This document shows, piece by piece, positions 1-64,000 of a DNA stretch of 64,000 nucleotides. A program made the translations under genes and the position numbers. Location: assembly GCA_951406725.2 (NCBI GenBank), contig OX597826.1, positions 22,816,001 through 22,880,000 on the forward strand. Reading direction: 5' to 3'. Every line of letters begins with the position of its first letter. The stretch's first letter is position 1. The DNA is from Octopus vulgaris (lineage: Eukaryota). The notes below the pieces were generated by a model. That model saw only the letters and a program-made list of their open reading frames with translations, ran no database searches and had not been told where the DNA came from.

Positions 1-1188
1 AGAACAGTTTTTTGTTTTGCTCGTGTTTTGCCGCTATTTGTATCAGTTTTCCTTCCTTCTGAAGTAGATATTTTTGCAGTCCTATGGTGGTTATTTTATA
101 GTAGTTTTCCAGCTGTATAAGGCCTCTACCACCTTCTATACGCTGTATATATAGTCTTTCTATGTCAGATTTTGTGTGATGCATCCTAGATCCTGTCATT
201 ATTTTTCTTGTTTTCCTATCTATTTTGGTCAGTTCATTTAGTGTCCAGTTAAGGATATTGTAGCTGTAACTTATAACTTGGACAGCTAAAGTGTTAATAC
301 CTATTATCTTGTTTTTAGTATTGATCTAACTCGTCTATAATATTCTTCTTTTATTTTCTCTTTCATTTGTGTGTGTTGTGTCTTATCTAGTTCATGGATT
401 CCTAAGTATTTATAAGTTTGGCTTTGGTCTAATTCTTTTATTTCATTGGCTTTATCTAGTGTGATGTTGCTACTCTTAACTAGTTTTCCTATTTTCATGG
501 TTACTTTGGCGCATTTTTCTAATCCAAATTTCATATCTATTTCTTTGGTAAATCCATGAACTGTCTTTAATAGTGTTTCCAGCTGTTTGTCATTTGCAGC
601 ATATAGTTTTAGGTCATCCATATATAAAAGGTGGCTGATCATTTTGCCGTAACATTTATATCCGCATCCAGTTCTGTTTAGCATATCAGATAGTGGTGAC
701 AGTGCCAAGCAGAAAAGGAGTGGAGAGAGCGTGTCTCCCTGGAATATTCCTCTTCTAATGGGGATGGTTTTGGTTTTCATGAGTCTCCCTTTTGTTTGGA
801 GCTGTAGCACTGTTTGCCATTTATTCATAGAGTGCCCTATGAATTTTATAATTGTTGGTGCTACTTAGTTAATGGCTAGTGTTTCGAGGATCCATGTGTG
901 GGGGATGCTATCAAACGCCTTTTTGTAGTTCTTTCTGTGGCTGTCTTCAATTATGGCTTTATTAATCATTAGTTGATCTTTACAGCCATATGAGCCTTTG
1001 CGGCATCCTTTCTGCTCTTCTGGAAACAGGTTGTTTTCGTCCAGGTGCTTGTTCAACCTTTGCGATATCACTGCAGTAAATGCCATGTACATTGTAGGGG
1101 AACAGGTTATTGGTCTGTAGTTTTCTGGTTTTGCTGTCTCATTTGATTTGGGAATTAAGATGGTTTTCCCCTTCGTGAGCCATTCAGG

Positions 1189-1191
<3 letters not shown>
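1..1191 (-). mobile_element. 5'-truncated, frameshifted non-LTR retrotransposon RT (R4/Dong-like, RLE superclade); continues off the left edge
   Basis: ORFs 865-1191 (NYRPITC, EEQKGC, KKAFDSIPH) and 304-828 (RRGIFQGDTLSPLLF, HLLYMDDLKLY, FGLEKC, YKYLG). Bases 1-300 on the minus strand read ...SDIERLYIQRIEGGRGL. Deletions break the frame. Confidence 0.9.

Positions 1192-1219
<28 letters not shown>
1191..1219. repeat. (ATT)n microsatellite; the run resumes at 1556-1610 after a SINE
   Basis: Direct reading. Confidence 0.95.
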
Positions 1220-1220
1220 G

Positions 1221-1552
1221 AAGGCGAATGGCTCAGTGGTTAGAGCGTAGAGCTTACGACCGCGAGGTTGTGAGTTCGAATCCCGGACTGGGCTGCATGT
1301 TGTGCTCTTGAGCAAGACACTTTTTTTTCACGTTGCTCCAGTTCACTCGGCTGTAGAAATGAGTTGCGACATCACTGGTGCCAAGCTGTATCGGTCTTTG
1401 CCTTTCCCTTTGGATGACACTGATGGCGTGGAGAGGGGAGGCTGGTATGCATGGGCGACTGCTGGTCTTCCATAAACAACCTTACCCGGACTTGTGCCTG
1501 GGTGGGTAAATTTCTAGGTGCAATCCCATGGTCAGTCATGACCGAAGGGGTT

Positions 1553-1555
<3 letters not shown>
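1221..1555 (+). mobile_element. tRNA-derived SINE with CORE-like body
   Basis: A box TGGCTCAGTGG, B box GTTCGAATCC, then gtgctcttgagcaagacactt. A related head occurs reversed at 9592-9843 and 32009-32225. Confidence 0.8.
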
Positions 1556-1590
<35 letters not shown>

Positions 1591-1610
1591 CATTTATTAT
1601 TATTATTATT

Positions 1611-1815
1611 AAGGTGGCGGGCTGGCACAATCGTTAGTGCGTTGGACAAAGTGTTTGGCGGCATTCCGTCTATCTTTACATTCTGAGTTCAAATTTCGCC
1701 GAGGTCGACTTTCCTTTTCATCCTTTCGGAGTTGACGGAGCTGCGCATTGGGATCGGTGTAATCCACTTAGCCCCACCACACAAAATTTCAGGCCTTGTG
1801 CCTCGAGTAGAAAGG
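1611..1815 (+). mobile_element. SINE family B (Deu/Nin-domain-like)
   Basis: gagttcaaat...gaggtcgactttgcctttcatcctttcggggtcgataaa motif, repeated many times in the window. Confidence 0.75.
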
Positions 1816-2110
1816 ATAATTCTTCTGGTTCTTTATGATCTGAATTCAAATCCCGCCGAGGCCAAGTTTAGCTTTCATCCCTCCGAGTTCGATAAAATGC
1901 CAAATGTAATCGAATAACCCCACTGTCTCTCAGCCCAAATCAGAAAACCTTTATTAAGAATAAAAGGTGAATCATTAGAGCGTCATATTAAATACGTTGC
2001 GCTATTTCTCCTGGCTCTTTACGATCCGAGTTCAAATCCTCCGAAGATCAAGGTTCTCTTTTATTTTCCCGAGATTGATTAAATGAAGTATTAGTGAAGT
2101 ACTGGGGTCA

Positions 2111-2397
2111 TTGTTGTTGTTTGTTCCTTCTCGAGCCACGCCTGGCTCATTAGGGCCGTTTTCCCGGTTTCCTTGGCGTATAGGTTCCCCACCTGGACGG
2201 GACGTCGGCCCGTCGCAGGTGAGCTGCAAGATGCAGAAGGAAAGAGTGAGAGAAAGTTGTGGCGAAAGAGTCAGCAGAAGTTCGCCATGTGTGTGTTTAT
2301 GAGCGTTTCGCTCATAAACACACACATCGCTCGGTCTGAGATTCGAACCCGTGATTCCTCGACCGCGAGTCCGCTACTCTAACCACAGTGCCTCCAC
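2111..2397 (-). mobile_element. tRNA-derived SINE family C
   Basis: agagtgagagaaagttgtggcgaaagag body; near reverse complement of 35297-35577. Confidence 0.8.
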
Positions 2398-3129
2398 ACT
2401 GGGGTCATTGGTATCAAATAATCCCCACTCTCACTCGCATTTCTAGCCTACTGCCTCAGTCAAAACAACATTATTAGAAAGAAGTAAAGGACGACGGGGC
2501 GGCGGTGGAACAGTCGTTAGAGCGGCTGACGAAAATATTGTAACGTCTTCAGTACGTTCCTCTTTATTCTAAACTGAAATCGCACAGAGATCGTCTTTAA
2601 TTCTTCTGAGGGTCGATAAAATAAATACTAAGTACCAGCCAACTACTGAGGTCGACTTAACTTACTGAACCCTCCTCCTATATATTCGATATAGGCATCA
2701 TCATCATAAATTATTATGAAAGGAACCACGAAGGCGGTGAGCTGGTGGAATCGTTTAGTATGCCGGACGAAATGTTAAGTGGAATTTCTTTTGGTTTTTG
2801 GTTTATGGCGGCAAGCTAGCAGAACCATTAGCAGGCAGACAAATGGCTCGAAAGTTATGAGGATGAGGGGGCGGAAAGACAGAAGAGTTGAAGGATAAAT
2901 CTTAAATGTCCTAGTAAAATTTTAGTTTCGTCCTATTTGCGTTAAGTATTAAAATCTTATGAGATTCGTCTTTATTTTCCAAATCATTAAAATCATTGTT
3001 TGATAACTTTTAAATCCCTAAGTCCAACGTCAGCCTTAATCAAGCAGACCATTGATCAAAGACGTCACAGCTGTGATCATCTCATATTTTCTTTTTCTCC
3101 AGAAATGTGTGTGTGTGTGTGTGTGTGTA

Positions 3130-3162
<33 letters not shown>

Positions 3163-3538
3163 CGGGAATTGCAATTTATTAATTAAACACGAGTAAAAAA
3201 CATTTCCTTCTCTTCATATAAATAAGGAGAAATATACTTACACAGACAGACAGACAGAGAACGAGAGAAACATTAAAACGTCTGACGTCAAGTCAACATC
3301 GAATCAGCGACGCCAAGACGGCTGTGCCAAAACGTCTCATATTCCATCGGTTCTTATCTCGCTAATCATGTGTTGTCGGTACTTTGTTTTTCTAGTACAC
3401 TAGACTGAAAATAAGGACCACGTTGCTAGCATTACCATTGTGACTAACAAGGTTACAGAAGAAAATGAACTCAGAACTGTAAGATTTTGAAACAATGAAT
3501 GACAGTTTTATCGCTTACTCACTTCAAATCCGAGAACT

Positions 3539-4154
3539 CAGAGGTTTCCAAACCGGTGTGTGCGTACCCCGGGGATACACGAGATTTTAAAAAAAAGAAA
3601 ACATTGGAATATTGAAGCAAAAACTACAACTTTCCTACGGTAGACCCACAAATTTAATAAAGAGTAAATAGTGTGTGTGTGTGCGTGCGTGAGCGCGCGC
3701 AGGCGTGACTGTGTGGTAAGAAGCTTGCTTTACAACACATGGTTTAGGGTTCGGTCCCACTGCGTGGAACCTTAGGTAAGTGCCTTCTACTATAGCCTCT
3801 AGGCGATCAATGCATTGTGAGTGAATTTGGTAGACGGAAATTGAAAGCCCGACGTGTATGTATGTATATATATATACACGTGTGTATGTGTGTGTTTGCC
3901 CCTCCACCACCACTTGACAACCGGTGCTGGTGTGTTTACATCACCGTACATTAGCGATTCGGCAAAAGAGGCTGATAGAACAAGTACCATGCTTTTTAAA
4001 AAAATAAGTCCTGGGTTCGATACATTCACTAAAAATTCTTCAAGGCAGTACTCCAGCATGGCCACACCTTAATGCCTGAAACAAGTAAATGATAAAAGAT
4101 ATATGCTGGACCTAATGTACAGGTTCACAAGAGGAAAAAGTTTGCGAACCCCTG
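3539..4154. mobile_element. hAT-type MITE with a nested SINE
   Basis: Ends cagaggtttccaaac / gtttgcgaacccctg. Flanks cgagaact / cgataaat form a degenerate 8-bp TSD (6/8). Confidence 0.6.
3695..4100 (+). mobile_element. tRNA-derived SINE family A
   Basis: gtggtaagaagcttgct head, internal (TA/TG)n, tail ccagcatggcc...tgaaacaagtaaa. Confidence 0.85.
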
Positions 4155-5152
4155 CGATAAATAAGAGTATTTGTGATGGAACTGAAACAATGAAACACAT
4201 CGTGAATCAAACCGACAAGAGGACTTGAACTCACCAATAGAAGCTAGTGAAACACTCGCCAATTTAACAGTGCTGCCGCTGGTTACACCGCAGTGCCTTT
4301 CAGCCTCGTTCGTTGGACTGGGCTGTTGGTATTTGTGTGTTGAGAAACAGCAGTGACAAAATATAAGAAAGCTGCTTCCTATTAATTCGGTCACCCACTG
4401 TTCTATCGTTATTTCTTTCTTTTATTCTTTTCGCCCTCTGCCTACCTCGTTCATACCATTCTCACTGAGGCCCAGATAAATCTATTAATTCTCAATAGTT
4501 CAGTCCATCTTGATTTATAAATCTATACCAAGCATGGATTACAGGTTACCCTTGTAAGAATTTTAAGTTTATAAAAAAAATCTATCTTACTTACAATATG
4601 GGCAATGGAATACACACACACGCACACACAAATATACACATCTATTTATTCCATACACCATGCTGTAGAGACGCAAATGTGGCTATGTGGTAAGAAGCTT
4701 GTTTCCGGTTCCGGTCGTTAGTTGTTCTTCACTCGCCTGTTGAAGTCACCACGCTGGTGTGCAGCTGGCGAAAATTAAAAGACGCTCTACTGTAAGGTAA
4801 GACTTTTTGCTTCTTGAGTCCAGTAGGATTTGTTGCTTGTATGTTTTATTTTTTTGTACTAGCAAGGAGTCCTTACTGGATTCGGAGCTTTTTGTCTGTC
4901 TTGCAGTGGAGACGTATGTGTTTTCTCACATAATTGTTAAAAATTATTTTTCACCTGTGGATTATTGGCCAGGAGTACCTTTTCGGCCGAAAATTTATTT
5001 CTTTACCTGGATTTGAACTCTCTTCTTCAAAGCTTTCATTTATTAAAAAAAAAAAGAACTTTTATTGAACTGTTATTTTTATTTTATTTCTTCCCTTCTG
5101 TTGTGTTTTTACTTCTTTTACATTTTGAACTGTAATTGAACTTTGTGTTGAA

Positions 5153-6610
5153 ATGGCAAAGGAATTTCTGGTACTAGTATCGTAGACTGGTCTCGGTTTG
5201 CGCAGACGCGCGTCCGCGCTAGCCAGACGTAGGCAGTCGATCCTACGAGCTGACTGGCGCATGCACGATATATACTTGTATCGATATGTACGATATATAC
5301 TTGTATACGATATATACTTGTATATATACGATATATACTTGTATATATCGTATACAAGTATATATCGTATATATCGATACAAGTATATATCGTGCATGCG
5401 CCAGTCAGCTCGTAGGATCGACTGCCTACGTCTGGCTAGCGCGGACGCGCGTCTGCGCGTGTGCGCAAACCGGGACCGGTCCACGATACTAGTACCGGAA
5501 TTTCTTGTGTGGGACTTAACACCTCCCATAAAATGGTTAAAAGAGCTTGAAAGGAAGACGGTAGTGCTGAGGACTTATTCAAAGTCGCTCGACACCATAG
5601 CCGTTTTCCCGAGGGCCACAATTTTGAATGAGCTGGCAGATTAAATTTATTTCACGGGGAGTCAAGTATGCAACGGTCTGGTTGCTATTTGACTCCCCCC
5701 AAGAAGCCACTCGAGGGCGAGGAAATCGTGTTTCTTCCAAGCTACTGTGGAAAGAAATTGAGAGCTTGGATCTGCGGTTTGCCACCCGGAGTTGAGCCCG
5801 AGTGGATAGAGGACTCTATCCACCGGGGTCTGGGTGGTAGCAGTACCAAGCTACTTGATGTGAAAGTGTTGCCTGCGGCTGATTGGGAGGGGTCAAAAGC
5901 TGTTTTGACCCTATGGACCCAATCAGCCGAAAGTCTGGTCTTTCCAGATTTTTTGAGGATGGCCGGGTCTAGGTATCCGGTGATGCTCGAGGGACGCCCC
6001 CCCCCCCAAGTGTCACCTGTGCCTGGAGACCGGCCACATTAAGAAAAACTGTCCCAAGGACCAAAATAGGATCCTGGAGCAGTTAATAGTGGAATCTCTC
6101 CCTGCTCCCTCAATGGAGGGAGAGAAGGAGGAGGTTTCTACATCCTCGAAAAAACGAAAACGAAAGGTGGGCTACAATGGTTGCCCACCGGAGGACCCGA
6201 GGGCTGCGGGAGAAAAGGAGGACCTGTTACGTGCGTCACAGGAACCTCACCCTCTCGCGGCCCAAGGGAAAAAGAAAAAGAAAAATGGGACATCGCCGGC
6301 GGGTTGTGACACGCTGCCGGCGGGTGTGCCGCTGGAGGATGAATATGTGTTCCACTTCCACAAAGGAGGAACCATAGAAAACGAAGTAAAGAAAATGGAA
6401 AGGAGAGGCCGATGGGAAGGACTTCTGTCCTGCACGGAGGATCCTGAGTGGCCTTCGCAGGTGGCTGCGGAGGTCCTATGGGATAGTGATCTGTGCAGGA
6501 TCATGAATTCCTTCCCGGAGGACTCCTATAAATTTATACCTGTGTGGTCCGGCCTGGAACCGAGTGCATGCTTCAATGAAGCAAGGATACTGGTCGGCCG
6601 GATAACCTGA
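5153..6610 (+). pseudogene. Disrupted gag/ORF1-like protein with CX2CX4HX4C zinc knuckle
   Basis: Removing the MITE restores MAKEFLVWDLTPP. CHLCLETGHIKKNC at 6011-6052 is in frame with ORF 6089-6610. Frameshifts near 5642, near 5700 and in the C11 run 5997-6007. Basic KKRKRK tracts. Confidence 0.75.
5170..5496. mobile_element. Foldback / Mutator-like MITE, almost fully palindromic
   Basis: GGTACTAGT...ACTAGTACC with about 140-bp arms, exact 9-bp TSD ggaatttct (5161-5169, 5497-5505), internal cgatatatacttgtat subrepeats. Confidence 0.85.
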
Positions 6611-7116
6611 ACGAGTCTAGAAAATGTGAAACATGTGACTTTTTGTGTGTTTTAAAAAAGAAAAAAGAATTCTGAACACTGTGTTGTTTAAGTAAGAGGT
6701 TTATTGCCTCATTGTGTTTTTGGGGGAAAAGGAAAAAAGAACATTGTTTTAGAGAAGCGAAAGTCGGCGGGCGCTTTTCGTCTTCTCCCATCATCTATAC
6801 CATTATGTCCATGTCCAGCCCGCAAAGCTTCCATCTGTGTGATGCCCTTGTGGCAAATTATATGAAATAAAGAAGCTTGCTTTCCAACCGAATGGCTCTA
6901 GGTTTAGTCCCACTGCGTGGCACCTGGGCAAATGTTTTCTATATACATGCAACCAAAACTTGGTGAGTAGACTTAAAAGACGGAAACTGAGAGAAGCCCG
7001 TCGTGTAAGTGTGTGTGTATGCGTGCCCAGCGTGTATGTTTGTCTCTCCACCACCGCAGTTCGGCAAAAGAGTAAGTACCGGGCTTTAAGAAAAAATTAG
7101 TACAGAGGTCGATTCA

Positions 7117-7434
7117 GTTCTATATTTAAGAGATGAGGAATTATGTACATTATTTACTTTATTTACACCGTGACGGATATTTGTCTGCTTCTTGTTTGTT
7201 GTTAATACGGACATATGGCGCAGGCTACTAACCCCAAGATATCCGAGTTCGATTCCACGCAGTGACCTGAATAATAATAATAATATCATCGAAAAATAGG
7301 AATGAGAACCCAGGTTCGAAACTTCCCCAAGACACCTGATGAAGGCCGAAGGTATATCAGCCGAAACGTTGTATTAACAACAAACAAGATGAGAACAAAT
7401 ATCCGTCATGTGTAAATAATGTAAATCTTATTTA
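7117..7434 (+). mobile_element. tRNA-headed element with Penelope-like tail and inverted terminal copy
   Basis: B box gttcgattcc near 7247, hammerhead core at 7331-7375, and 7171-7208 is inverse to 7371-7408. Confidence 0.65.
7331..7375 (+). ncRNA. Minimal type I hammerhead ribozyme-like motif
   Basis: gacac-CTGATGA-a-ggc...gcc-GAAAC-GTT-gtatt, with one mismatch in stem I. Confidence 0.7.
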
Positions 7435-7925
7435 CATTCGACTAAAAGTTCTTCAAGGTGATGCCCCAGCATGGCCGTAGTCTAATGACTGAAGCAAATA
7501 AAAGATGGATATCTATCAATCATTCAACCACGAGTTGGGAGAATTTGGATAAGCTGTAACGTATCCACAATGATTCACTTCCCATTTTGACACTCCCAAC
7601 TCACCCGTTCACTCATCTCTTCCACTCCACTTTACTCATGTCTCCAACTCCCCCAAACCTTCCCAATGTGTCGCACTAACGCTACACCCAGCGATTTCTT
7701 CCCCTAGAATGTCGGTTTTCTTGAATTCTGGCCCCATCCGTATTTTTCCCCAACAACCATTGTCTTGCAACTCTTCAGGAAAAATATTAACCCACGTTGA
7801 TCGACCTCAGCAATTTCGGACAGCCTGGGATGGGCGTGAGCCTAACTCTTACTTCTTTCCACAAATCAGCGTTTTCACAAACTCTCTCTCTCTCTCTCAC
7901 ACACACACACAGACATGTGTATACA

Positions 7926-7977
<52 letters not shown>

Positions 7978-7981
<4 letters not shown>

Positions 7982-9148
7982 GATCCCTCGCTACTTCGAG
8001 GTTCAACTATCGCGGATTCACGACTTCACGGATTTTAAATAAATATCTCTTTTACTCTTTTACTTGTTTCAGTCATTTGACTGCGGCCATGCTGGAGCAC
8101 CGCCTTTAATCGAGCAATTCGACCCCGGGACTTATTCTTTTGTAAGCCCAGTACTTATTCTATCGGTCTCTTTTGCCGAACCGCTAAGTAACGGGGACAT
8201 AAACACACCAGCATCGGTTGTCAAGCAATGCTTGGGGAACAAACACACACACGCATATATATATATATATATGATATATATATATATATATATGATGGGC
8301 TTCTTTCAGTTTCCGTCTACCAAATCCACTCACAAGGCTTTGGTCGGCCCGAGGCTATAGTAGAAGACACTTGCCCAAGGTACCACGCAGTGGGACTGAA
8401 CCCGGAACTATGTGGCTGGTAAACAAGCTACTTACCACACAGCCACTCCTGCGCCTATTGTTCATATATATATCTGAACATCTAAAATTTTTCATTAAAT
8501 CCAAAGAAGAAGAAGAAACGCAGCAAGAAACAGAAGTTATCGACCAAACTGGCTGGACGTTGGAACGGCTGGCCATGCCCTGCAACCTGGCTAAAGAATT
8601 GAAAGAGGGGTCACAGGAATGGGACGACGATATGGTTCGTTCTGTGCAATTTTGCAACAAGCTCGACGAAATCATGAATCCCTACAAGATGCTCTTTGAA
8701 TGGAAAAAGAAGCAGCGGCAGCAACTTCCTATCACAATGTTTTTGCAGCCTCGCAAAAAAGAGCCAGTTCCTGCTGTTACTACTACGGCTGCACCTTCGA
8801 AAGAAGTGGAAGAGATGTCCCAAGGAAAGGGCACCGCCGTCAGCTTCATCATCATCATTTCTACTGCGCAGCAAATTCATCACCTTCATCATTCAAATTT
8901 TACTTCAACTTCTTTCGTGTTGAGTACAGTAACAATCTTTAATTTTTTAAATCTAAAGTGTTATTGCTTAACAGTTGTCCTTGTTATTAATAGACTACTG
9001 CAGTGGGTGGGTTGTTAACAGTACAGGGAGGGTTTTAAAAGTCCAAATACACGTTAAATACTGTAAATATGGTGTCTCTATTTCGCGGAAATTCAGTTAT
9101 TGTGGCCGGTCTCGGAAGCAATCTACCGCGATAAACGAGGGATCACTG
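7978..9148 (+). mobile_element. pogo/Tigger-like deleted DNA transposon with a transposase C-terminal remnant (about 8490-8830)
   Basis: TIRs cagtgatccctcg / cgagggatcactg followed by TA; peptide WTLERLA...DDDMVRSVQF...KKQRQQLPITMF. Confidence 0.8.
8047..8457 (-). mobile_element. SINE family A nested in the Tigger-like element
   Basis: Full-length reverse complement of family A. Confidence 0.9.
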
Positions 9149-9279
9149 TAATTGGAACATAACCTGATAGACCCCTAGGGATTTGAATTTACTTTAACAG
9201 TACATCCCCAAGGACCGCAACTCTGGCTTTGTACCGTTTTGGTCCCCTTCTAATAAAATACTAATAAATACTAATAATG

Positions 9280-10180
9280 GCTTCAAATTTTAGCACAAGG
9301 CCAGCAATATCGGGAGAGGGGAAAGCCGATTTCATAGACCCCAGTACTCAAGTGGTATTTACTTTATCGACTCTGAAAGGACGAAAGGCAAAATGAATCT
9401 CGGCGGATATACCTACCACAAAGCATTTTGCCCGAAGTGCTAACGATTCATTCTACAAGCTCGCTGCCTTATAATGATGAATACAAAATAAGTTTCAAAT
9501 TTTGGCACAAGGCCAGCAATTTCGAAGAAGACAGGTAAGTCAATTATATTGACCCCAGAGTTCAACTAATACTTACTTTAAAATAATAAATAAATGCGCC
9601 CTTTTAAAGCCTAGCCAGGCTCATGGGACCGGTTTCCCAGTTTCTATGGCGTATGTGTTCCCCAGCTGGACAGGACGCCAGTCCATCGCAGCGTTACTCA
9701 TTTTTGCCAGCTGAGTGGACTAGAGCAACGTGAAATGAAGTGTTTTGCTCAAGAACGCAACGCGTCGCCCGGTTCAGGAATCGAAACCACAATCTTACGA
9801 TCAGGATTCTGACACTCTAAACACTAAGCCACGCACCTCCACAATATTTACTTTACCGACCCCGAAAGGATAAAGGCAAAGTCGACCGCGGTGGTCTCTG
9901 AACTCAGAACGCAAAGACGGACAAAATGCCGCGAAGCATTTTAATCGACTTGCTAACAATTTTCTACCAGCTCGCTACCTTAATAATCCTTTCTACAAAA
10001 GACACAAGGCCTGAAATTTTGGGGGTGGGGACTAGTCGATCACATCGACTCACTTAATTTGTCGACTCCGAAAGGATGAAAACCAAAGTCGACCTTGGCG
10101 GAATTTGAACTCTGAACGAAATGTCACTAAGCATTTTAACCAACGAGCTAACGATTTTCTCTCAACTCGCCACCTCATTA
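9280..10180 (-). mobile_element. Cluster of SINE family B copies with a nested CORE-like SINE (9592-9843)
   Basis: Repeated gaccccgaaaggatgaaaggcaaagtcgacc motifs. Confidence 0.7.
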
Positions 10181-10202
10181 ATAAATAATAAAATACCTAA
10201 AT

Positions 10203-10503
10203 CACGTGATCACGTGACCGACCAGGCTATCAGATGTTGCTACACATCGCTGGTCACAATGCGCTTCATATTGTTTTAGCCTTCAAATGACGCCACCCCG
10301 CTGGCTAAGCGAACAGGCCTACAGAAGAAAGAGTGAGAGAAAGTTGTGGCGAAAGAGTACAGCAGGGATCGCCACCACCCCCTACCGGGGAGTCGTGGAG
10401 TTTTTAGGCGTTTTCGCTCAATAAACACTCGGTCTGGGAATCGAAACCGCGATCCTACGACCGCGAGTCCGCTGCCCTAACCACTGGGCCATTGCGCCTC
10501 CAC
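10203..10503 (-). mobile_element. SINE family C with RTE-like tail
   Basis: Near identical to 26755-27061; the tail also occurs at 61985-62086. Confidence 0.85.
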
Positions 10504-11549
10504 AAAATACCTAAATAATACCCTGAAATGCTACATTTAAAAAAATCCCTGAAATATAAAATTTACAAAATTCCCTGAAATACTAGATAAAGAAAAATCC
10601 TGAAATACTAAGTTATAAACAAAAAAAAAAAAACAACTAGTAATAAATAGCGCCAATTAGAAAAGATATTTCTCCTGGAATTTTGCAGGACGCGGCGTCG
10701 CTAATTAATAAAATAAACAATTATAGAAAACACAATTCTGTATTAGAAATGCACGCTATAGGAACGCGCACGAGTGTTTCTGAAAGTAGATTCCACATTA
10801 TATATGTGTAACTTCTTAAAGCGGGAATTCAATGCACTCGAAGTGGTAAAAAGACGATAGATAAATAGAGAGAGAGAGAGAGAGAGAGAGAAAGATAAAT
10901 CCATTCACATACACACACATGTGTGGATATGTGTGTGTGTGTATGCGCGAATGAGTGTGTGTGTATGCGCGAATGTGTGTGTGTGTGTGTGTGTGTGGGT
11001 CCTCTTTAAAACAAAAAAAAAAGATTATTTCTATTCATTTTATGTCTTATTAAAATTCAGGCGACACGAGTTGTTCATAAAATGCAGATTTGTTTCGCTA
11101 GAAAGACACCTCAATTTTTGAACGAAAAAGACATCAAACAAACGACACACTTATAATCCATTTGATGTACCTAACCAAATGTTTTGTTTAAAGCTTAGCG
11201 ACATATATAGATCGGGTTGAGCATTTATCGTCTGCTACATATCTTCCATCTTCCTTTTAGTTTTCCAGTGCAGATGCACGGCACAGAGCAACCTTAGCAT
11301 GAATCACGGGCTTTATGTACAAAGTAATCTTTGACTTTTAGAGAACACGGTAATTTTCGAGATTTATTTGAGGAAGAAAAAATAATAATTGTTGCTGATT
11401 CAGGCACAGGACCAACAATTCTCTTTTAAGGAAGGGGTCAATTATATGACTCCAGTAATTGACTGGTACTTATTTTATCGCCCCCGAAAGGATGAAAGGC
11501 AGAGTTGACCTCGGTGGTATTTCAAGTCAGAATGTAAAACACTACATGA

Positions 11550-12100
11550 TGTTCGGGATTAATTTGGCAGTCTGCATAAAATGAAAGGAAATCAGTTTCC
11601 CATCCAAAAATAAAAGTATCTTTTTTAAAAAAATTAATTGTATATCGACTAGGTTATAGCTGGGCGATAATAGTTTACTCAAAGCAGCCGCCCTCAACTT
11701 CCACCATAGCCTCAAGACGGCCCCGGAACCTGACGCGTGCGTTCCTTACTGTGTCCATGTGAAGATCTTTGAACATCTTGATCTTGGCCATTATCTCGGT
11801 CTTGGTGTTGCAGGCAGAGCGGTTGGTGCTTTTCACAACCATACACAACAAATATTAATCCCATGGGATTACAATAGGGAAAATTTAGGAGGCCAGAAAC
11901 TGGGGCAGGTGTAGTCATAGACATACCGCAACAACCACTTCTGACTTTTTCCAGAGGTATGGCAAGGAACCGAATCCTACTGCCGCACAAACGATCTTCC
12001 AGCAGCAATCCAGTAGCAATTCAGGGATTGACTACAGTCTCCAGTAGCTTCACACAGTCGTCTGAATTGAGCCTAAGGCTATGTCCTGTACTTGGAAGAA
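11550..12100 (-). mobile_element. Decayed Tc1/mariner superfamily (maT/DD37D-like) transposase fragment
   Basis: Across frameshifts the minus strand reads Q*DSVPCHTSGKSQKWL, WPP..PYCNPM, RFRGRLEAMVEVEGGCFE*. Confidence 0.75.
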
Positions 12101-13594
12101 TCCTAGCGTGCGGACGCAGTCAGAATATGACTATGCCCTTTTCTGCTTACTACGGCTTCATAGTCGCCATTACAGCTGTTCATGTCATGTCTTACAGCAC
12201 TGAGCAGCAGTCATGTTGTCGGAATTTTCATACCCGGTGCGAATCATCATGATACAAGTAACTCTTTTCCAATATCCAAGATGGCTTCCAGTTCTCCATA
12301 TCAGCTAACGGATCTTTTCGGTTTGAATGGCAGTCTTTTCTAGCGGTGTCATATGAAATTGTCACCCATAATTATGACCCTAGTCTCGATCTATTGCATT
12401 TCAATCTGTGTTAGGGTTGGTTAGGTTTAGGGGTGGGGGGAAGGGTATCTTTTTTTTCTTCACAAATGTAAATAAACCCAATCTGTTTCTTAAACGAGGG
12501 ACATATTCATACGGCACAGAATGTTTTTTTACCTCAATAGACGTCATTGATTGGTTGAATTGCAGAAATTCCTTCTTTATGTCCTCCAACGCCGTTGACT
12601 GCTCACATTAAGCTGTTCTGAAAAAGGAGACAAAATAATCGCCAAATTTAGCCCGAACACCCTGAACAACACGATACTGTAGCCATTTTCGTCAGCTTAC
12701 TTTCTTTGATTGCTTCTAATTTAGGTACAGTGCCGCAGTCTTGTGGAAAGGAAATAGTACATCGCTACCAGTGCTTGACTGGTACATTATTTTACTAACG
12801 CGAAAGGGATGAAAATAACGAAGTGGACATTGTCAGGATTTGTACTTAGAATGTAAAAAAGCCGGAAGAAATGCCGCTAAGCAATTTATTCCAATACTCT
12901 AAGGATCCTTCCTGCCTTTCTACTGTTCTACTGCCATCATCGCCAATGGTATGATGATGATGACGACGACGATTATGATTCTAGTTAAAAGGCCAGCAAG
13001 TTTGTAGGGGAGAGGGTTAGTCGAATACAGCGAGTTCAGTACTTGAGTTGGTATTTTTATTTTATTCTTTCTTCCCTCCACCCACCCACTCCGCGCCAAA
13101 AATATGAAACAAAAAGGATGAAAGGCAAAGTCGGTCTCGGATTCGATTTGATCTCGGGATTTGAATTCAAAACGTTAAGAGCCAGAGGAAATACCAGCGC
13201 AAAGCAATTTTTTTTTATACTGACGGTATAACGATCTACCCACCCACTGCCCGGCTGTCGCAGCTGCTGGTGATGATGATGATGATATTAGGCACAAGGC
13301 TAATAATTTTGAGGTGTTGGGGTGTGATTTGTCAACACCATCAACCTCAGTACTCACCTCGCTACTTTTATTCATCAACCCCAAAATGAAAAGCAAAACT
13401 GATCTCATGCGATTTGAACTTACAACATGAATAACCGTAACAAACGTTGCCAGGCATTTTTTTTCTTCCAACACTTTATCCGATTCTGCCAGTTTGCTGC
13501 CATGACGACGACGATGACGACAATGATGATCCAGGCCTTGAGAAATATGCGTAGTGTACGTGGATTGGTTGGTGTGTGTGGGGTGACCCACCTT

Positions 13595-14005
13595 TTATCT
13601 CTTGCTTGTGTCAGTCATTGGACTGCGACCATTCTGGAACACCTCCGCGAAGGCTTTAGTCGAACAAACCGAGACCAGCACTTATTTTAAGTACTGTATT
13701 TATTTTATCAGTATCTTATGCTGAACAGCTAACTTACGAGGACGTAAACAAACCAACACCTGTTGTCAGGTGCGAGTAGGACAAACACATGCACACGCTT
13801 ATATATACACACACACACATGCACAATACACACACACACACATATATATACACACATACAACGGGATTCCATACAGTTTCCATCTACCAAATTTAGTCAC
13901 AAGTAATTACAATAGTAGGCGTTTGCCCAAAGTTCCGCGTTCTGAGACTGAACCTGAAACCATGTGGTTTAAAAGCGAGTTTCTTATCCACACTGCTACT
14001 TCTGT
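13595..14005 (-). mobile_element. Diverged SINE family A
   Basis: Similar to 8047-8457. Confidence 0.7.
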
Positions 14006-14101
14006 ATCATGCATACTAACGTTTAATCGTTGTCGTTCATTCAGGAACAAGGCCTGATACGATATCACCGACTCAACAACCCACCACCCAAACCAGTGAT
14101 T

Positions 14102-14142
<41 letters not shown>

Positions 14143-14149
14143 CTTTCAA

Positions 14150-15402
14150 ATTTTGGCACCAGGCCAACAATTTTTACTGGGGATGGGGTTAACCGATCAC
14201 ATCGAAACCCCATTTTCCAATACTTAACTGGTACTTATTTTATCGATGCCGATTGGATGAAAAGCAAGGTCGACTTCGGCGGAATTTGAACACAGAACGT
14301 AAAGAACGGGAAGAAATACTGCCGAACATTTTGTCCGACGCGCTAACAATTCTTTTCTAATCTAAGCACAAGGCCCGAAGTTTTTCTTGAGGGATAGAGC
14401 CAGTCAATTATTTCGACCCCAATACGCAACTAGTACTTAATTTATCGACCCCGAAAGAATGAAAGGCTAAATCGACGTCGGCGGAATTTGAACTCAGAAC
14501 GTAAAGATACACGAAATACCGCTACGCATTTTGCCCGGCGTGCTAACGTTTCTTATTTCTTTATTGCCCACAAGGGGCTAAACATAGAAGAGACAAACGG
14601 ATTAAGTCGATTACATCGACCCGAGTGCGTAACCGGTACTTAATTTATCGACCCCGAAAGGACGAAAGGCAAAGTCGAACGTAACGGCAGACGAAATACC
14701 GCTAAACATTTCGCCCGTCGTACTAACTAACGTTTCTGCCAGCTCGACGCCATAGTGATAATTTTTCCTACTATAGGCTCTAGGCCTGGAATTTTGTGTG
14801 TGTGATGGTGGTGGAGGGAGAATGGTTCTAGTCGCTTATATCAACCCTTAGTGGCTGACTGGTACTTATTTTTATTTCCGACTTCGAAAGGATGAAAGGA
14901 AAAGCCAGCATCCACGGAGTGTCAACTTATAACGTAAACAGCTGAAAGAGATGCCGATAAGCATTTTGTCTGGCGTGCTAACGTTTTTTATTTCTTTACT
15001 GCCCACAAGAGGCTACACACAGAGGGGACAAACAAGGACAGACAAACGGATTAAGTCGAGTACATCGACCCGAGTGCGTTACTGGTACTTAATTTATCGA
15101 CCCCGAAAGGATGAAAAGCAAAGTCGACCTCGGCGGAATTTGAACTCAGAACGTAGCGGCAGACGAAATACCTATTTCTTTACTACCCACAAGGGGCTAA
15201 ACACAGAGGGGAAGGAACAAGGACAGACAAACAGATTAAGTCGATTATATCGACCCCAGTGCGTAACTGGTACTTAATTTATCGACCCCGAAAGGATGAA
15301 AGGCAAAGTCGACCTCGGCGGAATTTGAACTCACAACGTAACGCAGACGAAATACCGCTAAGCATTTCGCCGTCGTGCTAACGATTCTGCCAGCTCGCCG
15401 CC
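14150..15402 (-). mobile_element. Tandem and nested cluster of about 6 SINE family B units
   Basis: Repeated ggtacttaatttatcgaccccgaaaggatgaaag, with dimeric forms carrying a cccacaaggggctaaac tail. Confidence 0.85.
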
Positions 15403-15668
15403 ATTGCTGCCTTAGTGATAACAACAACAACAACAACAGCAGCAGCAGTAATAACAAACTGATTATTACACTCTTAGGCGACATAAATCGATGTCAATCG
15501 TTAACCGAAACCGTGCCTCGGATTCGGTTAACCACACTGTACGTTCACATACTTCATCATCACAACTCGGAGGCTAGTGGGAATAGTTTTCTTCCTTCTT
15601 TTCTTTCTTTCTAGGTTCTTTTAAATAAACGTGATTCTGTAACGTTTCTGCTTTAATATTTACCATAA

Positions 15669-15851
15669 CAGTAGCGTAGCTAGAGCAATGTGTGCCACCA
15701 GGGGGTAGCCTTCAGTAGGCTGCTCCCACCCCGCCTCCTCCTACCTTGATACTAGCTTATACAGCAGCCCCAAAAGTGACACACCCATAAAAAAAAGCGT
15801 CATCCGGTGCGGACACCTGCCCCATAGCCACCTCACTTTAGCTACACTACG
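15669..15851. mobile_element. PIF/Harbinger-like MITE
   Basis: cagtagcgtagcta / tagctacactacg ends; the same ends occur at 38247-38366. Confidence 0.55.
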
Positions 15852-16089
15852 GTATCATAAACGAAGTGACCCTAAGGGAAATTATAGCACCAATTATAGC
15901 CGGAACCTAGTTCCTCGGGTCTGTGTCGTTTTAATTCTGTTTGTTTGATGTCAAGGTGACATGTGTGTCTTTAAGGAGACAGTTGTCTTGAAGAAAGGTC
16001 AAGTTGATATAAGCAACATTACCTATACGGTTATCTAGTCCAAAGAATTATTAGTATGTTTAAAAACCACCACCATCGGGGGTTTCTCT

Positions 16090-16178
16090 ATTCCATCACA
16101 ATCTCCACCACTACAGCTAATTAATACTGTCACTAAGACTACTACTACCACCAGCACAACTCTACTACCACCACCACC

Positions 16179-16242
<64 letters not shown>

Positions 16243-16985
16243 TCAATAAAACCATCTCACCGCTACATAAACTGTCACTACTACTACTACCTCAACCACT
16301 GCCACCAACACAACTACTCCAACATTGACGTTGACATGTTAACCACTACCACCACCCCTACTACTACAACTATTATATCAACAGTGTCACAGAGACTACC
16401 ACCACAGCCGCTGTCACTACTACTACTGCTGCTGTTTCTACTATTGCATAAACACTGTCAATACTAATGCTACCATCATCACTACGACTGCTACAAGTAC
16501 ATCTCAACTACTTTATCGCGTTCAATGACAACATACACACGATACCGCTAACATTATCAACAATCGTTGTTTTCTGACCCCTTTCCCGCCACAACCAGCA
16601 CGTCACCTGCACTAGCATTACACCTACTACTACTACTACTACTACTACTAATCTCAATACAACTACTAATACCACTACTACTACCGCTACTACTAATCTC
16701 AATACTACTACTACTACTACTACTACTACTGCTAGTACTACTACTGCTACTACTACTAGTACTATTACTACTACCGCTATTACTAATCTCAATACAACTA
16801 CTACTACTACTACTACTGCTACTACAATATTATCAGTGCTAGATATACCATTGTGAATATCGCTGCTGCTGCTACTACTATTACAGTACCACCAATGTCA
16901 GATATAACGCTATGACCACTACTACTACTACATTACTTCTAAGCACCGTTACCAACACCTGTACAACCTAATTACTATTATTACG
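16090..16985. repeat. Degenerate (CTA/CCA)n low-complexity tract
   Basis: Direct reading. Confidence 0.9.
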
Positions 16986-17293
16986 CAAGGCGGCGAAGCT
17001 GGCAGAAGTGTTAGCGCACCAGACAAAATGCTTAGCAGCATTTCTTCCGGCTCTTTAAACGTTCCAGGTTTAAATTCTGCCGAGGTCGACTTGGCCTTTC
17101 ATCTCTCTCTTTTTTTCGGTAGTGGTGGAGGGGTCGATAAAATAAGTACCAGTTCAGCTCTCTGGGGACTTCCCACTCTCCCTTCAAAATTGCTGGCCTT
17201 CAGCCACAATTAGAAAGAAATACTGCTACTATTGCTGTAGGGCCAAGCTACGACAATACCGTTGATTATCGCACCTTCAACCGAGCGAGGGTA

Positions 17294-17475
17294 CCGTATT
17301 TTAACGTGTATAAGGAACCATTTTTTTTTTTGACAAAAATTAGGTTAAAAAATATTGGAGTTTCTTATATATGGATAGTATTATAATCCCTTTCAAAACC
17401 TTTTTTCCAAATTTTAAGCCCTCAAAATTAGGGTTTCCTTATGCACGAGGGTTCCTTATACACGTTAAAATACGT
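17294..17475. mobile_element. pogo-like MITE
   Basis: About 26-bp TIR ccgtattttaacgtgtataaggaacc / ggttccttatacacgttaaaatacgt, TA on both flanks. Confidence 0.8.
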
Positions 17476-17554
17476 TATATTGCGAAGAGGTTAGCATCAA
17501 AGATATAGATTAAGTTTGAGAATGTGTGTATATCTTTTATCGTTTACTTGTCTC

Positions 17555-17951
17555 AGGTGTAGGAGTGGCTGTGTGGTAATTAGCTTGCTTACCAGCCACA
17601 TGGTTCTGGGTTCAGTCTCACTGCGTTGCATCTTGGGCAAGTGTTTTCTGCTATAACCTCGGGCGGACCAAAAGCCTTGTGAGTGGATTTGGTTGACGGA
17701 AACTGAAAAGAAGCCCGTCGTATATATGTATATATGCGTATGTTTGTGTGTCTGTGTTTGTCTTCCCAACATCGCTTGACAACCGATGCTAGTGTGTTTA
17801 CGTCCCCGTAAGCGGTTCGGCAAAAGAGACCGATAGAATAAGTACTAGGCTTACAAAGAATAAGTCCTGGCGTTGATTTGCTCAACTAAAGGGGTGCTCC
17901 AGCATGGTCGCAGTCAAATGACTGAAACAAGTTGAAGAGTAAAGAGTAAAA
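17555..17951 (+). mobile_element. SINE family A, full length
   Basis: Runs from the head to the agagtaaa tail repeats. Confidence 0.9.
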
Positions 17952-18147
17952 GTTGGGAGAGGAGTTTCGGTAAATTCACACGAGTCAGCTTTGTTTCCTC
18001 CTCACAACTGTCAGAAAAATGGGTATTTTCTTTTTGTTTTGTTTTTTTTTTAGAATTTTCTAAAGACACCTTTCTGATGGTGTGGATTAGGATTATATCG
18101 GAATTATGAAAAGAAAAAAATTACGGTCTTGCACACATTCTCACTCA

Positions 18148-18302
18148 CGGACGGACTGAGCCGCCGGTCAATCGGGCACTGCCCGAAGGTTCGGAGCTTC
18201 GAGGGACCCGCACTCTACATGTTAACTCTTACTAAAATACACATTCAAAGGGGCCTGGTAAACAGTTATGCCTGAGGGTCCTTAATACTCTCAGTCCGCC
18301 CC
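18148..18302. mobile_element. Harbinger-like MITE
   Basis: ggacggactgag / ctcagtccgccc inverted ends. Confidence 0.55.
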
Positions 18303-18872
18303 TTTCACATGACATATATCTACAAAATGAAACTTGAAATTTCGAAAAAAACTTGTTATTTATGTCAGTATGTATGCGTGTGTCCAACAGTTTTATTTTC
18401 ACACGTATGTGTGCCTCCATGTATGTGTGTGCGAGAGAGAGGGAGAGAGTTACCAGATCTCTTCAGCCCAGCTCATTGTGTTTAATTATATATTGAATAT
18501 ACGTGTGCACGTACATGCGGACATATATTAATGTATGTGTGTGTGTGTGTGCGAGAGAGTTACCATATTTCTTCCGCCCTATTCATTGTAAGAATGCATT
18601 GAGTTATGCATGTGCACGTACGTGTGGATAAATATAAATTTATGTATCTGTGTGTGTGCTTGTGTGTGTGTGTGCGTATAAGCGGACTTGGCAGCGTTGT
18701 ATTCGCAGATATGTATGTGTACACACACCTCAATAATCATCAGTGTATGTATTTTTATGAGAATGCGCTTTACGGATCATGTGAAATTTCTTCCGGCCAC
18801 TTGAATTTTTTACGAACTTTCATCGGGATAGTCAACTATATAGGCCCAGTGCTTGACTGGTATTTATTTCAT

Positions 18873-18927
<55 letters not shown>

Positions 18928-18930
<3 letters not shown>

Positions 18931-19372
18931 GACAGCCTTCTTTCAGTTTCCGTCTACCAAATCCACTCACAAAGGCTTTGGTCGGCCCGAGGCTATAGTA
19001 GAAGCCTCTTGCCCAAGGTGCCACGCAGTGGGACTGAACTCGGAACCATGTGGTTCATAATCAAGCTACTTACCACACAGCCACTCCTACGCCTATAGGA
19101 TGAAAGGCAAAATCGACCTCGGCAGAATTTGAAATCAGAACATAAAACACACGAAATACCTATTTCTTTACTACCCACAAGGGGCTAAACACGGAGAGGA
19201 CAAACAAGGACAGACAAAAGGATTAAGTCGACTACATCGACCCCAGTGCGTAACTGGTACTTATTTAATCGACACCGAAAGGATGAACGGCAAAGTTGAC
19301 CTCGGCGGAACATAAAGACAGACGAAATACCGCTAAGCATTTCGTCCGGCGTGCTAACGTTTCTGCCAGCTC
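18928..19372 (-). mobile_element. 5' half of SINE family A followed by a family B dimer
   Basis: Matches other copies in the window. Confidence 0.8.
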
Positions 19373-19706
19373 AAAAAATTCCACCTTTAAAGAAGACCTG
19401 TTACATTACTTAATAGAAAAAAAGTTACAATCAAGCACCATTATCTCGAAGAGCATAACCTTAGATAACATGTATTACCCTACTTTATAAGAATGGTCTG
19501 TATAGGTATCTCAGTAAATCAAACACCAATGTAATGCAATAGTGAACTGATGTCAAGAAAATTGATGACAGTTTTATTTATAATAAATTAAAATGCAACT
19601 ATTCAAATGAAATTAAATATTAAATTCTTTTCTTACTTTTGAGAATATTATCATCACACGCAGTACACTTTAAATATATAAATATACTTTTATATATATA
19701 TATATA

Positions 19707-21105
19707 CTAGCAGTATCGCCCGGCGTTGCTCGGGTTTGTTTCGACCCGCTGGAATTGTAATTTTGAAAAGTAAAAATTTTGTGAACATTTTTCTGGTCGA
19801 AATACACCGAAAAGTGGCGACACAGCAGTGAAAAAATCGTAAAAAATAGGGATTTTCATAGAAAAAAGCATCTTTTTGATGTAAATAATTTTTGGTGTTA
19901 ACATGGTCCGATTTGAATTTTATGTTCTACGGAAGGAAGAGCAACCCTTCTTCTATCATACTCTCAATTTTGGTCAACTTGCGCCGCAGGGTCTCGGAGG
20001 AGATAGTGTTAGTTGAAGGTTACCAAACGTGGCGCACACAGACAACTTTAGCTTTATATAGAGATAACACACACACATTAATACACATACATAGACACAC
20101 ACACACATGTATGTATGGATGTATATATGGGTACTTGTAGGTACTCGATACTCGATCGCCCTTAAATAATTACTTTTTTTACAGAAACGCGAACGTATAT
20201 AACGCGCAAAATTATTCCGTAGAATTTATCAAATTAAATAACGCAAAATTAATATATTTTTTGAAATTGCAAATTATTTAGAATATAAAAATCTGGCTGC
20301 TATTTCTAGGTGCCTGAGTAACAACCTCGCGGATTTACAGATAAATGAATTAATTACTATTTTACAGAATAAAATTAAATAATTCTTGAAAATTAATTAA
20401 TATTAATATTTTTTGAACAAAGTAAATAATTTTTAAAACTTAAATAATAATTTTTTTTACACAAACGCGAACGGGGAAAAGGGGGTGGCGAATTCGATTT
20501 TTTTATTTTCGTTGAATGAATAGAAAAAATGTATAATATATGTTGTACATACCTAAATTTTTCTTTTTCATGACATTGTAGCAAAATAGTAGTGAATTAT
20601 ATAAATACCAGCAGTACATTTTTTTCTGGGGTATTTTTTTTCAACCTCGTCACATATTTGCCCCTTTCAATTTAAACAAAGTCTTAATTAAGCAATTACG
20701 GCAGCTTAGCAATGGTTTCAATACAGGCGTGACATCTGTATCTCAATTGTTCAAAACCCTTCGAATTTTTTCGCACGTGATGATATCATAGTGAAAACTT
20801 TCAATTACGCGCGCTTAGAAGTACGCTCGCAAATTAATACTACCAAAATTTTGAAGTTCGCGCTCCGCTTGTGTGTGTGTGTGTGTGCGTGCTTTAGGTG
20901 TACGTAGGTATGTGTTTTTTTGTGTGTGTGTCACTGAAGCCATACATACATATATACATACATAACCTTTCTCTCTCAGTCACTCACTACAAAAAGTGAA
21001 TAAAAAAAGTTCAGTTATTTCTGTCTTTCACTCTCTCTGTCTCTTTACACACACTAACAAAAGCACTTCACTTACACACCACACTTTCTGTGTCGCACAA
21101 CCCAT

Positions 21106-21140
<35 letters not shown>

Positions 21141-21905
21141 GCACGCACGCATGTACATCAATGCTTTCGGAGTGAAATGTTAAAATATTGAGTTTTCTCG
21201 AATTTTGTCTTAATTGGGGGTGAAATTGAAAGAAATTTGTTATGGCATGACCGAATGGAGTACTTTGAAAAATCTTAGGTAAACTCTAATTGAAGAAATT
21301 GTGTGAGGAGTAAATCGTTATGTATTTATTTGTTTCTGTTTGCTGTGTTTTTTTATTTTTTGAGTAGTGGTTTAAGGTACACTTGCAAAGAGAAAGTGGG
21401 AGAAATTATGTTGATAGCATGAGTGATCCGTTTTATAGAAATACTTTCAGTTTAGTCTTCCTCAAATCACTCTGTCGCTATTTACTCTCTTCCAAGAACA
21501 TTTTCACTCACTCTTATCTCTTAGCTTGCCATACATTTTACTCATGTATCTATCAGCGTGATAGACAGAAACAAATATTACATCGCCATCGCCATCGCAT
21601 TCTATTGTCTACCTGTCAACACACACACAGTGAATTACTTTCACTTTATTCGTTGCACACTGTGTGCTTGCGTGTGCGTGTGGTGTAAACCACATTAAGA
21701 AAAGCATTTGACATACACACCAGAATGTGAGTTTTCTGTAAATTTTGCTTAATTGGAGTTTAAATTTTAAAAACTGGACCTGGCATGACCCGATGCATTC
21801 TACTCTTAAAAATGCTAGGTAAATTGTAATTGAAGAAATCCTATATTGTAGATTTCTATAACTGACAAAGGGAGGCAGATAAAATCTGCCTTTTATAATA
21901 AGAGA
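19707..21905 (-). mobile_element. Non-autonomous Helitron (left arm of the palindrome)
   Basis: On the minus strand: 5' TC, 3' hairpin cccg...cggg then CTAG, next to (TA)n. Confidence 0.8.
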
Positions 21906-21907
21906 TA

Positions 21908-24107
21908 TCTCTTATTATAAAAGGCAGATTTTATCTGCCTCCCTTTGTCACTTATAGAAATCTACAATATAGGATTTCTTCAATTACAATTTACCTAGCA
22001 TTTTAAGAGTAGAATACATCGGGTCATGCCAGGTCCAGTTTTTAAAATTTAAACTCCAATTAAGCAAAATTTACAGAAAACTCACATTCTGGTGTGTATG
22101 TCAAATGCTTTCTTAATGTGGTTTACACCACACGCACACGCACGCACACAGTGTGCAACGAATAAAGTGAAAGTAATTCACTGTGTGTGTTGACAGGTAG
22201 ACAATAGAATGCGATGGCGATGGCGATGGCGATGTAATATTTGTTTCTGTCTATCACGCTGATAGATACATGAGTAAAATGTATGGCAAGCTAAGAGATA
22301 AGAGTGAGTGAAAATGTTCTTGGAAGAGAGTAAATAGCGACAGAATGATTTGAGGAAGACTAAACTGAAAGTATTTCTATAAAACGGATCACTCATGCTA
22401 TCAACATAATTTCTCCCACTTTCTCTTTGCAAGTGTACCTTAAACCACTACTCAAAAAATAAAAAAACACAGCAAACAGAAACAAATAAATACATAACGA
22501 TTTACTCCTCACACAATTTTTTCAATTAGAGTTTACCTAAGATTTTTCAAAGTACTCCATTCGGTCATGCCATAACAAATTTCTTTCAATTTCACCCCCA
22601 ATTAAGACAAAATTCGAGAAAACTCAATATTTTAACATTTCACTCCGAAAGCATTGATGTACATGTGTGCGTGCGTGAGTGTGTGTGTGTGTGTGTGTTT
22701 GATGGGTTGTGCGACACAGAAAGTGTGTGTGTAAGTGAAGTGCTTTTGTTAGTGTGTGTAAAGAGACAGAGAGAGTGAGAGACAGAAATAACTGAACTTT
22801 TTTATTCACTTTTTGTAGTGAGTGACTGAGAGAGAAAAGAGAGAGAAAGGTTATGTATGTATATATGTATGTATGGCTTCAGTGACACACACACAAAAAA
22901 ACACATACCTACGTACACCTAAAGCACGCACACACACACACACACAAGCGGAGCGCGAACTTCAAAATTTTGGTAGTATTAATTTGCGAGCGTACTTCTA
23001 AGCGCGCGTAATTGAAAGTTTTCACTATGATATCATCACGTGCGAAAAAATTCGAAGGGTTTTGAACAATTGAGATACAGATGTCACGCCTGTATTGAAA
23101 CCATTGCTAAGCTGCCGTAATTGCTTAATTAAGACTTTGTTTAAATTGAAAGGGGCAAATATGTGACGAGGTTGAAAAAATACCCCAGAAAAAAATGTAC
23201 TGCTGGTATTTATATAATTCACTACTATTTTGCTACAATGTCATGAAAAAGAAAAATTTAGGTATGTACAACATATATTATACATTTTTTCTATTCATTC
23301 AACGAAAATAAAAAAATCGAATTCGCCACCCCTTTTCCCCGTTCGCGTTTGTGTAAAAAAAATTATTATTTAAGTTTTAAAAATTATTTACTTTGTTCAA
23401 AAAATATTAATATTAATTAATTTTCAAGAATTATTTAATTTTATTCTGTAAAATAGTAATTAATTCATTTATCTGTAAATCCGCGAGGTTGTTACTCAGG
23501 CACCTAGAAATAGCAGCCAGATTTTTATATTCTAAATAATTTGCAATTTCAAAAAATATATTAATTTTGCGTTATTTAATTTGATAAATTCTACGGAATA
23601 ATTTTGCGCGTTATATACGTTCGCGTTTCTGTAAAAAAAAGTAATTATTTAAGGGCGATCGAGTATCGAGTACCTACAAGTACCCATATATACATCCATA
23701 CATACATGTGTGTGTGTGTCTATGTATGTGTATTAATGTGTGTGTGTTATCTCTATATAAAGCTAAAGTTGTCTGTGTGCGCCACGTTTGGTAACCTTCA
23801 ACTAACACTATCTCCTCCGAGACCCTGCGGCGCAAGTTGACCAAAATTGAGAGTATGATAGAAGAAGGGTTGCTCTTCCTTCCGTAGAACATAAAATTCA
23901 AATCGGACCATGTTAACACCAAAAATTATTTACATCAAAAAGATGCTTTTTTCTATGAAAATCCCTATTTTTTACGATTTTTTCACTGCTGTGTCGCCAC
24001 TTTTCGGTGTATTTCGACCAGAAAAATGTTCACAAAATTTTTACTTTTCAAAATTACAATTCCAGCGGGTCGAAACAAACCCGAGCAACGCCGGGCGATA
24101 CTGCTAG
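21908..24107 (+). mobile_element. Non-autonomous Helitron (right arm of the palindrome)
   Basis: A|TCTCTTATTATAAA ... cccgagcaacgccgggcgatactgCTAG|T; no TSD. Confidence 0.8.
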
Positions 24108-24123
24108 TATATATATATATGTA

Positions 24124-24205
<82 letters not shown>

Positions 24206-24237
24206 TGTATGTATGTATGTACGTACATGTATACAGA

Positions 24238-24278
<41 letters not shown>

Positions 24279-24285
24279 CTTATAT

Positions 24286-24355
<70 letters not shown>

Positions 24356-24512
24356 AGGCATAGACACACACACACATATATGAACACACCAGCACATATT
24401 AGTATAATAGTTTATGACAGCTGTCAAGTGTGTGCGTGTGTGTGTGTTCATGTGTGTGTGTGTGTGTGTGTGCGTGTGCGTGCGTGCGTGTGTGTGTGTG
24501 TGTCTGTGTGTA
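24108..24512. repeat. Compound (TA)n/(TATG)n/(CA)n/(TG)n microsatellite
   Basis: Direct reading. Confidence 0.95.
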
Positions 24513-24899
24513 TGAATATGTTGTTTTGAAGCAGTGTTATTTTTGTGTCAAAACATTTTTTATTTCTTTTTATACAGAATACGGTCAGCTATATGTATAT
24601 ATTGTTTCAAATGGATTTAAGGGTGGGGTCAAGAATTCTATTAAACTGAATGCTAAATTCCTTCTCTGTTGAAAATACGGTTAGCTGCGTGTATGTATTG
24701 TGTTAAATGGAATTTAAGAATGGTCAACAATTTTATTGAAAGATTTGGAAGGAATTGTTCTTCATTTATTTTGTGGCAGTGTGCGTGTGTATGCGTGTGT
24801 GTGTGTGTGTGTGTGTGTGCGTGTGCGTGCGTATTTTGTTTGTTGGGAATATGTTGCCCTGAGGAATGAATCACTTTCGTGTCAAAAATTCTACTGAAC

Positions 24900-25251
24900 T
24901 GAATGATAGAATTCCCTATGAGTATTTGAGTAAACTATAGATCTTTATCTATTGGTTATTGGCTGATATATACATATTTAACTGTGGTTTATATTCGTTG
25001 ATGAATGTTTTTTCTTTATGTAATCTCTGTTGTTGCGTGAAAAGGTTTGAGCACTCGTAGAGGGGGGAAGATTTTAAAGTTGGATAAGTTCATTCTTGCA
25101 CAATCTGCAATGTGATTACTTAAGGGAATTTTCCTTGCATTCTCGTCTCGCATCTGTTGGCGGTGAATCGTCATTCTTTTGCGTAATGATACACCCGTCT
25201 GTCCTATGTAATTTTGCTGGCATTCACTGCATGTTATTACGTTAAATCTAC

Positions 25252-25306
<55 letters not shown>

Positions 25307-25460
25307 GTTAAATCTACGTGGGTCAGGCCAGAACAATGCGAAGTAATTGCAAGGCAAATCACAAGGAAACAAATATATGAATTAATGTAGACTCACCTTG
25401 CATTCAATATTTCGGGGTTATGATCCCATCCTCAGGAAATTAACGAATGTTGCAGATGTG
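24900..25460 (-). mobile_element. Penelope-like element fragment: GIY-YIG endonuclease remnant plus hammerhead-like motif
   Basis: ITCSECQQNYIGQTGVSLRKRMTIH...LSNHIADC (about 25060-25240); boundaries approximate. Confidence 0.75.
25403..25438 (-). ncRNA. Minimal hammerhead-like motif
   Basis: Minus strand ttc-CTGAGGA-t-gggatcataacccc-GAAA-TATT-gaa. Confidence 0.5.
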
Positions 25461-25482
25461 CGTGTGCGTGAATGTGTGTGTA

Positions 25483-25514
<32 letters not shown>

Positions 25515-25581
25515 AATATAAAAGGTATCTTTATGTCTAACCAGCGTAACGTGAATGTTTTGTTAGAACACCGAGTGGTGA

Positions 25582-25741
25582 GTAATTTACCTTGAGAGGA
25601 CCTCTCATATGGATGGACTCATGGTGCATAAAAGCACTCATTTATATTTAAATTGTTGGTAAACAAAAATCACCTGTTACAGGCGCCGAATGTTTTTATG
25701 CCCTATGCGTCAATATGAGAGGTAATCTCAAGGAAAATTAC
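25582..25741. repeat. Imperfect inverted repeat element (MITE-like or PLE-derived)
   Basis: gtaatttaccttgagaggacctctcatat versus atatgagaggtaatctcaaggaaaattac. Confidence 0.6.
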
Positions 25742-25750
25742 ACAGTATTA

Positions 25751-26282
25751 CCGTAATTCCTCGAGTATAGTCCGCCCTTGAGTATAATATGCAGGGAATT
25801 TTTAGGAGGCTGTACCTCTGAAAACCCTAAACCTTGTGTATAATACGCACCCGTTCTCTAGAGTCGTGCGTAATTAAGACAGCAGCACCTAGTCGAACAA
25901 ACACTTCCGAGCATGCGTAATACAATAACGGTGATGTTCTTAACTGTTATATGGGAATGTAAATATGTTTGCAAATTGTTTTTGTTACATGTTATTCTGT
26001 GTTCTGAATACTTTTATTTTAATAAATGTTGCTTACTGCAAGTTATGGATGATTCTTTTATGGTTTCATTGCTTTCAGGCTCAGCTTAATATATTTTCGC
26101 GCCCGACATCTCAAAATGCGTCTGAATAAACATTGCTAGACAGTAAATAGAGACTCAGACATTGCTTAGAAAATATTTTCCATTTTTAACCTCGTATATC
26201 TCCACGTGGCTCTACGCACTAGAGATTTTGACCGTTACATTTTGGGGGTGGGGAAATGCGGATTATACTCGAGGATTTAAGG
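25751..26282. mobile_element. pogo-like MITE
   Basis: TA-ccgtaattcctcgagtatagtccgc / gcggattatactcgaggatttaagg-TA. Confidence 0.75.
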
Positions 26283-26366
26283 TAGTTGTTCTAACAAAAC
26301 ACCCACGTAAGTTGGACATAAAAATTGTCTACTGGTATTAATATCGCTTCTGTTGCTATTAATTAT

Positions 26367-26553
26367 CATGTGTGTGTGTGTACGCGCGCGCGCGCCTGTG
26401 TGTGTGCGCGCCTGTGTGTGTGCGCGCCTGTGTATGTGCGCGCCTGTGTGTGCGCGCCTGTGTGTCTGTGCGCCTGTGTGTGTGCGCGCCTGTGTGTGTG
26501 CGCGCCTGTGTGTGTGTGCACCTGTGTGTGAGTGCGCCTGTGTGTGTGTGTGT
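26367..26553. repeat. Minisatellite of about 12-16 bp, GCGCC(TG)n
   Basis: About 11 units of gcgcctgtgtgtgt. Confidence 0.9.
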
Positions 26554-26754
26554 CTTACACTGCTTCACAGCTGGTGTCGAACAAATCGACCCCAGGACTT
26601 ATTCATTGTAAGCCTAGTACTTATTCTATCGGTCTCTTTTGCCGAATCACTAAGTTACGGGGACGTAAACACTCCAACATCGGTTTCAAGCGATGGTGGG
26701 GTGACAAACACAGACACACAAATGAATACATACATACATATACATATATATATC

Positions 26755-27058
26755 ACCGTCATCACCGTGACCGACCAGGCTATCAGATGTTGCTACACAT
26801 CGCTGATCACAATGTGCTTCGCATTGTTTTAGCCTTCAAATGACGCCACCCCGCTGGCGGGGCGAGCAGGCCAACAGAAGAAAGAGTGAGAGAAAGTTGT
26901 GGCGAAAGAGTACGGCAGGGATCGTCACCACCCTGCTGGAGCCACGTGGAGATTTAGGTGTTTTCGCTCAATAAACACTCACAACGCCCGGTCTGGGAAT
27001 CGAAACCGCGATCCTACGACCGCGAGTCCGCTGCTCTAACCACTGGGCCATTGCGCCT

Positions 27059-27061
<3 letters not shown>
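26755..27061 (-). mobile_element. SINE family C with RTE-like tail
   Basis: Matches 10203-10503. Confidence 0.85.
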
Positions 27062-27105
<44 letters not shown>

Positions 27106-27224
27106 CATATATATATAAGTGTCTTCTACTATAGCCTCAAACCAACCAAAGCCTTATGAGAGTATTTTGTAGACAGAAACTGAAAGAACCCCATCCTATA
27201 TATATATATATATATATATATATA

Positions 27225-28321
27225 CTAGCATTAAAGACCCGTCGTTGCCGGATCATAGTGCTAGTGCATGTATATATGTGTATATATATGTGTACATATT
27301 ACATGTACGTCTATATATGTACATTTACACATAAAATACAAAATACAAAGTTATATCTTGATATCGCTAGTGATAACAATACTCAAAATATATAACAGAC
27401 AGGAATTGTTAGCCCGTCTCTTGTAATTTCGATCAATTGTATCTTGTCCTCCAGTCTACCTCTACTTGGGGGGGGGGGGGCATTTTAAATTTTTTTCCGG
27501 GACGTCCTACGTCCCAGATATAAAGGTAAAAATAAAATATTTCCACTTTGCAAGTTCGAGTCGAGTACTCCCTTGCTTCTATTGTGGCGAATTTACCGCC
27601 TCTGATTAGATACCTTTCATAGTCGCACCAAGACACTTTTCGAAGGTGCTTTCCTCCATGTGTTCAAATCTTCTTTTTTCTCTACATTGTATACTTTATA
27701 GACAATAGCTTTTTCTTTAATTTAATTTTTTATTATCCATCTGGACTATTCCATTTCTGCACGCTAATTTTATTTTTAATTTATTCCCATTCAAGTTCAA
27801 GTCATTGATGCAATTTTATATCAATTGCTATTTTTACTTTTGTTATGTTACGATTATATTATACTTTAGTTTGATTTTAATTATTACTTACTACATATAA
27901 TTCAATTGTTATTATTATTTTTATTGTTAAAGTGAAAGTATCTGACATAAAATGGAGAAACGTTTTTGTTTCACTTTTAACACGTAGTACTGAAATAGTG
28001 GAGAAGATATGATATTGCTATGGGCTCGCTCTAGGCAAGAAGTTGAACATTTATTTTGCCCATGAAACTACATGGACCCTGAGTAAGGCATATGTAAAAT
28101 TTGAATGGAACTGGTTGTGTAGTTCTCAAGTTTTAGGGAATCGTAGTGGAGAAGATATGATATTGCTGTGGGCTCGCCCTAGGCAAAAAGTTCAAAATTA
28201 AGGCATGTGTAAAATTTGAATGAAATTGGTTGTGTAGTTCTCAAGTTTTAGGGAAACACACACACAGACAAATAGACAGACAGACAGACACACATTCTCA
28301 GTTTTATATATATAATAAAGA
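27225..28321 (-). mobile_element. Non-autonomous Helitron
   Basis: Minus strand 5' TCTTTATTATATATATAAAAC, 3' GC-rich ccggcaacgacggg then CTAG; internal tandem duplication about 27995-28255. Confidence 0.7.
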
Positions 28322-28322
28322 T

Positions 28323-28748
28323 AGTCGTTGCCCTGCAGCCATGCTGGAGTGTGACATGAAAGATCTAGGCGAACAAATCCCCCAATATTTATATTTCTAA
28401 CGTCTGGTAGCTTATTCTATTGGTTGCTTTTACCCACAACAGTTATATTACGGGGACGTAATTGATGCAGGAATGGCTGTGTGGTAAGAAGCTTGCTTCC
28501 CAACCACATGGTTCCGGGTTTGGTCTCACTGTGTGGAACCTTGGGTAAGTGTCTTCTGGGGTTCTTTCAGTTTTTGTCTACAAAATCCTCTCATAAGGCT
28601 TTGGTTGGTTTGAGGCTATAGTAGAAGACTGTTGTGGGTAAAAGCAACCGATAGAATAAGCTACCAGACGTTAGAAATATAAATATTGGGGGATTTGTTC
28701 GCCTAGATCTTTCATGTCACACTCCAGCATGGCTGCAGGGCAACGACT
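28323..28748. repeat. Near-perfect inverted repeat of about 120 bp made of SINE A tail sequence
   Basis: 28323-28443 is the reverse complement of 28628-28748 with about 1 mismatch. Confidence 0.9.
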
Positions 28749-29190
28749 GGAAGAAGTAAAAGATAAAGTGTACACCGATCTATATTATTCAATGCGAACT
28801 TCCTCTTTTAAGACAGTAGGGTGTTATTTGAAGGAAACTGGGCTGCTACGTTTAGCAAACTCGAGCAACAGCTCAACGTAGAAGCGAACATTTTGAGCTA
28901 AACCTTTCCTGGAGCTGGTCTTACTGTTTATTCTTATAAGGTCAATAAAGCAGCGAGCTGACTGAATCGTTAGCACGTCAGATAAAAAGCTTAGCGGCAT
29001 TTCTTCTCTCTTTACGCTCTGAGTTCAAATTCCACCGAGGTCAACTTTGTTCCTCGTGCTTTCGGCGTCGATAAAATAAGTATTTGTAGAGCACCGGAGT
29101 CGATGTAGTCGATTACCCCCCGCCCAAACTTTCCGGCCTTTTGTCAAGTAGAAATGATTCTTGTAGCATCGGTAAAATATTTCCAGTAAC

Positions 29191-29355
29191 AGGCGCAGGC
29201 GTGGCTTTGTGGTAGGAAGCTTGCTTCCCAACCACATGGTTCCGGGTTCAGTTCCATTGCACGGCACCTTGGGCAAGTATCTTCTGCAAAAGCCCAGGCC
29301 GACCAAATTCTTGTGAGTAGATTTTGGTAAACAACAAGTGAAAGAAGCCTGTCGA

Positions 29356-29386
<31 letters not shown>

Positions 29387-29610
29387 TGTATGTATGTATG
29401 TATGTATGTATGTGTCCACCACTACCGATTGACAACCGGTGTTGGTTTGTTTAAGTAGTTGTAACTTAGTGGTTCGTCAAAAAGATACCGATAGAATATA
29501 TACCAGACTTTAAAACAAGTCCTGGGGTCGATTTCCTTGACGAAAACCTTCAAGGCAGTGCCCCAGCATGGTTACAGTTTAATAACTCACACAAGTAAAG
29601 GAACAAAATA
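29191..29610 (+). mobile_element. SINE family A
   Basis: ggcgcaggcgtggct head, internal (TATG)n. Confidence 0.85.
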
Positions 29611-29860
29611 ATAAAAATATATGCAGTTCATTTAATCGACTTGATAACAATATTTTGGCCGCTGGTTTCTCAGGTGCAGAAAGAAATCAAAAGAAAGCTA
29701 AAAGGCAAGGAAACGATTTCAGCAGCGTAGCATCTGTTTTTGCTGCTCTATGAAGTAGCTCTTTTGCCGAACCGCTAAGTAAACACACCAACACCGATTG
29801 TCAAGTGGTAATGGGAGGACAAATACAGACATAAAGACACACACACACATATATACATAA

Positions 29861-29939
<79 letters not shown>

Positions 29940-30023
29940 TATATACGTCGGACTTCTTTCAGTTTTTCGTCTGCCAAAACCACTCACAAGACAGACCTTG
30001 GTCGGCCCACGGTATTAGCAGAA

Positions 30024-30258
30024 GACGGCGATCTAGCAGAAACGTTAGCACGCCGGGCAAATTACGTAGCCGTATTGCGTCTGCCGTTACGTTCTGAGTT
30101 CAAATTCCGCCGAGGTCGACTTTGCTTTTCATCCTTTCTGGGTCGATTAAATAAGTACCAGTTACGCACTGGGGTCGATGTAATCGACTTAATACCTATG
30201 TCTGTCCTTGTTTGTCCCTTCTATGTTTAGCTCCTTGTGGGTAATAAAGAAATAGGTA
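30024..30258 (+). mobile_element. SINE family B
   Basis: Deu/Nin-like motif. Confidence 0.85.
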
Positions 30259-30268
30259 TTAGTAGAAG

Positions 30269-30333
<65 letters not shown>

Positions 30334-30336
<3 letters not shown>

Positions 30337-31492
30337 TCTATATATAAAACTGAAATGCGTTTTTACCGCTTGGCTCGCTTTCAATGCCACTACATCCCGT
30401 CCGATTCGCTCCAAAATTTACAGGGGACATGTAAAATGAGGTGACGATGCCCGTGGGCTACCTTAGAAATCCCTATCTTAAAAGGTGTGGTTGCTAGGGG
30501 CCATCTTCCTCACTCACGCTATTTCCTCCTTTCCCCCCTAACTCCCCTTCATTTATAACTTTGACAATTCCACTCCCGTTATTTAATGTAAAGTTCGTCA
30601 GACGGCGTTCTTTGATGTATCTGTCTGCATTCATAGGGAGAATTATCATCGCCACACGCCACCACCAACACACAATCATGAGATCAAATATTATGAATCA
30701 GATATTCATTGCGTTCATTTATATATGTGTGTGTGTTCGATATATAAATATGTATATATAATGTATATATACAAAGTGTATATATCTGTATTTATGTATA
30801 TTAAACTTTTTAATACTTTTTGATAGTTATATATATTTTTAAACAAATTATAAATATAATTTAATAATTTTTATTTTAAATTTAAATAATTTAAATTTTT
30901 CAATTTTATATATTTTATATATTATATTTTTAAAATTTACAGGGACATGTAAAATGAGGTGACGATGCCCGTGGGCTACCTTAGAAATATACATGTGTAT
31001 ACATTACACATGTATATATATATATGTATACACATGTATATATACACATGTATAAATATATATGAATACACATGTATATATACATATGTATATATACATG
31101 TATAGACACATCTTTAATTAAACTATTGACCGCCTTAAAACGGATTTCAACAGACAAATATTACTATAATGGGGAATTAAATGAATTTATTTATAAACTT
31201 TAAACTGAACTTCAATTGTTTTATAAACCTAACAGCGTGGTGGTACGTAAATAAACAGCGTAAATTAACGAAGGTATAAACCTGACGTAAATACACGAAA
31301 TTGACGTACTTTCACTTCTGACAACTAACAGCATGACAGTCTGGGTCAACAGTTCGTTTCCTCGGAGGATATGGAAATTCTTATTACCCGTCAGAGAAAT
31401 AACTACACCAGTTCACAACTATTTCAACAAAGACAAGGTTACCTGCTTAACAGTCGAATTCAGCGTCAACGCTCACGTATGAGAGAGACTCC

Positions 31493-31538
<46 letters not shown>

Positions 31539-31981
31539 TACACATATATACATATATATATATATAATGTGTGCATTATATGGGAGAATCATCATCATGA
31601 TCATCATCATAATTATCATCGTTTAACGTCCGTTTTCCGTGCTAGCACGGGTTGGACAGTTTGACCGGGGTCTGGGAAGTCAGGAGGCTGCACCAGGCTC
31701 CAGTCTGATCTGGCAGTGTTTCTACAGGTGGATGCCCTTCCTAACGCCAACCACTCTGTGAGCGTAGTGGGCGCTTTTTTCGTGCCGCCGGCACAGGTGC
31801 CAGGGGGGCTGGCAGCGGCCACGATCGGTTGGTGCTTTTTACGTGCCACCAGCACAGAAGCCAGTCAAGGCGGCGCTGCAATCGGCCACGTTCAGATGGT
31901 GCTTTTTACGTGCTGAAAGGAAGCAACAGAAAGTAACAACCACACTCTTAACCGCGCGTAGAGCGGGTCACCTTCAGCTAG
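30334..31981 (+). mobile_element. Non-autonomous Helitron with a nested SINE-like insert (31615-31912)
   Basis: A|TCTTCTATATATAAAAC ... accgcgcgtagagcggg..CTAG|T; direct repeat of about 57 bp at 30414-30470 and 30932-30988. Confidence 0.7.
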
Positions 31982-32228
31982 TATATATATAAATCTTTCC
32001 TTCTCTAACCATGCCAGGCTCATAAGGGCCCGTTTCCCGGTTTTCATGGCTTGCATATCCCCCACCTGGACGGGACGCGCCGATCCGTTACAGGATTACT
32101 CATTTTTGTCAGCTGAGTTGATTGGAGTAACGTGAAATGAAGTGTTTTGCTCCAGAACACAACACATTGCCCATTCCAGGAATTGAAACCACAATCTTAC
32201 GATCATGAGTCCAACACCCTAACATGTT

Positions 32229-32280
<52 letters not shown>

Positions 32281-32288
32281 TACATATG

Positions 32289-32819
32289 TCTCTTATATAA
32301 AATCCGTTCTGTCTGTCTGTATGTGTGTCTTCTTAGATCTCGGGCATCCTCCATCCGATTGCGCTCAAATTTGATATGTAGATACCGACGGTATCAGGGC
32401 GTGTATAAGTCTTGAAAACTTTCCAGGTGAGAATGCGATCGATAAAGCCGTTTTTGTCCTGCTTTTCTTCTGTCAACCTGTACATAACTGCACCTTCCAT
32501 TTTTTGTTGTTTTTGTACTGCTTAAAGGCACGTTTCTTTCCTGCCAAGCCTACTATTTAAACCATGTTTGTGTTCTCCTAGTCAACAGCCTTATCATTAC
32601 CGGTACGTTAAACTCTTCGGTTGCATATTTGTGTGAATAAAACCGTTTTTCTTTGGAATAGAAAAAAGTCTATCTTTATTTCTTCTTTTGCTGGTGTCTC
32701 AAATTTAGGTTAAATCAGTGTTTCTCAAAGGGGAGACCTATGGGACGGTCGGACAAGTTGTTTTGAGAAAATTTAGTTTAAATGTTTGACAACTCCATTG
32801 GACGGGGTGCATTTTGCTC

Positions 32820-32821
<2 letters not shown>
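32289..32821 (+). mobile_element. Helitron/DINE-like short element family
   Basis: tcttatataaaatccgttctgtctgtctg...ttttgctcgt; reverse copies at 36441-36812 and 63176-63519. Confidence 0.7.
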
Positions 32822-32867
<46 letters not shown>

Positions 32868-33048
32868 AGTTTGATCTGAGAACATAATATTTTGTGGAGA
32901 ATGGCGATTTGACGTCTATATCTAGCATGTTGACTGTCCACTTTTTCGTGTTCAGTCCTTAATTGGTATATATAAATATTTAATCTTCGGATTTTTTTAA
33001 TATGCTAGACCACTGGTTTTAATTGATAAATATTGATTTCTACCATTA

Positions 33049-33095
<47 letters not shown>

Positions 33096-33322
33096 GCAGT
33101 CCATGCGTATCACTCAGGTTTGCGAGAGGAGATGACCTCCCTTTGCAAATATCATAAGGGCATAGAAATTGTGTCTAAAGTCAGCTGGAGACGCATCGTC
33201 TCCTGGGGCTAAAAAGCTACAGTAACACCCACCCCTAGTAGTTAGCCATATTGAGATGGCTAGTATACTTTACGTTGTCGAGCGCTTACTGTTTACATCT
33301 CGTTCAGAGATTTATTATTGCT

Positions 33323-33354
<32 letters not shown>

Positions 33355-33364
<10 letters not shown>

Positions 33365-33541
33365 ATCCAAACAAGAAAGCACAAAAAAACACAACAACGC
33401 GAGGACGTGGAACAATTATAGTATTATTGGACGCTCAGGAAAGAAGGAGGTTTTAATGTTTCGAGCGGAACTCTTCGTCGGAAACATAGGAGAAGGAAAG
33501 ATCCAGAGAAGGGAAGACAGAGGAAAAAAAATCGCAACGGT
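33355..33541 (-). mobile_element. Penelope-like terminal fragment with a degenerate hammerhead
   Basis: 33450-33485 on the minus strand: gttt-cCGACGA-a-gagttccgctc-GAAAC-att-aaaac. Confidence 0.45.
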
Positions 33542-33557
33542 AGACAGACAGACAGAC

Positions 33558-33634
<77 letters not shown>
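33541..33634. repeat. (GACA)n(GATA)n microsatellite
   Basis: Direct reading. Confidence 0.95.
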
Positions 33635-33635
<1 letters not shown>

Positions 33636-34538
33636 CTAAATGAAAAGTAATCTCAAGGAGTGAGTAGCAGCTAACTTGAAGGAATTAGCTATTAAAAGAA
33701 CAACATATTTTTAAAGAACAGCGTCAGATTAATGGAATAGATAGAATACAATAACGGCAGCGAGTAAACAAAAAAGTTGAAGAAATATACTTTACAAGAA
33801 TAGTGTCGACTCGTTATTAGACGTGGGTTTGTTGATTCGTTCTTGTCATATTCCAGACAAGAACGTGGATAGATTCCTATCAGAACTATGTATATAATAG
33901 TAATAATAATGATAATAATGATTTCTTTTATGTGCCACTAGGGCGAAGGGTGAGGTGGCCAATAGAAACACAGACATAAAATGGGGTGGGGGTTACATAT
34001 AATGAAATGATTAAAAAAAAGGAAAGAAAAATTAGTATACGCGATATACGATAAACAAAGTATATATAGGCATAGGAGTGGCTGTGAGGCAAGTTCCTTG
34101 CTCATGGTCTCTGAGTTCATTCCCACTGCATGGCACCTTCGGCAAGTGCCTTCTACAATAGCCTCGGGCCGACCGAAGCCTTGTGAGTGGATTTGTTAGA
34201 TGGAAACTGAAAGAAGCCCATAGTATATATCATGTTCTCCGTTTTCTTTGTTTGTTTGTTTGTTTGTTTGTTTTTGTATTTGTTGCCGTACACATTCGCT
34301 AGCTTTCTTACAAAGGGGTCTAATGCTCTAAGCTTAGACTTTTTGGGGAGCAACCAGATCGAACTATCTCATGTGTAACTGTCCGAAATGGTCGTGACTG
34401 CTAGTACTTGACTGATGAAAGAAAGCCAAGAATGACCCGTCCTCTTTTGCCTGTCCTTCTAATTGTTGTTTCTCTTGTCCGCCTTTGTGTTGTCTATCTG
34501 TCCGAACGTTTTAATACCCTCTATTCCGTTTTTGCTCC

Positions 34539-34584
<46 letters not shown>

Positions 34585-35007
34585 CATATGTGTGTGTGTG
34601 TTTGTCTCCCTATCATCGCTTGACAACCGATGTTGGTGAGTTTAGTCTCCACAACTTAGCATTTCGTCCAGCGTGATAACAATTCGTCCAACTCGCCACC
34701 TTTTGTTTCTAAAATGTTGTGAAATTTGGAAGGAGGGGACTAGTTGATTATATTGACCCTAGTATTTGACTGGTATATTATTTTATCGACCCTGAAAGGA
34801 TGAAAAAGCATAGTTGAAATCTTCAGAATTCGAACTCGAGAAGTAAAGAACTGGGAGAAATGCTGCAAGACATTTTGCCCGACGTTTATACAATTCTGCC
34901 AATCTACCATGCGATATAACAATATATAACCGAAGCACAAGCCCGGCGACCCCGGGTGGCGGGAGTGGTTAGTCGACATTACCAAAAGAAATATTTTAAA
35001 GGTTCAT

Positions 35008-35220
35008 AAGGCGGCGAGCTGGCAGAATCGTTAGCACGCCGGACAAAATGTTTAGCGGCATTTCGTCCGTCTTTACGTTCTGAGTTCAAATTCCGCGGAG
35101 ATTGACTTTGCCCTTCATCCTATCGGGGTCAATAAATTAAGTACCAGTTGTGTACTGGGGTCGATGTAATCGACTGGCCCCCTCCCCCAAAATTTCGGAC
35201 CTTGAGTCTAGAGTAGAAAA
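35008..35220 (+). mobile_element. SINE family B, full length, followed by (ATT)n
   Basis: aaggcggcgagctggcagaatcgttagc head. Confidence 0.85.
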
Positions 35221-35229
35221 TATTATTAC

Positions 35230-35289
<60 letters not shown>

Positions 35290-35296
35290 GAAAGCG

Positions 35297-35577
35297 TAGA
35301 GGCACATGGCCTAGTGTTTAGATCGCGGGTTCGAATCTCAGACTGGGCGATGTGTATGTTTATGAGCGAAACACCTATGCTCCACGCGGCTCCGGCAGAA
35401 GGTAACGGCGAACTTCTGCTGACTCTTTCGCCACAACTTTCTCTCACTCTTTCCTCCTGCTTCTTGCAGCTCACTTGCGACGGACCGGTGTCCCATCCAT
35501 GTGGGGAACCTATACGCCAAGGAAACCGGGGACATCGGCCCTATGAGCCAGGTGTGGCTCGAGAAGGAACAAACAAT
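35297..35577 (+). mobile_element. SINE family C
   Basis: tggcctagtg A box-like sequence, ggttcgaatc B box. Confidence 0.8.
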
Positions 35578-36201
35578 ATTATGAAAGCAATTGAACGCTG
35601 GGGACGATCTAATCGACTTACTCCCTTCCCTGAACTTGCTGGCCTTCAGCCGAAATTTGAAACCAATATTTTAAAAGTATTTTGTTTTAATGATGTCTGA
35701 AAGATGGAAAGCAAAGTTAACCTCGGCAGAATTTGAACTCAGAACGTAAAGAGTCAGAAGAAATGCTACTAAGCGTTATGCCTGACAGTCTATTGATCCT
35801 TCCAATCCACTGTCGCTGGCGATGATGATGATTTTAGACAAAAGTCCAACTTTTTTAATGGGGTCGGCGTTAATCCAATACATTGACCACAAGACTTTAA
35901 TGGTGCTTCATTTTATCAACCCAAAAGAATGAAATGTTACTCTACGAGATTTGAACTCACTCAAAGCATAAAGAGCTGGAACAAATGCCGCAAAGCATTT
36001 CTTCCGACGCTTTAACTATCTGTCGTCTGCCAGTCCGCCTAAAATTTAGCGGGAAAGATAAAATCCAAAATTTCTCATTGGGGTGTGACGAGGGTCTATA
36101 ACAGTGTTTCTCACCCACTTTTTTTCCTATGGACCCGTTTGATTCCTATTTTATTTGGATGGACTAACATAGACACACACACACACGCACACACACACAC
36201 G

Positions 36202-36240
<39 letters not shown>

Positions 36241-36409
36241 TGGGTTTCTACACAGTTTCCGTCTACCAAATTAACTCATATTAGTCGATGCAGGGCCGCA
36301 GGGTTGTAGTAGAAAACACTTTCGCAAGGTGCCACGCACTGGGACTGAAACCGAGACCACATGACTGCAACATGAGCTTCTTAATCATTCAGCCTTACTT
36401 GCATACATG

Positions 36410-36440
<31 letters not shown>

Positions 36441-36441
<1 letters not shown>

Positions 36442-36812
36442 CGAGCAAAACGCCCCCCCCCCGTCCAATGGACGGTGCTGAGTTGTCAAACATTTAAACC
36501 AAATTTTCTCAAAACAACTTATCCGACTGTCCCATAAGCCTCCCCTTTGAGAAACACTGATTTAACCTAAATTTGAGACACCAGCAAAAGACGGATTTCG
36601 ACTGATGTACTTGCGCGTACAAATGCACGTTCCCACGGCTTTATCGATCGCATTCTCACCTGGAATCGATTTTTGTAATTTTTTTCAAAACTAATACACG
36701 CCCTGATACCGTCGGTATCTACATATAAAATTTGAGCGCAATCGGATGGAGGATACCCGAGATCCTAGAAGACACACAGACAGACAGACAGAACGGATTT
36801 TATATAATAGAT
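36441..36812 (-). mobile_element. Helitron/DINE-like short element
   Basis: Reverse copy of 32289-32821. Confidence 0.7.
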
Positions 36813-37499
36813 ACACACACACACACACATTCGCTTCAATCCAACAAGTCCTGACAGCGTCCTCAAACAAGGCAGCCCAGAGTTAGTTCTTTATTTTCAC
36901 TAACCTCTTCCGTCTTTCTTCAGGCATATTGTTTCGAAACACATTACACTGGTTCCGGTTTCTAATTAAGTTCAACCCTTTTTTATCCTGCCCGCTACCG
37001 TCCAATCGCTGTCATTTCCAACATCATAAAGGTGAAACCACCAGGACGGTTTTTATAAAGCTAGATCTACTGGAGATCTCTTCTCAGCTGACTTGAAGAA
37101 ATTTAATAAAATCTGTTGTTGTTTTCGAATATCCTGGCAAAACTTCCCGCCTTTAATCTGTCTCTCAGCTCACAAATAAATGTCTTCCTGTCATATTGTA
37201 TTTTTGCGGCTTCTGCTAATGGACTTCTCTCTGATGACCACAGTCAACTCTGGTGTGTGTGTGGAAGAACGTGATGTATACATCGAGCCCTCACCGCTTC
37301 CACACATACACATCACGTTCTTCCTCTCTTATATGTCAACTGACGTCATTTCCAGCACAGGTAGTACCACCTTTCATTTCTCCCTAACATTTCACGCCCA
37401 AGTGTCGTCTTCACGCAACCATTACATTCCGTGCTAAATCTACGCAGACTTAATAAACAGGGATCTCAAAACCCTCTTCCGATGATTTAATGTTAATCT

Positions 37500-38140
37500 T
37501 GTCTCCCTTAGCATCAAAAGATAATCACTGCACACATCAAGAAAAATATTATCGCACCCACATATCACACATGGAGAAAACAACCATCGCACCCCACCAA
37601 CATGATCATCACGTAAACAGACCCCTCTACGATTGCTTTATATGCTGGGCCTTATAATCACTCAGGCTGTCTTCTAACGAACAAACCCTATCAAAATAGC
37701 AATCACTGCATTTCTAACGCTAGTTCTACACTTCAGAGCCACGAAATACTTGATCTACCAACAACTGCTAATGTTCTACAAAGCTCAAGTGAGACTCACG
37801 AAGGAGTACACCGATTTCCACAACTCGGACGGCGTTGCTTGTCCGAACTATGACATCCTATAACGCATCTAGAGAAAGTCCCCGAGGCTAACTGACATAA
37901 ACTCGTTCACAAACGCACACCAACATCATACTGTCTTCTCTTCTTGACTGTTCTACAGATAACTTAGTACCCTTTGCTCCTCGGAACTAGCTCATCTTAT
38001 GCTTATCTTGACCCAGGCAATCTCAATTTACTCATATCTCCTTTTTCCGCCACATATAGTGTACACCACCATTCGGTAAAAGCCGTCGTTGCTTTCGACA
38101 TCAGAAAAGCTTTCGGTCGTGTTTGGTACGCGAATACACC
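37500..38140 (+). mobile_element. Old, highly decayed CR1/L2/Jockey-group RT fragments
   Basis: LMFYKAQVR..KEY near 37770; AVVAFDIRKAFGRVW near 38082 (resembles LDISKAFDRVWH). Confidence 0.5.
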
Positions 38141-38877
38141 TCGGCAAAACTTCCCCACCTATGATCTCTATATATTTCTCTTGTTGTCTTTGTGTCATAT
38201 CGTACGATTGCGTCACTAACTTCGACATCCAGTCCGTTCTTCTTCACAGTAGCGTAGCTGGAGTGGGGTCGAAGGTGGAGGTCCGCTACGGACGACATTT
38301 TTATAGAGGCGGAGGTAGCAAACACAAAAACTTCTGTGGGTGGCATACCCTTAAGCTACGCTACTTCTTCCTCTAGAACAGATTTTTGGGGGCCCATGAA
38401 ATCAAAATAGTAACTTGGGGATCCATGGTAGCATTTTAGGGGTCGATGAAAAATAAATTGTGCTTAAGCTTTTATTGTATTTATTGGAAGAAACAACTAA
38501 GTTTCTTTACCAGCGAATGGGCGAAAAACAAAATAGAATTGTGAAAGCATCTTTGAAACTAGTTTTTAAACATAGAATGACTTTGGGATTCACCAGAATA
38601 AAATGGTAATCAAAAGGGTCCTAGGTTTAAAAAATGATTAAGAGCAGCTCTTAGAGTATTTCTTGCTGGTCATGGTTCTTCCCTGTAGCTTTTGACTTGC
38701 AATCCGTTTAAAACCAAATGTTAACGTTATCAGTCACATAAAGTCTGAGAGAACTTCCTTCAGATCAACCCAATAAAACGAAAAATATATAACCTGAATG
38801 ATTGTACAAATGGTATGGATACTATATTTTCCAAAAGAAAAATAGTTTTGCGCATGTGCAGAAGTACACGCAGTAAT

Positions 38878-39285
38878 CTTTTATTTGTTTTAGTCATTGG
38901 GCTGCGGCCATGCTGCAGCACTTCTTTCAAGAATTTTTAGTCGAATGAATCTGCCCGTGTACTTGCTTTTCTTTTTTGAAACCTGATACTTTCTTTCTAT
39001 CGGTCACTTTTGCCAAACCGCTAACTTACAGGGACGTAAACACACCAATACCGGTTGTCAAGCGAGGGGAACAGATATGAAGACGCACGCACACACATAC
39101 AAACATATATATATATATATATATATATATACGACGGGCTTCTTTCAGTTTCCGTCCACCAAATCTACTCACAAAGCTTTGGTCAGCTCGAGGCTACAGT
39201 AGAAGACATTTGCCCAAAGTGTCATGCAGTGAGACTGAACCCAGAACCATGTGGTTAACAAGAAAGCTTCTTGCCACACAACCAC
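38878..39285 (-). mobile_element. SINE family A
   Basis: Matches other copies. Confidence 0.8.
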
Positions 39286-40730
39286 AGAAATTCACAACAA
39301 TTTATGATACGTATTATTGGTTAGGGGTTCGTTCAGGGCTTATGGCGAGGAATAAATTAAGGTTTAAGGTTAGAGCTGCGTTTAAAGTTATGGTCAATGT
39401 TAAGTTTAGGTTTGGGGTCGAGTATAGAGTATGGGATTAGGGTTTAGAGTGGCGATTCGCAATCGCAGTTCCCAAGCCTGCATGCAGCCCTCAAAACCCT
39501 TCCGGCGGCTCCCAGCAGTCTTCCTTGCTTAAATATAAATTTTTCTCTAATTGACTGGTGTTTTACTTTTTTGGTGCAGCCCCCTAGAAAAATGCAGGTT
39601 TGGGTTTGACCTAGATATTAAAAAGGTTGAAAATATCTGGTTTTGAGTTTAGGGCAAAGACTTAAAGGATGGGATGGTCACGCTTGGCAAACATTGGTCA
39701 TGTTGAAAAAAAATTCATTTGCGCATGTGTCATATATTTAGCGCATGCGCCCCCAAGAAATCAATCGGATTGTTTATTTTTTGTTTCGATCTTTCCTTTT
39801 ATTTTTTTTAGCTTGTTTTTGTTTTACGTATTTCAGATATTTTGTGTATGACATACCTCCAATTAATTGTAGAGTGTACACCGAAATCTTATAGATGGAA
39901 CTAGTTTGTTACAGAGATATTATAGAATTAATTCGATAAGTAATAATTTTGTCTAAGTGATAGATTTCTTTTTCCTTCCTTTTTCCTTCTTCGTATGTTT
40001 TCTTCTTTTTCTTCCTGTTTTTACATCATCTATTACAATAATTCTAACTCGGTATCCATTTGTAAACAATATAGTTGTAAAAACAAAACGTAAAACGCAT
40101 TAAATATGAATATAAAATCAGTAAAGACTGGTTAAATCGAGCCACAATAATAAAAGCAGACTGATAGGCAAGCATTTTACAGACACATGGGAACGTTTGC
40201 ATAATTCGTAATGCGAGCGAGGAAGCACTTGTAGACAACATAACTGCATCAGCAGCAACGGCAGTAGCAGTAGTGATGGTAACAACAGCAACAACAGTTC
40301 GTAACTGTAGTAGTAGAAGTAGTAGTTGTAGTCAGGTAAAGCGCATGCATGTGTTATGCGTAGTGTGTGTGAATATATATGTATATGTGTGTGTGTATGT
40401 ACATATGTAATATGTGAGTGAAGGTATATATAAACGATGGTTGAGTTCTTTCAAATATTACATAATCACGAAGTGATAGCATGTCTGAGTATGAAGTGTG
40501 ACGTTCGTGTTTTTCCTTGTAGGGTAAATAAAAGACATTTAAAGCAACAAACGTTAGAATAGCGGATTCGATTGGAAACAAAAAGCGAATTAGATTTGCC
40601 GGGAGAAGGAAAGATAGATGTATTTCCCCCAATATTAAAAATACGAGAATACAAATGCTGTGAACACAGAGATGGAAAGGAAAACTGGGCTATGTAACGC
40701 CTTACAAACTTTCTTCATAGATTTTTACAA

Positions 40731-40769
<39 letters not shown>

Positions 40770-40994
40770 AATAAATAAAAATTATTTATTATCGAAAGAA
40801 AATCGAAACGATGACGGTCTCGTTTCGCCGGGGAAATTCCCTCGTTATCTCAGAACGCTTTCATCTAACAAAAAGAATAAAAGAGAAATAAATAAATAAA
40901 TTTCTAACATTAGTCACGTTGGTCTTGACTGATGAAATAATAAAGATTACGTTTTTGTTGTAACCTAAGAACAGCGCTCCACAATATGGATGGA

Positions 40995-41372
40995 AACACT
41001 CCGTCGGTTACGACGACGTGGGTTCCGGTTGATCCGATCAACGGAACAGCCTGCTCGTGAAATTAACGTGTAAGTGGCTGAGCACTCCACAGACACGTGT
41101 ACCCTTAACGTAGTTTTCGGTGATATTCAGCGTGACACAGAGAGTGACAAGGCCGGCCCTTTGAAATACAGGTACAACAGAAACAGGAAGTAAGAGTGAG
41201 AGAAAGTTGTGGTGAAAGAGTACAGCAGGGATCACCACCATCCCTGCCGGAGCCTCGTAGAGCTTTAGGTGTTTTCGCTCAATAAACACTCACAACGCCC
41301 GGTCTGGGAATCGAAACCGCGATCTTATGACCGCGAGTCCGCTGCCCTAACCACTGGGCCATTGCGCCTCCA
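40995..41372 (-). mobile_element. SINE family C head with a different 3' module
   Basis: 41193-41372 matches family C; 40995-41190 is a distinct tail. Confidence 0.8.
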
Positions 41373-42350
41373 CACTCCACAATATACATGTTATATGAAG
41401 GGAGATTTCTTTTTCTTTCTTTTTTCTTTCTTTTTTTCTTCCTTTTCCTTCCTATTTTTTACATTATCTATTACAATAATACTACTTATGCACCACTTAG
41501 GTAGGTTTGTGTTGATATTCACTCGTTTAAGGAAAATTGGGCTTCAACCGGTATCCGAAATTTTACACTTCAGGGCCCACATGTTCATAGGGAGTATAAA
41601 GATACAGCAGACTGAATAGACACTAGTACTCACACAGTACTTATTTAGTTGACACGCACTATATTAATTGTTACCTACATGTTTACTCGAACCGCAAAAA
41701 AACAACAAACCGGGTTTTTCTTAAATCATAAACTGCTTTGAGAAAAGAAAGAAAAACTTAAAATGAATGGTAACTTCAAATGAGATGTCTTTCATTTATA
41801 AAGAAGAAAAATTTGTAAGCGTCCGCAATCAGATTTCTTTTTGTCACTGGATTTTTGGCTTTTTGTACTCTTGTAACATGAAGGGCAGGGCACCCGGCGA
41901 ATCGAGTCCACAACCCGGTTTTGCTTTGCTAGTGAAATTCATTCTCAAAGCTATCTTAGCGTTGTTTTTATGTCCGTCATGCTCCATTGAAGAGGAATAT
42001 AAAACGCTGTATTTATTAGCGAAACCGTTTTCATTATTTCGTGATAATGTAATATGCAGAAAAGTACATTTTATTTATCTTGATCAGTGCAAGTCTGGAC
42101 AAAGAAGAACACGGAGGAGGACATGAGATAAAGCCGTCTCTGATGAGATTTCCAACGACACTATAGAGATGGGGTCTAAACTATGGTCTGATCTAAACCC
42201 CAGGTGAGCCCTGATCAAGTAGACCATCCATGAGAAACACAATCTCAGTTCCCGTCAAGGCCACATAATGTTGATTGTGTTTAGCCTCCTAGTCGGCTCT
42301 GGAGGAACGGACCGACGATCAAAGGCATTTCGGCGATGACCATCTCGTCA

Positions 42351-42573
42351 TTTCTTCTTCTTCTTCTTCTTCTTCTTCTTCTTCTTCTTCTTCTTCTTCT
42401 TCTTCTTCTTCTTCTTCTTCTTCTTCTTCTTCTTCTTCTTCTTCTTCTTCTTCTTCTTCTTCTTCTTCTTCTTCTTCTTCTTCTTCTTCTTCTTCTCCTT
42501 CTCCTTCTCCTTCTCCTCTTCTTCTTCTTCTTCTTCTTCTTCTTCTTCTTCTTCTTCTTCTTCTTCTTCTTCT
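42351..42573. repeat. (TTC)n, about 74 units
   Basis: Direct reading. Confidence 0.97.
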
Positions 42574-43608
42574 GTTTGTCTTACATAGTATACAACTATA
42601 TTACCTTAACAGTAGGTAGGGTGTGGTTTAAGGGAGAGATTTAACTGCTGTTTCTACCAAGAAGAGCGACCACACATTTATAGTCTCCAACGTTGGTTTC
42701 AGGATTCTGGAATCATAATGGTCTCTTAGATTGGCGGCACAAGGCAACACATTGATAAACGAGGAGAAAAACCGACCACTGCTTTCATAGATTATCAATA
42801 ATCATAAATAATTTAATTTCAATACAAAACAGATCTTTTATGAAGTTAGGGATGCATTCCTAAAGAAACAAAACCCCAACGCGGAATTTGTGTCCTTATT
42901 GATATCGTTTCACTTTATTTATATTTACATTGCTAATCACCCTCAGAAATGCATGAATACCATAAAATTTCCCTACGGTATTCACGCCCGATACGAATAA
43001 ACAGATATTAGCAGGATATAGAAACCAATCATCAGACTACCAAATTTATTTTTTAGATAAGTAACAGTAAAAGACTAAGCTTCTATCTATTGAAAGCTTG
43101 ATAAATGTTATTCCTTTAGAAAGTGAAAAAAAAAAATGTCATATATATATGTGTGTGTATATGTGTGTGCGTGTATGTGTGTCAGAATTTTTGTTAGTCT
43201 TGGACCTGTGTTTTTGCTATCATGCTTTTAAAAAATAAAGCGTAAGCTTGTTGTATGTATAATGTACATATTACAGTTATGTGAAGATATGTTTTTCTCG
43301 CGAAATGAACGGTGACTTAATGCTTAAGAAATATCATTATTTATTTAGTATTCTTTCGGTTACGGTTTACGAAACTGTTAAATGTATGACGCGCGTGTGT
43401 GTGTCTGATGCGTGTTGTGTGTTTTGTAATATTTCTTAAGTCATTCATTCGCATTCGCCGGCTGTTTGTTTTCGGTTTGCTCTCAAAAAACTTAATGACT
43501 ACGCAAAGCAAAATTCGTCGAAGACGAAAAGAAGAATAAAAAGTATTTTTTTTTTTTAAATAACAAAAAGGACTGCAATTAAAAATAAAATAATTAAAAT
43601 CAAAAGCA

Positions 43609-43673
43609 ATGAATGGAAATTTAACTCACGGTATTGAGAAGTCACCGGTACGTTTTGTACTCCGATGGAACAG
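43609..43673 (+). CDS. Possible first coding exon of an unidentified host gene (MNGNLTHGIEKSPVRFVLRWN-)
   Basis: aaaagcaATG start, consensus donor CAG|GTAAGA, repeat-poor surroundings, upstream TCATTC Inr-like motifs. No homology recognised. Confidence 0.2.
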
Positions 43674-43960
43674 GTAAGAAAATAAGAAAGAAACGGAGCA
43701 AGTCTATGTTATACGCTTGGCTTCTTAAATTTTTTTCATGTTCCAAATCTTCTGTTCGGTTCCTTCTTCTCTATTACAGTTATCATTCCATTAATTATTT
43801 ATTTTCATTTGCTTTTCATATTCCAAGTGGAAAGTCGGGTTTTTTTTTTTTAGTATGGGTTCTACTTTCAGTATTTCATATTTGCTCATGTGCGTGTTTG
43901 TTAAGAGTACAGGGATTCACTCGACTTTCTTTCTATATATAAATAATATACACGTTTGTA

Positions 43961-44028
<68 letters not shown>

Positions 44029-44063
44029 TATATAGATAGATAGATAGATGTATATATATTTGA

Positions 44064-44094
<31 letters not shown>

Positions 44095-44279
44095 GGGCTA
44101 TGTAATAATTAGTGTTTATCTTTTGTGTAATAAATATATATATATATATATCGTTTTCAGTCGTTCTTTCGTCATATATTAATTTCGCTGCCTGCCACAC
44201 GATCTAGTCACTTAACCCTCTCTCTGTCTCTATCTCTTTCCCTCTCTTTCTATTTCCTCCCATATTTGTCTCTCTTTAT

Positions 44280-44354
<75 letters not shown>

Positions 44355-44453
44355 GCATGTAGTTAGTAGTGAATGATTTAATTTACTCAAGCGTTAGCAG
44401 CATATTATTGGTACTACATAAAACCAAACGCTGCTTTCATTGGTTTGTTATAG

Positions 44454-44516
<63 letters not shown>

Positions 44517-44769
44517 TTCTCACCACCTATCCCCTTCTCTGCTTCTTTCTCTCCCCTTTTCCCTCTCTCTTTGTCTCTCTCTCTCTCTCTCAGGCGGGCA
44601 TTATAAAATATCTCTTGCCGGCTTTTCCCCCTCATATTATTATTATTTTCGTTTTTGTTTTTCAATGCACAACGACGTCGTTATCATCCCATCCCAATTG
44701 GATGACACCGCATCACATGCATAGTGAACATCGGAATGAATAACTTAATCACACATACTATATTATTTA

Positions 44770-45113
44770 TAACTACTACTACTACTACTACTACCATCGT
44801 CGTTTCTCACCACAAACATTTTTCTGGATGCCTCCGTCGTCTTCGCAACAATTATCATCATCATCATCCTCAGCATCATCATCATCATCATCATCATCAT
44901 CACCCTCATTATCATCACATCACCATCATCATCATCATCCTCATCATCACCATTATTATCCTCATCATCCGCATCATCCTTCTCCTCCTCCTCCTCCTCC
45001 TCATCATCATCATCATCTTTACGACCATTATCATTGCCACTATACTCATCACTTATTCTCTTCACGCTCCTCTGCCTCTTCCTCCTCCTCATCATCCTAA
45101 TCATCATCATCAT
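44770..45113. repeat. Degenerate (CAT/CCT)n tract
   Basis: Direct reading. Confidence 0.9.
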
Positions 45114-45559
45114 CTGTCATTTGCTTTAACATTAACGACCCAATGTGAGAGCCCCTCTAAGACTACTTGATTTACAAGAAAAAGCAGCCAAATCGTCATC
45201 GAATCACAACTCAAAATATACTTTACCTGAAAAAAGAAAAAGCAGAATGGATGGTTATGGTTGGAACGTCTTTGATCAGAGGTACGCTGGATCATGGCTG
45301 ACCTGGAATGAAACAACAATGAAATGACTGAAATAAGTAAAAGACAAAATAGGAAATATCTTCTTCATCAGTAAGGTAGATTGGCAGAAGCGTTAGAGCA
45401 TCAGACAAAATACAGTGCAGTTCCGGCTCTTTATGTTCTGAGTTCAAATCCCACCAAGTTCTTCGGAGGTCGATGAAAATAAAGTACCAATCAAATATTG
45501 GAGATTCATATGGCTTTGTGCTTACGTCAGGAATAAATTATCATCATCATCATCAATGC

Positions 45560-45850
45560 CACCTTCACAGTATCGACCAGGCCATCAGATACAGTTGTAC
45601 ATCGCTGGTCACAATGCGCTTCCAATTGTGTCTTGATTGCGACATTCTTTTCCATGTTGACCAAAATTGCTTAACCAGATCGTCTTCCTATCGTCGAGTA
45701 GGCCTTCCAAGTGGTCATTTCTGATCTCATGGTTACCAAACAGTAATTGCATGGGTCCACCTGTTACCTGCAGACCTTGCGACTTGTCCGGCCCAACGGA
45801 ACTTGTGCTTTTGGTACTCTGCGCTCACATCATTCATTCTCGAACTGTCT
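45560..45850 (-). mobile_element. 3' end of an RTE-clade LINE
   Basis: Minus strand KFRWAGQVARSAGNRWT...PLGRP...WKRIVTS with stops, followed by (GAT)n. Confidence 0.7.
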
Positions 45851-45899
45851 CGTTTCGAAAGTGCTCTTTTAATGATAATCACTATCATTATTTTATTAT

Positions 45900-46185
45900 T
45901 TATGCGCCCTTTTCAAGCCTAGCCGGGCTCATGGGCCCGGTTTCCTGGTTTCTGTGGCGTATGTGTTCCCCCCAGCTGGATGGGACGCCAGTTCATCACA
46001 GCGTTACTCAAAAAACAGGAATAAAGAGTGAGAGAAAGTTGAGGTGAAAGAGTACAGCGGGGTCACCACCACCCCTTGCCGGAGCCTCGTGGAGCTTTTA
46101 GGTGTTTTCGCTCAATAAACACACACAACGCCCGGTCTGGGAATCGAAACTGCGATCCTCTAGCCGCGAGTCCGCTGCCCTAACC
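45900..46185 (-). mobile_element. SINE family C head with the tail seen at 9592-9700
   Basis: gcgcccttt..agcctagcc.ggctcatggg tail shared with 9596. Confidence 0.8.
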
Positions 46186-46931
46186 ATCATACTGGTCAAA
46201 ATTAATCGTCGTCGTCATTGTCCTCCTTCTCCAACGTCATCACCAACCAGGTAACCCTAATGTGGTTGCTCGACCAGCTAGAAACAGCAACCGAAATCTG
46301 TCTCAAATCACATCTTAATGTCGTAAATATGGGATACTTTGAATTATGCAATCTTTGAACACCATACCTATCCGCTCTCCAACGCCCTAACAATACTTGT
46401 TAATCACGACCAGAACGATTTTGATGATTGGTCTGCTCAGTCATGGCTCAGCTGAGGCTTAACAACAACAACAACAACAACAGCTTCAACAGTGTCGTTG
46501 TCACCGTAGTCGTTACCGTAGTCGTTACCGCTGACGTTGATGTCGACGTTGTTGTGGCAGTAGTCACCACCACCAGCAAAAGTCACATGGTCTTCATCAG
46601 ATGGGTGACTTTCGTGGTATTATCGTATTAAGTTAGCTTCGTGTTGTCCCATAATAAACCAGCAACGAGCGTTATTGAAATAACATTTGCATTTCATCGA
46701 AGCAAATTACAATATTTATATAGTTACATCACAGTGTGCACGTAACCTATTGTAGTTTGCTAGAACCGAGCGTAGTTGTAATTTAATAACAAATAAAAGA
46801 GCTTAGCTTAGCGTGAGAGGAGGGAATAGTGCTTGTCCATCCTAGTTAACGAATTCCTTTTAACACGGGGCTGAACTTCAGACCAGAAAACCTTGCTGAG
46901 TAAGGTCTTGTTGCTTATGCTTCCAAAGCGA

Positions 46932-49900
46932 AGGACACGTTGCCTGACTTAATAACCAGGACACGTTGCCTAGCTAAGGCGCGGCCTGGACCTAGTTATT
47001 GAAGCTGTGAGGCTTCGATACTAGGTTGGTTGGTTAAAAACAGAGGACACGTTGCCTAACTTAAGCGTGGCGTGGACCTAGATATTAAAGCAGTGAGGCT
47101 TCGATTCTATGAAAGCTGTCAGAATTCGATTCTACGATCGTTGTTTAATAACCAGGACACGTTGCCGGACTTTAGCGTAGTCTGGACTTAGTTATTGAAG
47201 CTGTGAGGCTTCGATTCTAGGTCGGTTGGTTAATAACCAGGACGCGTTGCCTAACTTAAGCGTGCTCTGGACCTAGTTATTAAAGTTGTGAGGCTTCGAT
47301 TCTACGATGGTTGTTTAATAACCAGAAGACGTTTCCTGACTTTCGCGTAGTCTGGACCTATTTATTAAAGCTGTGAGGTTTCGATTCTAGGCTGGTTGGT
47401 TAATAACCAGGAGAGTTGCCTTAACTTAAGCGTGGCCTGGACCTAGTTATTAAAGCTGTGAGGCTTCGATTCAAGGTTGGTTGATAAATAACCAAGACAC
47501 GTTGCCTGACTGAAGTGTGGTCTGGGCCTAGTTATTAAAGTTATGAGGTTTCGATTCTAGGCTGGTTGGTTAATAACCAGGACACGTTGTCTGATTGAAG
47601 CGTACCCTAGACCTAGTTATTAAAGCTGTGAGGCTTTGATGCTAGGTTGGTTGGTTAATAACCAAGAAACGTTGCCTAACGAAAGCGTGTTCTGGACCTA
47701 GTTATTAAAGCTGTGAGGCTTCGATTCTAGGTTGGTTGGTTAATAACCAGGACACGTTGCCTGATTTAAGCGCGGCTTGGACCTAGTTATTAAAGCTGTG
47801 AGGCTTCGATTCTAGGTTGGTTGGTTAATAACCAGGACACGTTGCCTTAACTTAAGCGCGGCCTGGAACTAGTTATTAAAGCTGTGAGGTTTCGATTCTA
47901 GGTTGGTTAATAACCAGGACACGTTGCTTAACTTAAGCGTGGTCTGGACCTAGTTATTAAAGCTGTGAGGCTTCGGTTCGAGGTTGGTTGGTTAATAACC
48001 AGGACACGTTGCCTAACTTCAGCGTGATCTGGACCTAGTTATTAAAGCTGTGAGGCTTCGGTTCGAGGTTGGTTGGTTAATAACCAGGACACGTTGCCTA
48101 ACTTCAGCGTGGCTTGGACCTAGTTATTAAAGCTGTGAGGCTTTGATTCTAGGTTGGTTGGTTAATAACCAGGACACGTTGCCTGACTTCAGCGTGGCTT
48201 GGACCTAGTTATTAAAGCTGTGAGGCTTTGATTCTAGGTTGGTTGGTTAATAACCAGGACACGTTGCCTGACTTCAGCGTGGCCTGGACCACGTTATTAA
48301 AGCTGTGAGGCGTCGATTCTACGTTGGTTTGTTAATAACCAGGACACGTTGCCTAACTTAAGCGTGGTCTGGACATATTTATTAAAGCTGTGAGGCTTCG
48401 AGTCTAGGTTGGTTGGTTAATAACCAGGACACGTTGCCTGATTTAAGCGTGGTCTGGACCTAGTTATTATAGCTCTGAGGTTTCGATTCTACGTTCGTTG
48501 TTTAATAACCAGGACACGTTGTCGGACTTTAGCGTAGTCTGGACCTAGTTATTAAAGCTGTGAGGCTTCGATTCTAAGTCGGTTGGTTAATAACCAGGAC
48601 ACGTTGCCTAACTTAAGCGTGGTCTGGACCTAGTTATTAAAGTTGTGAGGCTTCGATTCAACGAAGGTTGTTTAATAACCAGAAGATGTTTCCTGACTTG
48701 TGCGTAGTGTGGACCTATTTATTAAAGCTGTGAGGTTTCGATTCTAGGCTGGTTGGTTAATAACCAGGACATGTTGCCTGATTTAAGCGTACTCTGGACC
48801 TAGTTATTAAAGCTGTGAGGCTTTGATACTAGGTTGGTTGGTTAATAACCAAGAAACGTTGCCTAACGAAAGCGTGGCCTGGACCTAGTTATTAAAGCTG
48901 TGAGGCTTCGATTCTAGGTTGGTTGGTTAATAACCAGGACACGTTGCCTGATTTAAGCGTACCCTGGACCTAGTTATTAAAGCTGTGAAGCTTTGATACT
49001 AGGTTGGTTGGTTAATAACCAAGAAACGTTGACTAACGAAAGCGTGGCCTGGACCTAGTTATTAGAGCTATGAGGCTTCGATTTTAGGTTGGTTGGTGAA
49101 GAACCAGGACACGTTGCCTGACTTAAGTGTGGTCTGGGCCTAGTTATTAAAGCTGTGAGGCTTCGATTCTAGGTTTGTTGGTTAATAACCAGGACAGTTG
49201 CCTTAACTTAAGCGTGGCCTGGACCTAGTTATTAAAGCTGTGAGGCTTCGATTCTAGGTTGATTGGTTAATAACCAGGACACATTGCCTGAGTTAAGCGT
49301 AATCTGGACCTAGTAATTAAAGCTGTGAGGTTTCATTCTAGGTTGGTTGTTTAATAACCAGGACACAGTACCTGACTTAAGCGTGGTCTGGACCTAGTTA
49401 TTAATGCTGTGAGCCTTCGATTCTAGGTTGGTTGATTAATAACCAGGACACGTTGCCTAACATAAGCGTGGCCTGGACCTAGGTATTAAAGCTGTGAGGC
49501 TTCGATTCTAGTTTGCTTGATTAATAACCAGGACACGGTACCTGACTTAAGCATGGTAAGGACCTAGTTATTAAAGCTGTGAGGCTTCGATTCTAGGTTG
49601 GTTGGTTAATAAGCACAACACGTTGCCTGACTAAAACGTGGCCTGGACCTAGTTATTAAAGCTGTGAGGCTTTGATTCTAGGTTGGTTGGTAAATAACCA
49701 GGACATGTTGCCTAACTTAAGCGTGGCCTGGACCTAGTTATTAAAGCTGTGAGACTTCGATTCTAGGTTGGTTGGTTAATAACCAGGACACGTTGCTTGA
49801 TTTGAGCGTGGTCTGGACCTAGTTATTAAAGCTGTGAGGTTTTATTCTAGGTTGGTTGGTTAACAACCAAGATATTTTGCCTAACTTAAGCGGTGTCTGG

Positions 49901-52900
49901 ACCTTGTTATTAATGCTGTGAGGCTTCGATTCTAGGTTGGTTGGTTAATAACCAGGACACGTTTCCTGAATTAAGCGTGGTCTGAACAAAGTTATTAAAG
50001 CTGTGAAGCTTCGATTCTAGTTTGGTTGGTTGATAACCAGGACATGTTGCCTGACTTAAGCGTAGTCTGGACCTAGTTAGTAGAGCTGTGAGGCTTTGAT
50101 TCTAGGTTGGTTAGTTAATAACCAATACACGTTGCCTAAATTAAGCGTGGTCTGGGCCTCGGTATTAAAGCTGTGAGGCTTCGATTCTAGGTTGGTTGCT
50201 TAATAACCAAGACACGTTGCCTAACGAAAGCGTGGTCTGGACCTAGTTATTAAAGCTGTGAGGCGTTATTCTAGGTTGGTTGGTTAACAACCATGACATG
50301 TTGCCTAACTTAAACGTGGTCTGGACCCAGTTATTAAAGCTGTGAGGCTTCGACTCCAGGTTGGTTGGTTAATAACCAGGACACGTTTCCTGAATTAAGC
50401 GTGGTCTGGACCTAGTTATTAAAGCTGTTAAGCTTCGATTCTAGTTTGCTTGGTTAATAACCAGGACAAGTTGCCTGACTTGTAGTCAAGACCTAGTTAT
50501 TAAAGCTGTGAGGTTTCGATTCTAGGTTGGTTGGTTAATAATCAGGACAAAGTACCTGATGTAAGCGTTGTCCGGACCTAGTTATTAAAGCTGTGAGGCT
50601 TTGATTCTAGGTTGGTTAATAAGCAGGCCACGTTCCCTGACTTAAGCGTGGTCTGGACCCAGTTATTAAATCCGTGAGGCTTTGATTCTACGTTGGTTGG
50701 TTAATAACCGGGACAAGTTGCCTAACTTAAGCGTGGTCTGGACCTAGGTATTAAAGCTGTGCGGCTTCGATTACAGGTCGGTGGGTTAATAACCAGGACA
50801 CGTTGCCTGATTTAAGCGTGGCCTGGACCTAGTTATTAAAGCTGTGAGGCTTCGATTCCTAGGTTGGTTGGACACGCTGCCTGATTTGAGCGTGGTCGGG
50901 ACCTAGTTATGAAAGCTGTGAGGCTTTGATTCGAGGTTGGTTGGTTAACAACCAGGAGACGTTGCCTAACTTAAGCGTGGTCTGGAACTAGTTATTAAAG
51001 CTGTGAGGCTTTGATTCTAGTATGGTTGGTTAATAACTAGGACACGTTGCCTGACTTGAGCGTGGTCTGGTCCAAGTTATTATAGCTGTGAGGCTTTGAT
51101 TCCAGGTTGGTTGGTTAACAACCAAGACACTTTGCCTAACTTAAGCGTGGTCTGGACCGAGTTATTAAAGCTGTGAGGCTTCGGTTCAGGTTGGTTGGTT
51201 AATAACCAGGACACGTTTCCTGAATTAAGCGTGGTCTGGACCTTGTTATTAAAGCAGTGAATCTTCGATTCTAGTTCGATTGGTTAATAACCAGGACAAG
51301 TTGCCTACTTTAAGCGTAGTCTGGACCTAGTTATTAGAGGTGTGAGGATTTGATTCTAGTTTGTTTGGTTAATAACCAAGACAGGTTGCGTAACTTATGC
51401 GTGGTCTGGACCTAGTTATTAAAGCTGTGAGGCTTCGATTCCAGGTTGGTTGGTTAATAACCAGGACAGGTTTCCTGAATTAAGCGAAGTCTGGACCTAG
51501 TTATTAAAGCTGTGAAGCTTCGATTCTAGTTTGCTTGGTTAATAACCAGGACAAGTTGCTTAACTTAAGCGTGGTCTGGACCTAGTTATTAAAGCTGTGA
51601 GGTTTCGATTCTAGGTTGTTTGTTTAATAATCAGGACACAGTAGCTGACGTAAGCGTAGTCTGGACCAAGTTATTAAAGCTGTAAGGCTTCGATTCTAGG
51701 TTGGTTGTTTAATAAGCAGGCCACGTTGCCTGACTTAAGCGTGGTCTGGCCCTAGTTATTAAAGCTGTGACGCTTGATCCTAGGTTGGCTGGTTAATAAC
51801 CATTACAAGTTGCCTAACTTAAGCGTGGTCTGGACTTAGGTATTAAAGCTGTGAAGCTTCGATTCCAGGTTGGTTGTTTAATAACCAGTACACTTTGCCT
51901 GATTTAAGCGTGGCCTGGACCACGTTATTAAAGCTGTGAGGCTTCGATTCCTAGGTTGGTTGGATAACAACCAGGACACGCTGGTGAGGTTTCGATTCTA
52001 GGTTGGTTGGTTAATAATCAGGACAAAGTACCTGATGTAAGCGTTGTCCGGACCTAGTTATTAAAGCTGTGAGGCTTTGATTCTAGGTTGGTTAATAAGC
52101 AGGCCACGTTCCCTGACTTAAGCGTGGTCTGGACCCAGTTATTAAATCCGTGAGGCTTTGATTCTACGTTGGTTGGTTAATAACCGGGACAAGTTGCCTA
52201 ACTTAAGCGTGGTCTGGCTTCGATTACAGGTCGGTGGGTTAATAACCAGGACACGTTGCCTGATTTAAGCGTGGCCTGGACCTACTTATTAAAGCTGTGA
52301 GGCTTCGATTCCTAGGTTGGTTGGACACGCTGCCTGACTTGAGCGTGGTCTGGACCTAGTTATGAAAGCTGTGAGGCTTTGATTCGAGGTTGGTTGGTTA
52401 ACAACCAGGAGACGTTGCCTGACTTGAGCGTGGTCTGGTCCAAGTTATTATAGCTGTGAGGCTTTGATTCCAGATTGGTTGGTTAACAACCAAGACATGT
52501 TGCCTAACTTGAGCGTGGTCTGGACCTTGTTATTAAAGATGTGAATCTTCGATTCTAGTTCGATTGGTTAATAACCAGGACAAGTTGCCTACCTTAAGCG
52601 TAGTCTGGACCTAGTTATTAGAGGTGTGAGGATTTGATTCTAGTTTGTTTGGTTAATAACCAAGACAGGTTGCGTAACTTATGCGTGGTCTGGACCTAGT
52701 TATTAAAGCTGTGAGGCTTCGATTTCAGGTTGGTTGGTTAATAACCAGGACAGGTTTCCTGAATTAAGCGAAGTCTGGACCTAGTTATTAAAGCTGTGAA
52801 GCTTCTATTCTATTTTGCTTGGTTAATAACCAGGACAAGTTGCTTAACTTTAGCGTGGTCTGGACCTAGTTATTAAAGCTGTGAGGTTTCGATTCTAGGT

Positions 52901-55900
52901 TGGTTGCTTAATAATCAGGACACAGTAGCTGACGTAAGCGTAGTCTGGACCTAGTTATTAAAGCTGTGAGGTTTCGATTCTAGGATGGTTGTTTAATAAG
53001 CAGGCCACGTTGCCTGACTTAAGCGTGGTCTGGACCTAGATATTAAAGCTGTGACACTTGATCCTAGGGTGGCTGGTTAATAACCATTACAAGTTGCCTA
53101 ACTTAAGCGTGGTCTGGACCTAGGTATTAAAGCTGTGAAGCTTCGATTCCAGGTTGGTTGTTTAATAACCTGTACACGTTGCCTGATTTAAGCGTGGCCT
53201 GGACCACGTTATTAAAGCTGTGAGGCTTCGATTCCTAGGTTGGTTGGATAACAACCAGGACACGCTGCCTGACTTGAGCGTTGTCTGGACCTAGTTATTA
53301 AAGCTGTGAGGCGTCGATTCTACGTTGGTTTGTTAATAACCAGGACACGTTGCCTAACTTAAGCGTGGTCTGGACATATTTATTAAAGCTGTGAGGCTTC
53401 GAGTCTAGGTTGGTTGGTTAATAACCAGGACACGTTGCCTGATTTAAGCGTGGTCTGGACCTAGTTATTATAGCTCTGAGGTTTCGATTCTACGTTCGTT
53501 GTTTAATAACCAGGACACGTTGTCGGACTTTAGCGTAGTCTGGACCTAGTTATTAAAGCTGTGAGGCTTCGATTCTAGGTCGGTTGGTTAATAACCAGGA
53601 CACGTTGCCTAACTTAAGCGTGGTCTGGACCTAGTTATTAAAGTTGTGAGGCTTCGATTCAACGAAGGTTGTTTAATAACCAGAAGATGTTTCCTGACTT
53701 GTGCGTCGTGTGGACCTATTTATTAAAGCTGTGAGGTTTCGATTCTAGGCTGGTTGGTTAATAACCAGGACACGTTGCCTGATTTAAGCGTACTCTGGAC
53801 CTAGTTATTAAAGCTGTGAGGCTGTGATACTAGGTTGGCTGGTTAATAACCAGGACAAGTTGCCTAACGAAAGCGTGGTCTGGACCTAGTTATTAAAGCT
53901 GTGAGGCTTCGATTCTAGGTTGGTTGGTTAATAACCAGGACAGTTGCCTTAACTTAAGCGTGGCCTTGACCTAGTTATTAAAGCTGTGAGGCTTCGATTC
54001 TAGGTTGGTTGGTTAATTACCAGGACACGTTGTCTGATTTCAGCGCGTCCTGGACCTAGTTATTAAAGCTGTGAGGTTTCGATTCTAAGTTGGTTGGTTA
54101 ATAACCAAGACACGTTGCTTAACTTAAGCGTGGTCTGGACCTAGTTATTAAAGCTGTGAGGCTTCGATTCGAGGTTGGTTGGTTAATTACCAGGACAAGT
54201 TGCCTGATTTAAGCGTGGCCAGGACCTAGTTATTAAAGCTGTGAGGCTTCCATTCTAGGTTGGTTGGTTAATTACCAGGACACGTTGTCTGATTTCAGCG
54301 CGGCTTGGACCTAGTTATTAAAGCTGTGAGGTTTCGATTCTAAGTTGGTTGGTTAATAAGCAAGACACGTTGCTTAACTTAAGCGTGGTCTGGACCTAGT
54401 TATTAAAGCTGTGAGGCTTCGATTCTAGGTTGGTTGGTTAATAACCAGGACAGTTGCCTTAACTTAAGCGTGGCCTGGACCTAGTTATTAAAGCTGTGAG
54501 GCTTCGATTCTAGGTTGATTGGTTAATACCCAGGACACATTGCCTGAGTTAAGCGTAATCTGGACCAAGTTATTAAAGCTGTGAGGTTACATTCTAGGTT
54601 GGTTGTTTAATAACCGGGACACAGTACCTGACTTAAGCGTGGCCTGGACCTAGTTATTAAAGCTGTGACGCTTCGATTCTACGTTGGTTTGTTAATAACC
54701 AGGACACGTTGCCTAACTTCAGATTGGCCTGAACCTAGTTATTAAAACTGTGAGGCTTCGATTCTAGGTTGGTTGATTAATAACCAGGACACATTGCCTA
54801 ACTTAAGCGTGGCCTGGACCTCGGTATCAAAGCTGTGAAGCTTCGATTCTAGGTTGGTTGGCTAACAACCAGGACACGTTTCCGGAATTTAGCGTGGTCT
54901 GAACAAAGTTATTAAAGCTGTGAAGCTTCGATTCTAGTTTGGTTTGTTGATAACCAGGACATGTTGCCTGACTTAAGCGTAGTCTGGACCTAGTTAGTAG
55001 AGCTGTGAGGCTTTGATTCTAGGTTGGTTAGTTAATAACCAATACACGTTGCCTAAATTAAGCGTGGTCTGGGCCTCGGTATTAAAGCTGTGAGGCTTCG
55101 TTTCTAGGTTGATTGTTTAATAACCAAGACACGTTGCCTAATGAAAGCGTGGTCTGGACTGAGTTATTGAAGCTGTGAGGCGTTATTCTAGGTTGGTTGG
55201 TTAACAACCATGACATGTTGCCTAACTTAAACGTGGTCTGGACCCAGTTATTAAATCCGTGAGGCTTTGATTCTAGGTTGGTTGGTTAATAACCGGGACA
55301 AGTTGCCTAACTTAAGCGTGGTCTGGACCTAGGTATTAAAGCTGTGAGGCTTCGATTACAGGTCGGTGGGTTAATAACCAGGACACGTTGCCTGATTTAA
55401 GCGTGGCCTGGACCTAGTTATTAAAGCTGTGAGGCTTCGATTCCTATGTTGGTTGGATAACAACCAGGACACACTGCCTGACTTGAGCGTGGTCTGGAAC
55501 TAGTTATTAAAGCTGTGAGGCTTTGATTCTAGTATGGTTGGTTAATAACCAGGACACGTTGCCTGACTTGAGCGTGGTCTGGTCCAAGTTATTATAGCTG
55601 TGAGGCTTTGATTCTAGGTTGGTTGGTTAACAACCAAGACATGTTGCCTAACTTAAGCGTGGTCTGGACCGAGTTATTAAAGCTGTGAGGCTTCGGTTCA
55701 GGTTGGTTGGTTAATAACCAGGACACGTTTCCTGAATTAAGCGTGGTCTGGACCTTGTTATTAAAGCTGTGAATCTTCGATTCTAGTTCGATTGGTTAAT
55801 AACCAGAAGTTGCCTAACTTAAGCGTAGTCTGGACCTAGTTATTAGAGGTGTGAGGCTTTGTTTCTAGTTTGTTTGGTTAATAACCAGGACACGTTGCGT

Positions 55901-58155
55901 AACTTATGCGTGTTCTGGACTTAGTTATTAAAGCTGTGAGGCTTCGATTCCAGGTTGGTTGGTTAATAACCAGGACACGTTTCCTGAATTAAGCGAAGTC
56001 TGGACCTAGTTATTAAAGCTGTGAAGCTTCGATTCTAGTTTGCTTGGTTAATAACCAGGACAAGTTGCTTAACTTAAGCGTGGTCTGGACCTAGTTATTA
56101 AAGCTGTGAGGTTTCGATTCTAGGTTTGTTGTTTAATAATCAGGACACAGTAGCTGACGTAAGCGTAGTCTGGACCTAGTTATTAAAGCTGTGAGGCTTC
56201 GATTCAAGGTTGGTTGTTTAATAAGCAGGCCACGTTGCCTGACTTAAGCGTGGTCTGGACCTAGTTATTAAAGCTGTGAGGCTTTGATCCTAGGTTGGCT
56301 GGTTAATAACCAGGACAAGTTGCCTAACTTAAGCGTGGTCTGGACCTAGGTATTAAAGCTGTGAAGCTTCGATTCCAGGTTGGTTGTTTAATAACCAGTA
56401 CACGTTGCCTGATTTAAGCGTGGCCTGGACCTACTTATTAAAGCTGTGAGGCTTCGATTCCTAGGTTGGTTGGATAATAACCAGGACACGCTGCCTGACT
56501 TGAGCGTTGTCTGGACCAAGTTATTATAGCTGTGAGGCTTTGATTCTAGGTTGGTTGGTTAACAACCAAGACATGTTGCCTAACTTAAGCGTGGTCTGGA
56601 CGAGTTATTAAAGCTGTGAGGCTTCGGTTCAAGTTGGTTGGTTAATAACCAGGACACGTTTCCTGAATTAAGCGTGGTCTGGACCTTGTCATTAAAGCTG
56701 TGAAGCTTCGATTCTAGTTCGATTGGTTAATAACCAGGACACGTTGCCTGACTTAAGCGTAGTCTGGACCTAGTTATTAGATGTGTGAGGCTTTGATTCT
56801 AGTTTGTTTGGTTAATAACCAGGACACGTTGCGTAACTTATGCGTGGTCTGGACTTAGTTATTAAAGCTGTGAAGCTTCGATTCCAGGTTGGTTGGTTAA
56901 TAATCAGGACACGTTTCTTGAATTAAGCGAGGTCTGGACCTAGTTATTAAAGCTGTGAAGCTTCGATTCTAGTTTGCTTGCTTAATAACCAGGACAAGTT
57001 GCCTGACTTAAGCGTAGTCTGGACCTAGTTATGAAAGCTGTGAGGTTTCGATTCTAGGTTGTTTGTTTAATAATCAGGACACAGTACCTGACTTAAGCGT
57101 GGTCTGGACCTAGTTATTAAAGCTGTGAAACTTCGATTCTAGGTTGGTTGGTTAATACCCAGGACACGTTGCGTAACTTCAGCGTGGCCTGGACCTAGTT
57201 ATTAAAGCTGTGAGGCTTCGATTCTAGGCTTGTTGGTTAATACCCAGGACACGTTGCCTGACTTATGCGTGGTCAGGACCAAGTTATTAAAGCTGTGATG
57301 TTTCGATTCTAGGTTGGTTGTTTAATAAGCAGGCCACGTTGCCTGACTTAAGCGTGGTCTGGACCTAGTTATTAAAGCTGTGAGACTATGATTCTAGGTT
57401 GGCTGGTTAATAACCAGTGCAAGTTGCCTAATTTAAGCGTGGTCTGGACCTAGGTATTAAAGCTGTGAGGCTTTGATTCTAGGTTGGGTGGATAACAACC
57501 AGGACACGCTGCCTGACTTGAGCGTGGTCTGGACGTCGTTAAGAAGGCTATGAGGCTTTGATTCGAGGCTGTTTGGTTAACAACCAGGAGACGTTGTTTG
57601 ACATATGCGTAGGCTGGACCTAGTTATTAAAGCTCTGAGGTTTCGATTCTAGGTTGGTTGTTTAATAAGCAGGCCACGTTGCCTGACTCAAGCGTGGTCA
57701 GGACCTAGTTATTAAAGCTGTGAGGCTTCGATTTTAGGTGGGTTCCTTAACAACCAGGACACGTTGTCTTACTTAAGCGTAGTCTGGCCTTACCTATAAA
57801 AACTCTGAGGCTTTGATTCTAGGATGGTTGTAAAACAGCCAGGACACGTTGCCTGACTTAAGTGTACTCTGGACCCAGTTATTAAAGCTGTGAGGCTTCG
57901 ATTCTAGGTTGGTTGGTTAATAACCAGGACACGCTGCGTAACTTAAGCGTGGCAGGGACCTAGTTATTAAAGCTGTGAGGGTTCGATTCTAGGCTGGTTG
58001 GTTAATACCCAGGACACGTTGCCTGACTTATGCGTGGTCAGGACCTAGTTATTAAAGCTGTGAGGCTTCGATTCTAGGTTGGTTGATTAAGAACCAGGAC
58101 ACGTTTCCTAACTTAAGCGTAGTCTGGACCTAGTTATTAAAGCTGTGAGGCTTCG
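46932..58155. repeat. Satellite array, 85-bp monomer, about 130 copies
   Basis: Consensus TAATAACCAGGACACGTTGCCTRACTTAAGCGTGGTCTGGACCTAGTTATTAAAGCTGTGAGGCTTCGATTCTAGGTTGGTTGGT. The register recurs at 47231, 47401, 47571 and 47741 (2x85). Confidence 0.97.
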
Positions 58156-58345
58156 CTACAGTATAAAACTCAATAAGTCTTAGCGTTCTTTTTTCGTATT
58201 ATATTGTTTTCCTGTATATTGCCAATTTGTGAGTAATAATATTTTTAGTTACAGATTCTTAACGTACCAATCGCTGACCCACTGCTTAGCGGTCGTTGAG
58301 AGTAACAAGGGAATAACTCGGAGGAAAGGATTACGCTCCAAGAAC

Positions 58346-58705
58346 ACTGGCAGAAACATTAGCACGCCGGGCGAAATGCTTAGCGGCATTTCGTCTGTCC
58401 TTACGTTCTGAGTTCAAATTCCGTCGAGGTCGACTTTGCCTTTCATCCTTTCGGGGTCGATAAATTAAGTACCAGTTAAGCACTGGGGTCGATGTAATGG
58501 ACTTAATCCGTTTGTCTGTCCTTGTTTGTCCCCTGTGTTTAGCCCCTTGTGAGTAGTAAAGAAATAGGTATTTCGTCTGTCCTTACGTTCTGAGTTCAAA
58601 TTCCGCCGAGATCGACTTTGCCTTTCATCTTTTCAGGGTCGATAAATTAAGTACCAGGTGCGTACTTGGGTTAATCTAATCGACTGGCCTCCTCCCCAAA
58701 AATTT
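58346..58705 (+). mobile_element. SINE family B dimer
   Basis: Two tandem Deu/Nin-like modules. Confidence 0.85.
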
Positions 58706-58709
58706 CTGT

Positions 58710-58905
58710 TACAACGTAACACACGAACATGACTGAAAGTTCTCTCTCTTGTATGTGTGGCTAACGATTTTTCCTATTATGTACATATAATGGCGTACGG
58801 TAACGTCGGAGGAGAAAACAACAACCAAACCGTTGTAAGGTAGGCTACAGTCTTTATGTCATAGATCACGACGATACAACGTAACACACGAACATGACTG
58901 AAAGT
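58710..58905. repeat. Exact 31-bp direct repeat (58710-58740, 58875-58905)
   Basis: tacaacgtaacacacgaacatgactgaaagt occurs twice. Confidence 0.85.
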
Positions 58906-59387
58906 ACATAACGTTTCACCAAAACAAAATATCGTGCGATAATTGGAATGATAAATAAACTCTTCTCAATTAACAAGGGTCTATCCGGCGTCATTTTCAC
59001 AAACAACATATTCACGTCCTTCATCAACTGCGTTAGAGATTACTGTTCTATATAATGCCATCACACATTCTACTTCCTTTATATTCATTGTTCCCCCTCC
59101 ATTAAATGTACATATAACGAAAGATCGTCTAATTTAAACACTCACACACAGATATATATATATATATATATATATTTATTTAGAGAGAGAGAGAGAGAGA
59201 ATAAAATACAGGAAAGCAAACATTTCACATGTAGTTCATAATTCAGTTTGATTCAATAGCTGTTTTAATGACATAAAACATTATTATCTATATAATTACG
59301 TAATTTGAAATAAATATGTTATTAATTGAGTTTTTAATTACCGCGTATATATATTTTTTACGTTTTTAGATCAATCATATATATGTT

Positions 59388-59509
<122 letters not shown>

Positions 59510-59521
59510 CATACATATTTA

Positions 59522-61655
59522 TAATCCTTAAATCCTTAAAAATGTTTTAGCCCGAAGGCCGCGGCCATGCTGGGGCACCACCGCTGAATGAGCTACACTA
59601 ATTTGTGAATCCACCTCTGATACGTGGCACTTGATCAACAAGGGAGTTCGATGCTGCTGCCCGCATCCGCGTCTCCTGTCGTGAGGTAAGTTCATCTGGG
59701 ACTCCCGACAAGAAGAGATCCAGTTTAGTTTTAAAGAAACCCACATCCACACCATGTAAGTCTCTCAGGCATTTAGGGAGGATGTTAAAGAGCTGTGGTC
59801 CTCTGAAACACAAGCTGTTGCAGTATCTGGACCTGTATTTTGATGGTGATGTTGGAATCCTTGGCACCATGCAGTGGCGCCCCGTTCTGCGGTTGGGGTA
59901 ACTTTGAATGCCAAAGTTTGGGACAAGACCCTCCAGGGTTTTCCAGATGTATATCACCGCATATCTCTCCCGTCGCGGCTCTAGGGAGAAGAGGTTTAAT
60001 ACCTTCAGTCTTTCCCAGTAGCTGATATTTTGCATTGAGACGATTTTCTTTGTGTAGCTTCTCTGAATTGCTTCGAGTTCTGCTGTTAGTTTTATATTGT
60101 GTGGTGACCACAGTTGGGAGCAGTAGTCCAAGCGGCTGAGGACGAATGTTTTCCATAGGACCATCAGTGTCTCCTTCTCTCTTGTTCTGAAATCCATCCA
60201 GCTAGCCGTCTGCATTTTATCACCAGATTAGCAATATGCACTTGGAAAGATGAATCATTGCTCATGTCAATGCCCAGGTCACGCACTGATTTTGACTCAG
60301 GGATTGCAATTCTTCCTGGGCCAGTGTATCCAGTCTTCACGGCGTTTACCTTTGTGTTCCAGTAGCGCAGGGCCTGGAACTTACCTGCATTAAACTGCAT
60401 GTTGTTGTCCTCAGCCCACCTGTATATTGTGTCCAGCTCCTGTTGCAGATGCGCAATATTTTCAGGGTTTTGTATTGCGTGGGAGACTTTTGTGTCATCT
60501 GCATAGCTAGCAAGGGTGGTCATCGTAGCAACTGAAGGCATGTCTGAAAGGGCCACTATGAACATCAGTGGGACACCGCTTGTTATTTGTGTTTCCTTGG
60601 AGGTGGCTCCATTGCTCACAACTGCCTGTTTTCTGTCTTTTAGGAAGTTGTGCAGCCACTCTCCAAGTTTTCCGCCTGTGCCGAGACCACGCAGTTTGTG
60701 ACAGATTATACCATGGTCGACCTTATCAAAGGCTTTTGCAAAGTCGAGATATATTACATCCACATGTGAGCCATTTAGTAGCTGTTTCAACACCCAGTCA
60801 TAGTGTTGCAGGAGCTGTGTTAGGCAGCCTCTACCTGGTCGAAATCCATGCTGGGTGTCAGACAGCAAGTCATTTTCTTCAAGGAACATGAATAGTTTCT
60901 TACGGACTATTCGTTCCATGACTTTGCTGATGTGTGAGGTCAGAGAGATAGGCCTATAATTTTTAGCATCTGCTCTGCTACCTCCCTTATGGATAGGGCA
61001 TATTACCCCCTCTTTCAATTTGACTGGGAGCTTACCACTTGCAAGAAAGCTCTGAAAAAGAAGCTGTAGCGGTTTTGCAAGGGCTCGTTTGCACGATTTG
61101 AGAAGGATCGCTGGGAATCCATCATGTCCAGCAGCTGAGTTTGTGTCAATCTCATCTATGGCTAGTGTGATATCATCATCTTCGATGTTGATGTACTCAA
61201 TTTTTGCCTCTTTGGCCGCAGGTAAAGTGACAAAGAATTCTTCTGGGTTGTTTACTTGCCTGTGTCCTAGAGGTGTAGTGAACACACTTTGGAACTGTTC
61301 GTTCAGTATTTCACTTATCCTCGTGGGATTTCCTGTGAGAGAGCCATCTTTTTGGAAGAGAGGTCCTATTCTCTGGTGCACTGTGGCTGTCTCTTTGGCA
61401 AACTTAAAGAAAGCTTTAGGGTTTGATTTTATATTTTCTATTACCCAAGCTTCTTTATCTGCTCTCTCCTTTTCATGGGACTGATGTAGACTTTTCTCAG
61501 TTTCCATTAGCATTCTTTCGAGCCGAGACTTCTCACCACTTTTCGGTGTGCTTGCTCAGGCGGTTCGCAATCCTTGTCCGTCGTCTCATAAGAATCCTCC
61601 TTTCTCTAGGGATCCTGTTTTTGTTCTTGTGTGTGCTGGCCCTGCACACTGGGAC
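59522..61655 (-). mobile_element. 5'-truncated CR1/L2-group LINE with a nearly intact RT (one frameshift near 60190, deletion in the QGS motif)
   Basis: NYRPISLTS, QHGFRPGR, YLDFAKAFDKVDH, SGVP(deleted), YADD, RDLG, RLDYCSQLWSP; tail (TTTAAGGA) repeats; flanked by (TA)n. Confidence 0.92.
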
Positions 61656-61695
61656 ATATTTATATATACATATATGCATATACACACATATATAC

Positions 61696-61739
<44 letters not shown>

Positions 61740-61830
61740 ATACATACATATATATATATATACATACAATTTACTCTTTTACTCTTTTACTCGTTTCAGT
61801 CATTTGACTGCGGCCATGCTGGAGCACCGC

Positions 61831-61915
<85 letters not shown>

Positions 61916-63175
61916 CATACACACACATGCATACATACATACATACATACACACACACACATATATATATATATTGGCCTATTCGCTTAAGCAGCAGGTT
62001 GGCGTCATTTGAAGGCTAAAACAATGCGAAATGCATTGTGACCAGCGATGTGTAGCAACATCTGATAGCCTGGTCGGTCACGGTGATATATATATATATA
62101 CATTATATACTTCGTTATGAGCAACAGAAACGGTATTAGTTCAAAATAGCAATCTGTGAATCATACTCAGAGTAGCTATATTGCTGAAAGCCCGTCCCGT
62201 GATCACCTCTTCAAAACTTATAGTGTTAAAAGGCACAAAAATATATCAATAGCAAACGAAAATCACCCATCACCATTACTAACTACGTATTTCTGCTTCC
62301 CTGGGATTCGTCAGTAGCAAGTATTCACTGGCAATCGCATGCTAATACAAAATCAGCCATTAATGATATAGTGGAACAGGGATTCGAAAACTACTAATAT
62401 TGCAATTATCCTGTTGGCCGACTTAAAATTCGTTATGAGCAATAGAATCAGGATTAGTTCAAAATAGCAATATGTGTATGGTACTTGCAATATCAGTAAT
62501 TTTTAAATCCTAGAGCAGTATGGTCGTTATATTGACGACTGTATCGGCGCCACCATCTTCACCAGACAGCAATAGGATAGTCTTATTGCTTTCTTTAACG
62601 CCTTCCAGCTTTCCTTGAAATTTACCTTCATCGTATCTTATGCTTCTGTTTTACTGATATCTCAATCACCATAAATAATATCCGCCTATCTACCCCTGTC
62701 CACTACAAGCCTACTAACACTCTCTCCAGACTCCACTACTCTTCTTTCCATCTCAAACACACTAGATCTGTCATACCATTCTCCCAATTCCTTGGCCTTC
62801 GTAGGCTCTGCCGCATTCATTCGGATTTCGAATTCCAGTACCATAGAATGTGAGAAATCTTCTTGCGTGGGGTTGATGATGAGAATGGTGATGCAAGACT
62901 ACGTTATTTAAAATGTCTCACATTTAAGACATTAGGATGTGATTTGAGAGAGAGTTTGGCTCCTATTCCTAGCTAGTACCCTCGATCGGACACCCTGCCT
63001 AGCCAGCGATCGCTTCACCGCTTCCTACCCTCTTTACCCATGGTTACAGTCCGTATTCCATTCTCTATTATCTTCCATCCACCTGTCCTCCCATCGAAAG
63101 ATAAACTCTTTCACAACTTCCAATTTCAACTTCCTTTCTACTTTCCTTCCATTTATTGTCCTCCATTATATGTAT

Positions 63176-63519
63176 ACGAGCAAAACGACCCCCATCCAAT
63201 GGACGGTGCTGAGTTGTTAAACATTTAAACCAAATTTGCTCAAACAACTTTGAGAAACACTGATTTAACCTAAATTTGAGACACCAACAAAAGAAGAAAT
63301 AACGATAGACTTTTTTTCTATTCCAAAGAAAAACGATTTCCCACGGCTTTATCGATCGCATTCTCACCTGGAATCGATTTTTGTAATTTTTTCAAGACTT
63401 ATAGACGCCTTGATACCGTCGGTATCTACATATCAAATTTGAGTGCAATTGGATGGAGGATGCCCGAGATCCTAGAAGCCACACACACACACACAGACAG
63501 AACGGATTTTATATGAGAT
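63176..63519 (-). mobile_element. Helitron/DINE-like short element
   Basis: Third copy of the 32289-32821 family. Confidence 0.7.
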
Positions 63520-64000
63520 ATAACAAAATGTCAGTAAATATGTGGACATGTTGGATGTATGTGTGTGTGCGCGCGCACACATACACAAAGTGAACGAGAG
63601 AGAGAGAGATAATAAATAGCAGAAAAGCATAAATTTCACATACAGTCCATAACTCAATTGTGCTCTTCAGCTATTACTATGTCATAAAAACATAATTATT
63701 TATATAATTGTATAATTATGTAATTAGCGTGGATATATATTTTGGATATTTATACACTAATTGTGTGTGTGTGTGTGTGTATTTCGTGACTCTTCGTCCT
63801 TCCTCATCGATTTTAAGATTTAAACTTAATCATTAAATTAAGAAATTTTAAAGAATTTCGTAACAGGTAAGCAACAAAAAAAAAGCTGATTAAATATGAT
63901 CATTTAATACATCTTTTTCCTTATTCCTTAATTTCAAATTCAGACTTCCGATCCCGCCAGGTATCATGTAATTATGTCCCTTGGTTTAATTGTCCACTAG

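Follow-up and report, generated by a model that had tools for sequence, protein, structure and literature searches.

How do two nearly identical transposable elements come to lie head to head with almost nothing between them? A stretch of 64,000 nucleotides from Octopus vulgaris (all of it analysed here, and hereafter called the window) raises this question, since it contains a near-perfect palindrome of 4.4 kb whose two halves each look like a Helitron. Such an arrangement could have been made by two transposition events, by inverted duplication of a single element by the host, or by an error of sequencing or assembly, and we addressed these alternatives by combining the anatomy of the palindrome, the structure of the host DNA around it, public sequencing contigs and published systems.

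The palindrome is present in the assembly, with its symmetry axis at 21906/21907 and its outer ends at 19707 and 24107; the original prediction, made from the letters alone, had placed the centre and both ends exactly. Among the 2,525 inverted pairs detected across the window, the four longest were pieces of this structure, and a palindrome of 4.4 kb is far beyond chance. Mirror symmetry reaches no farther than 13 nt into the TA flanks. Folding of 74 nt of the core gave a z of -15 relative to 200 shuffles, and the perfect core at the centre is a likely site of cruciform or hairpin formation, with extrusion expected by analogy with the inverted repeats treated in PMC7999016. When the two arms were aligned from TC to CTAG, we counted 7 substitutions in 2,182 aligned columns (99.68% identity) and 11 indel events. 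The slight arm differences that had been named beforehand were all found: the KSLCRY and KSFCRY frames, an extra 6-nt unit, an 11-nt duplication and homopolymer-length differences, of which there are seven. Both the 6-nt and the 11-nt difference are clean gains of a tandem unit. Two of the earlier claims held in part. The arms were said to start with TC at the centre, which is right for the TC ends and wrong for the axis, because a TA at 21906-21907 intervenes; and the structure was called spacerless, which is true of the DNA palindrome and untrue of the elements, which lie 2 nt apart.

Each half carries the end marks of a Helitron. Read on its own strand, each copy has a 5' TC terminus and, at the outer end of the palindrome, a 3' CTAG (which fits CTRR), and it is preceded by A and followed by T, giving A|TC and CTAG|T ends with no bases gained or lost. 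The definition of a Helitron in PMC2267711 includes a hairpin of 16-20 nt located 10-15 nt before the 3' end, and the marks on the arms match it. The 3' hairpin of the right copy is weak (-3.5 kcal/mol alone, -4.5 kcal/mol within the last 30-40 nt); those last nucleotides take it as their minimum-energy fold, whereas a longer context of 56 nt does not. Self-BLAST of the right arm returned no end-to-end inverted match, i.e., no terminal inverted repeats in the monomer, and no target-site duplication was seen at either copy, although a short one would be invisible inside the TA run. Helitrons as a rule insert between A and T without duplication (PMC4778049, PMC5876387). The non-autonomous Helitrons of the Helibat/Helraiser type described in the same two papers resemble the arms in their TC and CTAG ends and in a hairpin ~11-12 nt before the 3' end; they also share A|T insertion without duplication and an AT-rich target that is strongest on the 3' side.

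Unlike autonomous Helitrons, the arms have no RepHel ORF (HUH nuclease plus SF1 helicase); none was found, and the longest stop-to-stop frame inside an arm is 106 aa. Because none of the 13 ORFs tested over the palindrome matched Pfam, we take the element to be non-autonomous. The KSLCRY and KSFCRY frames were considered as genes and rejected, being among those with no Pfam match. Both arms are assigned to the Helitrons by the structure of their ends and not by a transposase. The proposal of two Helitrons head to head, each arm ending in a hairpin and CTAG beside a (TA)n run, is supported for elements of the non-autonomous type by the ends and hairpins of both copies, by the A|T steps and by the multi-copy family to which the arms belong. 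Coordinates are collected in Table 1.

Table 1. Features of the palindrome and of the host DNA on either side (positions are those of the window)
Feature	Position	Strand	Description
Host tract, left part	19663..19706	+	AT-rich; two degenerate TAC-T-run-(AT)n units
Left copy	19707..21905	-	2,199 nt, non-autonomous Helitron-type; TC at 21905, CTAG ending at 19707
3' subterminal hairpin, left copy	19719..19734	-	Same hairpin as in right copy
Perfect palindromic core	21863..21950		88 nt (44+44); cruciform or hairpin formation likely
5' subterminal hairpin, left-copy mirror	21873-21891		Mirror of 21922..21940
Central TA	21906..21907		Between both TC ends; supplies target A for both copies
Right copy	21908..24107	+	2,200 nt, non-autonomous Helitron-type; TC at 21908, CTAG ending at 24107
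5' subterminal hairpin, right copy	21922..21940	+	8 bp; z = -3.96, 0/200 shuffles as good
Old internal duplication	21974-22084 vs 22516-22626	+	73% identical; mirrored in left copy
3' subterminal hairpin, right copy	24080..24095	+	16 nt, 6 bp, one bulge; ends 12 nt before 3' end
Host tract, right part	24108..24178	+	(TA)6, then third unit of TAC-T-run-(AT)n motif and (AT)25

We examined the wider family in public sequencing contigs from 4 of the 24 listed runs, compared over 19300-21950, an interval comprising the left flank, the left arm and 44 nt past the centre; ~80% of run X1 and 76% of run X2 were read. Each run yielded 40,000-65,000 contigs matching this interval, a number that includes the flanking repeat at 19300-19388. 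Summed depth was 3e2-3e6 per bin over the arm versus 32-172 in the unique flank, and contig depth over the arm peaked in its 3' 400 nt and its 5' 900 nt. The arms belong to a multi-copy family, of which BLAST found no third copy in the window. In run X5, two contigs showed no difference from the left arm across 98 and 99 nt, with depths of 2,460 and 3,299 compared with 17.6 for the flank contig. Treating depth as a rough guide and not as a copy number, this corresponds to roughly 70-190 copies (order 10^2) identical to the left arm over those 98-99-nt stretches only. An exact scan of metagenome contigs gave 0 matches to the 5' end and 0 to the 3' end.

Both arms share letters that are in the minority in the wider family, such as that at 19814, where 88-99% of the depth reads otherwise, and they therefore fall in one subfamily. 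Since near-identical siblings exist elsewhere, high identity between the arms is by itself no proof that one was copied from the other. Two sites of substitution between the arms were informative about the family. At 21668 the right-arm letter made up at least 99% in all four runs, and at 21862 both arm letters were common, the right-arm letter accounting for 21-44% of summed depth in all four runs, as expected if the arms came from differing donors. The argument from family variants rests on this one site (21862), with two of the seven substitution sites among the best 40 of 89 rows.

The host DNA gives a second view of how the pair arose. The TA at 21906..21907 would be one host unit of an (AT)n tract; when both copies are removed, what is left is an unbroken (AT)n tract of ~29 nt with flanks that are not mirror images. 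The 13-mer TACTTTTATATAT occurs in the window only at 19685 and 24122, and the flank motif containing it accompanies 2 of the 78 oriented (AT)5+ tracts in the window, both of them beside the palindrome; a further degenerate unit of the motif lies at 19663-19684. From this we infer that a single AT-rich tandem tract originally comprised both flanks, which argues against a mis-join of unrelated loci. The TA runs at the two palindrome ends are inverted repeats of each other. Such a setting recurs at two unrelated Helitron-like elements in the window, at 27225-28321 (- strand) and 31111-31981 (+ strand), which also have CTAG followed by a TA run. CTAG followed by TATATATA is found at 4 of 598 CTAG sites, namely the two palindrome ends and the two unrelated elements, whereas 7% of A|T steps have TATATATA; this enrichment is partly ascertained, one of the two extra elements having been noticed through its TA tract.

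The reading that best accommodates these results is that a transposase inserted two copies at adjacent A|T steps, one on each strand, and we put its probability at about 0.62. A TA repeat would first have received one gene-less Helitron-type copy at one of its A|T steps; the second copy, from the same young subfamily, would have followed on the other strand, at the closest A|T step beyond the resident's 5' end, with a transposase of the Helitron type, encoded elsewhere, presumably serving both. Retention of the target A on both strands favours two independent insertions; by Pritham and Feschotte's argument, as reported in PMC2267711, insertions made independently should leave the target A in place. 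The earlier suggestion of reinsertion at the element's own A|T junction comes close: the junction agrees exactly with insertion at an A|T step beside the resident's 5' end, although that step is one further out and belongs to the opposite strand.

Double insertion carries a cost of its own. Assuming a 2.5-Gb genome with a TA density like that of the window and 100-200 siblings, blind chance would produce this exact geometry in 3e-4 to 1.4e-3 pairs per genome; the explanation thus needs a hypothetical targeting step, which counts against it. Rare events will surface when many windows are scanned, yet some targeting is still likely. Blind coincidence being improbable for members of one subfamily, the second event would have been drawn to the site; exposure of single-stranded DNA, either at the resident's 5' end or in the TA tract, is one candidate cause. 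A review states that Helitrons insert near other Helitrons (PMC12477314). Local hopping was dropped as a support, as the account of Helraiser in PMC4778049 describes none in 701 re-transposition events, a result that also counts against the form of the double insertion in which the resident itself was the donor. We tentatively favour a sibling copy as donor of the second insertion, although with less than even confidence, and we hold the resident itself to be a weaker candidate. A reading of low probability is a specific side reaction of the Helitron transposase, as yet undescribed: while working at the resident's 5' end, the enzyme would insert a peeled strand or a sibling circle into the opposite strand exposed there, using the first A|T step beyond that end. 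Such a reaction would produce recurring head-to-head dimers with a fixed TA spacer; the germ line would tolerate multi-kilobase spacerless palindromes, and central repair would have left the excess of differences seen there.

That excess is predicted by neither donor model, sibling or self. All seven substitutions are confined to the 880 nt nearest the centre, the outer 1,320 nt being free of them (KS p = 0.006; Fisher p = 0.002 with a post hoc cut), and 8 of the 11 indels lie within 930 nt of the centre. For homopolymer differences taken alone, the gradient was not significant (4/20 versus 3/46, p = 0.19). We ruled out simple-repeat density as the cause of the overall gradient in differences, the density being 30% near the centre versus 37% far from it. 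Possible causes of the gradient include a mosaic donor, repair after central breakage, arm-to-arm conversion in the outer part, and read errors past an inverted junction (PMC7229812).

Absence of substitutions from the outer 1,320 nt would also follow if the host had made the palindrome from a single copy, as would the close kinship of the arms, and no second transposition would be necessary. In this alternative, which we regard as unlikely, one copy sat in an (AT)n tract and a template switch or fold-back between self-complementary TA runs copied it in reverse. The TA runs that flank both ends as inverted repeats suit such an event, and yeast mutants can form palindromic duplications from inverted repeats of 5-9 bp (PMC7999016). 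The centre of the palindrome fits poorly, however: a loop or several TA units would be expected there, and we found a single TA unit with no asymmetric loop. Fold-back junctions in humans had spacers in 21 of 21 cases, of 766-70,466 bp, albeit in a different organism and at a different scale (PMC3907307). Time is a further difficulty, as accumulating 7 substitutions from identical arms would take ~0.45 million years (hand arithmetic with the calibration in PMC13282606, octopus host), which is long for the 88-nt perfect core to have lasted. Moreover, the arm difference at 21862 corresponds to a common family letter. Fold-back replication at the 5' end, which had been put forward as one origin of the structure, is the less likely route because fold-backs normally leave an asymmetric spacer (PMC3907307) and this palindrome has a fully symmetric centre.

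A fold-back chimeric long read combined with a mis-join through the repeat could likewise have created the palindrome on paper only. The head-to-head junction is confirmed in the assembly only: no contig crossing the centre or either end was among the matches listed (15 of 83 joints, 24 of 1,320 loose ends and 32 of ~205,000 pieces), so that this comparison supplies no independent sequence over the centre. The flank contig of run X5 has 43 unaligned letters, the length of 19674-19716; as the zone 19674-19715 had been masked and this contig fails to span the junction, we gave it no weight. The stretch as a whole was present, wholly or in part, in 20 of the 24 listed runs (11 studies, five coded organisms), and the best share of sampled words was only 0.71. 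An artefact would also suit the crowding of differences near the junction and the shorter homopolymers of the right arm (6 of 7 cases, p = 0.125), and nanopore reads lose bases past an inverted junction (PMC7229812). Taken together, the base loss, the homopolymer bias and the crowding mean that some arm differences may be errors even if the palindrome is real.

We nevertheless consider an artefact improbable as the source of the whole structure. A chimera would be expected to fold at an arbitrary base and to mirror the flank, whereas the fold here coincides with an element boundary, mirroring stops 13 nt outside, and both copies have canonical ends. The flanks share a motif absent elsewhere in the window, and a mis-joined flank would have had to continue the same tract by chance. 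Clean tandem-unit gains such as the 6-nt and 11-nt differences are likewise unlike artefacts. Finally, contigs match the left flank with 0 differences in runs X1 and X5 and 7 differences in X2; in run X3 (organism B), the matches listed include a flank look-alike at 91% only. It is very improbable that the palindrome transposes as a single 4.4-kb element of the foldback type, bounded by 2.2-kb terminal inverted repeats and duplicating a TA target, or that the family is commonly dimeric. The TA on both sides and the formally long inverted repeat would suit this reading, but each half has the full Helitron end marks, unrelated single elements in the window have the same kind of ends, and we saw the junction only once in the sequences covered.

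Returning to double insertion, we compared the pair with known systems. Described Helitron multimers are head-to-tail CTAG-TC junctions that derive from circles and contain no host base (PMC4778049, PMC5876387); unlike such rolling-circle concatemers, the pair here is head to head with TA between its ends. Closer parallels are the inverted dimers formed by double insertion in Drosophila (Rover and the P element; PMC5932611), which, like our pair, consist of inverted copies of the same family with target bases kept in the junction. In the case of Rover the junction holds ATATAT, and inverted dimers are rare in Drosophila populations. These are LTR and cut-and-paste elements with target duplications, whereas the copies here lie 2 nt apart, and Helitrons do not occur in the main text of that paper. 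Side-by-side Helitrons at maize r1 have also been interpreted as consecutive insertions (PMC2267711); they are dissimilar, form no palindrome, and are head-to-head in the abstract but head-to-tail (CTAG-TC) in the results passage. Fold-back inverted duplications and inverted repeat fragile sites (PMC3907307, PMC7999016) resemble the palindrome in having long, near-identical inverted arms predicted to form hairpins or cruciforms, but fold-back duplications keep an asymmetric spacer and ignore element boundaries, whereas the palindrome is symmetric and sits at transposon ends. Our literature search, with most subscription papers and repeat databases outside it, found no title or abstract describing like Helitrons paired head to head as a palindrome. 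Double insertion is known from other transposons; we did not find this arrangement described for Helitrons, and the evidence of novelty is weak.

The surroundings offer little indication of a role. We scanned 150 of 155 selected ORFs across the window against Pfam (at least 70 aa, excluding low-complexity frames and the satellite at 47-58 kb); only three reverse-transcriptase pieces passed the cut-off, with no host-gene domain, and Rfam gave 0 matches in the window. Because short exons are missed by an ORF scan of this kind, an intronic position of the palindrome is possible. The locus is a single non-coding one in which a common kind of repeat is arranged unusually, with no sign of function or of occurrence in other individuals, and the palindrome probably has no function. 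None of the runs listed as containing the stretch was on record as RNA, a blank that speaks neither for nor against transcription. If it were transcribed through both arms, the RNA would form a duplex of ~2.2 kb, a putative dsRNA and ADAR substrate. The SINE-like repeats fit an octopus host, and such animals edit their RNA extensively.

The head-to-head product is predicted to be unstable, and the locus offers a natural test of how long an animal germ line retains a spacerless palindrome of several kilobases. Should the junction prove real, it records to the base the insertion of a Helitron 2 nt from the 5' end of another copy, on the opposite strand. How Helitrons choose and open their targets is poorly known, understanding being called limited in the introduction of PMC5876387; a genome-wide count of such junctions would test for an insertion step that acts in cis or is recruited.

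When we compared the two arms of the palindrome, the 4.4-kb head-to-head pair of Helitron-type copies, all of the substitutions were located at most 880 nt from its centre, in 21027-21862 versus 21951-22779.

Two further pairs of Helitron-like ends were detected in the window. The first bounds an element whose sequence is unrelated to the palindrome arms and which starts at A|TC, carries a subterminal hairpin and ends in CTAG followed by (TA)13. The second runs from a TC start, preceded by A, to a terminus with hairpin and CTAG, after which comes a TA run; because other repeats lie inside this stretch, its two ends may come from different elements.

Features of the window, with position, strand and description
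Feature	Position	Strand	Description
Reverse-transcriptase fragment	307-1239	-	RVT_1 (Pfam match)
Second palindrome	5162-5504		~340 nt
Helitron-like element	27225-28321	-	1,097 nt
Inverted arms	28323-28748		121 nt, enclosing 184 nt
Helitron-like ends	31111-31981	+	871 nt
Satellite	47108-58155		11 kb, 85-nt unit, ~130 copies
Reverse-transcriptase fragment	60167-61555	-	RVT_1 (Pfam match)

The window also contains other inverted repeats. The second palindrome, which is MITE-like or foldback-like, has 128-nt arms (98% complementarity, 3-nt gap) with a GC-rich outer stem and a core of AT-rich tandem repeat. The longer-spaced inverted arms (99% complementarity) enclose sequence that looks like SINE pieces, and the start of one arm and the 5' terminus of the 1,097-nt element lie 2 nt apart. 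An open frame of 463 aa is found among the reverse-transcriptase fragments.

In the flank to the left of the palindrome, 19373-19628 is resembled at 91% by another contig (22-23 differences), which was present, at similar depth, in all four sequencing runs whose contigs were aligned to this region. Its upstream sequence differs, and this look-alike does not occur within the 64-kb window itself. This contig is probably a paralogue, which could display a related site without the insertion.
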